Origin: Bacteroidales bacterium UBA2198
GTDB lineage: Bacteria; Bacteroidota; Bacteroidia; Bacteroidales; VadinHA17
Reading direction: 5' to 3'
Assembly (NCBI GenBank): GCA_002328625.1
Contig: DCVC01000260.1
Span: 1-53,489 of the forward strand
DNA: 53,489 nucleotides
The position numbers and the translations under genes were made by a program. The notes under the pieces are model-generated. The model made no database searches. It had not been told where the DNA came from and was given only the letters and a program-made list of their open reading frames with translations. Positions 1 through 53,489 of the stretch are shown one piece after another; position 1 is the first letter of the stretch; every line of letters begins with the position of its first letter.

Positions 1-379
1 ATTCATTGTTGATCACTTTCGGACGTTCGAGAACTTTGCTGGTATGCAGGTCGTTCAGGGAATCGGTTGTATTGGGTGCAAGTGCGATACCTTCAAATTT
101 CCAGTCTGTCAGGTTGTCAGAGGAGTAACACGATACCCCGCCAGCTTCAACACGATAGCATTCCCAGCTCAGATCCGTAATAAGCCTGGTCTCTCCTTTT
201 TTAAATTCCCCAAACCAATAATATTTTCCTTCATGCAACAATATACCGGCACCGTGAGCATTTATTGGATTACCATCTGTATCGTTCCATATTTCACCCG
301 GCATAAATTTCTTGTCTACATTTATATTTTGGCATGAGATCACTGTTAACAGAAAGATCAATAAAAGAATTGGTTTCAT
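1..379 (-). CDS. GH43-like glycoside hydrolase lipoprotein. Only the N-terminal 126 codons are present because the gene continues past the left edge of the window.
   Basis: Absent from the ORF track because there is no stop codon in the window. Translating the minus strand from the ATG at 379-377 gives MKPILLLIFLLTVISCQNINVDKKFMPGEIWNDTDGNPINAHGAGILLHEGKYYWFGEFKKGE... This is a lipoprotein signal (LTVISC) followed by the W-x-D-x-x-G...I-x-AHG-x-G-I...YYW-x-GE first blade typical of five-bladed GH43 enzymes (exo-beta-1,3-galactanase-like subfamilies). Confidence 0.7.
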   Translation of the reverse strand, partial: MKPILLLIFLLTVISCQNINVDKKFMPGEIWNDTDGNPINAHGAGILLHEGKYYWFGEFKKGETRLITDLSWECYRVEAGGVSCYSSDNLTDWKFEGIALAPNTTDSLNDLHTSKVLERPKVINNE

Positions 380-597
380 ATTTTACAAATTATGATTTGA
401 TTAACATGTTGCCCGTATATAAAATCATATTCGTTTGAATCTTCCAGAGCACACCACAAACTGCCTCCGATATCTGTAGAGACGTTAATCCTGATAAGAT
501 CATAGGCAAGAAATACCATGTTATGCTGCTGGTCAACACTTGTATCTGCCAGATTTTCATTGACCGGGTCAATTCTGGATTGCTTGCATCGCATCAC
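376..597 (-). pseudogene. Remnant of a DUF5107-family gene. It corresponds to roughly residues 60-125 of the intact paralogue at 26512..29886.
   Basis: The fragment reads SRIDPVNENLADTSVDQQHNMVFLAYDLIRINVSTDIGGSLWCALEDSNEYDFIYGQHV. The full-length protein reads GRIYPYPLNQSLTNRKVDQEHKMIFLENEYIKIDVFPDIGGRLWGALDKTNQYDFIYRQHV. Only 73 codons are open, against 1124 in the paralogue. The fragment's stop overlaps the GH43 start (ATGA). Confidence 0.75.
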
Positions 598-688
598 ACG
601 TAGTCAATAAGAACAACCCCAGACTAATATATCCGGGGCGTCCCTAATTAACCTACAACCCAGCTAACTTAAAAATACATTAACAATT

Positions 689-2539
689 TCAATATCCGGG
701 ATTTTGGATTAATTTGGTGTTTTTATTCATTTCAGCCCTCGTGATAGGGAAGAAATAACACTTGTCAATCCAGGCCCTGGCATCACCCGGGGTATCAATC
801 TTTGAATATATAGGCGCACCCCATGTCGATCCATCAGGTTGTCTGTAGCTTGTCACTGCAACAGAAGTTACATAGCGTATATCCACGGAGCTTGTTTGTT
901 TATACGCTTCAGGACCGATCATCCAGCGACGGATATCCCAAAAACGCTGATCTTCATAGGCCAGCTCAATACGACGTTCGTGCCGATATGCCTGACGCAA
1001 TGCATCACCTGTTAACGAGGGAGACAGATCAGGCTGACCTGCGCGCTTCCGGATCATATTAATATATGTGCGGGCTTCAGCATCCTGCTGCAATTCAATA
1101 CAAGCTTCTGCATAGTTTAACAATATTTCGCCGTACCGGAAATGCTTGAAAGGAATATCCTGTTTCACATATTGAGGATCTAATGAAGGATCGACATATT
1201 TCCTTAAATAATAACCGCTTAAACTCCCATTCCAGTCTTCAATCGGACCCTGACGGGTGTCCAAACCCGCTTTGATCATATCCCCGGATAAGTTATAAAC
1301 ACGCCCCGTCTGGATACGGCTATACGGATCAATTGCAAGAGCATCACTCGGACGAGTCCTCCATTGTACCCCTTCATATAGCACGGTTGCATAAAAACGT
1401 GCTTCCCGGTTTAAATAAGGATTCGCCTTATGTACAGGATTATTCCAATCGAACATGGAACCATCTTTCATTTGAAACTCGTCTACCAAATCTCCAAGCG
1501 GAGCGCTTGCACCCCAGCAATGATATCCATTTGGCTGAACGTAATACCCTGGATTATATCCATTATTCCAGCTTCCTTCAACAGTTCTTGGAGTAAAGAA
1601 CTGAAGCAGTATGTCCTCACTTGAACCTTTTGATAAAAACAATTCAACGAAGTTCTGAGCTACTGAATCTCCTGGCTGTGGGTTTGCTTTATATAAACTG
1701 TATTTGTTCAGATCAATGACTGCTTTGGCCGCATTTCTAGCAGCAGTCCAGCGTGCAGATGCGTCACCGCCGATATAGCCTATCAATTCAGGGTTGGAGT
1801 ACCCACTTGTTAAAGCACTGTTTTTAGCGGGATTATGCAAATCACTTGCCGCGTAGAGTAATAATCTGGCTTTCAATGCCATAGCAGCTCCTTTGGAAAC
1901 ATGACCATCTGTCGGGTATGAATCTCCCAGATACATCACTGCTGAATCCAGCTGCCCAACCATAAAATTGATACACTCTTCATAGGTATTCCTTGGAGCG
2001 TCGTATGTGTCATTTAACGTATACGCTTTTGTAATAATAGGAACACCACCATAAAGGGCTGTCAGATAAAAATATGTAAACGCACGCAAAAAATAAACCT
2101 GCCCCTTCAAATTGTCAATAACAGCTTTATCAGCATTTAACGAATTAATTTTCGAGAAAAAAATGTTTGTGCGTCGCACATTACCATATAAGGGCGCCCA
2201 ACGAAAATGCGCTTGTTGCGGGCTTGCATCCCATCCCGGATCCCAGCCAGCTAAATCGTCGGGATTGATCAAACATTTGTTAAAATTTCTGACACCCCAG
2301 TCCCAGCTTAAGATAGATTCATCTGAAAAATCAGAAAGCCTTATAACCGCAAATGGGAAACCCATTACATCTCTGTACATACTGTTCACAAAAGTTTGTA
2401 TTAGAATAGGATCGCTCCATACTGCAATTTCGGAATACTCTCCTAATGGCTCCTTATTAAGAAACTCATCCTTGTCCTCACAGGAGGTAAGCATTACGAT
2501 GATTGAGAAAATCACCAATATATTAAATGTCTTTTTCAT
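689..2539 (-). CDS. susD: SusD/RagB-family nutrient-binding outer-membrane lipoprotein
   Basis: 616 aa with a lipoprotein signal (IIVMLTSCEDK). It lies immediately downstream of a SusC gene (12-nt gap). Composition is TPR-like helical, with the C-terminal ...YFFPI....E...N..L.QNPGY ending characteristic of SusD-like proteins. Confidence 0.93.
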   Translation of the reverse strand: MKKTFNILVIFSIIVMLTSCEDKDEFLNKEPLGEYSEIAVWSDPILIQTFVNSMYRDVMGFPFAVIRLSDFSDESILSWDWGVRNFNKCLINPDDLAGWDPGWDASPQQAHFRWAPLYGNVRRTNIFFSKINSLNADKAVIDNLKGQVYFLRAFTYFYLTALYGGVPIITKAYTLNDTYDAPRNTYEECINFMVGQLDSAVMYLGDSYPTDGHVSKGAAMALKARLLLYAASDLHNPAKNSALTSGYSNPELIGYIGGDASARWTAARNAAKAVIDLNKYSLYKANPQPGDSVAQNFVELFLSKGSSEDILLQFFTPRTVEGSWNNGYNPGYYVQPNGYHCWGASAPLGDLVDEFQMKDGSMFDWNNPVHKANPYLNREARFYATVLYEGVQWRTRPSDALAIDPYSRIQTGRVYNLSGDMIKAGLDTRQGPIEDWNGSLSGYYLRKYVDPSLDPQYVKQDIPFKHFRYGEILLNYAEACIELQQDAEARTYINMIRKRAGQPDLSPSLTGDALRQAYRHERRIELAYEDQRFWDIRRWMIGPEAYKQTSSVDIRYVTSVAVTSYRQPDGSTWGAPIYSKIDTPGDARAWIDKCYFFPITRAEMNKNTKLIQNPGY

Positions 2540-2551
2540 TGTATGTATTTT

Positions 2552-5500
2552 TTAGAATGTTAATTTCATACCACCGCTGACTATTCTTGCAAGGGGATAA
2601 GCTTGTCCACTAAGAAGTTCAGGATCAATATACTGCTGTTTGGCGAGAGTGAATAAGTTATTACCGTTTAAATATAAACGAAGACCTTCAATACCTATTG
2701 ATTTTACTAATCTTACCGGTAAGCTATATCCAAATTCAAAGTTTTTCAATCTTACATAATCCATGCTATTCAGAAAGTAAGTATTTACCTGTGCTACTGC
2801 CCTCCAGTATTCATCATTGCGGTTAAATGTTCTCGGGTAGGTAGAATTTATATTTTCAGGAGTCCAGCGATTGTCAGCAAATTCTTTGTAATAATTGCCT
2901 ATTTCACCGGATTCTGATGAAATGTAAACCATAGCACCTGTTGCACCCTGTATCAGAACGGTCAGATCAAATCCTTTATATCTGACTTCAGCAGACAATC
3001 CTCCAATAAACCTTGGCATGTTATTCTTTTCATTCATTACTCTGTCCAAACCGTCGATTTTGCCATCAAGGTTTACATCTTTAAAGATGATATCGCCAGG
3101 CCGGGCCCCCGACCAATGTGGATATGCATTAACTGCTTCGTCGTCTTTAAAGATACCTATTGCCTCATAATATAAAAATGAGCCTGTTGGTCTTCCTGTA
3201 GATTGCTGATATTCGGGAATTCCTGGTGTTTCATCCCAGAAGAGGATCTCATTCCTGGAATAGCTTCCGTTTACAGAAACTGAATAATCGAGGCCGCCTG
3301 AAGATCCACGATAGCCAACTATTGCTTCAAATCCGCTGTTTTTAACCTTCCCTATATTTTCCGGAGGTAAAGTAAGGCCGGTTGAACTGGGAACGGAAGC
3401 ATTTCTTCGAATGAGAATTTGTGAACGGATATTATTGAAATAATCGGCTGAAACTGTTATTTTATTATTAAGCAAAGATGCATCGAAACCGATATTTGCC
3501 TGGTTGGCAACTTCCCATGTTACATTAGGATTTGGAATTTTTGTTTCATTCAGGAGCTTGGAATCGACTCCGCCAAAAACAAAAGTTCTGTTTGAAAGGA
3601 AGCCGTAAGTCGTCAGGTATTGATATTCTGCAATACGGTCATTCCCTGTCTGGCCCCATGATCCACGGATTTTAAAGTCATTAACGAAAGATATGTTGTT
3701 TTTCCAGAAATTTTCTTCTGAAATGCGCCACCCTGCTGAAAGGGCAGGGAAAAAACCGAATCGTTTGCTTTCAGGGAACATATAGGAACCATCGTATCTC
3801 CAGACAAATTCTAGCAGATATTTACTGCCGAATGCATAGTTCATACGACCAAAATAACTCATGTAAGCATACTGGCTTGCGTAGCCGTCATTGGCCATGA
3901 ATTGGTCAGTAGCGCCTGCAAATAACTGGTCGACAGTTGCAGAAAGGAAATTTTTACGGAAAGCAGAGAAAAAGTCGGTTATTCCATTCCTTCTTTCAGC
4001 TCCTGCCATCACCTTGATATCGTGCATACCTGCAAATGTCTTTTCGTAGGTAGCATAGGCGTTTACGCTGATCCTTTGTCCATCCTGCATTTGTTGTGTT
4101 AACTGAGGAGCGCTCAGTCCTCTTTTGGCTGCTACAGTTTTATGTTCCGGATTGCCATCCCATGTGTACAGATACCATGGAGTCTCCCATAATTTCCCAA
4201 ACAGCATAGTTTTATCAAAAGAGGCATTAGCTGTAACTGTTAATCCTGTAACCCATGGAATTGTAATAATTGAACGTAAATTACTTTCAAGTATATACAC
4301 TTTACTTTTATTGTATCCTGTGGCACTGGTTACACTAACCGCCGGGTTAATGCCATATTCAATATCCGGCCCGGGATCCCCGTTAGGCCAGTATGCGGGC
4401 CAATTTGGTTTACCGCGCATCAGCATACGAAAGTTATTGCTTGCACTAACTGTCGGATAATTTCTGATCTCTTCTCTTCCGGAAACATCAAAAGAAATGT
4501 TGATGTATTTATTCACCCTGCCATCGATATTAGTGCGGAAATCGTACTGCCTGTAGTTGGTTGCACTTTTTTTGTAAATAGCATCCTGGAACCTGGTTCC
4601 AAGTGAAAGGAAATATTTCATATTGTCAGTTCCGCCGGAGATAGAAATATTTTGTGAATTCTGGCCTGCCCATGGCTTAAACACCTCTCTAAACCAATCG
4701 GTATTCGGATAGCCCCATGGATCTGATCCATCGCTGAATTTCTGAAGCTCAGCTTCAGAATACTTCTGGTTACGACCCAGTGAAGGTGTCTTGTAATAAG
4801 CAATTTCATTAAGCATGGTAGCATATTGATTGGAATTAGCCATTTCAGGTATTTTTGTCGGCTGGGAGGCACCATAGTTAAGGTCAATTGAGATTATAGG
4901 TTTCCCGATACTGCCTCGTTTGGTCACGACAAGGATTACACCGTTTGCAGCCTGAGAACCATAAATAGCAGCTGAAGCATCTTTCAGAACAGTAATGCTC
5001 TCAATATCATTTGGATTCAACCGTTCCATCCCACGGTTTGGAACACCATCCACAACTATCAGAGGATTATTTTCATTACCCATTCCTAGTGTATTTGTTC
5101 CACGGATACGAAGAGTAGCACCATCCATTCCCGGTTCACCGCTTCTTGAAACAGCTGTAAGACCAGGCATGCGGCCAATAAGATTATTTGTCAGGTTGGT
5201 CGTGGCGGATTTTGTCAGTTCTTCGCCTTTTGTTGAAACTACCGAACCTGTTGCAGTCACTTTCTTTTGTGTACCATAACCAACAACAATAACTTCGTCC
5301 AAACCTGTGATCTGCTGAGCAAGGGCAACATCGAGGATTGCTCTACCACCTATAGGGATCTCCTGGGTGACATATCCGATAAAGGAGAAGGACAGAATAG
5401 CAGACTGAGAGGTAACTGTAATGGAGTATTTACCTTCTGCGTCGGTAATTGCTCCGATGGTAGTGCCTTTAACCTGGATATTCACACCGGGCATAGAAGC

Positions 5501-5716
5501 ACCACTTGTGGCATCAGTAACTGTTCCTGCGACATTAATCTGCTGGTCTTCATCATTCAGTTCCGTACGATCTGAGGTAAATGAACTTGCCGCTGTTGAC
5601 GGCAGGATCATAAAATCAAGGAACAGAATAAGCATCAAAATTTTCACAAGTTGTTGTAACTTGGGAAAATCAACATTCAGCCCTGAGGGCCAAAAGAAGT
5701 AAGTGATTTTTTTCAT
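2552..5716 (-). CDS. susC: SusC/RagA-family TonB-dependent outer-membrane transporter
   Basis: 1054 aa. There is an N-terminal carboxypeptidase-regulatory-like domain (VAGTVTDATSGASMPGVNIQVKGTTIGAITDAEGKYSITV), a plug region (VVVGYGTQKK), a long beta-barrel and a terminal aromatic residue (...GGMKLTF). It is paired with SusD. Confidence 0.96.
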   Translation of the reverse strand: MKKITYFFWPSGLNVDFPKLQQLVKILMLILFLDFMILPSTAASSFTSDRTELNDEDQQINVAGTVTDATSGASMPGVNIQVKGTTIGAITDAEGKYSITVTSQSAILSFSFIGYVTQEIPIGGRAILDVALAQQITGLDEVIVVGYGTQKKVTATGSVVSTKGEELTKSATTNLTNNLIGRMPGLTAVSRSGEPGMDGATLRIRGTNTLGMGNENNPLIVVDGVPNRGMERLNPNDIESITVLKDASAAIYGSQAANGVILVVTKRGSIGKPIISIDLNYGASQPTKIPEMANSNQYATMLNEIAYYKTPSLGRNQKYSEAELQKFSDGSDPWGYPNTDWFREVFKPWAGQNSQNISISGGTDNMKYFLSLGTRFQDAIYKKSATNYRQYDFRTNIDGRVNKYINISFDVSGREEIRNYPTVSASNNFRMLMRGKPNWPAYWPNGDPGPDIEYGINPAVSVTSATGYNKSKVYILESNLRSIITIPWVTGLTVTANASFDKTMLFGKLWETPWYLYTWDGNPEHKTVAAKRGLSAPQLTQQMQDGQRISVNAYATYEKTFAGMHDIKVMAGAERRNGITDFFSAFRKNFLSATVDQLFAGATDQFMANDGYASQYAYMSYFGRMNYAFGSKYLLEFVWRYDGSYMFPESKRFGFFPALSAGWRISEENFWKNNISFVNDFKIRGSWGQTGNDRIAEYQYLTTYGFLSNRTFVFGGVDSKLLNETKIPNPNVTWEVANQANIGFDASLLNNKITVSADYFNNIRSQILIRRNASVPSSTGLTLPPENIGKVKNSGFEAIVGYRGSSGGLDYSVSVNGSYSRNEILFWDETPGIPEYQQSTGRPTGSFLYYEAIGIFKDDEAVNAYPHWSGARPGDIIFKDVNLDGKIDGLDRVMNEKNNMPRFIGGLSAEVRYKGFDLTVLIQGATGAMVYISSESGEIGNYYKEFADNRWTPENINSTYPRTFNRNDEYWRAVAQVNTYFLNSMDYVRLKNFEFGYSLPVRLVKSIGIEGLRLYLNGNNLFTLAKQQYIDPELLSGQAYPLARIVSGGMKLTF

Positions 5717-5814
5717 AGTGTCGTTCTTAATTAATTAAAGGATCGTTAGATATTATGCTTGTTGTATATTGTATTTTGGTTTAAAGTTCAGGACAAGTTC
5801 ATTTTTTGATTATT

Positions 5815-5845
5815 AAGCACTTCCGGTTGTTTGACGGAAGTGCTT
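5815..5845. other. Perfect 11-bp-stem hairpin in the susC upstream region
   Basis: aagcacttccg (5815-5825), a 9-nt loop gttgtttga, then cggaagtgctt (5835-5845). It lies 99-129 nt upstream of the susC ATG. On the minus (mRNA) strand no U-tract follows it, so it is not a canonical terminator. It could be a leader or processing structure. Confidence 0.5.
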
Positions 5846-6012
5846 TTCACCTAACATAGTCACCCGACTAATCCAAAACCTTATATTTCATTTTCATTTT
5901 TAAATTTAAGTGAAGACAAATGAACCGGCATTATGTTTTGTTTCAATTTTGATCACAAATGTCCTGTTATAAAATTTGTTTCATTTTGTATAACACATGT
6001 GCCAGAATGGAT

Positions 6013-6360
6013 TCAGTTCAAGCTCCGCAACAATCTCATGGTCAAACCGCCCGCATGATCCAGGTCGCTGCCGGAGTCGAGGGAATCAAATTCCAGGGTA
6101 CCGGTAAAGGTCCGTCCCGCTTCGAAACAGACCACATCGCCCGGGGAAAGGTCCAGCAGGTTTACCCGGTCGATGCTCCGGAAGGGCTGGCGCAGGGTGC
6201 CCGGAGCATCATCGTTCCCGGATGGGGAAACGTAGTAGGTCCCTGCCTTGCCTCCCGGATTCAGGGTACAGCTCCAAAGAACTGCGATGCAGGTTGCTGC
6301 CAGTAATAGTCCTGACATAGCAAGGAACAGGAGAAGGATAAAGATTTTAACGTGTCTCAT
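6013..6360 (-). pseudogene. 3'-truncated N-terminal fragment of a right-handed parallel beta-helix (pectate-lyase-fold) secreted protein
   Basis: 115 aa. A signal peptide is followed by GTYYVSPSGNDDAPGTLRQPFRSIDRVNLLDLSPGDVVCFEAGRTFTGTLEF, the usual opening of beta-helix-repeat proteins, which are several hundred residues long. Here the frame stops after about 100 residues. Its start overlaps the GH2 stop (ATGA). It is much more GC-rich than its surroundings: spot counts give 36/60 G+C at 6121-6180, 24/60 at 6481-6540 and 14/60 at 5881-5940. Confidence 0.6.
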
Positions 6361-9300
6361 TCTTTTACAGGTGTGATGGACATTATAAAGTCATAGCGTT
6401 TCGGGAGAACCTGGTACTGCGTAAAAACTGATCTGGCAGTGCAGCCTAACCCGCTGGTGGCATAATCGAAATTAAAGGTGATCCCCTCAAAAGGATGCAG
6501 CTGGTATGTATAAAGTGCTTTTGTGAGATTTTCTGCTGAAAAAGGATGTACGCTGAAATTAAACAATTCTTTTCCTTTAAACATCAGGCCTGTGCCGTTT
6601 TCATCCAGCATTTTCACCCACCGGTTATCTGTTCTTAAACCATAATCCTGTGGAATAAGATAAGGCTCAACCATTGCATTTACGGTAGATTGGTAAATTC
6701 CGGTTTTATATCCTGATTTACGGTCAGGATAATTTTCTTCCGGACCACGACCATACCATTTTACATGATCAAGGCTCTTATCCAGCACCCATTCGGTTCC
6801 CATCCTGGGAAGCCAGGACGGCATATTTCCATTTGGGATTATATTATGCTCAATTGTTATTTCCCCGTCACTATGAACAGTATACTTGAAATGATTATGA
6901 AATGCGCCTTTCTGGTTACCCAGGACCAATACATTTTTAACATCGATTAATAAAATCTGATCTGTTATCCTTTCCCAGCTAAATTTTTCCAGGAAGAAAT
7001 GCAGTTTATCAAGGCCGGAAGAATACCACTCAGTGGCTGCCATGCTCCCAAATCCCGGAATATTGTGCTTAATGTTTGCACTCCTGAATGTCCATTCGTC
7101 TGTTTCATTTGCCAGGGGGGCACGCCAGGCATTCATGCGGCCTCCTTCCCTGATAAGTTCTTTGCCCTGAAATTGCATGGACGACAATGCCCCTGTATTT
7201 TTATCAAAGACGTAGGCAAAATCTTTGCCTTCAATGCTTAATTTACTTTCTTCATCGTTGATTGTCAGTGAAGGCTGTGGTGTTTTTTCCGCAGGTGAAA
7301 CAGCTTTGTACCACGGCAGTTCCAGCTGATCCCAGGCAATTTCATAACCGGTATCTGCCCAGGCTCTTTTTTCTTTCTGGCGAAAACTTATCAGCAACCT
7401 GTACTCTGCACCATCCCTGAGTTCCGGTTTCTGAAAAGGGACAACTAACGTTTTTTTCTTTCCGGGTTCAAGCGAAACATCCAATACCCCCTTTTGAATA
7501 ACCTCATCATCAGCCTGAAGCATCCAGACGGTATTCAACTCCCCCAGGTCAGTAAAGTGATAGTGGTTTGTAATTTCAATTTCGCCTTGTTCCGGAGATA
7601 CCCATTTTGCATTTACCGGTTGTCCTGATTTTTTGATTTGGAGCATTTCAGGCTGAGGGCGCCTGTCAGGCCAGATTGATCCGTAAGTCCTTGCACCGAT
7701 TCCATAGCTGAAAAATTCACCTTCCTCCGTAATATCTTCAAAATCCAGCCACAGTGCAGCCTTTTTTTTCAATTCGGGTGAAGGGGAGCCCAGGATATTT
7801 AAAGGAACCACTTCAGTAAAAATTCCAACTTCGTCAATAATGGCATCGCATATATACACATAGGTTTCCTGGCCGTGAATTTCGACGTTCCTCCCGATGT
7901 TTACCGGGAAAGGGGTGTTGCGGATATTTCCTGAAACCGGGGCAGGCTTGCTTTCTTCTCCATCGATAAACAGGGAGATTTCAGAACCGGTATAAACTGC
8001 TGCAACTTTATGCCAGTTGTATTCCCAGTTTTGGGGGAGTGCGATCCTGGTAAAATGCTTTTCATTGGTGGTGAGGTAAAATTCCAGCGAGTCCTTCCCG
8101 ATCTGGTGTATTCCAAACTGATAATTCCCTTTGGTTATGAGAGTTCCTGCCGAACTGCTGAGAGACCGGGGATACACCCATAATGAGAGAGTAAGCTGGT
8201 TGCCACTGATCTCCAAAGCTTCATCACGGTATACTTCAACCCATTGGTCATGACCGTTCAGATCTATTCCCTTTCCTGTGACACCTGTTGCAAGTTTTGC
8301 CCTGCCCATGAGGTTTACCTGGACATCATTACCGGAACCATCCTGTAAAGTGAGTATCTTCTCGGCCAGGCCGGTGCTCACAAAATCCCAGATAGCACCT
8401 CCCATGCTCCTGTCATGATTGTAAATTGCTTCCCAGTAATCATCCAGGCCACCTCCTGCGTTACCTGTAACAGCCTGGTATTCGTCCATAAATGACGGCC
8501 GTGGATCTACCTCAGCCGGGATAAGGAATACATTGGTGATCAATTCGAATAGTTGCGGGTACCTTGGCCCGATAATATCCTCGCAGGGATGGGCGAAGGC
8601 ATTTCCTCCGTACATCCAGTAACGGGTAGGGTCATATTTTTTTCCCTCATCAATCACATGGCAGATATTAATTCCTTCACCGCTCTCATTTCCTGCACTC
8701 CAGAAAAGGATACTGGGATGATTCCTGTCCCGCAATACCATCTTCCGTGCCCTTTCGCGGTACATTTCCTCCCATTCTTCCAATTCTGACAGATACTGGG
8801 TTGCATGGCACTCATCACCAGTTTCGTCCACAATGTATATCCCGTATTCATCGGCAAGTTCCAGGTATCTGCTTACAGGCGGATAATGCGAAGTGCGCAC
8901 ACAGTTGATATTGTATTGTTTGAACAGGTTAAAATCCCTGATCATCGTTTCTTCGTTCATGGTATGGCCCAGGGTGGGATGCTGCATATGGGTGTTGGTG
9001 CCATTCAGTTTTATCGGGACTCCATTCAGGTAGAATACCTGGTTCCGGATTTCCGTTTCTTTAAAACCAATTCGTCCTGAGATCACTTCTTCTGTTTTAC
9101 CCGATGGATTAATAAGTTCGAAGGTAAGGGTATAAAGATTGGGGTATTCTGCTGACCATTTTGCCGGATTGACAATTTCATCCGATAACTTAAGTTCAAG
9201 GGAGGCACCGGGCAGTATTGAAAATTTTTCTGAAGTTATTGTTTTCACGGTTTTCTTTTCGGAATCAAAGAGAGTGACACGGAGGAGATAATCTTCACCG

Positions 9301-10121
9301 GGTATGCCGGAATAATTCTTAACCTCAACGGACAGGTCAAGACGGGCGTTGATATAGGATTCGTCCAGGTTAGTGATTGCAAACCAGTCAAAAATGTGCA
9401 TTTTCGGGGCTGCAAACAGCCATATATCGTCGAATATGCCTGCCAGCCTCCAGTAATCCTGGTCTTCCAGGTAATAGCCATCTGAATATTTATGAACATT
9501 TACTGCAACGGTATTTCGCCCGGGTTTAAGGTATTGGGTAATATTATATTCAGCAGGCTCCTGTGCGCCTTCGTTGTAACCGACTTCCTGCCCGTTCACC
9601 CATACAAAGGACGCGGAGGCTGTTTTTTCAAGCCGCAGGAATATTTCCCTGTCCTTCCATGCTTTCGGCAGGGTGAAGGATTTCCGGTAGGAACCGGTCG
9701 GATTGTACTCGCGCGGAACACTGGGAGGATCAGGAATAAATGGCGTAGCTATATTCCTGAAAAGGGGATCTGAATAGCCCTGCATTTCCCAGTTTGATGG
9801 AACATGGATGGTATCCCAATAGCGGTCGTTATAATTTCCCCTGAAAAATCCATCCGGGGTGCCTTCCGGAGTATCGGCATAATGAAACTTCCAGGTACCG
9901 TTCAGGCTCATGAACCAGGCTGATTTTGCTTTAATGTTTTGCAGGGCCTCTTCAACAGAATTGTAAGGTACAAGGGGTACATGTCCATCCTCCTGGTTTA
10001 CCTCAAATATCTCCGTATTTTCAAGGTAATGGTAAATGTTTTTAAGATACCCGCTATCCTGTGATGAAAGCGATAAACAAACGGCAAGGGATAAAAATCC
10101 GAAAAATACATTTTTCATCAT
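6357..10121 (-). CDS. GH2 beta-galactosidase (LacZ-like) with a LamG/concanavalin-like domain inserted in the catalytic domain
   Basis: 1254 aa with a signal peptide. It has a sugar-binding domain, the acid/base motif NHPSILFWSAGNESG, the nucleophile region FMDEYQAVTGNAGGG, and GGAIWDF. A roughly 185-aa block follows (GKGIDLNGHDQWVEV...LTLSLWVYP...WHKVAAVYTGSEISLFIDGEE) that looks like a LamG jelly-roll. LacZ-like sequence then resumes (WPDRRPQPEMLQIKK), and a C-terminal Bgal_small_N-like domain completes the protein. Confidence 0.9.
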   Translation of the reverse strand: MMKNVFFGFLSLAVCLSLSSQDSGYLKNIYHYLENTEIFEVNQEDGHVPLVPYNSVEEALQNIKAKSAWFMSLNGTWKFHYADTPEGTPDGFFRGNYNDRYWDTIHVPSNWEMQGYSDPLFRNIATPFIPDPPSVPREYNPTGSYRKSFTLPKAWKDREIFLRLEKTASASFVWVNGQEVGYNEGAQEPAEYNITQYLKPGRNTVAVNVHKYSDGYYLEDQDYWRLAGIFDDIWLFAAPKMHIFDWFAITNLDESYINARLDLSVEVKNYSGIPGEDYLLRVTLFDSEKKTVKTITSEKFSILPGASLELKLSDEIVNPAKWSAEYPNLYTLTFELINPSGKTEEVISGRIGFKETEIRNQVFYLNGVPIKLNGTNTHMQHPTLGHTMNEETMIRDFNLFKQYNINCVRTSHYPPVSRYLELADEYGIYIVDETGDECHATQYLSELEEWEEMYRERARKMVLRDRNHPSILFWSAGNESGEGINICHVIDEGKKYDPTRYWMYGGNAFAHPCEDIIGPRYPQLFELITNVFLIPAEVDPRPSFMDEYQAVTGNAGGGLDDYWEAIYNHDRSMGGAIWDFVSTGLAEKILTLQDGSGNDVQVNLMGRAKLATGVTGKGIDLNGHDQWVEVYRDEALEISGNQLTLSLWVYPRSLSSSAGTLITKGNYQFGIHQIGKDSLEFYLTTNEKHFTRIALPQNWEYNWHKVAAVYTGSEISLFIDGEESKPAPVSGNIRNTPFPVNIGRNVEIHGQETYVYICDAIIDEVGIFTEVVPLNILGSPSPELKKKAALWLDFEDITEEGEFFSYGIGARTYGSIWPDRRPQPEMLQIKKSGQPVNAKWVSPEQGEIEITNHYHFTDLGELNTVWMLQADDEVIQKGVLDVSLEPGKKKTLVVPFQKPELRDGAEYRLLISFRQKEKRAWADTGYEIAWDQLELPWYKAVSPAEKTPQPSLTINDEESKLSIEGKDFAYVFDKNTGALSSMQFQGKELIREGGRMNAWRAPLANETDEWTFRSANIKHNIPGFGSMAATEWYSSGLDKLHFFLEKFSWERITDQILLIDVKNVLVLGNQKGAFHNHFKYTVHSDGEITIEHNIIPNGNMPSWLPRMGTEWVLDKSLDHVKWYGRGPEENYPDRKSGYKTGIYQSTVNAMVEPYLIPQDYGLRTDNRWVKMLDENGTGLMFKGKELFNFSVHPFSAENLTKALYTYQLHPFEGITFNFDYATSGLGCTARSVFTQYQVLPKRYDFIMSITPVKE

Positions 10122-10239
10122 TTCTTTGATTTTTAAGGGTTATGAAATGAGGTTCTTTCATCGAAAAGGCAAAATATTTAATCCATGACCACAACCTGGG
10201 CAAGCCAGGGTGAAAAAGTATATCAACCTCGAATAACCT

Positions 10240-11262
10240 TTAAGGAGAGGGGTAATTCCACAATAATTCCATGGTTAGTCCGCCGGCATCTGCCAGGTCG
10301 ATGTATTCGTACCGGCCTGAACCCGGCTTACCTTTTTCGCCCCAGGTGCCTCCCATGGACACAACATAACCTTTAGACTTTAAATCTTCCAGTACTTTAT
10401 CCATATCTCCGACAGCAAAAGCCAGATGATGTATACCTTCTCCGTGCTGACGGATATGGTCATCATATACAATGGGAGTGGATATCGGTATGCACCACTC
10501 ATATGCGATATCACCATGTCTTTGCCAGCCCTGTATCAGATCATGGTCTGCCTCACTGTCATAATAATGTTTTTCTCCCAGTACCGGATGATTGATCTCA
10601 AATTCGGGGAATCCTATCTTATGCCAGTATGCGGAAACATCCTGCAAACTCTCGTTATGTATAGCAAATGCATATTGATTGAGTTTCATGTTATGCAGAT
10701 TTTCACCGGTTAACTCACCGGTCATTGCGATTTCGGCATCACCATATGTCAGTCCCAGGTAGAAAGTCCCTTCATCCCTGGTGTCCATTAAAACATAAGT
10801 AAGAGTACCACCTGCAGTTGGAATCTCGATTTCTTCCTTTACATTTACCCCGAGCTGAGACAAGCGTTTTATCTCACCTTTCAGTGACTTCTTATTGTCC
10901 AGCCGGTGCATCAGGCTCATAGCGCCTTCTCCATATGAATCATAAAACTCTGAAAATATGGATCCTTCCCCGAGTGGTTGGATCCATGTGACATGAGCCC
11001 CTCCCAGGTTTGCTTTGGCCATCCTGACTTTAACCACTTTACCGGCTTTTTTCAGATCCACATCCACCGTTCCCATATCCATGACCTTACTGAAGCCAAG
11101 GCGTGCCCATTGGGTGATCGCTTTATCCAGGTCACTGACCACCCAAAATACCTGGTCAACATGTTTAAAATGCTTAGGCATTTCACCTGTTTTCGTACTT
11201 TTTTTCCCGCAGGAAAAAAGAAGGATTATAGCCAAAATCCATAATGTGTTTTTCATATTCAT
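10240..11262 (-). CDS. VOC (glyoxalase/bleomycin-resistance/dioxygenase) superfamily lipoprotein with multiple tandem VOC modules
   Basis: 340 aa with a lipoprotein signal (ILLFSCGKK). VOC-like modules repeat (HVDQVFWVVSDLDKAI..W..LGF; LNQYAFAIHNESLQDVSAYWHKIGF; GIHHLAFAVGDMDKVLEDLKSKGY). Confidence 0.7.
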   Translation of the reverse strand: MNMKNTLWILAIILLFSCGKKSTKTGEMPKHFKHVDQVFWVVSDLDKAITQWARLGFSKVMDMGTVDVDLKKAGKVVKVRMAKANLGGAHVTWIQPLGEGSIFSEFYDSYGEGAMSLMHRLDNKKSLKGEIKRLSQLGVNVKEEIEIPTAGGTLTYVLMDTRDEGTFYLGLTYGDAEIAMTGELTGENLHNMKLNQYAFAIHNESLQDVSAYWHKIGFPEFEINHPVLGEKHYYDSEADHDLIQGWQRHGDIAYEWCIPISTPIVYDDHIRQHGEGIHHLAFAVGDMDKVLEDLKSKGYVVSMGGTWGEKGKPGSGRYEYIDLADAGGLTMELLWNYPSP

Positions 11263-11272
11263 TGTATTATGT

Positions 11273-14188
11273 TTATATTATGACTGGTGTAATGATGACA
11301 GGAACGATCAATTTTTTCTCTATCTTTTTTCCCTCTTTTGTTTGAATAACCAGGATCGCCTCAAAACTTATGTTCATACCAGAGGTGACATCAACCGATG
11401 GAAGTTTTATTTCTATTCCCTGTTCGGCCGGAAAATGTTTGGATAATCCTTGAGTGAGGTAGTCATGATCATAGTTATGGGGACCTTTGACCATGAAGGG
11501 AGCCACCATACTTTTCATAACAGGCAGTCCTCCCAGTTTGACAGAAGTTTCGTTGAACTCCAGATTCTCCGGTTTATCCCAGCAGCCCGCATTTCTTCCT
11601 TTTGCCATCCATCCCTGGGGATATCTTAGTGTCAAGGTCGTTTCTTCCCAATCTGAATCCGTACCGTTTACAATATAAAATCTGACATCCAGCACTTCTT
11701 CTTCCCACAAATGATACCATCCGGGAAAAGGATCCACGGTTCCATAACGGATAAAAACAATACCATTACCATCTGACAGCTTTTCAATTTCTTTTTTTGG
11801 GATGATGTCCGCTTCCGTAAATATTTTTTCAACCGGACTGTCATTCTTTATTCTGACTGATATAGTTTGCCCGGGAAGTACCTGGATTGTTTCCCAGATC
11901 AGCTTGCAACCTGTACCTGTTTGATAAGGCCGGCAGCCTACTTTTATTGTCCAGGTATCAGTATTATGATTTGTAACCTTACATTCTGTTCCGTTAAATT
12001 GTTCCTGCCATGATATATCAAAGAGATAATTCCCGAGTGGCATTTGTTCCCATTTTATATTATCGGGTAACCCAAGTGGAGAAAACAATAATGTCCTTGT
12101 AAGGGCATTTATTTTAACTCCCAGCCATTGTTCAAGATATTGCCATGCCCATGTTCCCTGTCCCTGGCTGCAACGGCTCAAACCCTGTTTAAAATTGAAT
12201 CCGAAAGGCCACCAGTACAATGATGAGGATGGATCACAGATCTTAAATAGTTGTTCCATGTTTTCGGCCATCTCTGAGCGTGAGACAGAACCGCCCAGTG
12301 TTGAAATCCAGCCTGTTCCGTCCAAAACCGGCATACTCCAGCTCGGAAACCATCGGATGGTGCCAAATTCAGGTTCATACGAAGGACAGAATACCGACCT
12401 TGCCCAGCGGTGATAGTTTACCCATGGGGCATAGTCAAATCCATACACTCCATACAGGGGTGCCAGGTGGCTCCCGGTATCTTCACCATCGTAATAAATT
12501 ATCGAATCATGCAAATAAAAATCACCGGGATCTTCACCAAGGTTGGTGCCTCCCGAAATCTGCCTCCCAAAGGGACCATCCGTGACCATGGTTAAATCAA
12601 TATCCTTACTTAATTGCACTGCCAGCTGTTTATAATACCGGGCTTTTTGTTTTTCCCCAATTGTCTCCAGAATCACACCATAACCTTCAAGCGCATAATA
12701 TACTTTCACATTTGTTCCATGGTCATATCTGCGTCCTACCTCACCGTCACTGGAGTATCGCGAGGGGAACAGAACGTATTCCTTTGACTTCAGTGACAGC
12801 AAATCCTTCATAACTTGATCCATGGACTTTATAATTTCCGGGTGGTCTTTAAAAAACCTGATGTCACCTGTCATTTCCAGATATTTCCTGGCAATGATTA
12901 CCGGAGATACAAGTATCGCAACCGAATGTTCACTCCCATACTCACTAACAGGTGCATAATTCCGTTTCAGGCTAAAAAGGATCCCGGGCCTGCCCAGTTC
13001 AGGAGCAATATGCATTGCACTAATAATGGTGGGTTCATAATCGATGCCCCATATGGTTCCCTCCTTGGGAACACCCTGATAATGCGCCAGGAGGTTGCCT
13101 TCTGCATCAGTCTGTAAACAAGAATAATTATCAATGACACACCTGTAATAAATATCCCTGCTCACTTTTGTTTCAAACGGATAATCAGTAGAACTGATTT
13201 CCAGGTTACCCAAACGGCTTTTCCAGAAAGCTGTCGTTTTATTAAGCCAATCCAGGCTGTTCCATGAAAAGAACTGATAAGCCACGGGCATGATCTCCTG
13301 ATATTTCTCACCCAGGATGATGAAGGACTCAATGAATGTGGATTCTCCGGGTTTAAGATCAATTTCCCGGGTGGCAATATAATTTTGCTGATCTTCAGTC
13401 CATTTGCCACGAACCATATGTATACCGACACTGGCTTCAGGCACACTCAGGATCAGAGTATTCCGGTCAATATTCTCATTCGGCGGCCGATTGCGAAGAT
13501 TCTTTTCACCGGTCAATAAAACAGACCCTTTAATATTCTTCTCTCCATTGTTTTTCAGGTATAATATGTAGAATGCTCCCGGTGGCCCTGGTAACGGAGC
13601 CGGAGCCAGTGCGGATCTTCCAGGATCGACGGAAACAGGGGCAAATGTGATGATGGCGGATTCGATATCGCCTGATTTACTATGTGTAACAGGCAAAAAA
13701 TGATCTGCATAATAGGTTTCATTAAAATCCTTATCGTTTACAATGGGTACCATCCTGTCTGAACCATCTGCCTTGAAAAAATACCTGAGGTTCATCAATT
13801 TTACAGCATCAAAATGATAATACATTCCGGGTCCGTACCCTGGACCACTCGGAATGCCGCGGCTCGTTGGTACCGGGTATACCTGTGTAGGCATTGCTGC
13901 ATAACGCATTTCTCCTTTTGGATTCTGGCATACCAGTATCCGGGTGTTGGACTGAATAAATAATAATTCCTCACTGAGCCAGGGATGTTTGTTTATGTAA
14001 TCTGAAGACGAAACCATATCTGCTATTTCAGCTTTAAAATAAGCTGAACGGGGAGCAGTCAAAACATCCTCCCAACTTCTAAAAATCGGATTACTGGCAA
14101 AGGTGCTGCCGGAATAATTAATAAAAATAAAAACAATGATACCTATAATAATAGTAGGCGGACGAAGTGTTTTTGGATAATAATTCAT
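11273..14188 (-). CDS. Large uncharacterised exported or anchored protein. It is a candidate novel glycoside hydrolase, but I recognised no family.
   Basis: 971 aa with an N-terminal hydrophobic anchor or signal (IIIGIIVFIFINYSGSTFA). The central region is rich in aromatic and acidic residues (YYDGEDTGSHLAPLYGVYGFDYAPWVNYHRW...WWPFGFNF...GTWAWQYLEQWLG), reminiscent of (alpha/alpha)6-barrel GHs. The C-terminal part looks beta-sandwich-like. It is embedded between CAZyme genes. Confidence 0.45.
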   Translation of the reverse strand: MNYYPKTLRPPTIIIGIIVFIFINYSGSTFASNPIFRSWEDVLTAPRSAYFKAEIADMVSSSDYINKHPWLSEELLFIQSNTRILVCQNPKGEMRYAAMPTQVYPVPTSRGIPSGPGYGPGMYYHFDAVKLMNLRYFFKADGSDRMVPIVNDKDFNETYYADHFLPVTHSKSGDIESAIITFAPVSVDPGRSALAPAPLPGPPGAFYILYLKNNGEKNIKGSVLLTGEKNLRNRPPNENIDRNTLILSVPEASVGIHMVRGKWTEDQQNYIATREIDLKPGESTFIESFIILGEKYQEIMPVAYQFFSWNSLDWLNKTTAFWKSRLGNLEISSTDYPFETKVSRDIYYRCVIDNYSCLQTDAEGNLLAHYQGVPKEGTIWGIDYEPTIISAMHIAPELGRPGILFSLKRNYAPVSEYGSEHSVAILVSPVIIARKYLEMTGDIRFFKDHPEIIKSMDQVMKDLLSLKSKEYVLFPSRYSSDGEVGRRYDHGTNVKVYYALEGYGVILETIGEKQKARYYKQLAVQLSKDIDLTMVTDGPFGRQISGGTNLGEDPGDFYLHDSIIYYDGEDTGSHLAPLYGVYGFDYAPWVNYHRWARSVFCPSYEPEFGTIRWFPSWSMPVLDGTGWISTLGGSVSRSEMAENMEQLFKICDPSSSLYWWPFGFNFKQGLSRCSQGQGTWAWQYLEQWLGVKINALTRTLLFSPLGLPDNIKWEQMPLGNYLFDISWQEQFNGTECKVTNHNTDTWTIKVGCRPYQTGTGCKLIWETIQVLPGQTISVRIKNDSPVEKIFTEADIIPKKEIEKLSDGNGIVFIRYGTVDPFPGWYHLWEEEVLDVRFYIVNGTDSDWEETTLTLRYPQGWMAKGRNAGCWDKPENLEFNETSVKLGGLPVMKSMVAPFMVKGPHNYDHDYLTQGLSKHFPAEQGIEIKLPSVDVTSGMNISFEAILVIQTKEGKKIEKKLIVPVIITPVII

Positions 14189-14224
14189 GATTTCTATTTT
14201 TTATGTCAATTATCAAATTACCGA

Positions 14225-15916
14225 TTAACGTTTGTTGGCTTTAACCTTCAGCACCATTCCTGGTTCCGACAGATCACCTTCTGAAGCAGCAGCAAGTCCA
14301 GTCTTGTTAATGACATCACCGGGTATTAAAATTCTGTTTTGTTCCACATCAACCATATCTGTAATATCGATGGCTGAATCACCAGCCAGATCCTGTCCGT
14401 ATATCTTATATTTACTGAGATTTTCCCGGTCAGGAAAGATAAGTGTAAGACTTTTAAACCTTCCGAATATACCCACCGGGAAATTAATATCATCCAGATG
14501 AACAGCGACATCTGCCAGCGGATAGTAAATCGTCCTTTCTGAGGAAATCCTTGCAAGAGTACCAATTGCCACAGCTCCATCCGGATGTTTCGAACAGATT
14601 ACATAAGGAGGTTCTCCTTCACATGTCACTTCCGGTAATGACATGCCTCTGGCGACACGTGCCGGTGCAATCTGGATCACTTCTCTGCCGGTCACCCAGG
14701 TAGCCCACGCATCTCCTTCCCGGAAATTCCAGGAATCCTTTAGCATAACTGAATCAAGGATATTATCCGACAATCCCGCTCCATATGCAGGTGCGATCCG
14801 ATGCCAGCGGACGGTCCTTGTAACTTCATCGATCCTGTGTTTAAATCCGAACGGGTCATATTCATAACCTGGAACCTGAACCATATTGGGATGGCGCATA
14901 ATGCCTACGGCACAACCCAGCACAGCCCCGATATAGGGCTCATCTTCGCAGTTAATGATGACCTTCTCTCCTGAACCGGAAAGCTCAGACAGGATCTGGG
15001 CCACCCTGTCGAGAGTGGTTGGAATGGAAAGTTGCTGGGTTATATCGTATGTCCTGAAAACATTACTGATTCTGGCAATCTCAACCACTGTCTGAAGAAC
15101 TTTGCCCTCATCCCATGTACGGTAGCTTCCTATTTTATGATAGTTTGGAGTGTCCCACGGACATTCCTCGTCATTCAGCGGCCCACCGCCACGACCATGC
15201 TCAACATAAAGGCCCGGATAAATTTGTTCTGCCATACGTGTTAAGGATTCCCTGAACTTAAGATCTCCTCCTCTGAAACCATAATCAATTTTCCAGTATT
15301 TTATACCTGAATTTTTACTTGCAGATAATGCTTTAGTATAATAGTTCTTAACACTCTCATCCGGCATAATGACACCATTTTTACGGTCACCATAGGGATG
15401 GGAAGGTACCCATAAACCTGTTCCCTTCCACCCATCAGCCATGACCAGTTCATTCAATTTAACCAGTCTTTCTTCCATCGAACCGGTGCAGGATGGGAAT
15501 TTATCTTCCGCCACCATCATTGATCCCAGGTTCCACTGAGCATTTTCAAATTTCAACATTCCTGGCACATCCCAGCCCAAATCGAATAATAATATTAAAT
15601 CCTTCCTCAGCATATCAGGAAATGCCCGGGACCAGCCATTTTCGCCGAAAACATTTTCTTCAGTAAGATATCCGGCCGTTACAGAATGGCCGCCCAGAGC
15701 AAGGGAATGTTTTACAGACAATGTGTCGGTCGCATAATTCTGTGCTCCCCAGGTACACCAGTAGTCGGGTGATAAGTTCAGCTGATCCGGCACCAGATTT
15801 ATATCCATGATGCCTGAAGGTCTGCATGACGTGATAACAAATATCAATATTAAAAGTGTCCTTAATCTTCCATAAACATAATTCATAACTATTTTTTTTA
15901 GATTATTTCTCTTCAA
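14225..15916 (-). CDS. Putative clan GH-D-like (GH27/GH36-like TIM-barrel) glycosidase lipoprotein
   Basis: 563 aa with a lipoprotein signal (LIFVITSC). The start may instead be the internal Met at 15886. Motifs parallel alpha-galactosidase-fold enzymes: DYWCTWGAQNY (compare GWNSW), LLFDLGWD (compare DDGW), IKYWKIDYG (compare K-x-D nucleophile strand) and FRTYDI. The assignment is by motif resemblance only. Confidence 0.5.
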   Translation of the reverse strand: MKRNNLKKIVMNYVYGRLRTLLILIFVITSCRPSGIMDINLVPDQLNLSPDYWCTWGAQNYATDTLSVKHSLALGGHSVTAGYLTEENVFGENGWSRAFPDMLRKDLILLFDLGWDVPGMLKFENAQWNLGSMMVAEDKFPSCTGSMEERLVKLNELVMADGWKGTGLWVPSHPYGDRKNGVIMPDESVKNYYTKALSASKNSGIKYWKIDYGFRGGDLKFRESLTRMAEQIYPGLYVEHGRGGGPLNDEECPWDTPNYHKIGSYRTWDEGKVLQTVVEIARISNVFRTYDITQQLSIPTTLDRVAQILSELSGSGEKVIINCEDEPYIGAVLGCAVGIMRHPNMVQVPGYEYDPFGFKHRIDEVTRTVRWHRIAPAYGAGLSDNILDSVMLKDSWNFREGDAWATWVTGREVIQIAPARVARGMSLPEVTCEGEPPYVICSKHPDGAVAIGTLARISSERTIYYPLADVAVHLDDINFPVGIFGRFKSLTLIFPDRENLSKYKIYGQDLAGDSAIDITDMVDVEQNRILIPGDVINKTGLAAASEGDLSEPGMVLKVKANKR

Positions 15917-17996
15917 TGATCAGCACATCCCATGGCCTGATGACCAGTAACTCTCCTTTAACAACTGACCTGTCTGAGATCAATTCGGTCCCTGAAGTAT
16001 GAGGATATTTAAACTTCCTGTCAGTGGATGAATAATTATAATAGAAGTGAACCTTCTTGTTGTAATCATTGATTCCGGATTTGGCAATAAGCGGCCAGCT
16101 GAACTGGAAGTCCGGATCGGAAATCCCGGCTCTGCCAAGAGCTTCTTTAATGATCTTCACCTGGATCTGGTCAGAAAATACAGAACCCTCATACAGCAAG
16201 GATCCTTTACCGAAATTATTAATAGTAACTGCCGGGTACTTTGAGAAATAAGGATGATCGTAGAATGCCAGTGGTGTGGCAGTTTCGGGTATTATGAATT
16301 CCATCCACTCCCGCGCGGTATTATCGGGAACATTGAAAGGATTTCCTTTCAGGGGCAGGTCATTAATATTTGAAAATTCCTGGTAATAGAAACCGCATGC
16401 TTCACGCAGGGGGCCCGGTGCAAGGACCGGCCGGACCATCGAATTTTCATCGCAGAATCCGCTTTTGAACTGCATGATCACATGACCGCCATTTTTGATA
16501 TAATTGTTTATCTTATCAATCAATTCATCTGATGCAACGTACAGGGATGGAATAATGACCAGTTTATATTTATCAAAATCCGGTTTTTCCGGGAAAATGA
16601 AATCCACACCCACATTATTCTGGTACAGAACCCTGTGAAACTGGGCCACCAGCTGGTTCCGATAGGCACTGTTAGTTGATTCGGTCCATCCCGGGCTGTT
16701 CTTATCAAATGGCATGAAATTCAATGCATCATTGCAGTCATGGGAAAAAAGGATAGCGACATCATTTTGTTTTTTGAGGTTTACAAGGTGCTGACCAAAC
16801 TTCTGAAGTTCGTGTGCGGTTTTCGAAACTTCCGCGTATGCACGGTTGGGCTGTAAATCATGTGAGAGTACTCCTTTCCAGTACGTTTCCTGTCCATAAT
16901 GTAAGGAATGCCAGTGCCAGTATTCGATCATATTTGCACCTGATCCTATATGGGCATATACATTTTGTCTCAGTTGCCCGGGCCAGGGTGGTTGCTGGGT
17001 ATTGGAGGTCCACCCTATGGTTTGTGCATTGGTTTCGGCAACTAGATAATTCGTGTTTTTTACAGACCTGAAATAGTCTCCGCCAAAAGCAATTTCATTT
17101 CCGGTCAATTCATCCTGCTGTCCATGATAAATATTTACAGCCATCACATCCATATACCGGGAGCTTTCAATCTGGTCGATATCCTGTACAGCCGGCATGA
17201 AACACTGGGTTATGAACTGGTAGTCGCTCTTGTATTCCATTACTATTTTAGACTGCCACTGCAGAAAATCTACCACTGCTTTGCGGTTAAAGCGAGCCCA
17301 TTCCAGCTTATAGCCGGTGTTGGTAACCCCATCACGGGGAGGTACTTCCTCCCAGCTGTCAATGGTCATGCCCCAGTAATTCAATCCCCATATTTTATTA
17401 AGATTTTCCGTTGTTTTGAATTTCTTTTTCAGGTAATTTACAAAGCTTACCTGAAAATCGTAATTATGAACTCCTCTTGAGGTGGTTTCATTATCAACCT
17501 GAAAACCTATGATTACCGGATGGGTGGCGAAATGTTCCATCAATTTACGGATGATCCTTTCGGAATAAAAAAGGAATGTAGGATTGGTGATATTCATATT
17601 CTGCCTGATGCCATAATATGCCTTCTCTCCGTTTCTGTATGTCAGCAGAACTTCAGGATGCTTATGCCATAACCAGGCAGGTATGGAATAGGTTGGCGTT
17701 CCAAAAATGACCTTTATGCCCGCTTCATGCATTTTGTCCAGGATACGATCCATCCAATCAAATTCAAATTCACCGTCCCTGGGTTCAAACAGGCTCCATG
17801 TGGATTCACCTACACGAACGACCGAAATACCGGCTTCTTTCATCAGCCGGATATCTTCATCCAGCCTGTCAAAAGGCATATATTCATGATAATAGGCAGC
17901 TCCATAAAGTACGTTGTTAAAAGGTTTAACCGGCTGTGACCTCAGGCTGATCGGTAATATAAAACAGAGAAGAAAAAAACTGATTTTTGTTTTCAT
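15903..17996 (-). CDS. GH42 beta-galactosidase
   Basis: 697 aa with a signal peptide. The N-terminus is the classic GH42 form YGAAYYHEYMPFDRLDEDIRLMKEAGISVVRVGESTWSLFEPRDGEFEFDWMDRILDKMHEAGIKVIFGTPT. The acid/base is in FQVDNE, followed by trimerisation and C-terminal domains. Confidence 0.92.
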   Translation of the reverse strand: MKTKISFFLLCFILPISLRSQPVKPFNNVLYGAAYYHEYMPFDRLDEDIRLMKEAGISVVRVGESTWSLFEPRDGEFEFDWMDRILDKMHEAGIKVIFGTPTYSIPAWLWHKHPEVLLTYRNGEKAYYGIRQNMNITNPTFLFYSERIIRKLMEHFATHPVIIGFQVDNETTSRGVHNYDFQVSFVNYLKKKFKTTENLNKIWGLNYWGMTIDSWEEVPPRDGVTNTGYKLEWARFNRKAVVDFLQWQSKIVMEYKSDYQFITQCFMPAVQDIDQIESSRYMDVMAVNIYHGQQDELTGNEIAFGGDYFRSVKNTNYLVAETNAQTIGWTSNTQQPPWPGQLRQNVYAHIGSGANMIEYWHWHSLHYGQETYWKGVLSHDLQPNRAYAEVSKTAHELQKFGQHLVNLKKQNDVAILFSHDCNDALNFMPFDKNSPGWTESTNSAYRNQLVAQFHRVLYQNNVGVDFIFPEKPDFDKYKLVIIPSLYVASDELIDKINNYIKNGGHVIMQFKSGFCDENSMVRPVLAPGPLREACGFYYQEFSNINDLPLKGNPFNVPDNTAREWMEFIIPETATPLAFYDHPYFSKYPAVTINNFGKGSLLYEGSVFSDQIQVKIIKEALGRAGISDPDFQFSWPLIAKSGINDYNKKVHFYYNYSSTDRKFKYPHTSGTELISDRSVVKGELLVIRPWDVLIIEEK

Positions 17997-18070
17997 AACG
18001 ATTAATTTTGATTTTTGAGTTTTAATCTTTATTACTAATCATCGTGTAAGAAATGTATATCTACATTTAC

Positions 18071-19363
18071 TTATTTCCCCGTTAGCGCCTGATATGTCAG
18101 CACCTGGAATTTCCGGTGAATATCCCCATATTGCATTGGGAACATCTGGGTAAAGAACAGTCCGATCAGGTCTTCTTCCGGATCCATCCAGTAACTGGTG
18201 GAAAAATACCCGCCCCAGCTGTAATTTCCAACCGAGCTTAAAATCTGATGTTTATTTTTATCTGAAACAAGACCGAATCCCAGACCAAAGCCCCCATCAC
18301 CATAAAGGCTACCTACCTGGTTCATCGTCATCAGATCAATGGTTTTTCTGCCCAGTATCTGATGCCCGTTATATGATCCTCCGTTATTCATCATCTGCAT
18401 AAAACGGGCATAATCCATTATTGTACAGCATATACCCGCCGCTCCTGAGAAATAACTTCCATTACCTTTAACCGGATACTCGTAAAGAGGTTCGTCCGAT
18501 GCTATAAGTCCTTTGCTGGTATTGGCATAAACAGGGACAAGCCTGTCAACTTTCCCGGCTTGCAGAAAGAAACAGGCATCTTCCATGCCAAGGGGACCAA
18601 AAAGTCTTTCATCAAGGAAATCCTTAAATGATTTGCCGGAAATAACTTCTACCAGATAACCGAGCACATCCGTACTGAGTCCATAGGTATACTTTTCTCC
18701 CGGGTCATGCAGGAGTGGAAGCCCGGCAAGTGTGGGAATACTGCTCTTAAGGGTGGCTTCGGTAATCTGAAACCCGTAATTGATTCCATATTTCCTGTAA
18801 AGAGGTTTTATTTCTGCGTTAAAAGAGGATCCTATTCCCGCAGTATGGGTAAGGAGATGACGTATAGTGATTTCTTTCGAAGCTGGTTTTCCAACATATG
18901 TGGTATCAGGATTCAATTTAACAAGCACCTGTGGATTCTTAAACTCCGGAATGAATTTTGAGACCGGGTCATCCAATAAAAAGTATCCTTCTTCGTATAG
19001 CATCATTACAGCCACGCTGGCTAAAGCTTTTGTCATGGAAGCCATACGGAAAATATCATCCTTCTCCATCGGGTCCTGTGCTGCAAGATCACGTATGCCA
19101 AAGCTCTTATAATAGACTATTTTACCATGCCTTGCAATAAATGCAACAGCCCCCGGGAAACATTCTCTCTTAATATAATCATTGACTACGGTATCGATCC
19201 GTGCAAGTCGCCCGGAAGAAAATCCTACAGATTCAGGCTCAGCAGCGACCAGTTGCTGCCTCGCTATATCGGTACTATGATTTGTACTGTTGTTTTTACA
19301 CGAAGTGAAAATTACACTAATAATTATAAAAACTGCCACTGTTTTAAATTGCAATACTTTCAT
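18071..19363 (-). CDS. Serine hydrolase of the beta-lactamase/class-C fold (probable esterase), lipoprotein
   Basis: It has the S-x-x-K motif (FRMASMTKALASV) and beta-lactamase-fold length. I place the start at the internal ATG 19363 (MKVLQFKTVAVFIIISVIFTSC, a lipoprotein signal) rather than the ORF-track start 19408, which would overlap the upstream GH2. Confidence 0.8.
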   Translation of the reverse strand: MKVLQFKTVAVFIIISVIFTSCKNNSTNHSTDIARQQLVAAEPESVGFSSGRLARIDTVVNDYIKRECFPGAVAFIARHGKIVYYKSFGIRDLAAQDPMEKDDIFRMASMTKALASVAVMMLYEEGYFLLDDPVSKFIPEFKNPQVLVKLNPDTTYVGKPASKEITIRHLLTHTAGIGSSFNAEIKPLYRKYGINYGFQITEATLKSSIPTLAGLPLLHDPGEKYTYGLSTDVLGYLVEVISGKSFKDFLDERLFGPLGMEDACFFLQAGKVDRLVPVYANTSKGLIASDEPLYEYPVKGNGSYFSGAAGICCTIMDYARFMQMMNNGGSYNGHQILGRKTIDLMTMNQVGSLYGDGGFGLGFGLVSDKNKHQILSSVGNYSWGGYFSTSYWMDPEEDLIGLFFTQMFPMQYGDIHRKFQVLTYQALTGK

Positions 19364-19394
19364 TTCACGTTTAGTTAAAGTTATCATATCAGGA

Positions 19395-22220
19395 TCATTT
19401 TTTTGCATTTTTTAAGGCTTCCTCCGATGCTGCAGTAAAGATGTTATATGACCAGGTTGCTCCCGTAATACAGTCAACTTTTGACGGATCCTGTTTCCTG
19501 AGCAATTTTTTCGGATAGGCTAGAACTCCCCACGAGTCATTTATAACCTGTTGAACATAAATGGGATTACCTTCATAATGTTTTTTGTATTTCTCATTGA
19601 AAGTTTCATGCAGGCTGGAGTCTCTTATAGTGAATTTAACATCTTTAAATTCACCATCTTCTATCTTCAGACATACTTTTCCCCAGAAAGGCTCGCCCGT
19701 ATATTTTGAACGCGAAATCCCGATAAAAACACCATCTTTATAAGTTCTTTTAACAGCATCCGTTATCTGATTTTCAGTTTCCGTGTTATTCCGTGTTTCA
19801 AGTATAATTTCGGAGGAGGGAATACCTTCTGATGAAACCCTCAAAAGGATTTTACCGGGCTGATCTGTCGACTTAATTATTACCAGACATCTGCCCTGCC
19901 ATGCTTTTCGCTGATGTATCTGGCAACTTTCTGTGCTTACCGGATTTGCGTTGCCGACTCCTGCAATTGTTCCGGGACCCTCAATATCGAATTTCAGCAT
20001 GTTTTCTGCTTTGGGATTTCTGACATTGTTATTATCGGCCAGTTCAACAGTAACATAACTCAGGTCCTGGCCATCTGCCTTTATGATCTTTCTGTCAGCG
20101 GACATTTTAATCTGTGCCGCCTCCCCGGCTGTTTTCAGAAGAGCTGTGTTAACCACCTTCTTACCCTGGTAACCAACAACCCTGACCTCTCCTTTTTGGT
20201 AAGGGACATCCCAGCTCGCTGTATACTGTGTTGACCTGTTAGTGGGTTTCATGCCATATGAGATATTATTAACCAGGAGTTCCGCATTTTCACAGGAGGA
20301 ATATGCTAAAATCTTTATCTGCTTTCCATCATGTCCATCCCAATTCCAATTACTTACAACATCTGCCCAGTGCCATCTGCTCCAGGACAATCGTTCAGGG
20401 TTTTCCTTAAATGAGGGTACGGGCGGTTCAACGAAGACTGATAACTGGTTAGTCTTCCAGATAACATCCCTGTAAAAGGACTGGGGACGTTTCCAGCCGC
20501 AAATGTCAATATCGCCGCAATATGCAAGATTCCAGGGGTAAAAATCCTGTCTTTGCCAGTAGCCCAGCCATCCAATGCTTGCTTCACCGATATAATCGAA
20601 TGCAGTCCATACAAAGTCGCCAAGTAACCAGGGATAGTCAATGACATCCATCCAGCTGCTAAATGCATCAGAAGGAAAAGATTCAGTCCGGATCATTATT
20701 CTTGACGGAACACGCTCGTGATCAGTTTTAAAAATGTTGTCTTTAATGTGATCTCCTCCTGAACCATAATTATATCCTGCGACATCCAGAGTTGCAAAGA
20801 AAGGATCCTTTTGGACATTAAGATTATTAACTGCAGCTATCACAGGTCTTGTGGGGTCTTTTTCCCTGACATACGTGGCAAGCATCTTTGCTGTTTCTAC
20901 CACTTCCGGTGAATCCATTCCCGGGATTTCATTTCCTATGCTCCACAGTATTACGGAAGGATGATTCCTGTCGCGCAATATCATGTTTTCAATATCTTTC
21001 TTCCACCAGTTCCCGAAATAGAGATTATAGTCCGCAGGATTTTTGGGATATTGCCACATATCAAATGCTTCATCAATTACAAGCATCCCCAGGCGGTCAC
21101 AGGCCTCAAGAAAAGCAGGTGAGGGGGGATTATGCGAACATCTTACTGAGTTAAAACCGCTGGCTTTTAAAAGCTCAACCTTCCTTTCCTCTGCTCTGTC
21201 ATAGGATTTTGCACCCAGTGGCCCATTGTCATGATGAAAACAACCACCTTTCAGTTTCATAGGCCTGCCATTCAACTGAAATCCGCTTAAAGCATCAAAC
21301 TTTATTGTTCTTATTCCAAAATTTGTTTCCACCCGATCGACCATCTTATCTCCTGTAAATACTTCACTTATAGCTTTATAAAGAAAGGGAGTCTCAGTCG
21401 ACCACAGGTCCGGCTTCGTAATCACCATATCCTGATTAAAAACAGATTCACCCATCCTGTCTATTGATTGTTCTGATTCACTCCTGTTTGCTTCAACACC
21501 CTTGGGATTCAGTATTCTTGCGATTATCCTGATATTTATTGCATTTTCGGACCGGTTGATGACACTGGTCCTTATATTTACCTTAGCAGAAGATGCAGTT
21601 ACCTCAGGAGTTGTTATACTGGTTCCCCATGGAGAGACATGAACAGGGTCAAGTACTTTTAACCAGACATGCCTGTAAATACCGGAACCGGAGTACCACC
21701 GGCTGTTTTCTCCCTCATTCCTTACCTTTACTGCAAGTATATTCTCACTTCCAAACTTAACCTTGCCGGTAATATCAAACCAGAAAGATGTGTATCCGTA
21801 AGGGTGGCTGCCAAGTGAAACACCATTGAGCCATATTTCAGAGTTCATGTAAATGCCCTCGAAAAGGATCACAAACCGTTTGTTCCTCTGTTCTTCAGGA
21901 ATTGTAAAAGTCTTCCTGTACCAGCCGGTCCCCCCTGTTGTAAATCCACCGCTTACCTGGCTTATGGCATCCTGGCTGAAGGGTGAGGTTGTTCCCGGCA
22001 GATCTTCAATACTCCAGTCGTGAGGAAGATCAAGGTTACGCCATTTTGAATCATCAAAACCCGGTTGTTCTGCAAACTGGGCGCCTCCACGATGGAATTT
22101 CCAGTTGGAATCGAATAACACTGTCTGACTTTGAGTATGCAGATTAAACATGAATAAGGTGAAGAAGAGCAGGGATATAAATTTAGCTTTCATATCTTTA
22201 TTTTTATTAGTGTTTATCAT
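19395..22220 (-). CDS. GH2 glycosidase (beta-galactosidase-like) with a C-terminal FMN-bind domain
   Basis: 941 aa with a signal peptide. The GH2 sugar-binding and TIM barrel are present (NHPSVILWSIGNEIPG; IRTESFP), with a DUF4982/Ig-like tail (FDIEGPGTIAGVGNANP...GKILLRVSSEGI). About 130 extra residues follow (YKDGVFIGISRSKYTGEPFWGKVCLKIEDGEFKDVKF...VDCITGATWSYNIFTAASEEAL) that match the FMN_bind fold and its D-x-x-(S/T)-G-A-(S/T) motif. Confidence 0.85.
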   Translation of the reverse strand: MINTNKNKDMKAKFISLLFFTLFMFNLHTQSQTVLFDSNWKFHRGGAQFAEQPGFDDSKWRNLDLPHDWSIEDLPGTTSPFSQDAISQVSGGFTTGGTGWYRKTFTIPEEQRNKRFVILFEGIYMNSEIWLNGVSLGSHPYGYTSFWFDITGKVKFGSENILAVKVRNEGENSRWYSGSGIYRHVWLKVLDPVHVSPWGTSITTPEVTASSAKVNIRTSVINRSENAINIRIIARILNPKGVEANRSESEQSIDRMGESVFNQDMVITKPDLWSTETPFLYKAISEVFTGDKMVDRVETNFGIRTIKFDALSGFQLNGRPMKLKGGCFHHDNGPLGAKSYDRAEERKVELLKASGFNSVRCSHNPPSPAFLEACDRLGMLVIDEAFDMWQYPKNPADYNLYFGNWWKKDIENMILRDRNHPSVILWSIGNEIPGMDSPEVVETAKMLATYVREKDPTRPVIAAVNNLNVQKDPFFATLDVAGYNYGSGGDHIKDNIFKTDHERVPSRIMIRTESFPSDAFSSWMDVIDYPWLLGDFVWTAFDYIGEASIGWLGYWQRQDFYPWNLAYCGDIDICGWKRPQSFYRDVIWKTNQLSVFVEPPVPSFKENPERLSWSRWHWADVVSNWNWDGHDGKQIKILAYSSCENAELLVNNISYGMKPTNRSTQYTASWDVPYQKGEVRVVGYQGKKVVNTALLKTAGEAAQIKMSADRKIIKADGQDLSYVTVELADNNNVRNPKAENMLKFDIEGPGTIAGVGNANPVSTESCQIHQRKAWQGRCLVIIKSTDQPGKILLRVSSEGIPSSEIILETRNNTETENQITDAVKRTYKDGVFIGISRSKYTGEPFWGKVCLKIEDGEFKDVKFTIRDSSLHETFNEKYKKHYEGNPIYVQQVINDSWGVLAYPKKLLRKQDPSKVDCITGATWSYNIFTAASEEALKNAKK

Positions 22221-23274
22221 TTGTAACTCCTTTCCAGTTGTCGGTTCTGAAAGGTGATGCAGGGAGTCCTTCCCGGTTTATAAGATTAGCCATTGGGCTA
22301 TTTGCCCATGCATATCTCACTGCAACCGGTAATGGCACTTCTGCAGAGAAAACCACCACTTCACTTCCGTCAATATATGCATTGGCTTTATAAAACTTCA
22401 TATCTTCTCCGGCAAGCTCAAAGCCTTGCAATTGTTGGTTATTTATTAAATTCAATCCACTGCCAGTATGGGTGAAACTTATACGAATTGTTTTACCTTC
22501 AATTTGCATGGATTTATAAATGGGGCCTGAATATACCACGTCCTTGCCGTATGCGATTTTTCTTGCTGCAAGAGCAAGTCGCTTTCCGACATCCACTTTA
22601 TTAGTTGGGTGAAGATTATTCTTTTCATCCAGATCGATAGTGACTGCCATCCCTGTATTAGGGTGCGAAAGTGTAAGGAGTTGTGCTTCGCGGAGCTCTG
22701 CCCATTCATATTCATTCTGATATTGATCGCTGGAATAGCCGGGTAGCTGAACAAAAAGAAACGGGAAATATTCAACACTATTACTGTCACATGTAACCCA
22801 GGGACCTCCGGAAACTAATTCTCTTGGTTTAACTGACAATTCATTATTTACAGTAAAAAGTCTGATTCCGGGATAGTTTGCTTCAGCAACATCTTTTTTC
22901 CCGTTTTTTGCGGTTGACAGTGAGAAATTCATATTTGACTGCCCGCTGGCGAGCCATACATCACCAATCATAACATCGGTAAATGTTATAGATTGTTCAC
23001 CAGTAACAAACATATCATAGGGCCCTCCGGCTTTCATATTTGGAAGATATGCCATCCATTTCCCCTCCTCATTGGTATAAGTCACAGCAACATTCCCGGC
23101 AATTTCAACAGTAATTTTGCTCCCAGCTTTTGCTGCTCCCCAGACCGGAATATTCATCTCCCTCTGCAATACCATATGATCGGAGAATATTGCCGGCATA
23201 CGGATCTGTCCATGCAATTCTTCAAAATTGAAAAAGACCAGGAAAAGCAAAAGAATAATAACTGACCTATTCAT
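22207..23274 (-). CDS. Sialate-O-acetylesterase-like (SASA/SGNH) carbohydrate esterase that appears to carry an internal in-frame deletion
   Basis: N-terminal domain FSDHMVLQRE..PVWG, catalytic block I GDVWLASGQSNM, and C-terminal blocks (NLHPTNKVDVGKRLA; AVRYAWANSP..NL.N.EGLPASPFRTDNW) are present. The segment that normally carries the WGGT and YQGESN blocks is missing: ...PWVTCDSNSVEYF is joined directly to PFLFVQLPGY. Confidence 0.75.
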   Translation of the reverse strand: MNRSVIILLLFLVFFNFEELHGQIRMPAIFSDHMVLQREMNIPVWGAAKAGSKITVEIAGNVAVTYTNEEGKWMAYLPNMKAGGPYDMFVTGEQSITFTDVMIGDVWLASGQSNMNFSLSTAKNGKKDVAEANYPGIRLFTVNNELSVKPRELVSGGPWVTCDSNSVEYFPFLFVQLPGYSSDQYQNEYEWAELREAQLLTLSHPNTGMAVTIDLDEKNNLHPTNKVDVGKRLALAARKIAYGKDVVYSGPIYKSMQIEGKTIRISFTHTGSGLNLINNQQLQGFELAGEDMKFYKANAYIDGSEVVVFSAEVPLPVAVRYAWANSPMANLINREGLPASPFRTDNWKGVTNDKH

Positions 23275-24210
23275 CTACTGCGATTTATTGAGGGAGTTCA
23301 ACCATAACTTCATACTGTTGGTCCAGGAAGCGACATGCTCATTATTAACAGCCAATCCGAAACCATGTCCTCCCTCTGAAAGAATATGCAGCTCAGCTGG
23401 TATTTTCTTCTTTCTCAGCGCCTTATACATTAATAAAGTGTTCTCAACCGGGACGCCTTCATCATTATCTGCGTGAACAAAAAATGCCGGAGGTGTATCA
23501 TTCTTTACCTGTAATTCGTTCGAATACATTAATATTAACTCTTTGTCAGGATTCTCACCCAGCAAATTCTTTCTTGAACCGGAAAGTTTTACGGTATCTA
23601 TAAAAGAAATGACAGGATACATCAGGATCATAAAATCCGGTCGGCAGCTCTGTTTTTCAACAGAATCAGCCGAAGAACTGTTTCCATAATCAAAATGTGT
23701 CCCCAGGGTTGAAGCAAGATGACCGCCGGCTGAAAAACCCATGATTCCGATTTTTCCCGGGTCGATATGCCATTCCAGAGCGTTAAACCGAACCAGACGC
23801 ATAGCCCGCTGAGCATCTGAAAGAGGAACCTTGTGTGGTTCGGTACAGTATTCTTTTGATGGTAACCGGTATTTTAAAACAACCCCTGCCACTCCAATTG
23901 AATTCAGAATAGCCACAATATCAGTTCCTTCAAGATCATATGATAGCTGACGGTATCCACCTCCAGGACAAATGATCACGCATTGCCCGGTAGAATATTT
24001 TTTTGTCGGAAGATAGACTTCAATTTCCGGTACCGAAACATTCCTGAATGCTGTTATATCGGTTTTCTCGATTATTTCCTTTACAGCTGAAGGTTTTGAA
24101 TATGGTATTGCACCGGCGTACAGAGGCATTTTTATTTCCTGTCCTGAAAGAATATATCCATATGCAAACAGGATCAGAAGAAGTGACTTATTTAATAAGT
24201 TAGCCATCAT
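23275..24210 (-). CDS. Alpha/beta-hydrolase esterase (acetyl-esterase/lipase-like)
   Basis: 311 aa with a signal peptide. It has the oxyanion motif ICPGGGY, the nucleophile elbow GFSAGGHLA, and a C-terminal D/H region (VHADNDEGVP ... GGHGF). Confidence 0.85.
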   Translation of the reverse strand: MMANLLNKSLLLILFAYGYILSGQEIKMPLYAGAIPYSKPSAVKEIIEKTDITAFRNVSVPEIEVYLPTKKYSTGQCVIICPGGGYRQLSYDLEGTDIVAILNSIGVAGVVLKYRLPSKEYCTEPHKVPLSDAQRAMRLVRFNALEWHIDPGKIGIMGFSAGGHLASTLGTHFDYGNSSSADSVEKQSCRPDFMILMYPVISFIDTVKLSGSRKNLLGENPDKELILMYSNELQVKNDTPPAFFVHADNDEGVPVENTLLMYKALRKKKIPAELHILSEGGHGFGLAVNNEHVASWTNSMKLWLNSLNKSQ

Positions 24211-24405
24211 TTAATCTTTTTTATTTACTCTCATTATAGTTATTTCACCTCCTTCAAGTCCTTCAGCACTCGCGGTAATTTTAATGATTCCCGCAGTTTT
24301 TCCCGCCTTAAGCAGAATTGTTGAAATATCTGCTTCGGCATTTCTGGGATTATAACCAATAAGTTCTGCATCACCTGTCTCCGTTCCATTTCGGGTTTGA
24401 CTCCA
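24211..24405 (-). pseudogene. Relic of the C-terminal Ig-like domain of a GH2-type glycosidase
   Basis: In the third minus frame (not the frame of the 64-aa track ORF), the sequence between the sulfatase stop and the esterase start reads ...TGDAELIGYNPRNAEADISTILLKAGKTAGIIKITASAEGLEGGEITIMRVNKKD*. This parallels GPGTIAGVGNANP...GKILLRVSSEGIPSSEIILE of the GH2 at 19395..22220. Its stop (24211-24213) abuts the esterase ATG. There is no start codon or upstream domain. Confidence 0.6.
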
Positions 24406-25873
24406 TCATTTTCGCATCTGTTGCCTTTCTCCAATTATTCAAAATGTCATAAAGTTCTTTTGTCTTGCCCGGGTTTGACGAGGAAATGTCCCTGGTCTCC
24501 GAAATATCCGCCTCAATATCATACAATTCCTGTCTTCCTGATACGAAATTGTCAATAAGCTTGTATTTCTCGAGCCTGACAGCACTTCCAGGGTAACCAC
24601 CCTGGTTTGAATAGTGGGGATAATGCCAGAAAAGGGGTCTTTCCGGCAGATTGTCTTCTCTGAAAAGAGCAGTGAAGCTTATTCCATCGGGCTCAGCTCT
24701 CCCGGCATCGGAACCTGTCATTTCAGCAATAGTAGAAAAATAGTCTATTGATGAAACTGGTGAATGGATTACAGTGCCCGGCTCTCCTTTTCCCGGGTAC
24801 CTTATAATAAGAGGGACCCTTATTCCGCCTTCATAAAGCCATCCCTTACCTGCTCTTAAGGGAGCATTACATGTGGGTGATCCTTCAGCGGTTGCCAAAC
24901 CCCCATTGTCGGATGTGAAAATGATTATAGTATTTTTATCCAGTCTGAGCTCATCAAGCTTGCTCATCAGCCTTCCGATATTTTCATCGACACTATAGAT
25001 CATAGACGCATAGACCGGGTTGCTCTGAATTATTCGCTCTCTGAAGTTATCGCTCATTGTAGGTCTTATCCAGTCGGGGTCGGAGGTAAAAGGATCAGCC
25101 TTTGATAATCCGAGTGAATCAGCTTTATGAGTGAAATAGGCTATTTGTTCCTCCTTAGCCTGCATAGGATTATGCACAGCAAAATATGACAGATATACAA
25201 AGAATGGTCTGGTACGGTTTTCTTTAATAAACCGTATTGCCTCATCGGTTTGTCTGTCGGTCAGGTATTCACCGTCGGGACCGTTCTCGAGCCTGGGATT
25301 GCCGTAAGGAGAAAAATAGCCGTTTGCCTTTCCGCTCATGTTTGGATATCCCAGACCCGTGCCTCCCTTGTTAATGTCAAATCCCTGGTTCTCAGGCCAG
25401 AACTGTTGGTCTTCACCCAGGTGCCATTTGCCGGATACCATGGTTTTGTAGCCGTTATCTCTTAGCATTTCAGCAACGGTGATCTCGTCCCTTTCGAGTT
25501 GCTGTCGGAAAGGAAGGGCTATGAGCTTGTCATACGACGAGCCGTTGTTTGATGCCTGTCGTCCTGGTATCCAATCAGTGATACCTGTTCTGACAGGATA
25601 TTTTCCTGTCATGATAGCGGCCCTTGTTGGTGATGATACCGGGCAGGCAGCATAGGCATTGGTGAACATAACACCCTGATGGGCAAGATGGTCGATATTT
25701 GGTGTCTCATAGAATCTGCTCCCATTGCATGCCATGTCGGTATAGCCAAGGTCGTCGAGGAGGATGAAAATCACATTCGGCTTTGGTTTATTATTACAAG
25801 TCTGGAGAACAAGACTTGCAAGTGGAACCGCAGCTGCTACTCCATAACTGATTATTGTCTTAATTCTTTTCAT
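24371..25873 (-). CDS. Sulfatase (S1 family), Ser-type formylglycine motif
   Basis: 500 aa with a signal peptide. It has metal-site DD (IFILLDDLGY), the signature P-V-S-S-P-T-R-AAIMTGKY (S-x-P-x-R rather than C-x-P-x-R) and GKWHLG. Confidence 0.93.
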   Translation of the reverse strand: MKRIKTIISYGVAAAVPLASLVLQTCNNKPKPNVIFILLDDLGYTDMACNGSRFYETPNIDHLAHQGVMFTNAYAACPVSSPTRAAIMTGKYPVRTGITDWIPGRQASNNGSSYDKLIALPFRQQLERDEITVAEMLRDNGYKTMVSGKWHLGEDQQFWPENQGFDINKGGTGLGYPNMSGKANGYFSPYGNPRLENGPDGEYLTDRQTDEAIRFIKENRTRPFFVYLSYFAVHNPMQAKEEQIAYFTHKADSLGLSKADPFTSDPDWIRPTMSDNFRERIIQSNPVYASMIYSVDENIGRLMSKLDELRLDKNTIIIFTSDNGGLATAEGSPTCNAPLRAGKGWLYEGGIRVPLIIRYPGKGEPGTVIHSPVSSIDYFSTIAEMTGSDAGRAEPDGISFTALFREDNLPERPLFWHYPHYSNQGGYPGSAVRLEKYKLIDNFVSGRQELYDIEADISETRDISSSNPGKTKELYDILNNWRKATDAKMMESNPKWNGDR

Positions 25874-26002
25874 AAATTTCTGTTATTCAGGTTTTGTATT
25901 CAGGCAAATTGTTTTATCTAATTCCATGAATATTTAGCATTAAAGAAGGGCATGATACAGGACCCATCCAGATCAAGGAACTATACCATGCCCGATTCAC
26001 CT

Positions 26003-26058
26003 CAACTAATCCTAACCAACTAACCCTAACCAACTAACCCTAACCAACTAACCTTAAC
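26003..26058. repeat. Tandem repeat of four 14-bp units (CAACTAACCCTAAC)
   Basis: The units are caactaatcctaac / caactaaccctaac / caactaaccctaac / caactaaccttaac, contiguous with no spacers. The repeat lies about 130 nt upstream of the sulfatase start and directly abuts the stop of micro-ORF copy C. Confidence 0.9.
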
Positions 26059-26178
26059 TTATTTAACCCTGTCAATATTGATAGCATGATGATATTTCCT
26101 TTGACTTTTTAGCATGCTGTAGTTACCAGAATCAGGAAAACAATCATTACCATCTGCTTTTGCCTTTATATCATCCAT
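26059..26178 (-). pseudogene. Degenerate copy (C) of the micro-ORF found at 33462..33578
   Basis: It starts MDDIKAKADGND..., compared with MDDLRVKEDGEN... in copy A. The DNA encoding the hydrophobic helix is still recognisable (tgattgttttcctgattctggt versus tgattattttcttgattctggt) but is out of frame because of a deletion relative to copy A. Confidence 0.5.
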
Positions 26179-26235
26179 TTTTAACCTATCGTCTTTCAAA
26201 CAAATCTAACCAGTAGTATTTAATTGGAAAGACAT

Positions 26236-26309
26236 TTTTGTTCCAAATCCGAGAACTAATGTTTCACTATTAATTATGTGTCAGTTTAAATAAATTATGT
26301 ATCAGGTGA
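26236..26309 (-). promoter_or_regulatory. Conserved cis-element, copy C (candidate HTCS operator/promoter)
   Basis: The minus strand reads CCTGATACATAATTTATTTAAACTGACACATAATTAATAGTGAAACATTAGTTCTCGGATTTGGAACAAAA. It aligns with copies at 33631..33705 and 39639..39712. The direct repeats ACATAATTTAT and ACATAATTAAT start 21 bp apart (plus-strand 26290-26300 and 26269-26279). Confidence 0.55.
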
Positions 26310-26408
26310 CATAAGAATCAAGAGAGAAATGAGATTGTTATTCCCTTTTCTTTCAATTATTGCTCTTCCGGCTTTTTTGCATCCCGGGCGCCCCCCGGTG
26401 GAAACTTT

Positions 26409-26447
26409 AAAAAAAAAGTAAGCCGGCAAGGTTATTATTTCTTACTT
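26409..26447 (-). terminator. Candidate intrinsic terminator after the DUF5107 gene
   Basis: The minus strand reads AAGTAAG-(18-nt loop)-CTTACTT followed by seven further T's (the run is 9 T counting the two terminal stem residues), about 65 nt downstream of the stop at 26512. The loop is long, so confidence is moderate only. Confidence 0.45.
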
Positions 26448-26511
26448 ATGTCGTAGACGCATAGTGCCTCTCCGTGCCTAATAAAGAGCACATTACCCCA
26501 CTAAACCCAGA

Positions 26512-29500
26512 CTACTTTGATGACAGATCAAAAAGATACTTTTTTGCCCAGATATTATTGATATTTAACTTTACTGCTTCCGTAAACTCTTGCCCGGCCT
26601 CTGTAAGCATATCTTTTCCCAGATAACCAAGACCAGCCAGGTAATGACCTTCAGATCTTCTATCATCCTGTGTGCCTCTTTCTCCGAATTTTTCGAAGAA
26701 ATCTATTTGTTCAGCTTCAATCCTGGCCTTTCCTGAACGAATCAAACCGTCAAACAACTGCTCTGCTTCTTCTTTCCTGCCCAGCTTCTTAAGAGATGAT
26801 GCCCTGTAGAAAGCTGTTTCAGATGAAACTCTCCGGTCGGATTCCCTCAGACTAACGGCTTCATTCCAGGCTTCCCTGGCTTTTCTCATATTACCCATTT
26901 TTTCATAAACAAGCCCGATGAAATAATATACTTCACCGGTTCGACCACCCCTGTATGCCTGGTCAATTATCATGTTATCGGGATACTTTAGCGCAGACAG
27001 ACCATCATTCAATGCTTCTTTATATTTTCCTTCTTTAAGATTCTTATGTCCTCTGAGCAACAGGGCATTGAGATATGGTGAGTATATCCTGTCAACACCT
27101 TCAAACTGCGGAAAAATCCTGCTCCTGAATATTTCCAATGCCCTGTCATATTGACCGAGCTGTACCAGCAGTAACAATTCCCTTGATAATCCTTCAACTA
27201 TATTATCATTGACAAGCATAACATGATTTGCCCCAAGGAATTTCAGTCTTTTAGCAGGATCTGTCCTTGCTGCAGCATACATGATATCCAGGTCATAGAA
27301 CCACCTCTGATCCTTATTATTGAGTGATATTGCTTTTTCGTAGCTGGCTATTGCCGCAGGCAGGTCGTTATTTGTTTTTGCATAGCCGTAGCCCAGGTTT
27401 CTGTGAACCATCGAGAATCCATCATCAATTTCCCTTGAAGCCTCCCACAGCCTGACAGCTTTTTCCGGCTGAAAATCATAAAGCAGATTACCAAGATAAT
27501 ATGGAGCTTTTGGATCGGACGGATTCGCTTTAATTGCATATTCAAGTATACCAATCTCTTCTATCCTGAAAGGGAAGCAGTAATCCGGCGAAGTCCTGGA
27601 GGCAAGTTTAAGAAAATCGAGAGATTTTGAAGCATCGCCTTTATTTGACCAGTAATAACCAAGATAATATGAAATCATGGGAGATGAGGTTCCAAAGTTT
27701 TCAGGTACAAGGCCGGGATTGGAAAGTACGTCTATTGCTTCATCAATGAGTCCGGCATTTGCATATCCTATTGAAAGTTCAAGGTATGACTCTGTATATC
27801 CCCTTAATTTATTCTTTAATTCAGAGAGTACTTCAGCAGATTCCTGATTTTTTCCAAGATTTTTAAGGGAAAGATACTTCTCATACCGTGCACAGAAATC
27901 AAGATGGTCAAACTTCATGGTTTCTGTACTTGTTTCAAGAGCTTCTGAATTATTGCCAAGCTTCCTCAGAACGGCCGATTTCAGATTCAGAGCCCTGTTG
28001 TTATTTGCATTTGTTGAAAGGGACCTGTCTAGATGTTCAAGGGCAATATCGAAATTGCCCCGCCCACAGTCGATCTCTGCAAGCTGTAAATAAGCAGCTG
28101 AGTGAAATGCATAACTCCAGGTAGCCTGATAAAGATTTTTGTAAGCTTCATCTTCTTTACCCAAAAAGCGCTGGCAGATACCAAGATAGTAGTATCCTTC
28201 ACCATCTCTTGGTTTTGTATAATTTGCCGTTATCCTGTTTACGGCAGTCTGCAAGTGTTCTTCTGCCTTGTTAAACATGCCTCTACTTAAGTAAAGTAAT
28301 CCAAGAGCGGTGTTTACCCTGTAGTCGCCGGAGTCTCTTTTCAGAGCTTCTTCATAATAGGGGTATGGTGTTAACGTGGCATTATGAAATTGTGTAAGAC
28401 GTAAGCCTGTCTGGTACAATTCTTCTACAGTACCGATCTGTCCTGGTTGCTTTGGTGGTTCTGCTACGGGAGGCAGAGGTAAATCCTGCTTTTCCACAGG
28501 CTGATAACTGATCAGCTCTTTTTCATCTGCAGTCAGCAATGCTATCCTGGTATCTGTTTCCCTGATAATTTCCGGAATAGGTATCTCTTTGACATACGGA
28601 TGTGCCGGGTCAATATTTATCTTTTCATCCAGGAATACTTCCCCGTTGATAGTCACTACTACTCGTGAACCATTTCTGGCTGATGTTGTATTTAAACCGA
28701 TTCGAGCCTTTCCTTTTGCAGGAAATTCAAGATTAACAGCAGCATCAATATTGGCATTTTTAACACCTCCTATTTCACGGATCGGATACCAGTACTGTTT
28801 AAGATATTTTGATTCATATGGTTGCAGCCAGCTATAGTCAGGCTGGTTATCGGAATATCCGCCGACCATGAGCTCAAGAGCAGGGCCGTCACTATCTGTC
28901 AGCGCTTTATCCCATGCCTTACCCCTGGGCCCGTTGCTCCAGGTCCAGAATTTCTTACCAGGTGCGATGTTATGATTCGAGACTATTATTGTGCCGGCAT
29001 TTTTTCCATGATCATAACCCCCCAGGAAATCGTCAGTGTAATTGAAGGCAAAAATCGATGTCCAGTCAGGGTGATTCTTCCACCAGCTTACATCAACTCC
29101 TTTGGTATAATCAATCCCATTAAAGACCTCATGTGATATAGGCCACCTGAGAAACTGATTCTTCGCATGATACGTTCCAAAAAGAGTTGAAGGAGGGAAT
29201 ATAACCTGGTAGTTGTCATTTGTGTGAACACTGGTGTTTGCAAAATATAAGAATGAATTTGTGAAAGGAGTGGAGTTCAAAGGCTTGAAAGTAACTTCAA
29301 AAAATGATTTGCCGGGATAAACTGAAATCCCAAGCATGAATTTCATCCTGTCTCTCAGTTCAAGTTCTCCAATCCACAAGGTTGCACTTCCGTCAGAATT
29401 AGTCTGAAGATCATAATCAACAGGCATGTAAGCATTCGGCCTGTGATGATGCGGGAAATTCCACTCAATTCCTCCTTCCAGCCAGGCACCAAGCATTCCG

Positions 29501-29886
29501 ACGAGTTGCGGTTTGATAACATGCTGACGGTAGATAAAATCATATTGATTTGTTTTATCAAGCGCACCCCATAACCTTCCGCCAATATCGGGGAAAACAT
29601 CGATTTTAATATACTCGTTTTCAAGGAATATCATTTTGTGTTCCTGGTCAACTTTCCTGTTTGTCAGGCTTTGGTTAAGCGGATAGGGATATATTCTTCC
29701 CTGAGCTCCCTGGTATGATCTCCCTTCGTAAAATATAGGGGTTGAGCTTGGCGGATCGACAAGATAGGTGGGAATGCTTACCGATTCTTCCCAAATCTGA
29801 ACAGGTTTGTTCGCGGGGGTTGTCTGTCCAAAGCTGCTTCCAAATGTTATGAGAAGCAGAAGCAAAATTACAGTTACTCTTAACAT
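26512..29886 (-). CDS. DUF5107-like N-terminal domain protein with a long C-terminal TPR array
   Basis: 1124 aa with a signal peptide. The N-terminal region (IPTYLVDPPSSTPIFYEGRSYQGAQGRIYPYP...FLENEYIKIDVFPDIGGRLWGALDKTNQYDFIYRQHVIKPQLVGMLGAWLEGGIEWNFPHHH) matches what I recall of DUF5107. The C-terminal half is repeated TPR-like helices (YYLGICQRFLGKEDEAYKNL..., YYFIGLVYEKMGNMRKAREAW...). Confidence 0.7.
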   Translation of the reverse strand: MLRVTVILLLLLITFGSSFGQTTPANKPVQIWEESVSIPTYLVDPPSSTPIFYEGRSYQGAQGRIYPYPLNQSLTNRKVDQEHKMIFLENEYIKIDVFPDIGGRLWGALDKTNQYDFIYRQHVIKPQLVGMLGAWLEGGIEWNFPHHHRPNAYMPVDYDLQTNSDGSATLWIGELELRDRMKFMLGISVYPGKSFFEVTFKPLNSTPFTNSFLYFANTSVHTNDNYQVIFPPSTLFGTYHAKNQFLRWPISHEVFNGIDYTKGVDVSWWKNHPDWTSIFAFNYTDDFLGGYDHGKNAGTIIVSNHNIAPGKKFWTWSNGPRGKAWDKALTDSDGPALELMVGGYSDNQPDYSWLQPYESKYLKQYWYPIREIGGVKNANIDAAVNLEFPAKGKARIGLNTTSARNGSRVVVTINGEVFLDEKINIDPAHPYVKEIPIPEIIRETDTRIALLTADEKELISYQPVEKQDLPLPPVAEPPKQPGQIGTVEELYQTGLRLTQFHNATLTPYPYYEEALKRDSGDYRVNTALGLLYLSRGMFNKAEEHLQTAVNRITANYTKPRDGEGYYYLGICQRFLGKEDEAYKNLYQATWSYAFHSAAYLQLAEIDCGRGNFDIALEHLDRSLSTNANNNRALNLKSAVLRKLGNNSEALETSTETMKFDHLDFCARYEKYLSLKNLGKNQESAEVLSELKNKLRGYTESYLELSIGYANAGLIDEAIDVLSNPGLVPENFGTSSPMISYYLGYYWSNKGDASKSLDFLKLASRTSPDYCFPFRIEEIGILEYAIKANPSDPKAPYYLGNLLYDFQPEKAVRLWEASREIDDGFSMVHRNLGYGYAKTNNDLPAAIASYEKAISLNNKDQRWFYDLDIMYAAARTDPAKRLKFLGANHVMLVNDNIVEGLSRELLLLVQLGQYDRALEIFRSRIFPQFEGVDRIYSPYLNALLLRGHKNLKEGKYKEALNDGLSALKYPDNMIIDQAYRGGRTGEVYYFIGLVYEKMGNMRKAREAWNEAVSLRESDRRVSSETAFYRASSLKKLGRKEEAEQLFDGLIRSGKARIEAEQIDFFEKFGERGTQDDRRSEGHYLAGLGYLGKDMLTEAGQEFTEAVKLNINNIWAKKYLFDLSSK

Positions 29887-30000
29887 GATAACTCTTTTTA
29901 AAGGTATAATTAATCAAATCAAGCTAAGATTTAGCGGTACCCTGCACCTCTTTCTTCAAGGTTGCTTAGCAGTGGATTACCCCAGAAAACATTTCATTAT

Positions 30001-31488
30001 TCAAAGATCGACGCTCCTGTAGTACACTTCATTCATCCTGAGCTCCTTTTTAAACTCTGCCAGGTTACAACCATAGCCGATGTGTACATATTCGATACTC
30101 ATCATCTCAGCAAAATCTTCAAGATAACTTGCATCTATCGCATTGCTGAAACCAGTGTGATGCGCTCCCCCTGCAATAATCCATGCTGCAGCTCCGGTTT
30201 TAAGATCAGGCAAAGGTTTCCAAAGAACACTTGCCACGGGCAGCTTTGGCATGTCAGGACATTTCACAACTTCAACATCGTTTACGATCATCCTGAATCT
30301 GTTACCCAGGTCAACAACCGATACATTTATTGCCTTCCCCGGAGCGGTTTTGAAAACAAACCTTGCAGGATCAGCTTTGCCTCCTATCGAGAGCTGGTGA
30401 ATTTCAACCTTTGGTTTTCCCAGGGCAATAGTAGGGCAGACTTCAAGCATATGAGCTCCCAGCACTCTCATTCCTGAAGGATTAAAATGGTATGTATAAT
30501 CTTCCATAAAGGATGTTCCACCCTGCAGACCTTCAGCCATTACTTTCATTGAGCGGACAAGGGCTGCTGTTTTCCAGTCGCCTTCGGCTCCAAAACCATA
30601 ACCATCTGCCATTAACCGCTGCACTGCTATTCCGGGAAGCTGCTTAAGCCCGTGAAGATCTTCAAATGTTGTCGTGAAAGCTTTAAAAGCGCCGTTTTCA
30701 AGAAATTTCCTAATCCCTGCTTCTATCCTTGCAGCTTCTTTAAGGGTATCCGAGCCTGCAACATCTTTATTGATCTCATATTCAGAGCTATACTCTTCGA
30801 GGAGCTTCTTAACTGATGCATTAGTTACATCATCAATGACTTTTACGAGATCCCCGATACCATAACCATAAACAGAATAGCCCATCTGAATTTGCGCACT
30901 CACCTTGTTTCCTTCTGTAACAGCAACATCACGCATGTTATCGCCGAACCTGGCAACTTTCATGTGCTTTGCATCATCGAATGCCGCGGCTACCCTTACC
31001 CATACTGCAATTTTTTCAATAGCCTCTTCATCCTGATAGTGTCCGACGACAACCTTCCTGTTCATTCTCATCCTGGCACCGATGAAGCCAAATTCACGGT
31101 CGCCATGGGCCGACTGGTTAAGGTTCATAAAATCCATATCAATTGTTTCCCAGGGTATATCGCGGTTCAGCTGGGTATGGAAGTGGAGGAGCGGCTTATT
31201 AAGCAGTGACAGACCCCTTATCCACATTTTGGCCGGCGAAAAAGTATGCATCCATGCAATAAGTCCGATACATTCGGATGAACTGTTTGCTTCGATACAG
31301 ATCTGAGTTATAGAATCAGGTGTTGTAAGCACAGGCTTAAATACGATCTTCTGATTTATTAAAGGAGATTTATCTAACGATGCTGCAATTTCCCCGGAAT
31401 TTTCTGCAACCTGCTTCAATGTTTCGGGCCCGTAAAGGTGTTGGCTGCCTGTTATGAACCAGATCTCTTTTAAATTAATACTTTTCAT
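30001..31488 (-). CDS. araA: L-arabinose isomerase
   Basis: 495 aa. It starts [24 protein letters not shown] and contains [27 protein letters not shown] and AHMLEVCP. These are canonical AraA blocks. Confidence 0.95.
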
Positions 31489-31540
31489 AATTTATTTTTA
31501 AGTTACACATGGTAGCACGGAGTGCACAGAGAGTTCGCTC

Positions 31541-31569
31541 CTTCCCCCTGGGGGAAGACAGGGAAGGGG
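31541..31569. other. GC-rich palindromic element between the symporter and araA
   Basis: cttccccc-t-gggggaag (31541-31557) is an 8+8 palindrome. It is followed by acagggaagggg, which offers an alternative pairing partner for the C-rich arm. It sits in the 98-nt symporter-araA spacer. Confidence 0.5.
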
Positions 31570-31586
31570 TAATTGCCATTTTCATC

Positions 31587-33239
31587 TTACCAGAAATATG
31601 CATAGAACCATACTATTACAACTATCACTAATCCTGAGAACAGCAGGTCCCAGTTATTCCAGCTTGCTCTTGTAATTGCCTTTTCTTCTTCCGTTGCCGA
31701 TCCGACATAAAGTCCGCGAATAGCTTCAGGATCCGCCTTCCTGGTTACCATGCTTGTTATTACCATAACCAATATTACGAGGAAGAACAATGCAATTTCA
31801 TAATGTAGCCAGTTGGGTGCAAGAAAAACCTGGTAAATAATACTATCCTGGTTTATGCCCGCGGCAAAGATCTTGAGTGCGAGTCTTAACATTCCAAGGA
31901 CAAAACCTGTGATAAGTCCAACAAGTCCTGCCACAGGTGTGGTTTTCTTTGAGGCTATGCCAAGAAGGAATACGGCAGCAATACCTGGTGCAAGCAGCGA
32001 CTGAACATCCTGAAGATATGCATAAAGAACTTTGCCAAGGCCCTTCATGACCGGTATCCAAAGAACTCCAAGGACAACCACAGTTACAGTTGCGATCCTT
32101 CCCACTTTTACAAGCTCGCTTTCAGAAGCTTCAGTTTTGAATTTCTTATAAAAATCAACCGTGAACAGTGTTGCTGAGGAGTTAAAGAGTGAGGCCAGCG
32201 AACTCATCAGAGCCGCAAGTATGCCTCCCACAACAAGGCCTTTGAAACCAATTGGCAGCAGTTCCCTGATCAGGACTGAAAAAGCAGAATCAGAATCAGG
32301 AAGTGTGATCATTCCTTTATAGTTCATAGCATAAGCAATCATTCCCGGGATGAGGAAGATGAATACCGGGGTAAGCTTGAACATCCCCCCGAGAATTGCA
32401 CCGCGGCGTGACTCAGTCTGATTTCTTCCCGACAGTACCCTCTGAACTATATACTGGTCGGTGCACCAGTACCAGAATCCTATTATTGCCGAACCAAGGA
32501 TAACGCCTGTCCATGGATATTCAGGATCTTTCGAAGACCTTATAAGATCTGTCATTGTGTCGCCATAGTCATTCACAGGCACTGCCTGGCATATCCGCAT
32601 CATCTCATCCCATCCGCCAAGCCTTACAAGGCCGATTATCAGAACAGCGAGTGATCCGACTAACAGTATTGGTGTTTGCAGCACGGATGTCCAAAGTACA
32701 GCTTTCATACCTCCCAGTGTAGTGTATATCCCTGTAAGCACCACAAGGCCGACAGCGCTGATCCAGAAAAAATCGATACCAAACATCGATTCGATACCGA
32801 ATACCTGTTTGAAAACAACACCGCCGGCATAGACTGTTACAGCAACTTTCGTGAAGACATAACTGACAAGTGAGATTATAGAGAGGATACTACGTGAACC
32901 TTTATTATATCTTTTTTCGAGGAATTGAGGCATTGTGAAGACCCCGCTTCTGTCATAAAAGGGAACAAAAAACCAGCCGAGTATCAGTATTATCCATCCA
33001 TGCATCTCCCAGTGTGCCATTGCCATTCCACTTGAAGCCCCTGCCCCGGCCAGCCCGACAAGATGTTCTGATCCGATGTTCGATGCGAATATTGATGATC
33101 CTATTGCCAGCCATGTGGCATCCCGGCCTGCAAGGAAATAATCTGTGGAAGTCTTATCCTTTTGTTTAGCCACCCAGATGATAATTGCAACCAGACCAAG
33201 ACAGAAGAGTCCCAGTACGATCCAGTCAATTGTACCCAT
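31587..33239 (-). CDS. Sodium:solute symporter (SSS/SGLT-like sugar transporter)
   Basis: 550 aa with about 14 predicted TM helices. It has the SSS N-terminal pattern (DYFLAGRDATWLAIGSSIFASNIGSEHLVGLAG) and the typical hydrophobic C-terminal tail helix. Confidence 0.92.
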   Translation of the reverse strand: MGTIDWIVLGLFCLGLVAIIIWVAKQKDKTSTDYFLAGRDATWLAIGSSIFASNIGSEHLVGLAGAGASSGMAMAHWEMHGWIILILGWFFVPFYDRSGVFTMPQFLEKRYNKGSRSILSIISLVSYVFTKVAVTVYAGGVVFKQVFGIESMFGIDFFWISAVGLVVLTGIYTTLGGMKAVLWTSVLQTPILLVGSLAVLIIGLVRLGGWDEMMRICQAVPVNDYGDTMTDLIRSSKDPEYPWTGVILGSAIIGFWYWCTDQYIVQRVLSGRNQTESRRGAILGGMFKLTPVFIFLIPGMIAYAMNYKGMITLPDSDSAFSVLIRELLPIGFKGLVVGGILAALMSSLASLFNSSATLFTVDFYKKFKTEASESELVKVGRIATVTVVVLGVLWIPVMKGLGKVLYAYLQDVQSLLAPGIAAVFLLGIASKKTTPVAGLVGLITGFVLGMLRLALKIFAAGINQDSIIYQVFLAPNWLHYEIALFFLVILVMVITSMVTRKADPEAIRGLYVGSATEEEKAITRASWNNWDLLFSGLVIVVIVWFYAYFW

Positions 33240-33461
33240 AAGAAGTCAGTTTTAAGGTTAATAAAAGATAAAAATTCATAAAACTTAAGTCAGTCACTTT
33301 TCCACTCGTCAAGTGAAGTCTGAATATATGAAATGATTCGTTGATTATCTGCTTTCCTGTTTCCACTTAGTGTGAACGGCTAAAGCATTCTTTTCTCATA
33401 TTCATTAATTTAGGGTAGATAGATCCTGTTATATGATGATTAAGATTTCTATTGATTTTAA

Positions 33462-33578
33462 TTATATAAGGAAAAGCATGCCAACCATAACAAACAGAAC
33501 CAGAATCAAGAAAATAATCAATTCCCATACTTTCAATCTTTTATTTTCACCATCTTCTTTTACCCTTAGATCATCCAT
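33462..33578 (-). CDS. Micro-ORF (38 aa) encoding a putative single-pass membrane peptide, copy A (intact)
   Basis: Too short to appear in the ORF track. The sequence from the ATG at 33578 to the TAA at 33462-33464 reads MDDLRVKEDGENKRLKVWELIIFLILVLFVMVGMLFLI*. A charged N-terminus is followed by a 19-residue hydrophobic helix. The first 14 codons are conserved in copy B and about 10 in copy C. It lies 222 nt upstream of the SSS transporter. Confidence 0.45.
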   Translation of the reverse strand: MDDLRVKEDGENKRLKVWELIIFLILVLFVMVGMLFLI

Positions 33579-33794
33579 ATTTTAAAGGTATTTGAATAAA
33601 ATTAGGCACATGGTTTTTAATTAAAAGCCTATTTTGTTTCAAATCCGACAAACAATGTTTCACAATAAACTATGTGTCAGTTTATATAAATTATGTAGCA
33701 GGAGAAAATTTGGCAAAGAAGATTCCAAATAGCAATTAAATCTGTTATAATGTTTAAGAACAGTACTTTACAGAGATTATTTCTTTATATATTC
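33538..33794. repeat. Long direct repeat, copy A (partner at 39546..39801)
   Basis: About 257 nt. By hand alignment there are 7 substitutions plus 1 single-base indel relative to copy B. It spans the first 14 codons of the micro-ORF, the conserved cis-element and the last 18 nt (including the stop) of the HTCS gene. Confidence 0.9.
33631..33705 (-). promoter_or_regulatory. Conserved cis-element, copy A (candidate HTCS operator/promoter)
   Basis: The minus strand reads CCTGCTACATAATTTATATAAACTGACACATAGTTTATTGTGAAACATTGTTTGTCGGATTTGAAACAAAATAGG. ACATAATTTAT (plus 33686-33696) and ACATAGTTTAT (33665-33675) start 21 bp apart. A third, weaker unit ACATTGTTTGT lies at 33648-33658. TGAAACA also occurs twice, 21 bp apart. 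Confidence 0.55.
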
Positions 33795-36700
33795 GGATGG
33801 AGTTTTTCCAAAGAGAGATTTGAAACATTTTGTGAAGTAAGCCGGTGATGTAAAACCGACCTTATATGAAACTTCCTCGACAGACAGACCACTATGTTCG
33901 AGGAGGTTGACTGCCCGTTTGAGTCTTAAAGTACGGATAAATTCAGAGGCAGACTGGGAAGTAAGAGCTGCAAGTTTCCGGTGAAGGCTGCTCCTGCTCA
34001 ATCCGATTTCCTTGCAGAACTTATCAGAACTAAAGTCAGGATCTGAGATATTTTTTTCTACAACTGATATTGCTTTCTGAATAAAATCAGCATCGATGGA
34101 TGTAACAGCAATATCTGATGGTTTAATTAAGAGTTCCTTACTGAATTTATTCCTGATGATTCTCCTATTTTCAAGAAGATTCCTTATCTGTACTTCAACC
34201 AGATCAATTGAAAAAGGTTTTTCAATATATGCATCCGCACCTTTTTCCAACCCTTCAATTTTGTTGTCCATTGATGATCGGGCCGTTAACATTATTATGG
34301 GAATATGACTGGTTCTGATCTCCTCTTTCAGCTTTTTGCACATCTCATTCCCATCCATGACAGGCATTATTATGTCAGCAATAATAATATCCGGGTTATT
34401 TCTAATGGCCATCTCAAGCCCGTTTAATCCATTAGAGGCTTCGCAAATACAGTAACTATTTTCGAAATGATCCCTGATATAGGTTCTGACTTCAACTTCA
34501 TCATCCACAACTAAAATTACAGGGCTCTTCGCTTGATTTCCAGGTTTATTATTTCTACCTGAGTATCTGCGGACATATTCATGCTCCTCAGTTAAGAGAT
34601 AAGATTGAAATGAACCCGTCATTTCTTTCTCTTCCCCGCTCACTCCTGATATCTGATCATCAGTCCAGATTTCGTTGCCTGTGGGCAGAAGTATCTTAAA
34701 ATTGGTGCCTTTATCTTCATCGCTTTGTATGAATATTTTACCCCTGTGAAGTTCGACCAGCTCTTTTGTTAATGCAAGCCCGATACCTGTTCCCCTCCGG
34801 ATGATAGAATCATGTCTTTCGATTCTGAAGAATCTCTCAAAAAGATGTCCCATTTGTTCCTGCGGAATACCTATGCCATTATCCTTTATTGTTATTTCAA
34901 TATACTCTCCATCAGGAATATCTAAGGAGGGATCAATTCCATTTTGCACCATTCTGCAAGTCACCTGGATTAATCCTCCATCCGGAGTATATTTGAATGC
35001 ATTTGACAGCAAGTTATACATGATCTTTTCCAGGCAGCTTTCGTCAAAATAACTTTCGCTGGCTTCAAATTCAGAAGTAAACTCCAGATTCATTGATCGC
35101 TGCTGAGAAATTTCATCAAATGAGCTGGTAATTTCTCTTAATTTTTCAACGACATCCCCTTTCTTCAATCTGAGTGTCATCTTGTTAAGATCAATCTTCC
35201 GTAAATCAGTGATCTGGTCTGTCAATCTTAAAAGCCGGTCCGCATTCTTCCTTATCAGAGTTGTTTGCTTAGCAAGTCTGGGATCATTTGCAACTGAAGC
35301 AATGATATTTTGCAAAGGAGCAAGGATCAATGAAAGCGGCGTACGAAACTCATGTGAAATATCGGTTAAGAGCTCCATTTTTACATTATAAAGCGCCTCT
35401 GCTTTTTCCCTTCTTACCTGCTGAAGCTTTGCATCATGTATTAAACGGGCTCTCATAAGTATTAACCTTCGGAACAGGTAAAGCAAAAAAATAAAGGCTA
35501 TTGAAAACAAGACAAGTGCAAAGGGGGTTCTCCACCATGGCGGCAATATCCGGATAGTCAAAACAGCTGGTTTTTCATTCCACACACCATCGCTGTTTGA
35601 GGCTTTAACCATGAACTGATATAATCCCTGCTCCAGGTTTGTGTATGTAACATATCTTCTGTCATAAGCGGTATAGATCCAATCCTGGTCAAAACCTTCC
35701 AGTTTATATGCGTACTGGGTTTCCTCCGGATCAAGGTTGTTCAAAGCGACAAATTCAAGAGAAAATGCTCTTTCAAGATGGGTCAATGTTATCTTATCTG
35801 TATACGGTATACTTTTGGATAGTATCTTTCTTCCATTTATTTCATCTCCTATCTTCACTTCTTTGTTCTGGATAACTAATCTTGAAATATAAACAGGATA
35901 TAATGTGGTATCATTCATGATCTTTTCCGGAAAAAAGCTGATGAGCCCGTTAATTCCGCCAAAAAATATTTCGCCATTCTCACTCTGGCAGCCGGCATCC
36001 CAGATAAAAGCATTTGACAGTATGCCATCACTTTCGTAATAGGTATTGATTTGTTCTGTTTTCGTTACCAGCTTTCCTAATCCATGATTTGTACTGAACC
36101 AGATATTATCATCCTTGTCACCTGCTATACTATATACGGAATTATCAGGAGCGCCTCTTGATTTATCATATTTTATAAATTCCATGCCTCCATCTTTTTC
36201 AGTAACTTTAATCAGTCCATTAACATTTGAAGCAAGCCATATTACATTATTTTTATCTTTATATATTTTAAGAAAGCCGTTGTCAATTTTTGAATTTCTA
36301 ATGTCAGTTATGTTATCATAAATAACCAGACTATCTTTTTTATTTAGATTGGTTAAAAGGGTATCTGAATTGACATAGAACTTGCACAGCCCCCTGTTCC
36401 AGGAGGCGAACCAGAAAACATTCGGCGGCTCATAAACAACCGATTGTATATTAATTCCTTTCATCTCAGGCAATTGATTTACCTTGTCTCCGTAGTGAAA
36501 AAGTTGTTTGCTGGCTGGTTCGTAAAGATAAAAACCCTTTATTGTGGCAATCCATATCCTGCCTGCAGCATCTTCTGTGATATCAGGAACTTCGGTATGG
36601 TCTTCAAAGAGAAACCTTCTGAATTTCAAATCATCTGAAGAATAGATATTTTCAGCAACACAAAAACCATTATCAAATGTCCCTATCCATAATCTGTTTC

Positions 36701-38027
36701 CCCTATCGGTATAAATAGCAGTAATGTAATCCGAACTGATTGAATTTCTGTCAGCAGGATCATATTTATAATGTAACATCCTCTGGCTTTCTCCGGACAT
36801 GATCCTGTTTAGCCCGTCATTATACATTCCTATCCACAAATTTCTGTTTTTGTCTTTATGGACTGATCTTACAATATTTCCGATTATGCTGTTTGGATCA
36901 CCCGGAATATTCCTATACCAGGTGAAATCCTTAAGATTAATCTTGACCTTTGACACACCTTTGCCTTTAAACGATACCCAGAGCACTCCAGTCCTGCCAC
37001 CATAAATACCGATAATTCTTTCATCCAGAAGCGATAGGGGATTATCAGGCTCATGTGAATATACTGAGTATTTGCCATCTTTTTTATTGATCTTAAAGAG
37101 GGATTTCTCAATTGCTATCCACATAAATCCTTTGTCATCTTCATAAAGAGCTGTTATTGGCTCTAAACTCCACAGGTACGTCTCAGTGGTACCGGGATTA
37201 AGTCTGCTAAGGTATCCCTGAAGAGTGCAAAAGCTGAGGGTTTCCTTATCAAACAGAGCAAGGCCGGCATTTGTACCAAGCCAGATCAGCCCTCCTTGAT
37301 CCATAACTGCAGAATTGATTTTTGTAACTCCCCGTAAAACATCCTCGCTTATGTAAAAATGTTCCAGTTGCTTTGTCAGGATGTCGAATTTTTTAAGCCT
37401 GTCAGAAGCAATCCACAACACGTTTCTACTCCTGTCATAAATAATATCTCCTTCAAGATCACCATGGAATTGCTCAGCACTTCTGGTGGTCCCTGCATTT
37501 ATTTTAATCAGTCCTGAAGTCATAGTATTGACCCATAAGAACCCTTCCGCATCCTGTACAATAACCTTTCGTCCTCTCTCGATTACATTGATATTTGATA
37601 CTGCTTTATTTAATGGATCGTTTTTCATATGGGAGAAAACATCCTTTTCCTTATCAAAAACATCCAATCCCTTCAGCGTTCCAATCCATATTTTCCCATC
37701 CCTGTCTTCAAAAAGTGTTGAAATGAAATTATAGGAGAGAGACGAAGTATCCTCTGAATTATTTACATAGTTGGTAAAATTGTAACCATCAAATTTCTGT
37801 AGGCCTGTTGTAGAAGCGAACCACGCAAAGCCTTCCCTGTCAACATAAACGTATTCAACACTGTTTGACAAACCGTTATTGACATTATAATGGGTGCAGA
37901 TTATGCTGTTATTCTGTGCAGATGATTCACAATTCAGGAAAATTAACGAAAATAATATGACTATTAAGAGCCTCGAAAAGGGATTCCCTGATAACATAAT
38001 AACTCTGAATGACAGTATAGGTATCAT
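33777..38027 (-). CDS. Hybrid two-component system (HTCS) sensor kinase / response regulator with an AraC-type HTH output
   Basis: 1416 aa. It contains periplasmic Reg_prop beta-propeller repeats plus a YYY domain, a TM helix (ALVLFSIAFIFLLYLF), HisKA (SHEFRTPL), HATPase (GTGIGLALTKELVELHRG), a receiver (ILVVDDEVEVR...DIIIADIIMPVMDG) and a C-terminal AraC HTH (VGFTSPAYFTKCFKSLFGKTPSEY). Confidence 0.96.
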   Translation of the reverse strand: MIPILSFRVIMLSGNPFSRLLIVILFSLIFLNCESSAQNNSIICTHYNVNNGLSNSVEYVYVDREGFAWFASTTGLQKFDGYNFTNYVNNSEDTSSLSYNFISTLFEDRDGKIWIGTLKGLDVFDKEKDVFSHMKNDPLNKAVSNINVIERGRKVIVQDAEGFLWVNTMTSGLIKINAGTTRSAEQFHGDLEGDIIYDRSRNVLWIASDRLKKFDILTKQLEHFYISEDVLRGVTKINSAVMDQGGLIWLGTNAGLALFDKETLSFCTLQGYLSRLNPGTTETYLWSLEPITALYEDDKGFMWIAIEKSLFKINKKDGKYSVYSHEPDNPLSLLDERIIGIYGGRTGVLWVSFKGKGVSKVKINLKDFTWYRNIPGDPNSIIGNIVRSVHKDKNRNLWIGMYNDGLNRIMSGESQRMLHYKYDPADRNSISSDYITAIYTDRGNRLWIGTFDNGFCVAENIYSSDDLKFRRFLFEDHTEVPDITEDAAGRIWIATIKGFYLYEPASKQLFHYGDKVNQLPEMKGINIQSVVYEPPNVFWFASWNRGLCKFYVNSDTLLTNLNKKDSLVIYDNITDIRNSKIDNGFLKIYKDKNNVIWLASNVNGLIKVTEKDGGMEFIKYDKSRGAPDNSVYSIAGDKDDNIWFSTNHGLGKLVTKTEQINTYYESDGILSNAFIWDAGCQSENGEIFFGGINGLISFFPEKIMNDTTLYPVYISRLVIQNKEVKIGDEINGRKILSKSIPYTDKITLTHLERAFSLEFVALNNLDPEETQYAYKLEGFDQDWIYTAYDRRYVTYTNLEQGLYQFMVKASNSDGVWNEKPAVLTIRILPPWWRTPFALVLFSIAFIFLLYLFRRLILMRARLIHDAKLQQVRREKAEALYNVKMELLTDISHEFRTPLSLILAPLQNIIASVANDPRLAKQTTLIRKNADRLLRLTDQITDLRKIDLNKMTLRLKKGDVVEKLREITSSFDEISQQRSMNLEFTSEFEASESYFDESCLEKIMYNLLSNAFKYTPDGGLIQVTCRMVQNGIDPSLDIPDGEYIEITIKDNGIGIPQEQMGHLFERFFRIERHDSIIRRGTGIGLALTKELVELHRGKIFIQSDEDKGTNFKILLPTGNEIWTDDQISGVSGEEKEMTGSFQSYLLTEEHEYVRRYSGRNNKPGNQAKSPVILVVDDEVEVRTYIRDHFENSYCICEASNGLNGLEMAIRNNPDIIIADIIMPVMDGNEMCKKLKEEIRTSHIPIIMLTARSSMDNKIEGLEKGADAYIEKPFSIDLVEVQIRNLLENRRIIRNKFSKELLIKPSDIAVTSIDADFIQKAISVVEKNISDPDFSSDKFCKEIGLSRSSLHRKLAALTSQSASEFIRTLRLKRAVNLLEHSGLSVEEVSYKVGFTSPAYFTKCFKSLFGKTPSEYIKK

Positions 38028-38090
38028 ATATACCAGATTAATATAAACTCAAATTTAAACTAAAATGTTGATTACGGCAAAAAAGATATA

Positions 38091-38453
38091 TCACATTTTC
38101 AATGACTTCAGATATCTTGTCTTTCCGTAAGGACACACAGAAACGCAGATGCCGCATACCCTTGCATCGGGCATGATGTATTTTTTCCCCATGATCCTGC
38201 ACATCCCGCGGCATTTGAAAGCATTCAGCAAGAAATCACTCTGAACAGAGACATTCCAGTCATTTCCGGATGTCGCACAATGAACGGCCGCACTAAAAGT
38301 TTTTTGGCTGGTCAGAACATACAAATGTCCCTGCTTATTGATCTCATCGTGTAGGATTGTTCGTCCTGGCTGCTTTCGCAACTGTTGAAGCAGAAATAGA
38401 GGTTCATTTATCAAAGTTAGGCTTGCGTATTGTTTTCCACATAACCTTGCCAC
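38091..38453 (-). CDS. Hypothetical Cys-rich 120-aa ORF, possibly a frameshifted tail of the upstream beta-propeller gene
   Basis: It overlaps the propeller gene by 50 nt in another frame. It contains GHLYVLTSQKTFSA (a blade-like strand) and a single partial ferredoxin-like motif C-G-I-C-V-S-V-C-P-Y-G. I recognised no family. Confidence 0.3.
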   Translation of the reverse strand: MARLCGKQYASLTLINEPLFLLQQLRKQPGRTILHDEINKQGHLYVLTSQKTFSAAVHCATSGNDWNVSVQSDFLLNAFKCRGMCRIMGKKYIMPDARVCGICVSVCPYGKTRYLKSLKM

Positions 38454-39456
38454 CCATGCTCATGCAGCACAGGCCATCACGTTTGTTGTTTGTTGAGAAC
38501 TGGGCATAGAAATATCCATTATACAATATTGGTGGTTTGGTGTGATCACCGAAATCATTATGTTTGAAAAGCTCTTTTACAGTATAGCTGCCATCAACCC
38601 TTTTTTCGACTTTTATCATTGCTGTTCCGAGGTCATATCCTCCAACTGCCATAATCCTGCCTTCGCCGGCATCAAAAGCTGGAGCTATCTGAATGACATT
38701 CTCCCAGTCGTTGTATTCCCAGAGAATTTTCCCGGTTTGTGGTTTCATCCCGATTATCCTGCCCCGGGAAACAAAAGATGAAAATATCATTACGAGGTGA
38801 TCCTCTCCCGCAATCTTTACAATGGTCGGACTGGCGTAAGTTTCATTTCCAATGGCTTCTGTCTTCCAGATGATATCTCCTGTCAGCTTGTTATAGGCGA
38901 CCAATCCGGCATCAGGATCCCTGGAGTAAGATACGATTAACAGATTGCCGTATATAAGCGGACATTGGGTTATCGCCCACACCGGTATTTTCGTTCCCCC
39001 GAAATCCTTCATTATGTTCTTGTTCCAGACAGGCTTATGTGTATTGACATCAATGCAGTAAAGATCACCATATGGGCAACAGGAGTAAATCCTGTTGCCA
39101 TCGGTTGAAGGAACACTTCTTGAACCGGGGTACTGAATTGATCCCGGTGCATCATAACTGTATCTCCATAATTCCTTCCCGGTGTTCAGGTCAAAACACC
39201 TCATAATATCGCCGGTTTTATCATCCCTGTCGAGTAAATAAACCTTTCCCGTTTTTACTACGGGACCGCCGTACCCGGGGCCTATATTTGATGTCCAGAG
39301 TACTTGCGGACTTTCTGCTGGCCAGCTGCGGAGTATTCCCTTCTGGGGTGAAGTGTTATTCCTCTTTGGTCCGAGGAACTGAGGCGAGTCCTGGGCAGTA
39401 AGACTGGTAAATCCTGCCAGCAGGACCATTGCAAATATGAATGTTCGTTTTATCAT
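38404..39456 (-). CDS. PQQ-like (BamB-like) beta-propeller repeat protein, secreted
   Basis: I set the start at ATG 39456 (MIKRTFIFAMVLLAGFTSLTAQDS, a signal peptide). The track start at 39561 would add 35 residues derived from repeat copy B. Repeated blades have W...G.G.s.P.v..G.vY...........D..TGk..W patterns (VLWTSNIGPGYGGPVVKTGKVYLL...CFDLNTGKELWRY). Confidence 0.8.
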   Translation of the reverse strand: MIKRTFIFAMVLLAGFTSLTAQDSPQFLGPKRNNTSPQKGILRSWPAESPQVLWTSNIGPGYGGPVVKTGKVYLLDRDDKTGDIMRCFDLNTGKELWRYSYDAPGSIQYPGSRSVPSTDGNRIYSCCPYGDLYCIDVNTHKPVWNKNIMKDFGGTKIPVWAITQCPLIYGNLLIVSYSRDPDAGLVAYNKLTGDIIWKTEAIGNETYASPTIVKIAGEDHLVMIFSSFVSRGRIIGMKPQTGKILWEYNDWENVIQIAPAFDAGEGRIMAVGGYDLGTAMIKVEKRVDGSYTVKELFKHNDFGDHTKPPILYNGYFYAQFSTNNKRDGLCCMSMGGKVMWKTIRKPNFDK

Positions 39457-39545
39457 ACGTGATTTGAAACAAAAAACTGACAGCTTAAAGTAATCAATGA
39501 TATTCGAAAAATTACATAAAGGATTGATTAGAAGGGAAAAATCTC

Positions 39546-39801
39546 CTTTTATTATCACCATCTTCTTTTACCTTTAGATAATCCATATTTTAAAGGTATT
39601 TGAATACAATTAGGCACATGGTTTTTAATTAAAAGACTATTTTGTTTCAAATCCGACAAACAATGTTTCACAATAAACTATGTGTCAGTTTATAAAATTA
39701 TGTAGCAGGAGAAAATTTGGCAAAGAAGATTCCAAACAGCAATTAAATCTGTTATAATGTTTAAGAACAGTACCTTACAGAGATTATTTCTTTATATATT
39801 C
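39546..39801. repeat. Long direct repeat, copy B (partner at 33538..33794)
   Basis: See copy A. Here the HTCS-tail 18-mer (ttatttctttatatattc) is not attached to any HTCS gene. It abuts the abiEi C-terminal fragment. The micro-ORF is cut after MDYLKVKEDGDNKR and runs into the beta-propeller upstream region. Confidence 0.9.
39639..39712 (-). promoter_or_regulatory. Conserved cis-element, copy B, placed upstream of the beta-propeller/HTCS genes
   Basis: It is nearly identical to copy A. A 1-nt deletion in the r1-r2 spacer makes the repeat spacing 20 instead of 21. Confidence 0.5.
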
Positions 39802-40262
39802 CGCATTACATATTCTTGACTTGACAACGCAACCTTCACTTAAAGAACAGATAGTTGTCCCAAAGCAAGTCAGGCCTTCTGTTTTAACCTTAAAAAATGT
39901 TCCATTTCAAATCATCTACCATAATGAGAATCATTTTTTCGGTTATCGAAAGACATGGATTGACAGTTATAACAAAGTAAATTGCTCAGATCTTGAAAAA
40001 ACTATAATCGATTGTCTTTTTAATCCTGGTTACGCAGGTGGTATCGTTGATATTGCAAAGGCTATTTATGTTTCGAAAGACCAATTCGATTTTAAAAAGT
40101 TATTCGAGTATATTAAAAGATTTAATTCTCAGGCTGTAATAAAACGAATGGGATTTCTATTCGAATTACTTGAAATAAAGAACAATATTATAAATGCTCT
40201 TCAACATTTGAAAACAGCTTCATATATTCTGATTGATCCTCAACTTCCAAAAAAAGGAAAAA
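39794..40262 (+). pseudogene. abiEi: abiEi (type IV TA antitoxin) C-terminal portion, on the opposite strand to its own N-terminal portion
   Basis: The plus frame reads ...IYSALHILDLTTQPSLKEQIVVPKQVRPS...FGYRKTWIDSYNKVNCSDLEKTIIDCLFNPGYAGGIVDIAKAIYVSK..FDFKKLFEYIKRFNSQAVIKRMGFLFELLEI...YILIDPQLPKKGK. This matches the AbiEi pattern SAL..hGLT.Q ... sd.EKTl.DCl..p.yaGG ... kRlGyLlE ... LDP.lp.kG. There is no ATG (the track used TTG at 39821). Beyond 40262 the frame is antisense to the N-terminal fragment. Confidence 0.65.
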
Positions 40263-40467
40263 TGATCAGCAGAAGGCACTCCGCTGCCAGGTGCCAGTCA
40301 GGCATGAAAGAACCAGAATCCTGTTCATACGGAATAATGAAATACTTGTCTTCTTTCAATCTCTTCAACAGCCCTCGTCTTGTCATATCACTAAGTAATT
40401 CTCTGACTGCACTTTCTTTAGAATCGGGGAGGGCATTAAACGCCTCCTTATAATCAAAACAATTCAT
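40240..40467 (-). pseudogene. abiEi: abiEi N-terminal winged-helix portion
   Basis: MNCFDYKEAFNALPDSKESAVRELLSDMTRRGLLKRLKEDKYFIIPYEQDSGSFMPDWHLAAECL... is the AbiEi N-terminal wHTH pattern (..lL..l.kkG.L.rl.rG.Y.i.P.e......p.w.iA..L). Homology is lost at about 40266-40272, and the frame stops at 40240. Confidence 0.6.
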
Positions 40468-40665
40468 GTCCTTTTGCCTAAACCAGGCCAGAAAAAATAA
40501 ATTATTACTTATAGGCCAATTGTCAGGATTAACCTGACTGTAGTGATATAGAACATAATTATGTAAATAATAAATGACTCTTTTGCTTATGCAAGAGGTG
40601 GAGGATTGAGGCTAGGAGCAAAAGCAAATGTGCCATTTTTAGTATGTCACTGAATTTTAAAAGTT

Positions 40666-40938
40666 TTGCGCGCGGGCAAATTCCTGGTAGAAGGTACAGA
40701 GTTTTCGTTTCACGATGAGGCATACTTGAAGGCAGGAATTAGTCCTGCTATCACCTGTAGAAATGCTGTCTGCTTGCACTTTAGGCTTGCCCATAACTCT
40801 TTTATAACTTCCTATTATATCAAAAGTGTTGAAAATGGTACTGCATTATCAGCAAGAAAAAATATCATGGATTTAAGAGATGGATTATTTGCCGGAAATA
40901 AAGAGATAAGCGTTAAAATAAACAATTTAGTCTCTTGA
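40666..40938 (+). CDS. Hypothetical ORF (TTG start) with no recognisable family
   Basis: 90 codons are open with a non-ATG start, in an AT-rich scar region. It may be non-coding. Confidence 0.15.
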   Translation: MRAGKFLVEGTEFSFHDEAYLKAGISPAITCRNAVCLHFRLAHNSFITSYYIKSVENGTALSARKNIMDLRDGLFAGNKEISVKINNLVS

Positions 40939-41038
40939 TCTTAATTAATCACACACATACAATTAACTGTCATATAATGTCTTAACCAATTTGCTATATA
41001 CGAGTTTTCACACTCAATTTATTTTTAAATGGCAACTC

Positions 41039-41263
41039 TCAACATTCTTTGACTAATTCTGATTCGAGTAAATTTACATACCAGGCTGCAGGGTAATTTT
41101 TCTTAAGTTCTGTATTATCAATCTGAATGCGGTATACTCTCTTTCGTGGCAAATAAAACAAACTTCCGATGCCGCCCTTATGATTAATACTCTTGGTTTT
41201 CACATAGCCATATGCAATAATATTGTATCCGGCAGCTTCAAGTGCTTCTATACGATCAGCCAA
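41039..41263 (-). CDS. Hypothetical small protein (about 74 aa, non-ATG start)
   Basis: The frame is open from a TAA at about 41276, with TTG as the only start candidate. It reads ADRIEALEAAGYNIIAYGYVKTKSINHKGGIGSLFYLPRKRVYRIQIDNTELKKNYPAAWYV. I recognised no family. Confidence 0.25.
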   Translation of the reverse strand: MADRIEALEAAGYNIIAYGYVKTKSINHKGGIGSLFYLPRKRVYRIQIDNTELKKNYPAAWYVNLLESELVKEC

Positions 41264-41300
41264 ATTATGTGTACCTTAAATAATTGCAGCTATTTCAGCT

Positions 41301-41711
41301 TCAATTTGAATTATTGTCTTGTTCATTATCAGATTGATTAATTTGGTTGTTATTTTCTTTGAACAATTCCATTATTTCTTTCACCTTCTTACGTTCAAAG
41401 TATTTTATCGAGTGGATTAATTTCCACCAGTAATGCCTAAAAACCCTGACCCAAATTATTTCATACCAACGTTCTGTTCTTTGGTGACGGCATATGTATA
41501 ATTCTCCATTTTCGTCTGGTAAATTTTGATTTTTAGTCACACCTGAATAGATATAAACTATTCCTGCAATTGTTTTATCAATTTCTTCAAATGATTTAAT
41601 TGAATAGCATTCATACATTACTTCATCGAAGTAATGCCATGCCCAATTTTCTGTTTCTGCGAAAATGTAACACCAGTTACCACTTTCAAATTCTGCTTTA
41701 TAAACTTTCAT
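41301..41711 (-). CDS. Hypothetical Trp/Tyr-rich 136-aa protein with an Asn/Gln/Asp-rich tail
   Basis: It has an ATG start (MKVYKAEFESGNWCYIFAETENWAWHYFDEV...) and a low-complexity tail NNNQINQSDNEQDNNSN. I recognised no family. It is cytoplasmic (no signal peptide). Confidence 0.4.
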   Translation of the reverse strand: MKVYKAEFESGNWCYIFAETENWAWHYFDEVMYECYSIKSFEEIDKTIAGIVYIYSGVTKNQNLPDENGELYICRHQRTERWYEIIWVRVFRHYWWKLIHSIKYFERKKVKEIMELFKENNNQINQSDNEQDNNSN

Positions 41712-41993
41712 TTCTTAAATATTTTATACTCTACAATTTATTTGTCATAGTCAGCTGTTTGACTACATTAATAAATATGTTAGCAAGGGAGCAAAAGGAC
41801 AAATTTTATTTTTTTTTAACATTTGTTTTGCGAAGAAAAAAACCATAAACCGAATCAGCTTAAGAAGTTACCGCCTGCTGGTTCATTCGTGGTCTTACCT
41901 GACACTGCTCAGGTTTATTTTTTTCAGTAAGATTAGATCTGTGTTCTGTTCCAACTCAGACTTTATTCTGTGATCAGAGGTAAAAGAGTAATA

Positions 41994-42017
41994 TTTTTGT
42001 ACTACTTTTTGTACTAC
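41994..42017. repeat. Perfect 12-bp tandem duplication TTTTTGTACTAC x2
   Basis: tttttgtactac (41994-42005) and tttttgtactac (42006-42017), located 64 nt upstream of the integrase remnant. Confidence 0.9.
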
Positions 42018-42080
42018 TAATGAAAATGGCCTTGTATATATCTGATTTACACGGTCATTAGATTTAACTTGTCGGGGTGA

Positions 42081-42314
42081 GAAGATCTGTTAAAAATACT
42101 TGCCGAGAAAGAAGAATACAAAGAATTAAAATTCAAGACTGATCACACCAGCCATAATTTCAGGGACACTTTCATATCATTAGCAGTCATAAAGGGAGTA
42201 AACTGGAAAAGCATACTGAAATGGGTTGGCCAATCTTCATATAGCATTATGGATCGATACATTCATCTGACAAAACCGTTTGAAGAGAGCGAGATGAAAA
42301 AGATGTTTGGTTAA
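42081..42314 (+). pseudogene. Tyrosine recombinase (phage-integrase family) C-terminal remnant
   Basis: The frame is open only from 42081, with no start codon: ...KFKTDHTSHNFRDTFISLAVIKGVNWKSILKWVGQSSYSIMDRYIHLTKPF...*. This contains the H-x-x-R box (SHNFRDT), the second box with Q in place of the usual H (GQSS versus GHSS) and the catalytic Tyr (DRYIHL). About 77 codons remain of a protein that is normally several hundred residues long. Confidence 0.7.
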
Positions 42315-42367
42315 TTTATCAACAGATCTTATACTCCATATCCCTATGACGGCTGAGTTTATGTAAT

Positions 42368-43171
42368 TTAAATCTTCTTTCCGATATAAAATACATAACC
42401 GTAATATGCTTTGTATTTGTAATATAACTCTGCTTCATACCGCTGATAGCTTACAAATTCTTCTGCGGTTTTGTTGCCTTTATGTTTTTTCAGAAAAGAT
42501 GCGTGAGTCTTTTGCATAATGGAATAATAGTTTGTCCAGCAACTTTCGGGTACGACAAAAGTGGCAATCGGAAGATAACCTGCTTTTTGCATTTGAGCAA
42601 CCTTGTTCGGTATTGTATCTATTTCGGAATAGGCTTTTTGCCAAAATTCCTGAATTTCGGCAGGTCGTTCTTCGGTAAACCAGGTGTTTTCTGTAACTGC
42701 GATATACCCGCCCTGTTTCAAAAATTTTCGCCACTCGTTTAGCCCACGCTTGAATCCAATGTTATAAATCGCACCTTCCGACCAGATCAAGTCTAAATCT
42801 TCCTCCTGAAACGGAAGATTCTCCATATTACCTACAATGCCTTTCATTCTGCCGTGAAGATTTTTATTTTGGGCGTTTTGGTTGAATTGATTGATAAAAT
42901 CTGGCCATAATTCAACACCTGTAATTTCGCACGGAATATTTTGTGCCAACACCATTGTTTGACCGCCTGTACCGCATCCAATATCAGCGACTTTGGACTT
43001 TTCAGCGAGACCGTCTATAAAACTCAATGCTTTGAGCGTTATTTCCGGACTTCCTGGTCCTTGTCTTTCAACATTTGAAAAATAATCGTAAATTACATTC
43101 AAGTCAAATTCGTGAATTGTTTGTTTTTCTTTGCTCATTTTCTTTGATTTTGTTGTATACATAAAACACAT
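42368..43171 (-). CDS. Class I SAM-dependent methyltransferase
   Basis: Motif I is [12 protein letters not shown] and post-I is ITGVEL. The [14 protein letters not shown] and [11 protein letters not shown] blocks are present. The true start may be the internal MSKEKQ (43138). Confidence 0.85.
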
Positions 43172-43344
43172 TCTTCAGTATGTGAGACAGCTTTCGGATC
43201 TTTAATGATTGGATTTCTGCTTATTGACTCTCGCGCTCTGGCGTAAAGTGTTATGAGCATGATTGACGATACTTCTGATATTGAAAAAGATGGCACTTCC
43301 ATACGTTATATTTTCTTCGATAATAATCCTTTTATTCAGATGCA

Positions 43345-43797
43345 TTAGCAACGGTGAAGTTCCATCGTGCGGGAAATAACCAGAGGAATAGTGACCATGA
43401 TGCCCAAAATGACAGGGAGACCCCACATAGCGTGCAACCAGTGAAACTCCTGAAGAATGATGATTTCAACAGTGAACCAGATAAGCAGCCCACCAAGTGC
43501 CAGGCTGGAAAAGATCCATCCATTGCGATTCTTTAATAAGACTGTGATAAATGCAGCAGCATTTAGAACTCCTAACCCTATCAGCATAAAGCCGGGCATT
43601 AAAAAATCCTTAAAGAATCCATGCATGATTTCGACAGGCATATCCATCAATCTTCCGTCCGGAGCCAGGGCAAGAAGAAAGCCACCAGACAATGCCCCGG
43701 CAGTCTCATACCCTAAAACGCTTAGAAGAATAATGAGCTGCCATTTAGGTTGGTCAGCAAGATTTTTGTAGACCGTATCAGATTTACTTTTTTCCAT
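43345..43797 (-). CDS. Hypothetical integral membrane protein (about 4 TM helices)
   Basis: 150 aa with four hydrophobic segments (LIILLSVLGYETAGALSGGFLLAL; PGFMLIGLGVLNAAAFITVLL; IFSSLALGGLLIWFTVEIIIL; MWGLPVILGIMVTIPLVI). Confidence 0.6.
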   Translation of the reverse strand: MEKSKSDTVYKNLADQPKWQLIILLSVLGYETAGALSGGFLLALAPDGRLMDMPVEIMHGFFKDFLMPGFMLIGLGVLNAAAFITVLLKNRNGWIFSSLALGGLLIWFTVEIIILQEFHWLHAMWGLPVILGIMVTIPLVISRTMELHRC

Positions 43798-43891
43798 AAT
43801 TGCAAGAATTTTAGTTATAAAATAAGGTAAAATGATTCTAAAATAACTTATCTCAAATTTGATTCATTTCATCCAAAGGCTTCTTGTGACA

Positions 43892-44656
43892 TTAGCTTCT
43901 TATAATTTGAAGCGCAAGTTTATCGAATATTTTGCCGGACAGTTTCTTGAATGGATTCAGTTTCACCGGATAGAAATAATCTGACTCAAACCAGCCTTTA
44001 TCTCTGTAATATGTGTAATCGCGCCAGTTTTCATCAAGCATTTTACGCATGCTGGTACGTCCCATCCTGAATACCATCAGCCACCATAAAGAAGGAGAAG
44101 GATATTCATGTTTCACCAATTGTGCATAGAATTTTTTGCTTTGAAAGTCAATGATCCTGTCAAATTTCTGCTGAGATTTTTCAGTCATTGGTTCAAGTGT
44201 TTTTAAGCAGCATCCTTTAACCACATTAAATCCCAGTCCTTTACCCACGAAGTCAAGGTATTTTACTATATCTTCTCCTTTCCCGATTCCCTGAACAACA
44301 ATACTGGTAAAGGTTTTCCCGAAAAAACCGGGGCGATGAAAGCCAAATCCAATCCGATCAAGGAAGACTTTCATTAATCCTGATACCTGGAAGGAGTAAT
44401 TGGGCGAAGCAAATATCACCCCATCTGAATCATTCATCTTCCCTAGGAGCTTATCCCTGTCATCCTTATACGGGCAATACTCTTCCCCTTTGTCAAAGCA
44501 GATCCTGCACCCTTTACAGGTTCCAAGATTGTAATCACTTAACCTTACTAATTCATACTCTACATTACCAAGAGTATGCAGATTTTGAAGGAATTTTTCA
44601 CAGGCATTGTAAGAATGTCTTTTTCTTCCGCTGCCAATAAATGCTGTAACTTTCAT
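43892..44656 (-). CDS. Flavodoxin-like fold NAD(P)H-dependent FMN reductase / iron-sulfur flavoprotein-like
   Basis: The N-terminus is MKVTAFIGSGRK. It has a Cys cluster (CKGCRICFDKGEEYC) and DGVIFASPNY, typical of Isf/flavodoxin-family reductases. Confidence 0.7.
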   Translation of the reverse strand: MKVTAFIGSGRKRHSYNACEKFLQNLHTLGNVEYELVRLSDYNLGTCKGCRICFDKGEEYCPYKDDRDKLLGKMNDSDGVIFASPNYSFQVSGLMKVFLDRIGFGFHRPGFFGKTFTSIVVQGIGKGEDIVKYLDFVGKGLGFNVVKGCCLKTLEPMTEKSQQKFDRIIDFQSKKFYAQLVKHEYPSPSLWWLMVFRMGRTSMRKMLDENWRDYTYYRDKGWFESDYFYPVKLNPFKKLSGKIFDKLALQIIRS

Positions 44657-44721
44657 TTTATTATCTTTTTAAGTTTATCTTCAATTAAGCAAAATACATT
44701 TAAAAAATTTCCAGATTAATC

Positions 44722-45417
44722 TTAGCCAGGAGTTGCTGACTTAATTGAATCTTCCCTCTTTTCTTTCTTCAGGAGGGTAATGGCCAGTACCACGATCCAT
44801 AACAAGTAACCAAAGATGTTGACACGCTCCCAAACTCCCAACAAAGGTGTAGGCTGGTTTGCCGCAAGCTGGGGAGCGGCCAGAAAGGACACGATACCAA
44901 ACACAATAAAGATCAGCATAGTACCGATAGAATAGAGGCGAAACTGCTTCCCGAATGCCGTTGCCGCTAATCCTATTGCTGGAAACATGCAAAGAAAAAC
45001 ACCCACACCAGTTAAAAGTGCGTGCATTGTATCCGTAAGCGTTGTCTCTTGTCCACGCATGTGCATCGGGGTAAATAGTGTTGCCGCTAAGCCGAGTACT
45101 TCCTTTGCGACAATAAAGCATGCTCCAATACGCAGGACGCGCTTATGATCAGATGATCTCCAGACACCCAATCCGAATGCGAACATCAATATACTATAAA
45201 CGAGGAAAAGCGGTACGACGAGTGGTGCTGATGGGGCATTTATAGCTATCAGTTCGCTGACTGTCTGATAGGTAGAGCTATAACCATCCCATCGCATCGC
45301 CCCAAGGATGGTAGCGGTAATATATAGAAGAGATGCGAGAATACCGCAAATGAGCAATATCTTTTTCAAAGAGACTTTTCCTGAAAATCCGGTTGAATCT
45401 GAAATTATAGTGTTCAT
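44722..45417 (-). CDS. Integral membrane protein (DUF998-like, 6 TM)
   Basis: 231 aa with six hydrophobic helices. The DUF998 call is from general resemblance only. Confidence 0.55.
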   Translation of the reverse strand: MNTIISDSTGFSGKVSLKKILLICGILASLLYITATILGAMRWDGYSSTYQTVSELIAINAPSAPLVVPLFLVYSILMFAFGLGVWRSSDHKRVLRIGACFIVAKEVLGLAATLFTPMHMRGQETTLTDTMHALLTGVGVFLCMFPAIGLAATAFGKQFRLYSIGTMLIFIVFGIVSFLAAPQLAANQPTPLLGVWERVNIFGYLLWIVVLAITLLKKEKREDSIKSATPG

Positions 45418-45449
45418 TTCTGTTTCCTTTTATAAGTGAATGATTAATA

Positions 45450-47692
45450 TTAGAATGTATGTCCTGCATGAAAGAAAACCATCATCCCCTCGTTAGAGAA
45501 TCCAAAGTCCATACCAAGAATTGAATTTTCATTTGAGCCAAAACTAAACCTTGGTCCGAAACCAAAGTTATGATGAAAACCATTAATTTTGAAATCATTG
45601 GCATTTTTTTGAACCTGCCCTATATCATAAAATGCTGTTCCACTTATTATTTTCCAGATTGGGAAACGATATTCTGCCTGCCCATAGATGCCTGTTCTAT
45701 CAATAAATCGGGATGTATAATAGCCCCTCCCTAAAATACTGCCTCCAAAATCAGGTAAATAGTAATACGGAACATCACCAAATGCCTACGATAAAGAAGC
45801 CTTGCACAAAAAATATTCCTGGGGACAATAGATATATAACCTCTGACATCAAAAGTCAATTTCCAGAACTGGTTTGTACTTCCCAGAAATTCTGGTGAAA
45901 ATTCTGGTGTTAAAGATATCATTGTACCTTTCCAGGGATTATTCTGATGGTCACGTGAATCATAGATAAAAGATAAACCAAGGATTGTTTGATTGCCTCC
46001 ATTTACACCATTTATTGTTGATGGAATATCATCCTCCTCTGTTTTGGTTTTAAACTGATCTAACGTAAAAGTGTAAGCTAGTTTCCAATACTTGTTCGAT
46101 TTTGTAGTAGCTGAAATATTTTCTTTAAAATTAACAGACCCATATTCTATCTTACTTTCAGGTAAAGTATTGTTCCCGGTACCATAGTATAACCTGTTTA
46201 GATTATCAAAATGAAAGGCCGCCTTTAAAGAAGTCTTTTTAATAGGACTTGGTAAGAAAAACTGGAGATTTATCGACCACATGTTCCTTGTACTCCACGC
46301 TGCATCACTGTAGAGACTTATTCCGGAATGGAGCAGATCAAAATTTGTATAGCTGATGCCAATATTAACTTCAGAAACAGCATCATAGAAACCGTAAGGA
46401 AAAACCATTGAAGTCTTTGTTTTGAAATAAGGAGAATACTCCTTAACCAACATTCTTTTTTCGATGATCATATCACCATTCAACATGGTACCCGATATCC
46501 GCGATGATGTTAATCTGCCAGTATCAATTTGTCCTTCATAAAAAACCAGATTGGCCCGATGCCCTTTTCTGATGAAACCGATTTCATTTTCTTTGCCTAT
46601 CTTTTCTGCTGCATAATGTGTTGCACCTCTTAATACTTCGATCCTGCTGACACCATTATCTTCCAACAGATTCATTTCCTCAAAAATATCATCGCCGCAT
46701 TTTTCACCATATGATGACGGGTAGTCGGTTCCAACTGCAATTGGAACATTAAGATCAGCTGCCCGCCGAATTGTTTTTTGCATAAATGGCACTGCTGATG
46801 GAGCATAATGGAGATAAGCACTTAAAGTAGGTGTAAAAGAAATATTTTTGTCCATAAGCTCCATGAATACACTATCTGAGCTTGTCGCAAATCCATGTTC
46901 TATTCCATCCACATTTATCCTGATCATTTCCCTCGCTTCATTTTCGGAACCTACGTGTGCAATTACTTTAAGACCAAGTTTATGAGATTCCTCCACTATT
47001 GTTTCTGCAACCTCAAGACTCAAACGCGGGACACCATCTTTTAGATACCACATCTGATCATAAACAATTTTGATAAAATAAACTTTTTTGCTTGCAAGTA
47101 ATCCTATTTCTTTTTTTGCTTTAGCTACATCATTGACCTGAAAAGTTCCATTAGTTATCAGGTCATGCTGTCCGGTATAGAAAGTACCTGCCGGATGTCC
47201 TTTGGGTGCAGTTATCAATGGCCCGGGATAATAAAGTTCAGGACCAATGATTTTCCCATTAGCCATAGCCTCATCAATTTGCTGGTAGCTTTTTAAAGGT
47301 GCACCCATATCAATTATTGACGTAATACCATTTAAAAGCAGATGTAAACGATGTTCCGGGAAGAGTGATATCCCTTCACTGGCCAGCTTTCCCCAGCTGT
47401 GCTTTTCGATTTCAGCTATGTAAGGCATTGGCGCTCCCATAAAGTGAATATGGCTGTCAATTAATCCGGGGAGTACTGTACAATCAGAGGCATCAATTAT
47501 TCTGGAACTATCAGAAATCGCACTGGTGCTTTCATATATTCCTTCAATCAATCCGTTACTGATAACAATAACTCTGTCGTTAAGTATTTGATTGCCATCA
47601 AAGATTTTACCTGCCCTGATATAACACGTCTGGCTGAATGATTGCAGAATATTGAGGATAAGTATTAATATACAGGATACTCTGATCTTCAT
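45450..47692 (-). pseudogene. Amidohydrolase domain fused to an Omp85/BamA-type (bacterial surface antigen) beta-barrel, interrupted by a 1-nt frameshift near 45785-45790
   Basis: The track ORF 45731..47692 has a signal peptide, then an amidohydrolase domain (PGLIDSHIHFMG..., IAHVGSE, VGTDYP), then beta-barrel strands (LGLSFIYDSRDHQNNPWKG...FWKLTFDVRGYISI...ARLLYRR), and then runs into nonsense (HLVMFRITIYLILEAVF*). Shifting one frame at about 45787 continues the sequence with AFGDVPYYYLPDFGGSILGRGYYTSRFIDRTGIYGQAEYRFPIWKIISGTAFYDIGQV...GFGPRFSF...LGMDFGFSNEGMMVFFHAGHTF*. This is the canonical Omp85 C-terminal motif set, ending in Phe, with the stop at 45450-45452. Confidence 0.75.
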
Positions 47693-47726
47693 GTTACTTA
47701 TTATTTATTTCTTTTAATAATATCTA

Positions 47727-48059
47727 TTAATCAACAATAAATAAGACTGCCCCTGTTTTAGTAAAGGATCGATGCGGATTCTGACTATTATCGCTCATGC
47801 ACCAGGTCATTCCTCTTTTTAAAACTATCAGTACCCCATCTTTTAATTCAAAGACCATTTCTCCTTCAAGCAGATGAATAACATGACCTCTGCAGCACCA
47901 GTGATCTGCTTTGTAGCCAGGGGAATACTCCACTATTCTCAAACGGACATTACCGAGCTCTACGGTTCTCTGATAAGTATTACCAGTTTCTCCCGAATTC
48001 TTGGTAATTGGAATATCGTCCCAGTTAATGCTAGTGTTTAAAACATCTGTTATCTGCAT
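47727..48059 (-). CDS. Small cupin-fold protein (DHCW-motif cupin-like)
   Basis: 110 aa. GYKADHWCCRGHVIHLLEGEMVFELKDG is a cupin beta-barrel core containing the D-H-W-C signature. Confidence 0.65.
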   Translation of the reverse strand: MQITDVLNTSINWDDIPITKNSGETGNTYQRTVELGNVRLRIVEYSPGYKADHWCCRGHVIHLLEGEMVFELKDGVLIVLKRGMTWCMSDNSQNPHRSFTKTGAVLFIVD

Positions 48060-48232
48060 ATATCGAGTTTTACTTATAAATTCTTAAGCAAAGTAAAAGC
48101 AGGGGCAGATATTAGCCTATCTGAATCATGAATCAGTTAGACAGGATTATAAAGATGTCAGATGGAATTATAATTCAGGGATATGAATAATACAAAAGAT
48201 GGGGATCTCCGTTTAATACAAGGCAATGGAGA

Positions 48233-49336
48233 TTATTTATCTTTTAAACGAAACTGTGATGGAGTAACTCCTGTAAATTTCTTAAACGCAACATTAAATG
48301 CCGAAAGAGTATTAAATCCGCTGTCATAAGCAATACTTGCAATTGTGAAGTTTTTCCTTTCAGGATCTGCCAGCATTTTTTTTGCCTCTTCCACCCGGTA
48401 TGAATTTATAAAATCATTGAAATTACTGGAAAGTTGTTCATTTATTACCTGAGATAGAGCATGGGGTGTTATAGAAAGACACTTTGCAAGCTTCCCGAGT
48501 GTAATACTATGATCTTTATGTAATTCATTCCTGCTCATATAATCAAGAAGAGCGGATTTATACCTGATGGCGTCTTCAATTGTCAGTCCTGAGGATTTGT
48601 ACCTGGTGATAAAGTTATTTATTGAAGTTATTTTTTGTCCCCTTAACTCATTATAAAGGATCCAATAACTAAAGAGTGAGTAATAAAAGGCTTCAATTAT
48701 TCCCGTCCGCAAGTAAACACGAAAGTATGTTTGCATGCAATAGAGAACATAAATAACCCATAGTATTGAGATAATAATGACAATATTTCTTATCTGGTAA
48801 GGATTTGTATTTTCTTTTGGAAATTTTTCAATTATACCTCTCTTTAGCAATTTCCGGGAAAAACCGAATGAAATGATAATGTAGATCAGAAACTGTATCA
48901 AAATAACCGAAATTTCGATACAATAAGTAATATAAAATTTACGATTATCAGGCGAAAGGGGAAAATTATCCCGGTTTAACAGGTCAATGATTAAAACCAA
49001 TAAAAATGGCACCAGATGAAGTAGCTGCTTTATCCTGAATTGAAAATCCTTAATTGATATTGATTTAATATAGAGATACAGGAAAGGGCCTATTAACGGA
49101 AATGTCGGAATGAAGAAGAAAAGAGTTTTGAGATTTATGCTAAGGTCAAAATCATCCTGTAAATCGTGCAGCAACATTTGGGTAATACGATATGCAGTGA
49201 TAAGTAAAAAAAGTGATAATAAAATACTCGGATATATATTTCTGTCGGGTCTGAACCATAAATAACCTGCAAAAAATAAAGCATTTATTGCGGCCAGACT
49301 GCAAAAACCAATAAATAACAATTCACCAATTTCCAT
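48233..49336 (-). CDS. Membrane-anchored AraC-family transcriptional regulator
   Basis: 367 aa. The N-terminal roughly 230 aa are multi-pass membrane. The C-terminal part is an AraC HTH (LGKLAKCLSITPHALSQVINE...IASIAYDSGFNTLSAFNVAFKKFTGVTPSQF). Confidence 0.85.
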   Translation of the reverse strand: MEIGELLFIGFCSLAAINALFFAGYLWFRPDRNIYPSILLSLFLLITAYRITQMLLHDLQDDFDLSINLKTLFFFIPTFPLIGPFLYLYIKSISIKDFQFRIKQLLHLVPFLLVLIIDLLNRDNFPLSPDNRKFYITYCIEISVILIQFLIYIIISFGFSRKLLKRGIIEKFPKENTNPYQIRNIVIIISILWVIYVLYCMQTYFRVYLRTGIIEAFYYSLFSYWILYNELRGQKITSINNFITRYKSSGLTIEDAIRYKSALLDYMSRNELHKDHSITLGKLAKCLSITPHALSQVINEQLSSNFNDFINSYRVEEAKKMLADPERKNFTIASIAYDSGFNTLSAFNVAFKKFTGVTPSQFRLKDK

Positions 49337-49431
49337 AATGAATAATTAGACTTTTTATTTTAGTATCAAATTTACACCCCAAAGTCATATTATAAAAAAA
49401 TTACTGAATGAAATGTACTTTTATGTGTTTG

Positions 49432-50139
49432 TCATGAAATCTTTTTGATCCACTTATTGTAATCTTTTTGTACGAGTGGTCGTGAATTTGCTGATCCGTG
49501 AGCAGGAATAAATACCAGGCAGTTTGTCTTCAGTAACTTCCCCCAACTGTCAATCATCTGGGTAATATTATTTGCATAAGGGGGAAAGACAGACCATTTA
49601 AATACACCAAACATTGTGTCTCCGACTATTGCAATATTATCGTCAATTATAATACTCATCGAACCAATTGTATGTCCTGGTGTATGCATTATATATGCAT
49701 TAAATCCAATATTGCTCAGATCAAAAACAGAATCAACGAGGTAATCATATTGACAGGGCTCATACCTGAATTTAGACATAAATTGTTTTGCAAACAGTCT
49801 GATAATTAATTTAGTAATCGCGTTTGTGCCATTTGGCAAAATATTCTCTCCTGATGTCAGGTAGGATGCCTCATCCTTATGTACTATAATCTTAGAACTG
49901 TATTTTTCTCTTATCTTTTTTGAATTTTCAGTATGGTCGTAATGAGTATGCGTCAAGATCAGATAATCAATTTGATTCACTTCCAGGAGCTTCAACCTTT
50001 TTACAAGTTTTTTCCATATAAATTTCGGACTTGTATCTATCAGAATATTTTTTTCACCGTTTGTTAGGAGAAAAACATTGCTTCGTCCTGATAGTATCCG
50101 GATTACTGTGTATCCGCCAGGTGTTTTCCAGGTTTTCAT
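49432..50139 (-). CDS. MBL-fold metallo-hydrolase
   Basis: The H-x-H-x-D-H motif is present (LILTHTHYDHTEN), with downstream His/Asp ligands (MHTPGHTIGS, VGDTMF, PAHG). I set the start at ATG 50139 (MKTWKTPGG), because the track start at 50160 is TTG. Confidence 0.85.
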   Translation of the reverse strand: MKTWKTPGGYTVIRILSGRSNVFLLTNGEKNILIDTSPKFIWKKLVKRLKLLEVNQIDYLILTHTHYDHTENSKKIREKYSSKIIVHKDEASYLTSGENILPNGTNAITKLIIRLFAKQFMSKFRYEPCQYDYLVDSVFDLSNIGFNAYIMHTPGHTIGSMSIIIDDNIAIVGDTMFGVFKWSVFPPYANNITQMIDSWGKLLKTNCLVFIPAHGSANSRPLVQKDYNKWIKKIS

Positions 50140-50197
50140 AATATAAAAGCCAGCCGGCAACTTAAATTGTCCATATTCCCATTGAAATTTACAAATC

Positions 50198-51325
50198 TTA
50201 TTTATCAGCCAGAGCTGTTGATTTGTTTAGTACATCCTTATTTAAAATTTCTTTTAGTCTCTGAGGTTCTTCATACATTGGACTATGAGCTGATTCGTTA
50301 AAAGTGTAAAATCCTTTAACAGGAGCTTCAATTTTTTCCAGGTATTCTTTTGACAGGTCCTTATTAACAGTTAGATCATATCTTCCACTGAAGAAATATA
50401 CCGGAATTTCAAGCCTGGGTACATTAATTGGTATGTCAATGTTGATGATTTGATATCTCAGCCCTGACTTGGGGATAAATGAGAATTTTGAAATCCATAT
50501 GCTAAATTTCTCTTTGACAGTATAAGCTCTGCATGTCCAGACAGGCAGAAAAACATCTTTAATTATTGATCTCATGTTATGCATAGTACCTATGCCAAGA
50601 TCGTGCTGTGCCTTATCTCTTAAGACGGAATTTAAAAAAGGTAGTATAAGTGAGTCATTCTCCAGTATCGGATATTTTTTAAGATTGGCAACCATTTTTA
50701 AATTACCATTGGCCAGGTACTGGTTCATCATATATTTGTAACCCAGTTTTTCTGATTCCGCCTGACGGGTGATCTGTGCAATTCCTATATATGCATGAAA
50801 TAATTGCGGATAACTCGCAACTGCCTGTATTGCAAAAGCTGTCCCGCCGGAGTGAGCCATAATATAAATCTTTTCTTTGTTAAAGCGGTAGCACAGGTAA
50901 TTCGTTACCTCGATTGCATCTGAAGCTAGTTGTTCCAGAGTCATGCTCTCCAGAGTAACTTCGGGTGTATATGAAATCCCACCACCTCGTTGTTCCCAGT
51001 AACAGACTGTAAAATGATCTTCCAATCCGACAGGATATTTGTCAACCAGAAAATACTCGGGAAAAGAGGGTCCTCCATGCACAAAAAGCAAGGTTGGATT
51101 CTTTAAATCCTTTCCTCTGATAAACATCCCTTGTTCTACCCCGCCAATTTTTATAAATACTTTTTCAGAAATACTTCCTGCCAGGAGCCGACCATTTTGA
51201 TCTACAAAGGGTTTTAATCTGCCGGGACTAATAATAAATAATGTGGTTAAAAAAGTAATCAGGCACAATAAGATAACATAAAGCAGCAGTAACATAATTG
51301 ATCTTTTTTTTTGAAATCTGGTCAT
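50198..51325 (-). CDS. Alpha/beta hydrolase (proline-iminopeptidase-like), membrane-anchored
   Basis: It has an N-terminal TM anchor, the oxyanion motif LFVHGGPS, the nucleophile elbow MAHSGGT and a C-terminal His (SAHSPMYEEP). Confidence 0.8.
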   Translation of the reverse strand: MTRFQKKRSIMLLLLYVILLCLITFLTTLFIISPGRLKPFVDQNGRLLAGSISEKVFIKIGGVEQGMFIRGKDLKNPTLLFVHGGPSFPEYFLVDKYPVGLEDHFTVCYWEQRGGGISYTPEVTLESMTLEQLASDAIEVTNYLCYRFNKEKIYIMAHSGGTAFAIQAVASYPQLFHAYIGIAQITRQAESEKLGYKYMMNQYLANGNLKMVANLKKYPILENDSLILPFLNSVLRDKAQHDLGIGTMHNMRSIIKDVFLPVWTCRAYTVKEKFSIWISKFSFIPKSGLRYQIINIDIPINVPRLEIPVYFFSGRYDLTVNKDLSKEYLEKIEAPVKGFYTFNESAHSPMYEEPQRLKEILNKDVLNKSTALADK

Positions 51326-51421
51326 ATATACTTTCTTTTCAGAAGAAGATGAAGTTAGATGATATTTTTTGAAAAAGCTAGTCTAAAAGGGATAGATTAC
51401 CTGGCGGTATTCATATACCTG

Positions 51422-52252
51422 CTAACCATCTTTTAATTGTACCCAGTTTTCGAATGTTGTAGTTGGTTTACCAAGTAGCGCGTTTGTTTCGTCAGGATTA
51501 CCCAACTCATTAACTTTTTCAAAATAGGCAAATAATGAAGCAACTCCCTTTAATTGCTTGTTACCTGTAAGCAGTCCTATCATTTTCATCATCCATATTG
51601 GGACAGACGACACCGTTTTAATTTCGGGATAACGGAGTTTGCAATACTTCTCCAATAGATCCTTCATTAAATGTTGTTCTGGTCCAAAGATGAAGAAAAT
51701 TTTGCTTTTTGTTTCGGGCTTCCCATAAGCTGTAGCCACCATCCTGGCCAAATCGTCGGCAACAACCCAGTGGGATGGATTTGGCTGCTTACCCAACAGC
51801 ATAGCTTTCCCGTCTCTTATCATCAGGTCAAGCGATTCAAAAAACCAGGTCGGACGAAAAATCATGTAAGGGATACCGCTGTTAATAATGGTCTGTTCTG
51901 CCTGATATTTGTTTTCTATCATTGGAAATCAGCGATTCTCTTCTGACACAGTGCAACCTGAAATAGTACTTATCAGTTGTATTCCTTTTTGCTGGGCAGA
52001 ATCTGTAACTATTTTTGCTGCCAATGCTTCATTTGCAGTAGAAATGGAAAGATGAATTGCATCGCATCCGGTCATTGCCTTGTTCAAATCATTAAGGTTA
52101 AATACATCGCCCTGAATCATCTCGAATTCTTTATCAAACATCGATTGGTTTACACTTCTTGAAAACAAGCGGAGTTGAAACCCTGCTTTATCCATGTGTC
52201 TGATTACCGGCTATGCCAGCAATCCACTAGCACCAATTACAAGAATCTTCAT
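51422..52252 (-). pseudogene. NmrA-like / NAD(P)H-binding SDR-family oxidoreductase with two in-frame stop codons
   Basis: A single reading frame gives MKILVIGASGLLA-TAG(52211-52213)-PVIRHMDKAGFQLRLFSR...ISGCTVSEENR-TGA(51929-51931)-FPMIENKYQAEQTIINSGIPYMIFRPTWFFESL... The Rossmann motif G-x-x-G-x-x-G (here VIGASG) and the ...K..aE..i..sgi.ytI.RP..F motif are both present. There is no frameshift, only two nonsense codons. Confidence 0.8.
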
Positions 52253-52297
52253 GATAATATTTTCTAAGGATTAGACATAGCATAAACAGGTCATTTA

Positions 52298-52798
52298 TTA
52301 ATGTTTAATTCTCATTCGTGGAAAGAGATATAATGGAAACGGGAAGAGCTCAATAACAGATTTTTCATATACATCATATTCTTCTCCAAATATCTTTCTT
52401 AGCACACTCGTTTCCCCGTGAATGGAGATCTTAAATCCGATGTATAAAACCAGAGCTATTGAAAGTGTTAGTCCGGAATGAAAAATTATTGCCAAAGCAG
52501 GTATAATGAAAACAATTATAGAGGAATAAATAGGATTCCTGCAGAGAGCAAATGGTCCTTTAGTAATTAATGTACCGGGTTGGAAGTATTTCAAAAAATA
52601 TACAGCCGAGTATATCCAAAAGATTAATCCCAATCCTAACCATATTATTCCAAATACCTTAAAGAGAGGAAAATCAAGAAACCTCATATCAAAAAACTCC
52701 GGATACTTAATCATTATTATTAACGAAAGGATGATATATGGCAGACATAATAAAGCCAGTTTTAGGCCGCATCCAAAAAGAGTCATTGCGTTTTTCAT
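52298..52798 (-). CDS. Isoprenylcysteine carboxyl methyltransferase (ICMT)/phospholipid methyltransferase-family membrane protein
   Basis: 166 aa with 4-5 TM helices. It has the conserved GPFALCRNPIYSS block and a C-terminal ...E.....FGEEY..Y motif typical of the ICMT/PEMT family. Confidence 0.7.
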   Translation of the reverse strand: MKNAMTLFGCGLKLALLCLPYIILSLIIMIKYPEFFDMRFLDFPLFKVFGIIWLGLGLIFWIYSAVYFLKYFQPGTLITKGPFALCRNPIYSSIIVFIIPALAIIFHSGLTLSIALVLYIGFKISIHGETSVLRKIFGEEYDVYEKSVIELFPFPLYLFPRMRIKH

Positions 52799-52823
52799 TT
52801 TTCCTGTTATAGTTTAATTTACA

Positions 52824-53345
52824 TTATTTTCTTCTAACTACATAATATATTGATCTAAAGGGTGATGGATCCTTCTGGTATAAGTCTATCTCTTTCATTT
52901 CTGCTTTGAACATATCTATTATTTGTTCAGTATCCAAAGATTCAATTCCCTCTTCAAGTTGCTTGTAATAGTCATTCCACCAGACACTTTCATCAAGGAA
53001 CAAAGTGCCAGCCAGATCACAGTTATTTTCTCTTATGAAATCACATTTCATTTCATGGTCTTTATATTCATCATGAATAACAAAATACCCCCCTTCCTTT
53101 AACAGAGCCATCACCCCGACAAAACCTTCTTTGAATCCGACGATATTAAGAAAACCTTCTGCCAGAATGATTTCAAAGCTATGTGGCTCTGTTTTCAGGT
53201 CAAAGAATGAAATATTACTTGTGGTTATCTGATTTTCAAGTTTTTTGTCAATAATTTTCGCATGCAGGTATTCCAATGCATTTCCATCAGTGTCAATGGC
53301 AGTTATTATTCCGCCATAATTTATTCTCCTCCATTGCGTACCCAC
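52824..53345 (-). pseudogene. 5'-truncated class I SAM-methyltransferase, paralogous to 42368..43171
   Basis: It begins (GTG) at the post-I strand (GGIITAIDTD) and retains ILAEGFLNIVGF and LKEGGYFVIHDE, which align with [10 protein letters not shown] and [11 protein letters not shown] of the other methyltransferase. It lacks the G-x-G-x-G SAM-binding motif. Only 13 nt separate it from the upstream RND gene stop. Confidence 0.55.
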
Positions 53346-53358
53346 TCGAAGGTTAATT

Positions 53359-53489
53359 TCAGAAAGTCATTTTTGCCAAATTCTTTTCTTTTCCGGAAAT
53401 GAAATTAGCTTTTATTCTTTCAACTACCAAATATACTACCGGAACAATTACCAATGAAAGCAACATGGAACTTGTAATCCCGCCAACCA
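53359..53489 (-). CDS. RND efflux transporter permease (AcrB/CzcA-like), last 42 codons only; the gene starts beyond the right edge
   Basis: Not in the ORF track. The minus frame reads ...VGGITSSMLLSLVIVPVVYLVVERIKANFISGKEKNLAKMTF*, with the stop at 53359-53361. GG..tS..L.L.v.Pv.Y is the characteristic last TM helix of RND pumps. Confidence 0.6.
   Translation of the reverse strand, partial: VGGITSSMLLSLVIVPVVYLVVERIKANFISGKEKNLAKMTF

Follow-up and report, generated by a model that had tools for sequence, protein, structure and literature searches.

The HTCS locus and its four element copies

The window, a 53,489-nt stretch of DNA from the uncultured Bacteroidales bacterium UBA2198 (GenBank assembly GCA_002328625.1, contig DCVC01000260.1, positions 1 to 53,489), carries an HTCS gene that is surrounded by copies of a repeat element, three of them followed by a very short open reading frame (micro-ORF). 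A gene for a stand-alone AraC-family regulator is also present in the window at 48233-49336 and is not syntenic in relatives. The features considered here are the following.

33777..38027, minus strand: HTCS gene, the presumed binder, 1416 aa (Reg_prop/Y_Y_Y sensor, HisKA, HATPase, REC and AraC-type HTH_18)
33634..33700, minus strand: putative operator of copy A, with PWM scores of 18.4, 20.8 and 9.1 bits; it starts 77 nt past the HTCS stop codon
33700-33685 (TGCTACATAATTTATA), 33679-33664, 33662-33647 and 33641-33634 (TGAAACAA), minus strand: units 1, 2 and 3 and half-unit 4 of copy A
33597..33604, minus strand: -7-type box of copy A, TAATTTTA, 96 nt from the start of unit 1
33462..33578, minus strand: micro-ORF of copy A, intact, 38 aa (MDDLRVKEDGE..., MDDLRVKEDGENKRLKVWELIIFLILVLFVMVGMLFLI), a predicted small membrane protein
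39642..39707, minus strand: putative operator of copy B, with a 1-nt deletion in unit 1 and a spacing of 20 between units 1 and 2
39605..39612, minus strand: -7-type box of copy B, mutated to TAATTGTA
39546..39801, minus strand: duplicate of 33794-33538, ~256 nt, including the terminal 18 nt of the HTCS coding sequence
39512..39586, minus strand: micro-ORF remnant of copy B, 24 aa (MDYLKVKEDGD...), lacking a transmembrane segment; homology to A stops at codon 13, which is the duplication edge
26238..26304, minus strand: putative operator of copy C, with unit starts at 26304, 26283 and 26266 and the half-unit start at 26245
26201..26208, minus strand: -7 box of copy C, TAGATTTG, a perfect TAnnTTTG match
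26059..26178, minus strand: micro-ORF of copy C, a decayed derivative, 39 aa (MDDIKAKADGN...), with two deletions that measure 26 and 10 nt in the alignment
5901..6004, minus strand: copy D, with a diverged putative operator at 6004-5938 and the -7 box TAAATTTA at 5908-5901; no micro-ORF

A preliminary description of this DNA had reported three copies of a core of roughly 75 nt on the minus strand, at 26236-26309 (C), 33631-33705 (A) and 39639-39712 (B), and all three were confirmed. The right half of the core, GTGAAACATTNNTTNTCGGATTTGNAACAAAA, has three exact matches in the window compared to 0.00 in 100 shuffles, and the left half is matched exactly in A and C but not in B, owing to the 1-nt deletion there. 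The reported distance between the starts of ACATAATTTAT and ACATARTTWAT was likewise reproduced, with 21 bp in general and 20 in B, and Tandem Repeats Finder independently returned a 21-nt period in copy C. Copy D, which lies upstream of SusC, was added as a fourth, diverged member through a profile match with E = 3.7e-13.

Copies A and B are ~97% identical over ~257 nt (A 33794-33538, B 39801-39546), a stretch that begins with the final 18 nt of the HTCS gene and extends as far as codon 13 of the micro-ORF. B is therefore a recent copy of A. The duplicate and its partner form direct repeats that flank the beta-propeller gene and the HTCS gene, a structure also found in L003 and L004, and in contig L006 B is joined to A without the intervening 6 kb. 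As a result of the deletion in B, the score of its unit 1 has dropped to 1.8 bits, compared to 18.4 before.

Anatomy and distribution of the element

The element consists of three 16-bp direct repeats, TG(A/G)nACATnnnTTAT, that start at 0, +21 and +38 and are followed by a half-unit TGrAACA at +59 (12-15 copies). Unit 3 is supported independently, as a PWM built from units 1 and 2 alone yields 9-15 bits at +38 in 9 of the 12 copies, with a background rate of 1.6e-5 for scores of at least 8 bits. Where the HTCS proteins share 49-70% identity, the flanks of the element are randomised, and the near-invariant positions are TG, ACA and TTAT in the two phased units, ACA of unit 3, T.G.AAC of unit 4 and TA..TT of the -7 box. 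A CRP-like palindrome in TGTGAAACA was considered and rejected because its inverted partner is not conserved.

In all 10 lineages for which DNA downstream of an HTCS orthologue was at hand (49-86% identity), the element is located behind that gene, and the HTCS-proximal copy always starts ~50-86 nt past the HTCS stop codon. Matches to the core profile in nhmmer searches were restricted to loci with an HTCS orthologue (the window, L012, L013, L014, L015, L019, L020/L021, L096, L097 and L098), and no match was obtained at 73 paralogous HTCS loci (23-40% identity, ~1 Mb). The recognition helices of the HTH domain are 57-94% identical within the clade, compared to 42-52% in paralogues and more distant clade members. 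At the orthologous loci, the element precedes SusC, sulfatase, SSS or micro-ORF genes, with extra copies before SusC in the window (D), L012 (L012_b, the orthologous counterpart of D) and L015 (L015_b). The DUF5107 protein was also used as a synteny anchor; its homologues were found in unrelated PULs without the element.

A TAnnTTT box lies at +96 (once at +95) in 10 of the 12 copies scanned, and TAnnTT is kept at a fixed distance across 15 aligned copies, from which B and L015 deviate. The final G of the Bacteroidota -7 consensus, TAnnTTTG (PMC7366714), is present in copy C only. No TTTG was found at the -33 position, 19-21 nt before the -7 box; the window group alone has CTTT(T/C), 18 nt upstream, which is not conserved elsewhere. 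The TTTG within the core was rejected as a -7 box because in all copies a better TAnnTTT box stands at a fixed 35 nt further downstream, and scans for sigma-70 promoters and terminators were uninformative for Bacteroidota. For copy A, transcription is predicted to start at ~33592-33588. The operator would span the region from ~110 to 36 bp before the start site. Because the -7 box at +96 is conserved and the -33 element is poor, the promoter would depend on an activator. The final G seen in copy C only and the barely recognisable -33 count against the promoter reading, but a poor -33 is compatible with activator dependence.

A conserved, predicted small membrane protein

The micro-ORF start codons lie 52-57 nt past the core, in agreement with the ~40-70 nt reported previously, and the translations begin with MDD in A and C and with MDY in B. 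What was described as a conserved leader micro-ORF with this characteristic start holds only in part: a small protein with a transmembrane segment is conserved, but the MDD... N-terminus is common to A, B and C only because they are recent paralogues. The comparison of orthologous loci proposed in the preliminary description gave the same picture, with the element and an open frame retained and the MDD start not conserved in the more distant relatives.

An open frame of 34-48 codons is found at the same place in nine lineages (that of the window and 8 others). The predicted proteins of <50 aa have a basic N-terminus, which should face the cytoplasm, an invariant E-x3-F and one transmembrane helix (maximum 15-residue hydropathy 3.3-4.0); their predicted periplasmic tail of 0-4 residues is nearly absent. 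The micro-ORF of copy A is annotated as a gene in independent assemblies. The coding frame has no stop among 367 codons, with frames that were chosen for being open, whereas the two alternative frames have 41 and 20 stops among 358 codons each. Substitutions at codon positions 1, 2 and 3 amount to 0.54, 0.19 and 0.66, respectively, and are thus most frequent at the third position, and dN/dS is 0.2-0.4 in diverged pairs; the value of 0.88 in the closest pair (copy A of the window and L012_a) counts against coding.

A family HMM matched only these ORFs among 13,547 small ORFs, with the next best match at E > 1, and a database of 5.8 billion proteins holds only 7 such proteins. Searches with Pfam and NCBIfam returned nothing above noise for the micro-protein, and a profile search of 1.84 billion representatives recovered the family itself and low-complexity matches in long repetitive proteins only. 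We also looked for a charged HTCS residue that could pair with the invariant Glu and found none inside the HTCS transmembrane helix, only juxtamembrane arginines.

The micro-ORF does not accompany every element. It is absent at D and L012_b and decayed at B, C, L013_a and L015_a. In copy C, the two deletions shift the frame, so that the transmembrane-coding DNA is read out of frame; the orthologous copy L013_a carries the same deletions, and within the 17 kb at hand L013 has this decayed copy only. In the window, the protein is intact in one of four copies (A), which speaks against a leader that every operon would require in cis.

Regulatory reading and known systems

We read the locus as the operator and activator-dependent promoter of the adjacent HTCS, with the gene of a trans-acting small membrane protein behind it, and assign this reading a probability of roughly 0.7. 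The ~75-nt core would be the operator, and a phosphorylated, dimeric HTCS would seat its AraC-type DNA-binding domains on the units, which form two pairs whose members are about two helical turns apart. Copy A would drive SSS-araA-DUF5107, copy C the sulfatase/esterase/GH2/GH42 genes and copy D SusC/SusD; copy B, a recent and slightly damaged duplicate of A, possibly drives the beta-propeller gene and the HTCS itself. As first cistron behind the HTCS-proximal promoter, the small protein would be translated and most likely act in trans in the inner membrane, and the micro-ORFs of B and C are its decayed copies. The operator/promoter reading had already been put forward in the preliminary description; it has gained comparative support in that the element follows the HTCS orthologues, heads PUL operons and is absent from the 73 paralogue loci. 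The sequences themselves show conservation, co-occurrence with the HTCS clade and signatures of coding; binding, activation, the start site, translation and the role of the protein are what we infer.

Element and HTCS are linked by co-occurrence only, and the window contains a further AraC-family gene (48233-49336); the element might thus be the site of another AraC-type or a global carbohydrate regulator and simply be syntenic with the HTCS. Such a regulator is improbable, because the gene at 48233-49336 is absent from the flanks of related loci, the element follows the HTCS clade but not the paralogues, and the repeat geometry is that of HTCS sites. The fragment of the HTCS gene within the A/B duplication and the junction of B and A in contig L006 would also suit remnants of a dispersed repeat or segmental duplication devoid of a regulatory role. 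However, C, D and the copies of relatives have only the phased motif positions in common and not the flanks, their placement with respect to gene starts and the HTCS stop codon does not vary, and the strict right-half pattern gave two chance matches only, in Oceanobacillus, among 185,579 representative genomes (which do not include the source species), so that we regard this explanation as highly improbable. We attach just as little credence to the conserved block acting as RNA, either as an sRNA from the HTCS 3′ UTR or as a structured 5′ leader: although the block immediately follows the HTCS gene in each of the lineages, there are copies without a preceding HTCS gene (C, D, L012_b and L015_b), RNAalifold found 0 pairs and no covariation in the block, an Rfam scan of the window returned no family, and the conserved positions are direct repeats at helical-turn spacing.

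A different question is whether the core is an operator/promoter but the micro-ORF encodes a cis-acting leader peptide that controls downstream read-through, by attenuation or by a MifM/SecM-like arrest monitoring membrane insertion. The ORF is the first to be transcribed and lies 38-222 nt before the next gene, and in some loci it is followed by strong hairpins with T-rich tails, one of which (dG -23.6) is identical in copy C of the window, L012_a and L013_a, and another of which, in L014_a, has z = -2.9; moreover, a resemblance to leader peptides has been pointed out for the sORFs of long Bacteroides 5′ UTRs (PMC7366714). Yet such hairpins are confined to some lineages and do not share a position, some spacers measure just 38-87 nt, regulatory codon runs are lacking, and what is under selection is a transmembrane helix with an invariant E-x3-F. 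In addition, loss (D, L012_b) or decay (B, C, L015_a) of the ORF at the operator copies of other operons is unexpected for a cis-acting device. We consider a leader peptide unlikely and prefer to read the micro-ORF as a genuine gene that encodes a membrane protein of 34-48 aa. A more specific and speculative proposal, made by analogy with MgrB, is that this protein is a trans-acting partner dedicated to the HTCS: the HTCS would induce it, and it would feed back on the kinase in the membrane. We put this forward as doubtful but conceivable.

HTCS regulators determine which glycans Bacteroidota eat. Few of their DNA sites have been defined, and we found none in the literature from outside cultured gut Bacteroides. 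The locus provides an operator model with three to four phased units, cross-lineage support and specificity for one HTCS clade, which is usable for regulon prediction in metagenomes. The more interesting point is the conserved membrane protein of 34-48 residues behind the operator, which is not previously described, co-evolves with the HTCS and is encoded by the leading gene of its operon. Modulation of the sensor or the transport machinery by this protein would represent an extra layer of PUL control missed by annotation pipelines, and if the MgrB-like reading is true, the protein would be the first small modulator known among the HTCS, the regulators in charge of glycan use in Bacteroidota; should the protein turn out to be inert, what remains is an ordinary new HTCS motif.

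The layout resembles the araI1-I2 sites of AraC and MarA/SoxS-type sites, at which a two-HTH domain binds to each of the direct-repeat half-sites and the promoter-proximal half-site abuts the -35 region. The present system differs from these in its Bacteroidota sigma factor and -33/-7 consensus and in a DNA-binding domain that is tethered to a membrane kinase.

Within the HTCS class, the operator architecture is not undescribed for PULs, as had been claimed: the HTCS motifs in the predictions of Ravcheev et al. (2013; RegPrecise) are direct repeats that lie 21 bp apart on average (PMC3878776), and a DNase footprint of BT4124 published in 2026 defined two adjacent sites at the bt4114 and bt4108 promoters, each composed of two half-sites ~21-22 bp apart (PMC13292587). 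Because of this match to the known layout, the operator idea is supported but not new. Like the predicted Bacteroides operators, the element has repeats ~21 bp apart, stands upstream of susC-like and other PUL operons beside the cognate HTCS and was detected through conservation across orthologous loci (PMC3878776). It differs from them in the half-site, TGrnACATnnnTTAT, and the HTCS clade, here from uncultured Bacteroidota, in having three to four units rather than two, and in the small-protein gene behind the site. The BT4124 sites occupy the region from about -126 to -34 relative to the start codon, in the layout of units 1-2 and 3-4 here; BT4124 acted as a repressor or fine-tuner in that work (PMC13292587), whereas the HTCS of our locus is assumed to be an activator.

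The small-protein gene resembles the leader peptides and sORFs of long Bacteroides 5′ UTRs (PMC7366714) in being a short ORF between the promoter and the first large gene. Unlike these, its peptide is selected as a transmembrane helix, it is missing at some operator-bearing operons, and it has no conserved attenuator. MgrB, SafA and SamT are small membrane proteins that modulate a sensor kinase and whose genes belong to the regulon of that kinase (PMC2789325). There is no sequence similarity to MgrB or to another known small modulator, and MgrB works via its periplasmic part, whereas the tail here comprises 0-4 residues; what both have in common is a length of <50 aa, a single transmembrane helix, restriction to a lineage and a gene that, judged here from the operator, is apparently controlled by the neighbouring two-component regulator.

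Element copies and their gene context

Reading and aligning the three stretches of the preliminary description confirmed the shared minus-strand core CCTG.TACATAATTTAT.TAAACTGACACATA.TT.AT.GTGAAACATT.GTT.TCGGATTTG.AACAAAA at the coordinates claimed for copies A, B and C, with the micro-ORF ATGs 52-57 nt downstream of the core. Pattern searches of the window matched exactly the described copies and shuffled sequence gave no matches; the 21-nt repeat period was independently reported in copy C by Tandem Repeats Finder. A fourth copy, D, was absent from that description and is orthologous to a copy in the related locus L012 (19620-19691). The region's genes are all on the minus strand.

Element copies and the genes that follow them
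39639-39712, minus: copy B; PQQ-like beta-propeller gene, 120-aa ORF, HTCS gene
33631-33705, minus: copy A; micro-ORF, SSS transporter, araA, DUF5107/TPR protein
26236-26309, minus: copy C; sulfatase, esterases, GH2, beta-lactamase-like gene, GH42, two genes without known function, glyoxalase-like gene, GH2
5901-6004, minus: copy D, with diverged operator units and a TAAATTTA box, ~185 nt upstream of the SusC start; SusC, SusD

Several neighbouring features were also recorded. The listed beta-propeller ORF (385 aa) starts inside the B micro-ORF remnant (39459-39561, minus), and a protein start at ~39459 (MIKRTFIFAMVLLAGFTSLTAQ, signal-peptide-like) seems more likely. After the GH2 gene, a short ORF at ~6010-6358 (minus) with a lipoprotein-like signal, YYVSPSGNDDAPGTLRQPFRSI at its start and a stop after ~115 codons is presumably the N-terminal remnant of a beta-helix protein that loci L096 and L097 encode at the corresponding position. 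The presumed SusC 5' leader holds a strong hairpin at ~5815-5845 (minus; AAGCACTTCCG...CGGAAGTGCTT, dG -15.9), as does that of L014 (~11449-11480, z = -2.9, then TTCTTTCC). A stand-alone AraC-family regulator at 48233-49336 (minus), 8.5 kb upstream of copy B, has HTH_18 at its C-terminus and an N-terminal part without Pfam match; related loci showed no such gene in their flanks, and it is not syntenic there.

A conserved probable operator and promoter behind the HTCS

The source organism is an uncultured member of Bacteroidota, and a search of 185,579 representative genomes with the strict right-half core pattern gave no true match. HTCS homologues at 65-86% identity make up a clear-cut clade and those at 41-53% a second tier, below which identity drops to at most 35%. 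We compared the clade loci L012-L015, L096, L097 and L098 together with contigs from a metagenome scan, seven of further orthologues and 73 of paralogues. Orthologous PULs in relatives keep the element behind the HTCS wherever downstream DNA is present, with nhmmer core profiles matching every such locus and none of the 73 paralogue contigs. The HTCS-proximal copy starts ~50-86 nt after the HTCS stop codon, and extra copies lie upstream of SusC genes (D at 6004-5901, the L012 copy, and L015 16053-16124). The HTH recognition helices are conserved inside the HTCS clade and different in paralogues.

The anatomy was read from 12-copy and 15-copy alignments, in both of which the flanks are randomised and phased positions are near-invariant, in the order TG..ACAT...TTAT, a repeat of the same 21 bp on, ACA(T) after a further 17-18 bp, T.G.AAC, and TA..TT downstream. 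In 9 of 12 copies, a PWM trained on units 1 and 2 only gave a third unit at +38 (counted from the start of unit 1) with 9-15 bits, against a background rate of 1.6e-5 for at least 8 bits. Because this unit is followed by a half-unit, TGrAACA, at +59, the spacing of the four is 21-17-21, which a by-eye reading also gave for L098 (HTCS 53% identical) with a slightly different half-site.

In 10 of 12 scanned copies, a box resembling the Bacteroidota -7 consensus TAnnTTTG (PMC7366714) lies at +96 (once +95); the 35 nt separating it from the operator are not conserved. From the box position, the predicted start site is placed at ~+108 to +112; the transcript would then reach the micro-ORF ATG after 8-20 nt, and the operator would span ~-110 to -36. 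The -33 is poor, consistent with a promoter that needs an activator, and RNAalifold found no RNA structure on the element alignment. Judged from sequence, the element is very likely an HTCS operator joined to such a promoter.

A probable small membrane-protein gene and its decayed copies

Nine lineages (window A, L012_a, L014_a, L015_b, L019_a, L020/L021_a, L096, L097 and L098; a and b denote the first and second element copy) keep a 34-48-codon ORF whose start lies 14-26 nt past the -7 box, behind the HTCS-proximal element or, in L015, behind the second copy. The aligned products have a variable basic N-terminus, (R/K)(I/L)K..E(I/L)..F...VL.F with invariant E and F, a single hydrophobic helix and 0-4 residues C-terminal to it; the MDD... 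start previously described as conserved occurs only in the window group. The coding frame has no stop in 367 codons, whereas the two alternative frames have 41 and 20. Substitutions at codon positions 1, 2 and 3 are 0.54, 0.19 and 0.66, and dN/dS is 0.2-0.4 in diverged pairs and 0.88 in the closest pair. The family HMM, run on the 13,547 small ORFs of all the retrieved DNA, matched these ORFs only; databases hold only seven called members, and profile and family-database searches found no homologues beyond the family. We regard a genuine gene for a predicted small membrane protein as highly probable, and the combination of this gene with the operator and promoter as probable (about 0.7).

Copies A and B are ~97% identical across ~257 nt, from 18 nt inside the HTCS gene 3' end to micro-ORF codon 13, which makes B a recent copy of A, positioned ahead of the propeller and HTCS genes. 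Its micro-ORF is interrupted at the duplication edge, a 1-nt deletion lowers the PWM score of unit 1 from 18.4 to 1.8 bits, and its -7-like box carries a T-to-G change; B also occurs in L003 and L004, independent assemblies of the same strain. On the metagenome contig L006 (1040-1400), a B-type left part is fused to an A-type right part (compare window 39801-39546 and 33794-33538), with the crossover between core and -7 box, and the 6 kb with the beta-propeller and HTCS genes are missing; either recombination between the 257-nt direct repeats deleted them naturally or the assembly collapsed.

Copies A and C have only the core and ~35 nt around the ATG in common. The C micro-ORF and its orthologue L013_a share deletions, the former transmembrane-coding DNA being read out of frame; that of L015_a is frameshifted, such an ORF is absent from copies D and L012_b, and no intact one was seen within 17 kb in L013. 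In L012 (11191-11521), an intact A-type micro-ORF precedes a C-type downstream region (GGTTAG repeats, conserved hairpin, sulfatase-like gene), probably the ancestral state from which copy C decayed. The ORF had been proposed as a leader. Because loci keep one intact micro-ORF and lose it elsewhere, a trans-acting product fits better than a cis-acting leader. Hairpins 3' of the micro-ORF occur in some lineages only and are not conserved.

The gap from the C micro-ORF to the sulfatase gene contains a 46-nt hairpin (~25948-25993, minus; 13-bp stem GGGCATGGTATAG...CTGTATCATGCCC, dG -23.6, then TTCTTTAAT) that L012 and L013 match at 100% identity despite diverged neighbouring sequence; its possible roles are attenuation, termination or processing. 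Just past the C micro-ORF is a 14-nt tandem array (26003-26058; GTTAGGGTTAGTTG, minus strand, 4 copies), with related arrays in L012 and L013; the intergenic region of L003 is 14 nt shorter, which suggests copy-number variation between strains.

Comparison with known systems

By analogy with MgrB (PMC2789325), the micro-protein would be a small membrane partner of the HTCS, an attractive role that we consider unlikely. For the operator, motifs predicted for 16 B. thetaiotaomicron HTCSs are all direct repeats, spaced 21 bp apart on average (Ravcheev et al., PMC3878776), and a 2026 DNase footprint of two promoters with activated BT4124 showed a pair of sites, each consisting of half-sites ~21-22 bp apart, two per site (PMC13292587). 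The proposal of an HTCS operator is thus well supported by comparison; that its architecture was undescribed in PULs does not hold, and the element is not of a new kind. It shares the architecture of the BT4124 sites and the predicted HTCS motifs, and its half-site sequence is new.

What the first reader, a model, noticed from the sequence alone, without database searches (positions are those of the whole stretch)
33538..39801. A roughly 256-bp, about 97% identical direct repeat brackets the HTCS and beta-propeller genes and includes the HTCS 3' end
- Copy A (33538-33794) and copy B (39546-39801) differ by 7 substitutions and 1 indel in my hand alignment.
- Both contain the last 18 nt of the HTCS coding sequence plus its stop, yet copy B is attached to no HTCS gene. 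It abuts an abiEi fragment instead.
- Copy B must therefore derive from a duplicated HTCS-downstream region whose gene was lost.
- One consequence is that the putative HTCS-responsive promoter now lies upstream of the beta-propeller and HTCS genes, a potential positive autoregulatory loop.
- A second consequence is that homologous recombination between the repeats would excise a 6,008-bp segment carrying the regulator, which could switch the whole PUL off.
Basis: partly seen in the sequence, partly recalled or inferred. Interest (0 to 1): 0.65.

Follow-up and report, generated by a model that had tools for sequence, protein, structure and literature searches.

The report
Duplicated sugar-locus promoter flanking its regulator
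The 256-bp repeat is real: it is a recent extra copy of the control region that sits just after a polysaccharide-sensing regulator gene, pasted upstream of a newly inserted neighbouring gene. This is an ordinary genome rearrangement, and there is no evidence that it works as a genetic switch.

Summary
**Observation: confirmed.**
- Copy A (33538-33794) and copy B (39546-39801) differ by 7 substitutions and 1 indel (96.9%, E 3e-119).
- Both copies appear in three independent assemblies. Contigs cross all four boundaries, and the shared part has about twice the depth of the flanks.

**What it is.**
- The repeat is an arbitrary slice of the locus's main promoter-leader, which lies on the minus strand.
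- In order it holds 15 nt plus the stop of the regulator gene (a hybrid two-component system, HTCS), four TGRnACA sites spaced 21/17/21 nt, a TAnnTTT -7 box, and the first 13 codons of a conserved 38-aa membrane smORF.
- The same array heads two more operons in the window: C at 26304 and D at 6004, upstream of susC. It also follows every orthologous HTCS examined.
- A is the parent copy. B is lineage-specific.

**How B got there.**
- The closest relative (L163) has AbiEi-AbiEii-HTCS.
- In the window AbiEii is gone, AbiEi is split with its C-terminal part inverted, and copy B plus a propeller gene lie in between.
- The AbiEi/B junction shows 5 nt of microhomology.
- A lost second HTCS is possible but not required.

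**Function.**
- Autoregulation is plausible but unproven.
- B alone carries a mutated -7 box and a 20-nt spacing, and the HTCS keeps its own conserved promoter.
- No A/B deletion junction was seen, but the data were insensitive.

Interest is modest.

The parts
33538..33794 (-). Copy A, the parental promoter-leader. It holds the last 15 nt plus TAA of the HTCS, a weak hairpin, the four-site operator array, the -7 box, the 5' UTR and the first 13 codons of the smORF.
   Evidence: It is collinear with the region downstream of the HTCS in L163, L164, L166, L167 and L045.
39546..39801 (-). Copy B, the derived copy, ending 89 nt upstream of the propeller start codon (39456). Its smORF is truncated and fused to 11 unrelated codons (39586->39512).
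   Evidence: It is absent from all relatives examined.
33635..33700 (-). Operator array of A: four sites, TGCTACA, TGACACA, TGAAACA and TGAAACA, starting at 33700, 33679, 33662 and 33641 (spacing 21/17/21).
   Evidence: score 23 of 24; 0 hits in 20 shuffles.
39643..39707 (-). Operator array of B. Sites 2-4 are in register. Site 1 is shifted by the 1-nt deletion, so the site 1-to-2 spacing is 20 instead of 21.
   Evidence: It is not recovered by the fixed-spacing scan.
33597..33604 (-). -7 box of A (TAATTTTA), 37 nt after the start of site 4.
   Evidence: TAnnTTT is present at this position in 11 of 12 elements.
39605..39612 (-). -7 box of B, mutated to TAATTGTA. It is the only element with a changed T at this position.
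   Evidence: A 33599 A, B C on the + strand.
26125..26320 (-). Copy C, an older and diverged copy (77% to A) between the DUF5107 stop and the sulfatase start. The array lies at 26304->26239 and the -7 box TAGATTTG at 26208. Its smORF is broken by the same deletions as in L163.
5901..6004 (-). Copy D. The operator array lies at 6004->5939 with the same 21/17/21 geometry, and a TAAATTTA box lies at 5908->5901, again 37 nt after the start of site 4. It sits upstream of susC (start 5716).
   Evidence: Orthologous arrays lie upstream of susC in L164 and L166, and upstream of the second susC-like gene of L169.
33777..38027 (-). Hybrid two-component system regulator of 1416 aa: Reg_prop/Y_Y_Y sensor, HisKA, HATPase, receiver and AraC-type HTH.
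   Evidence: Orthologues at 61-87% identity.
38050..38084 (-). The HTCS's own promoter candidate, TTTG-N20-TAAATTTG. The -7 box region is conserved in L163, L164 and L166.
38404..39456 (-). Secreted PQQ_2/BamB-like beta-propeller of 350 aa from the MIKRTF start. It is a lineage-specific insertion between AbiE and the HTCS.
   Evidence: Orthologues at 53-80% identity are never next to this HTCS or this element.
33462..33578 (-). smORF of 38 aa, a single-pass membrane peptide and the first ORF of the operon. The A/B repeat boundary cuts it at codon 14.
   Evidence: (called as a gene).
39797..40272 (+). AbiEi C-terminal piece (L163 nt 1530-2005), inverted relative to its N-terminal piece. Junction J2 with copy B lies at the TATTC microhomology, 39797-39801.
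40273..40509 (-). AbiEi N-terminal piece in its ancestral orientation. Junction J1 lies at 40272|40273. Thirty nt between the two pieces, the last 58 nt of AbiEi and all of AbiEii are missing.
   Evidence: (J1 seen in all four runs).

Best explanation
**What the element is.** The repeat is a recent, non-mobile segmental duplication of the main promoter-leader of this polysaccharide utilisation locus (PUL). The element lies on the minus strand. In its native place (copy A) it starts just inside the 3' end of the HTCS gene. It then carries four TGRnACA direct repeats spaced 21/17/21 nt, which I infer to be the operator for the HTCS's AraC-type DNA-binding domain. A Bacteroidetes-type -7 box (TAnnTTT) follows 37 nt after the start of the last site. 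The element ends with a short leader and the start of a conserved 38-aa membrane smORF that heads the operon.

**The regulon it belongs to.** The same operator and promoter design heads two other transcription units in the window. C heads the sulfatase and the genes after it, and D heads susC/susD. I infer that the element is the cis-regulatory unit of this HTCS's regulon.

**How copy B arose.** Copy B is a 256-bp slice of A whose two ends cut two coding sequences. It was placed upstream of a beta-propeller gene that is itself a lineage-specific insertion between the ancestral AbiEi-AbiEii pair and the HTCS. The same rearrangement, or a cluster of rearrangements, had these effects:
- It deleted AbiEii and the AbiEi 3' end.
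- It inverted 476 bp of AbiEi.
- It lost 30 nt at the inversion breakpoint.
- It joined AbiEi to copy B at a 5-nt microhomology, which is the mark of illegitimate or template-switch recombination.

**Consequence (inferred).** The propeller gene, and perhaps the HTCS by read-through, acquired an HTCS-type promoter. Copy B now shows signs of relaxed constraint, and the HTCS retains its own promoter. Any positive feedback is therefore at most an add-on.

**The repeats as a deletion substrate.** The direct repeats are a passive substrate for RecA-type deletion of the 6-kb propeller-HTCS segment. They are not a programmed switch.
For: **Shown directly.**
- Repeat identity and boundaries.
- Presence in three assemblies, with contigs over all four boundaries and twofold depth of the shared part.
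- Both repeat ends lie inside coding sequences: the HTCS, 15 nt before its stop, and the smORF at codon 14.

**A is the parent.**
- All orthologous HTCS genes with downstream sequence are followed by one such element: L004/L164/L165, L163, L166, L167, L045, L168, L169, L171 and L172.
- None has a copy upstream of the HTCS, and none has the propeller.

**The operator inference.**
- The fixed-spacing scan finds 15 arrays scoring at least 22 of 24 in 10 sources. All lie in intergenic regions on the gene strand, and there are 0 hits in 20 shuffles of the window.
- Spacing is invariant and the -7 box sits at a constant 37-nt distance.
- Second arrays lie upstream of susC in the window, L164, L166 and L169.
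- Ravcheev et al. 2013 predicted that HTCS motifs are direct repeats about 21 bp apart (PMC3878776).

**The rearrangement.**
- L163 (HTCS 87% identical) has AbiEi, AbiEii, HTCS, the element, then the sulfatase.
- L065 has an intact AbiEi upstream of the HTCS. L168 has an AbiEii fragment there.
- The window's AbiEi C-terminal piece is inverted, with a 30-nt loss, a 58-nt 3' loss and the TATTC microhomology.
- J1 is seen in four runs and J2 in three.

**Age.**
- A and B differ by 3.1%.
- Strains differ by 0.14% or less.
- Orthologous elements differ by 19-22%.

**Relaxed constraint on B.**
- Outgroups and a 99%-identical strain (X6) polarise 4 changes to B and 4 to A.
- The B-derived changes include the -7 box T>G, the spacing-changing deletion and Asp3>Tyr of the dead smORF.
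- The A-derived changes lie at non-conserved bases or are conservative (Lys>Arg, Asp>Glu).
Against: - No experiment or transcript data exist. No RNA run holds the region, so promoter and operator status rest on comparative genomics alone.
- No intermediate genome was found. The order and number of events, the source of the propeller gene, and whether a longer piece or a whole HTCS copy was first duplicated are all unknown.
- A 5-nt microhomology in AT-rich DNA is weak evidence on its own.
- The contrast between B-derived and A-derived changes is not significant. Three of 4 against 0 of 4 hit conserved features, one-sided Fisher p about 0.07 by my own arithmetic.
- Sites 2-4 of B are intact, so B may still be fully HTCS-responsive.
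Confidence: 0.72

Rival explanations
1. The whole 6,008-bp unit (propeller, HTCS and promoter) was tandemly duplicated. The upstream propeller-HTCS copy was then deleted down to its last 15-18 nt, leaving copy B as the scar of a lost second HTCS.
For: - The repeat begins inside the HTCS 3' end.
- Tandem duplication followed by deletion is a common route to flanking direct repeats.
- The older A/C pair likewise brackets a gene block, SSF-AraA-DUF5107.
- The deletion and inversion at AbiEi could be the event that removed the upstream copy.
Against: - Only 13-18 nt of HTCS remain, and 5 of them are shared with AbiEi.
- No relative or co-occurring strain shows two HTCS copies.
- It needs at least two large events where one complex event suffices.
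- The final structure is identical under both routes, so present data cannot separate them.
Confidence: 0.25
2. A and B are old paralogous promoters, like C and D, kept nearly identical by gene conversion. They are not the product of a recent duplication.
For: - Four copies of the promoter design exist in the locus.
- Identical runs of up to 58 nt would permit conversion.
Against: - Identity starts and stops abruptly, with no residual similarity outside the repeat.
- The tract includes useless fragments, the HTCS stop region and a truncated smORF.
- No relative has any element upstream of its HTCS.
- The A/B differences are the same in all three assemblies.
Confidence: 0.06
3. The repeats are the recombination sites of a programmed excision or phase switch that turns the PUL off by removing its regulator.
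For: - Direct repeats of 256 bp bracket the regulator.
- Deletion would leave one hybrid element in front of the smORF-SSF operon.
Against: - No recombinase or integrase gene was recognised among the flanking ORFs scanned.
- No deletion joint or circle junction appears in 8 runs. No joint of any kind appears at the repeat boundaries.
- Excision would be irreversible.
- The repeat boundaries are arbitrary cuts in coding sequences.
- The one 'opposite strands' joint is a 156-nt contig of a related intact AbiEi. It is not evidence of inversion at this locus.
Confidence: 0.03
4. The repeat is a mobile element (MITE, IS end or att site), or an assembly artefact.
For: Several copies occur in one window.
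Against: - There are no terminal inverted repeats and no target-site duplication. Inverted-repeat searches gave only short chance matches.
- There is no tRNA and no Rfam family.
- Copies occur only at orthologous operon heads.
- Three assemblies and contig-level support exclude an artefact.
Confidence: 0.02

Closest known systems
HTCS-dependent PUL promoters of Bacteroides, with AraC-type direct-repeat operators (for example the predicted BT4663 sites before BT4662, BT4658 and BT4675; Ravcheev et al. 2013, PMC3878776)
   Same: - Direct repeats of conserved sites about 21 bp apart.
- Located upstream of susC-like genes and other operons of the same locus.
- Several operons per regulon.
- The regulator is encoded next to its targets.
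   Different: - This locus has four sites (21/17/21) rather than two.
- The motif, TGRnACA, belongs to an uncharacterised HTCS orthogroup from uncultured Bacteroidales of hydrocarbon and sediment communities.
- Binding is untested.
- One promoter copy lies upstream of the regulator's own neighbourhood.
Segmental duplication or templated insertion at rearrangement breakpoints (illegitimate, microhomology-mediated recombination)
   Same: - The boundaries are arbitrary and cut coding sequences.
- There is a 5-nt microhomology at one junction.
- Deletion and inversion accompany it at the same site.
- The source lies 6 kb away on the same strand.
   Different: The mechanism was not observed. A larger tandem duplication followed by deletion gives the same end product.
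AbiE (AbiEi antitoxin / AbiEii toxin) type IV toxin-antitoxin, abortive-infection module
   Same: The flank of copy B is AbiEi by profile match. Relatives carry the intact overlapping AbiEi-AbiEii pair at this position.
   Different: In the window the module is dead. AbiEi is split, partly inverted and truncated, and AbiEii is absent. It plays no part in the repeat other than as the breakpoint.
Small membrane peptides that feed back on sensor kinases (MgrB-PhoQ type). A functional analogy for the smORF only, recalled from my own knowledge.
   Same: It is a 38-48-aa single-pass membrane peptide. It is encoded as the first ORF of the operon that the adjacent sensor-regulator is inferred to activate.
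   Different: - There is no sequence similarity.
- No interaction or phenotype data exist.
- The smORF is broken in L163 and in copies B and C, so it is dispensable at least there.

Membership tests
HTCS (AraC-type) operator / PUL promoter | Direct repeat of conserved sites about 21 bp apart | tested here: met
   TGRnACA occurs four times with 21/17/21 spacing in 15 arrays, and 0 hits in shuffles. The architecture matches PMC3878776.
HTCS (AraC-type) operator / PUL promoter | Located upstream of PUL operons, including susC, next to the regulator gene, and conserved in orthologous loci | tested here: met
   Arrays lie after every orthologous HTCS with downstream sequence. They also lie upstream of susC in the window, L164, L166 and L169.
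HTCS (AraC-type) operator / PUL promoter | Bound by the cognate HTCS DNA-binding domain, with transcription induced by the cognate glycan | not testable with these tools
   No RNA runs are available. EMSA and reporter assays are needed.
Bacteroidetes primary-sigma promoter (-33 TTTG / -7 TAnnTTTG; consensus from my own knowledge) | -7 box TAnnTTTG at a fixed distance from the start of the first ORF | tested here: met
   A has TAATTTTA, C has TAGATTTG and D has TAAATTTA. The TAnnTTT core is present in 11 of 12 elements.
Bacteroidetes primary-sigma promoter (copy B specifically) | Intact -7 box | tested here: not met
   B reads TAATTGTA, with an otherwise invariant T changed.
Segmental duplication by illegitimate recombination | Two copies in one genome, a lineage-specific derived copy, and boundaries unrelated to functional units | tested here: met
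Segmental duplication by illegitimate recombination | Microhomology or filler at the novel junctions | tested here: inconclusive
   TATTC (5 nt) at the AbiEi/B junction, and a blunt J1. The B/propeller junction cannot be judged without the pre-insertion sequence.
Mobile element / integrase att repeat | Terminal inverted repeats, target-site duplication, and a transposase or integrase or tRNA target | tested here: not met
   The Pfam scans show no recombinase among the neighbours.
Programmed excision or inversion switch | Both forms present in the population, and a dedicated recombinase | tested here: not met
   No deletion joint in 8 runs, although contig data are insensitive. No recombinase was found.
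AbiE toxin-antitoxin module | Intact AbiEi plus AbiEii gene pair | tested here: not met
   Only two AbiEi fragments are present and there is no AbiEii. The pair is intact in L163.

The most novel reading that the evidence does not exclude
The operator-promoter module acts as a portable regulon-entry cassette. Copying it in front of a newly acquired gene recruits that gene into the HTCS regulon in one step. In this locus that would be the propeller gene, and earlier perhaps the SSF-AraA-DUF5107 block bracketed by A and C. The resulting direct repeats then drive gain and loss of whole gene blocks, the regulator included, by homologous recombination. This would explain why gene content downstream of this element differs in every relative examined. 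In the window it would also create a glycan-triggered positive feedback on the HTCS through read-through from copy B.
Probability: 0.25. Interest if true: 0.5.

Novelty: new member of a known kind. Interest (0 to 1): 0.3.

Why it matters
- It gives a concrete, testable operator and promoter model for an uncharacterised HTCS orthogroup: four TGRnACA sites spaced 21/17/21 nt, a -7 box 37 nt after the start of the last site, and four promoters in one locus.
- It is a dated natural example of a promoter being copied in front of a newly inserted gene.
- For genome annotation, it shows that the 'HTCS 3' end' beside AbiEi is a rearrangement scar, not evidence of a lost regulator.
- It shows that the 6-kb regulator segment sits between recombination-competent repeats.
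- None of this changes current understanding of PUL regulation.

Tried and rejected
- **Rfam and tRNA scans of the window:** nothing found.
- **Inverted repeats at the AbiEi inversion breakpoints**, as a sign of a site-specific invertase: only short chance matches.
- **The 'opposite strands' joint 39797/40274 in run X2.** It first looked like the un-inverted form. Laying the runs on L065 showed that it is a 156-nt contig of a related, collinear AbiEi with the same depth (3.61) and a 48-nt side. It says nothing about this locus.
- **A/B deletion junction or circle:** none in 8 runs. These are Logan contigs at about 4x depth, so absence is weak evidence.
- **RNA runs:** none listed.
- **Propeller orthologues in metagenomes**, searched for an intermediate arrangement: 80 loci at 53-80% identity. 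None lies next to the orthologous HTCS or carries the element.
- **A susC 5' remnant downstream of copy A**, suggested by a MAFFT alignment: no significant similarity, so I dropped the idea.
- **Sigma-70 and terminator consensus scan:** uninformative for Bacteroidetes.
- **Pfam on the AbiEi fragments:** no hit. PADLOC profiles were needed.
- **smORF-like peptides after paralogous HTCS genes:** of the 26 HTCS loci with enough downstream sequence, only the two orthologues (L004, L045) carry one. None of the other 24 does, nor any reverse-strand control. The smORF is therefore specific to the orthogroup.

Full report
**1.

The repeat finder, MAFFT and BLAST all give a direct repeat at A 33538-33794 and B 39546-39801. 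The copies differ by 7 substitutions and one single-base indel, which is 96.9% identity with E 3e-119. They lie 6008/6007 nt apart.

All genes in this region are on the minus strand. In reading direction the order is:
- AbiEi N-terminal piece
- inverted AbiEi C-terminal piece
- copy B
- a secreted PQQ_2/BamB-like propeller (real start 39456, MIKRTF... signal peptide)
- a 376-nt spacer
- the HTCS (33777-38027, 1416 aa)
- copy A
- an SSF symporter, AraA, and a DUF5107-TPR protein
- a sulfatase, and so on down to susC/susD

The repeat holds 15 coding nt plus the TAA of the HTCS, 18 nt in all. The outermost 5 nt are ambiguous, as explained in section 5.

The repeat is not an assembly artefact. Three independent metagenome assemblies carry the identical arrangement. 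In a hydrocarbon metagenome, Logan contigs cross all four repeat boundaries without mismatch in at least three runs each. Unitigs shared by the two copies have about twice the depth of the flanks.

**2. What the repeated segment contains**

A self-BLAST of the window found a third, diverged copy. Copy C lies at 26125-26309, is 77% identical to A, and sits in the same orientation between the DUF5107 stop and the sulfatase start.

I fetched orthologous HTCS loci at 61-87% protein identity: L004/L164/L165, L163, L166, L167, L045, L168, L169, L171 and L172. I then aligned the region downstream of each HTCS.

The overall sequence diverges freely, but three features do not.
- **Four TGRnACA sites** start 21, 17 and 21 nt apart.
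- **A TAnnTTT box** lies 37 nt after the start of the fourth site. It fits the Bacteroidetes -7 consensus TAnnTTTG, which I cite from my own knowledge.
- **A small ORF of 38-48 codons** lies about 25-40 nt further on. It encodes a basic N-terminus followed by one hydrophobic helix. In the window it is 33578->33462, MDDLRVKEDGENKRLKVWELIIFLILVLFVMVGMLFLI.

A fixed-geometry scan, requiring at least 20 of 24 specified bases, found 15 arrays in the window and nine loci. All are intergenic and on the gene strand. There were no hits in 20 shuffles of the window.

The scan also uncovered a fourth copy in the window. Copy D lies at 6004->5939 upstream of susC, again with a TAAATTTA box 37 nt after the start of site 4. 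Second arrays lie upstream of susC in L164, L166 and L169.

Ravcheev et al. predicted that Bacteroides HTCS operators are direct repeats with a mean distance of 21 bp, often before several operons of one locus (PMC3878776). I therefore read the element as the HTCS-dependent operator and promoter of this regulon. In more distant relatives it is simply the susC promoter (L045, L167, L168, L169, L172). This is inference from conservation. No transcript data could be found.

**3. Copy A is the parent and copy B is the derived copy**

Every orthologous locus has one element directly after the HTCS stop. None has one upstream of the HTCS, and none has the propeller there.

Copy B starts 15 nt before the HTCS stop and ends at codon 14 of the smORF. 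In B the smORF runs into 11 unrelated codons and a stop. Both ends of the repeat are therefore arbitrary cuts through coding sequences that are native only to the A context. This argues against a mobile element or a discrete functional cassette. There are no terminal inverted repeats, no target duplication, no tRNA and no Rfam hit.

The dates fit a recent event. A and B differ by 3.1%. The sampled strains differ by 0.14% or less and all share the duplication. The nearest orthologous elements differ by 19-22%.

**4. The older A/C pair**

C and the single element of L163 share the same two deletions that break the smORF, and both run straight into the sulfatase gene. C is thus orthologous to the element of L163. 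A groups instead with L164 and L166, which have an intact smORF.

The A/C pair brackets SSF-AraA-DUF5107 and is therefore old. Duplication of this promoter has happened before in this locus family. Gene content downstream of the element differs in every relative: sulfatase, a truncated sulfatase, GH42, susC, or SSF. Not all of these differences lie between element copies, so I do not claim that the element caused them.

**5. The flank of copy B and how B got there**

The ORF next to B matches AbiEi profiles (PADLOC PDLC02267, E 1.5e-54, profile positions 90-235). A 75-aa ORF on the other strand matches profile positions 19-73.

The closest relative, L163, has intact overlapping AbiEi (273 aa) and AbiEii (271 aa) genes directly upstream of the HTCS, in the same orientation. 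L065 has an intact AbiEi there, and L168 has an AbiEii fragment. AbiE is therefore the ancestral upstream neighbour of this same HTCS.

Relative to L163, the window shows the following:
- It keeps AbiEi nt 1193-1499 in place (window 40561->40273).
- It lacks 30 nt (L163 1500-1529).
- It carries nt 1530-2005 inverted (window 39797-40272).
- It lacks the last 58 nt of AbiEi and all of AbiEii.
- In their place it has copy B, 89 nt, the propeller gene, and a 376-nt spacer.

The AbiEi/B junction falls in TATTC (39797-39801). This sequence is present both at the HTCS 3' end and at that point of AbiEi in L163 and L065, so it is a 5-nt microhomology.

Both novel junctions are supported by contigs. J1 appears in four runs and J2 in three.

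An inversion, small deletions, microhomology and a copied patch from 6 kb away are together what illegitimate or template-switch recombination produces. A 6-kb tandem duplication of propeller-HTCS-promoter, followed by a deletion and inversion that removed the upstream copy, gives the same end product.

No second HTCS is seen anywhere, and at most 18 nt of one remain. The flank is ancestral, but it is the neighbour of this HTCS rather than unrelated to it.

The source of the propeller gene is unknown. Eighty metagenomic orthologues at 53-80% identity sit in other glycan-degradation contexts, never beside this HTCS or this element.

**6. Does copy B work?**

Sites 2-4 of the operator are intact and in register in B. 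However, B is the only one of the 12 elements compared with a changed base in the TTT core of the -7 box (TAATTTTA to TAATTGTA). It is also the only element with 20 instead of 21 nt between sites 1 and 2.

Outgroups polarise the eight A/B differences as four B-derived and four A-derived. So does a 99%-identical strain (run X6), which carries B-type letters at 33565 and 33730 in its own A copy.
- The B-derived set includes the -7 box change, the spacing change and Asp3>Tyr of the dead smORF.
- The A-derived set lies at unconserved bases or is conservative (Lys>Arg, Asp>Glu).

This pattern suggests purifying selection on A and relaxed constraint on B, but the numbers are too small to prove it.

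The HTCS also keeps its own promoter candidate, TTTG-N20-TAAATTTG, at 38084->38050. Its -7 box region is conserved in L163, L164 and L166. Positive autoregulation through B is therefore possible but would only add to that promoter. I give it roughly 35-40%.

**7. Excision**

Recombination between A and B would indeed delete 6,008 bp, carrying the propeller and the HTCS. It would leave one hybrid element in front of smORF-SSF. Identical runs of up to 58 nt are long enough for RecA-type recombination in model bacteria, by my own knowledge.

I found no deletion joint in eight runs. Those runs are low-coverage Logan contigs, which drop rare variants. No recombinase gene is nearby, and the event would be irreversible. 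The repeats are a liability, not a switch.

**8. Verdict**

The feature is real and well explained. It is a recent segmental duplication of an HTCS-dependent PUL promoter-leader, placed in front of a newly inserted gene during a rearrangement that destroyed an AbiE module.

It is a new member of a known kind. The by-products are more useful than the repeat itself. They are a testable operator model with four promoters in one locus, and a conserved membrane smORF specific to this HTCS orthogroup.

Noticed in passing
window 33462-33578 (-): A conserved small ORF of 38 aa encoding a single-pass membrane peptide. It is the first ORF after the HTCS and the first gene of the inferred HTCS-activated operon. 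A 38-48 aa version is present after 8 of 12 orthologous elements despite free nucleotide divergence. It is absent after the other 24 HTCS loci (mostly about 25-35% identical) with enough downstream sequence. It has no Pfam match. It might be a feedback peptide acting on the sensor (an MgrB-like idea), which is untested.
   Followed up: partly
window 5901-6004 (-): A fourth copy of the operator array plus -7 box, upstream of susC (start 5716). It is too diverged for BLAST but has identical 21/17/21 and 37-nt geometry. Orthologous arrays lie upstream of susC in L164 and L166, and upstream of the second susC-like gene of L169.
   Followed up: yes
window 39797-40509; L163 1242-2875: A dead AbiE toxin-antitoxin module. 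AbiEi is split, with 476 bp inverted and 30 nt plus 58 nt lost, and AbiEii is deleted. An intact or partial AbiE sits directly upstream of the orthologous HTCS in three relatives. This is an unexpectedly stable linkage between a defence module and a PUL regulator.
   Followed up: partly
window 6013-6360 (-): A 115-codon N-terminal fragment of a beta-helix (pectate-lyase-like) gene with 56% GC against 41% for the window. Its ATG overlaps the stop of the upstream gene (ATGA). L166 has a full 532-aa beta-helix gene at this position.
   Followed up: no
window 40468-42367: An AT-rich (33% GC), ORF-poor stretch that varies between strains. Assembly L002 diverges beyond 42320. Logan contigs show skips 40435->40664 and 40493->40568, and loose ends at 40493.
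   Followed up: partly
window 34822-35413: A second HTCS variant, about 94% identical, co-occurs in the same hydrocarbon metagenome runs (36 mismatches in one 592-nt contig). A related strain or species is therefore present.
   Followed up: no
L164 11521-12141; L166 10330-10698; L163 7771-9288: The gene directly after the promoter element differs in every close relative: a full sulfatase, a 206-aa truncated sulfatase, or GH42. The head of this PUL is a hot spot for deletions.
   Followed up: partly
window 29512-29652 and 396-537: A 142-nt stretch is 70% similar between the DUF5107 gene and the region downstream of susD (E 5e-9).
   Followed up: no
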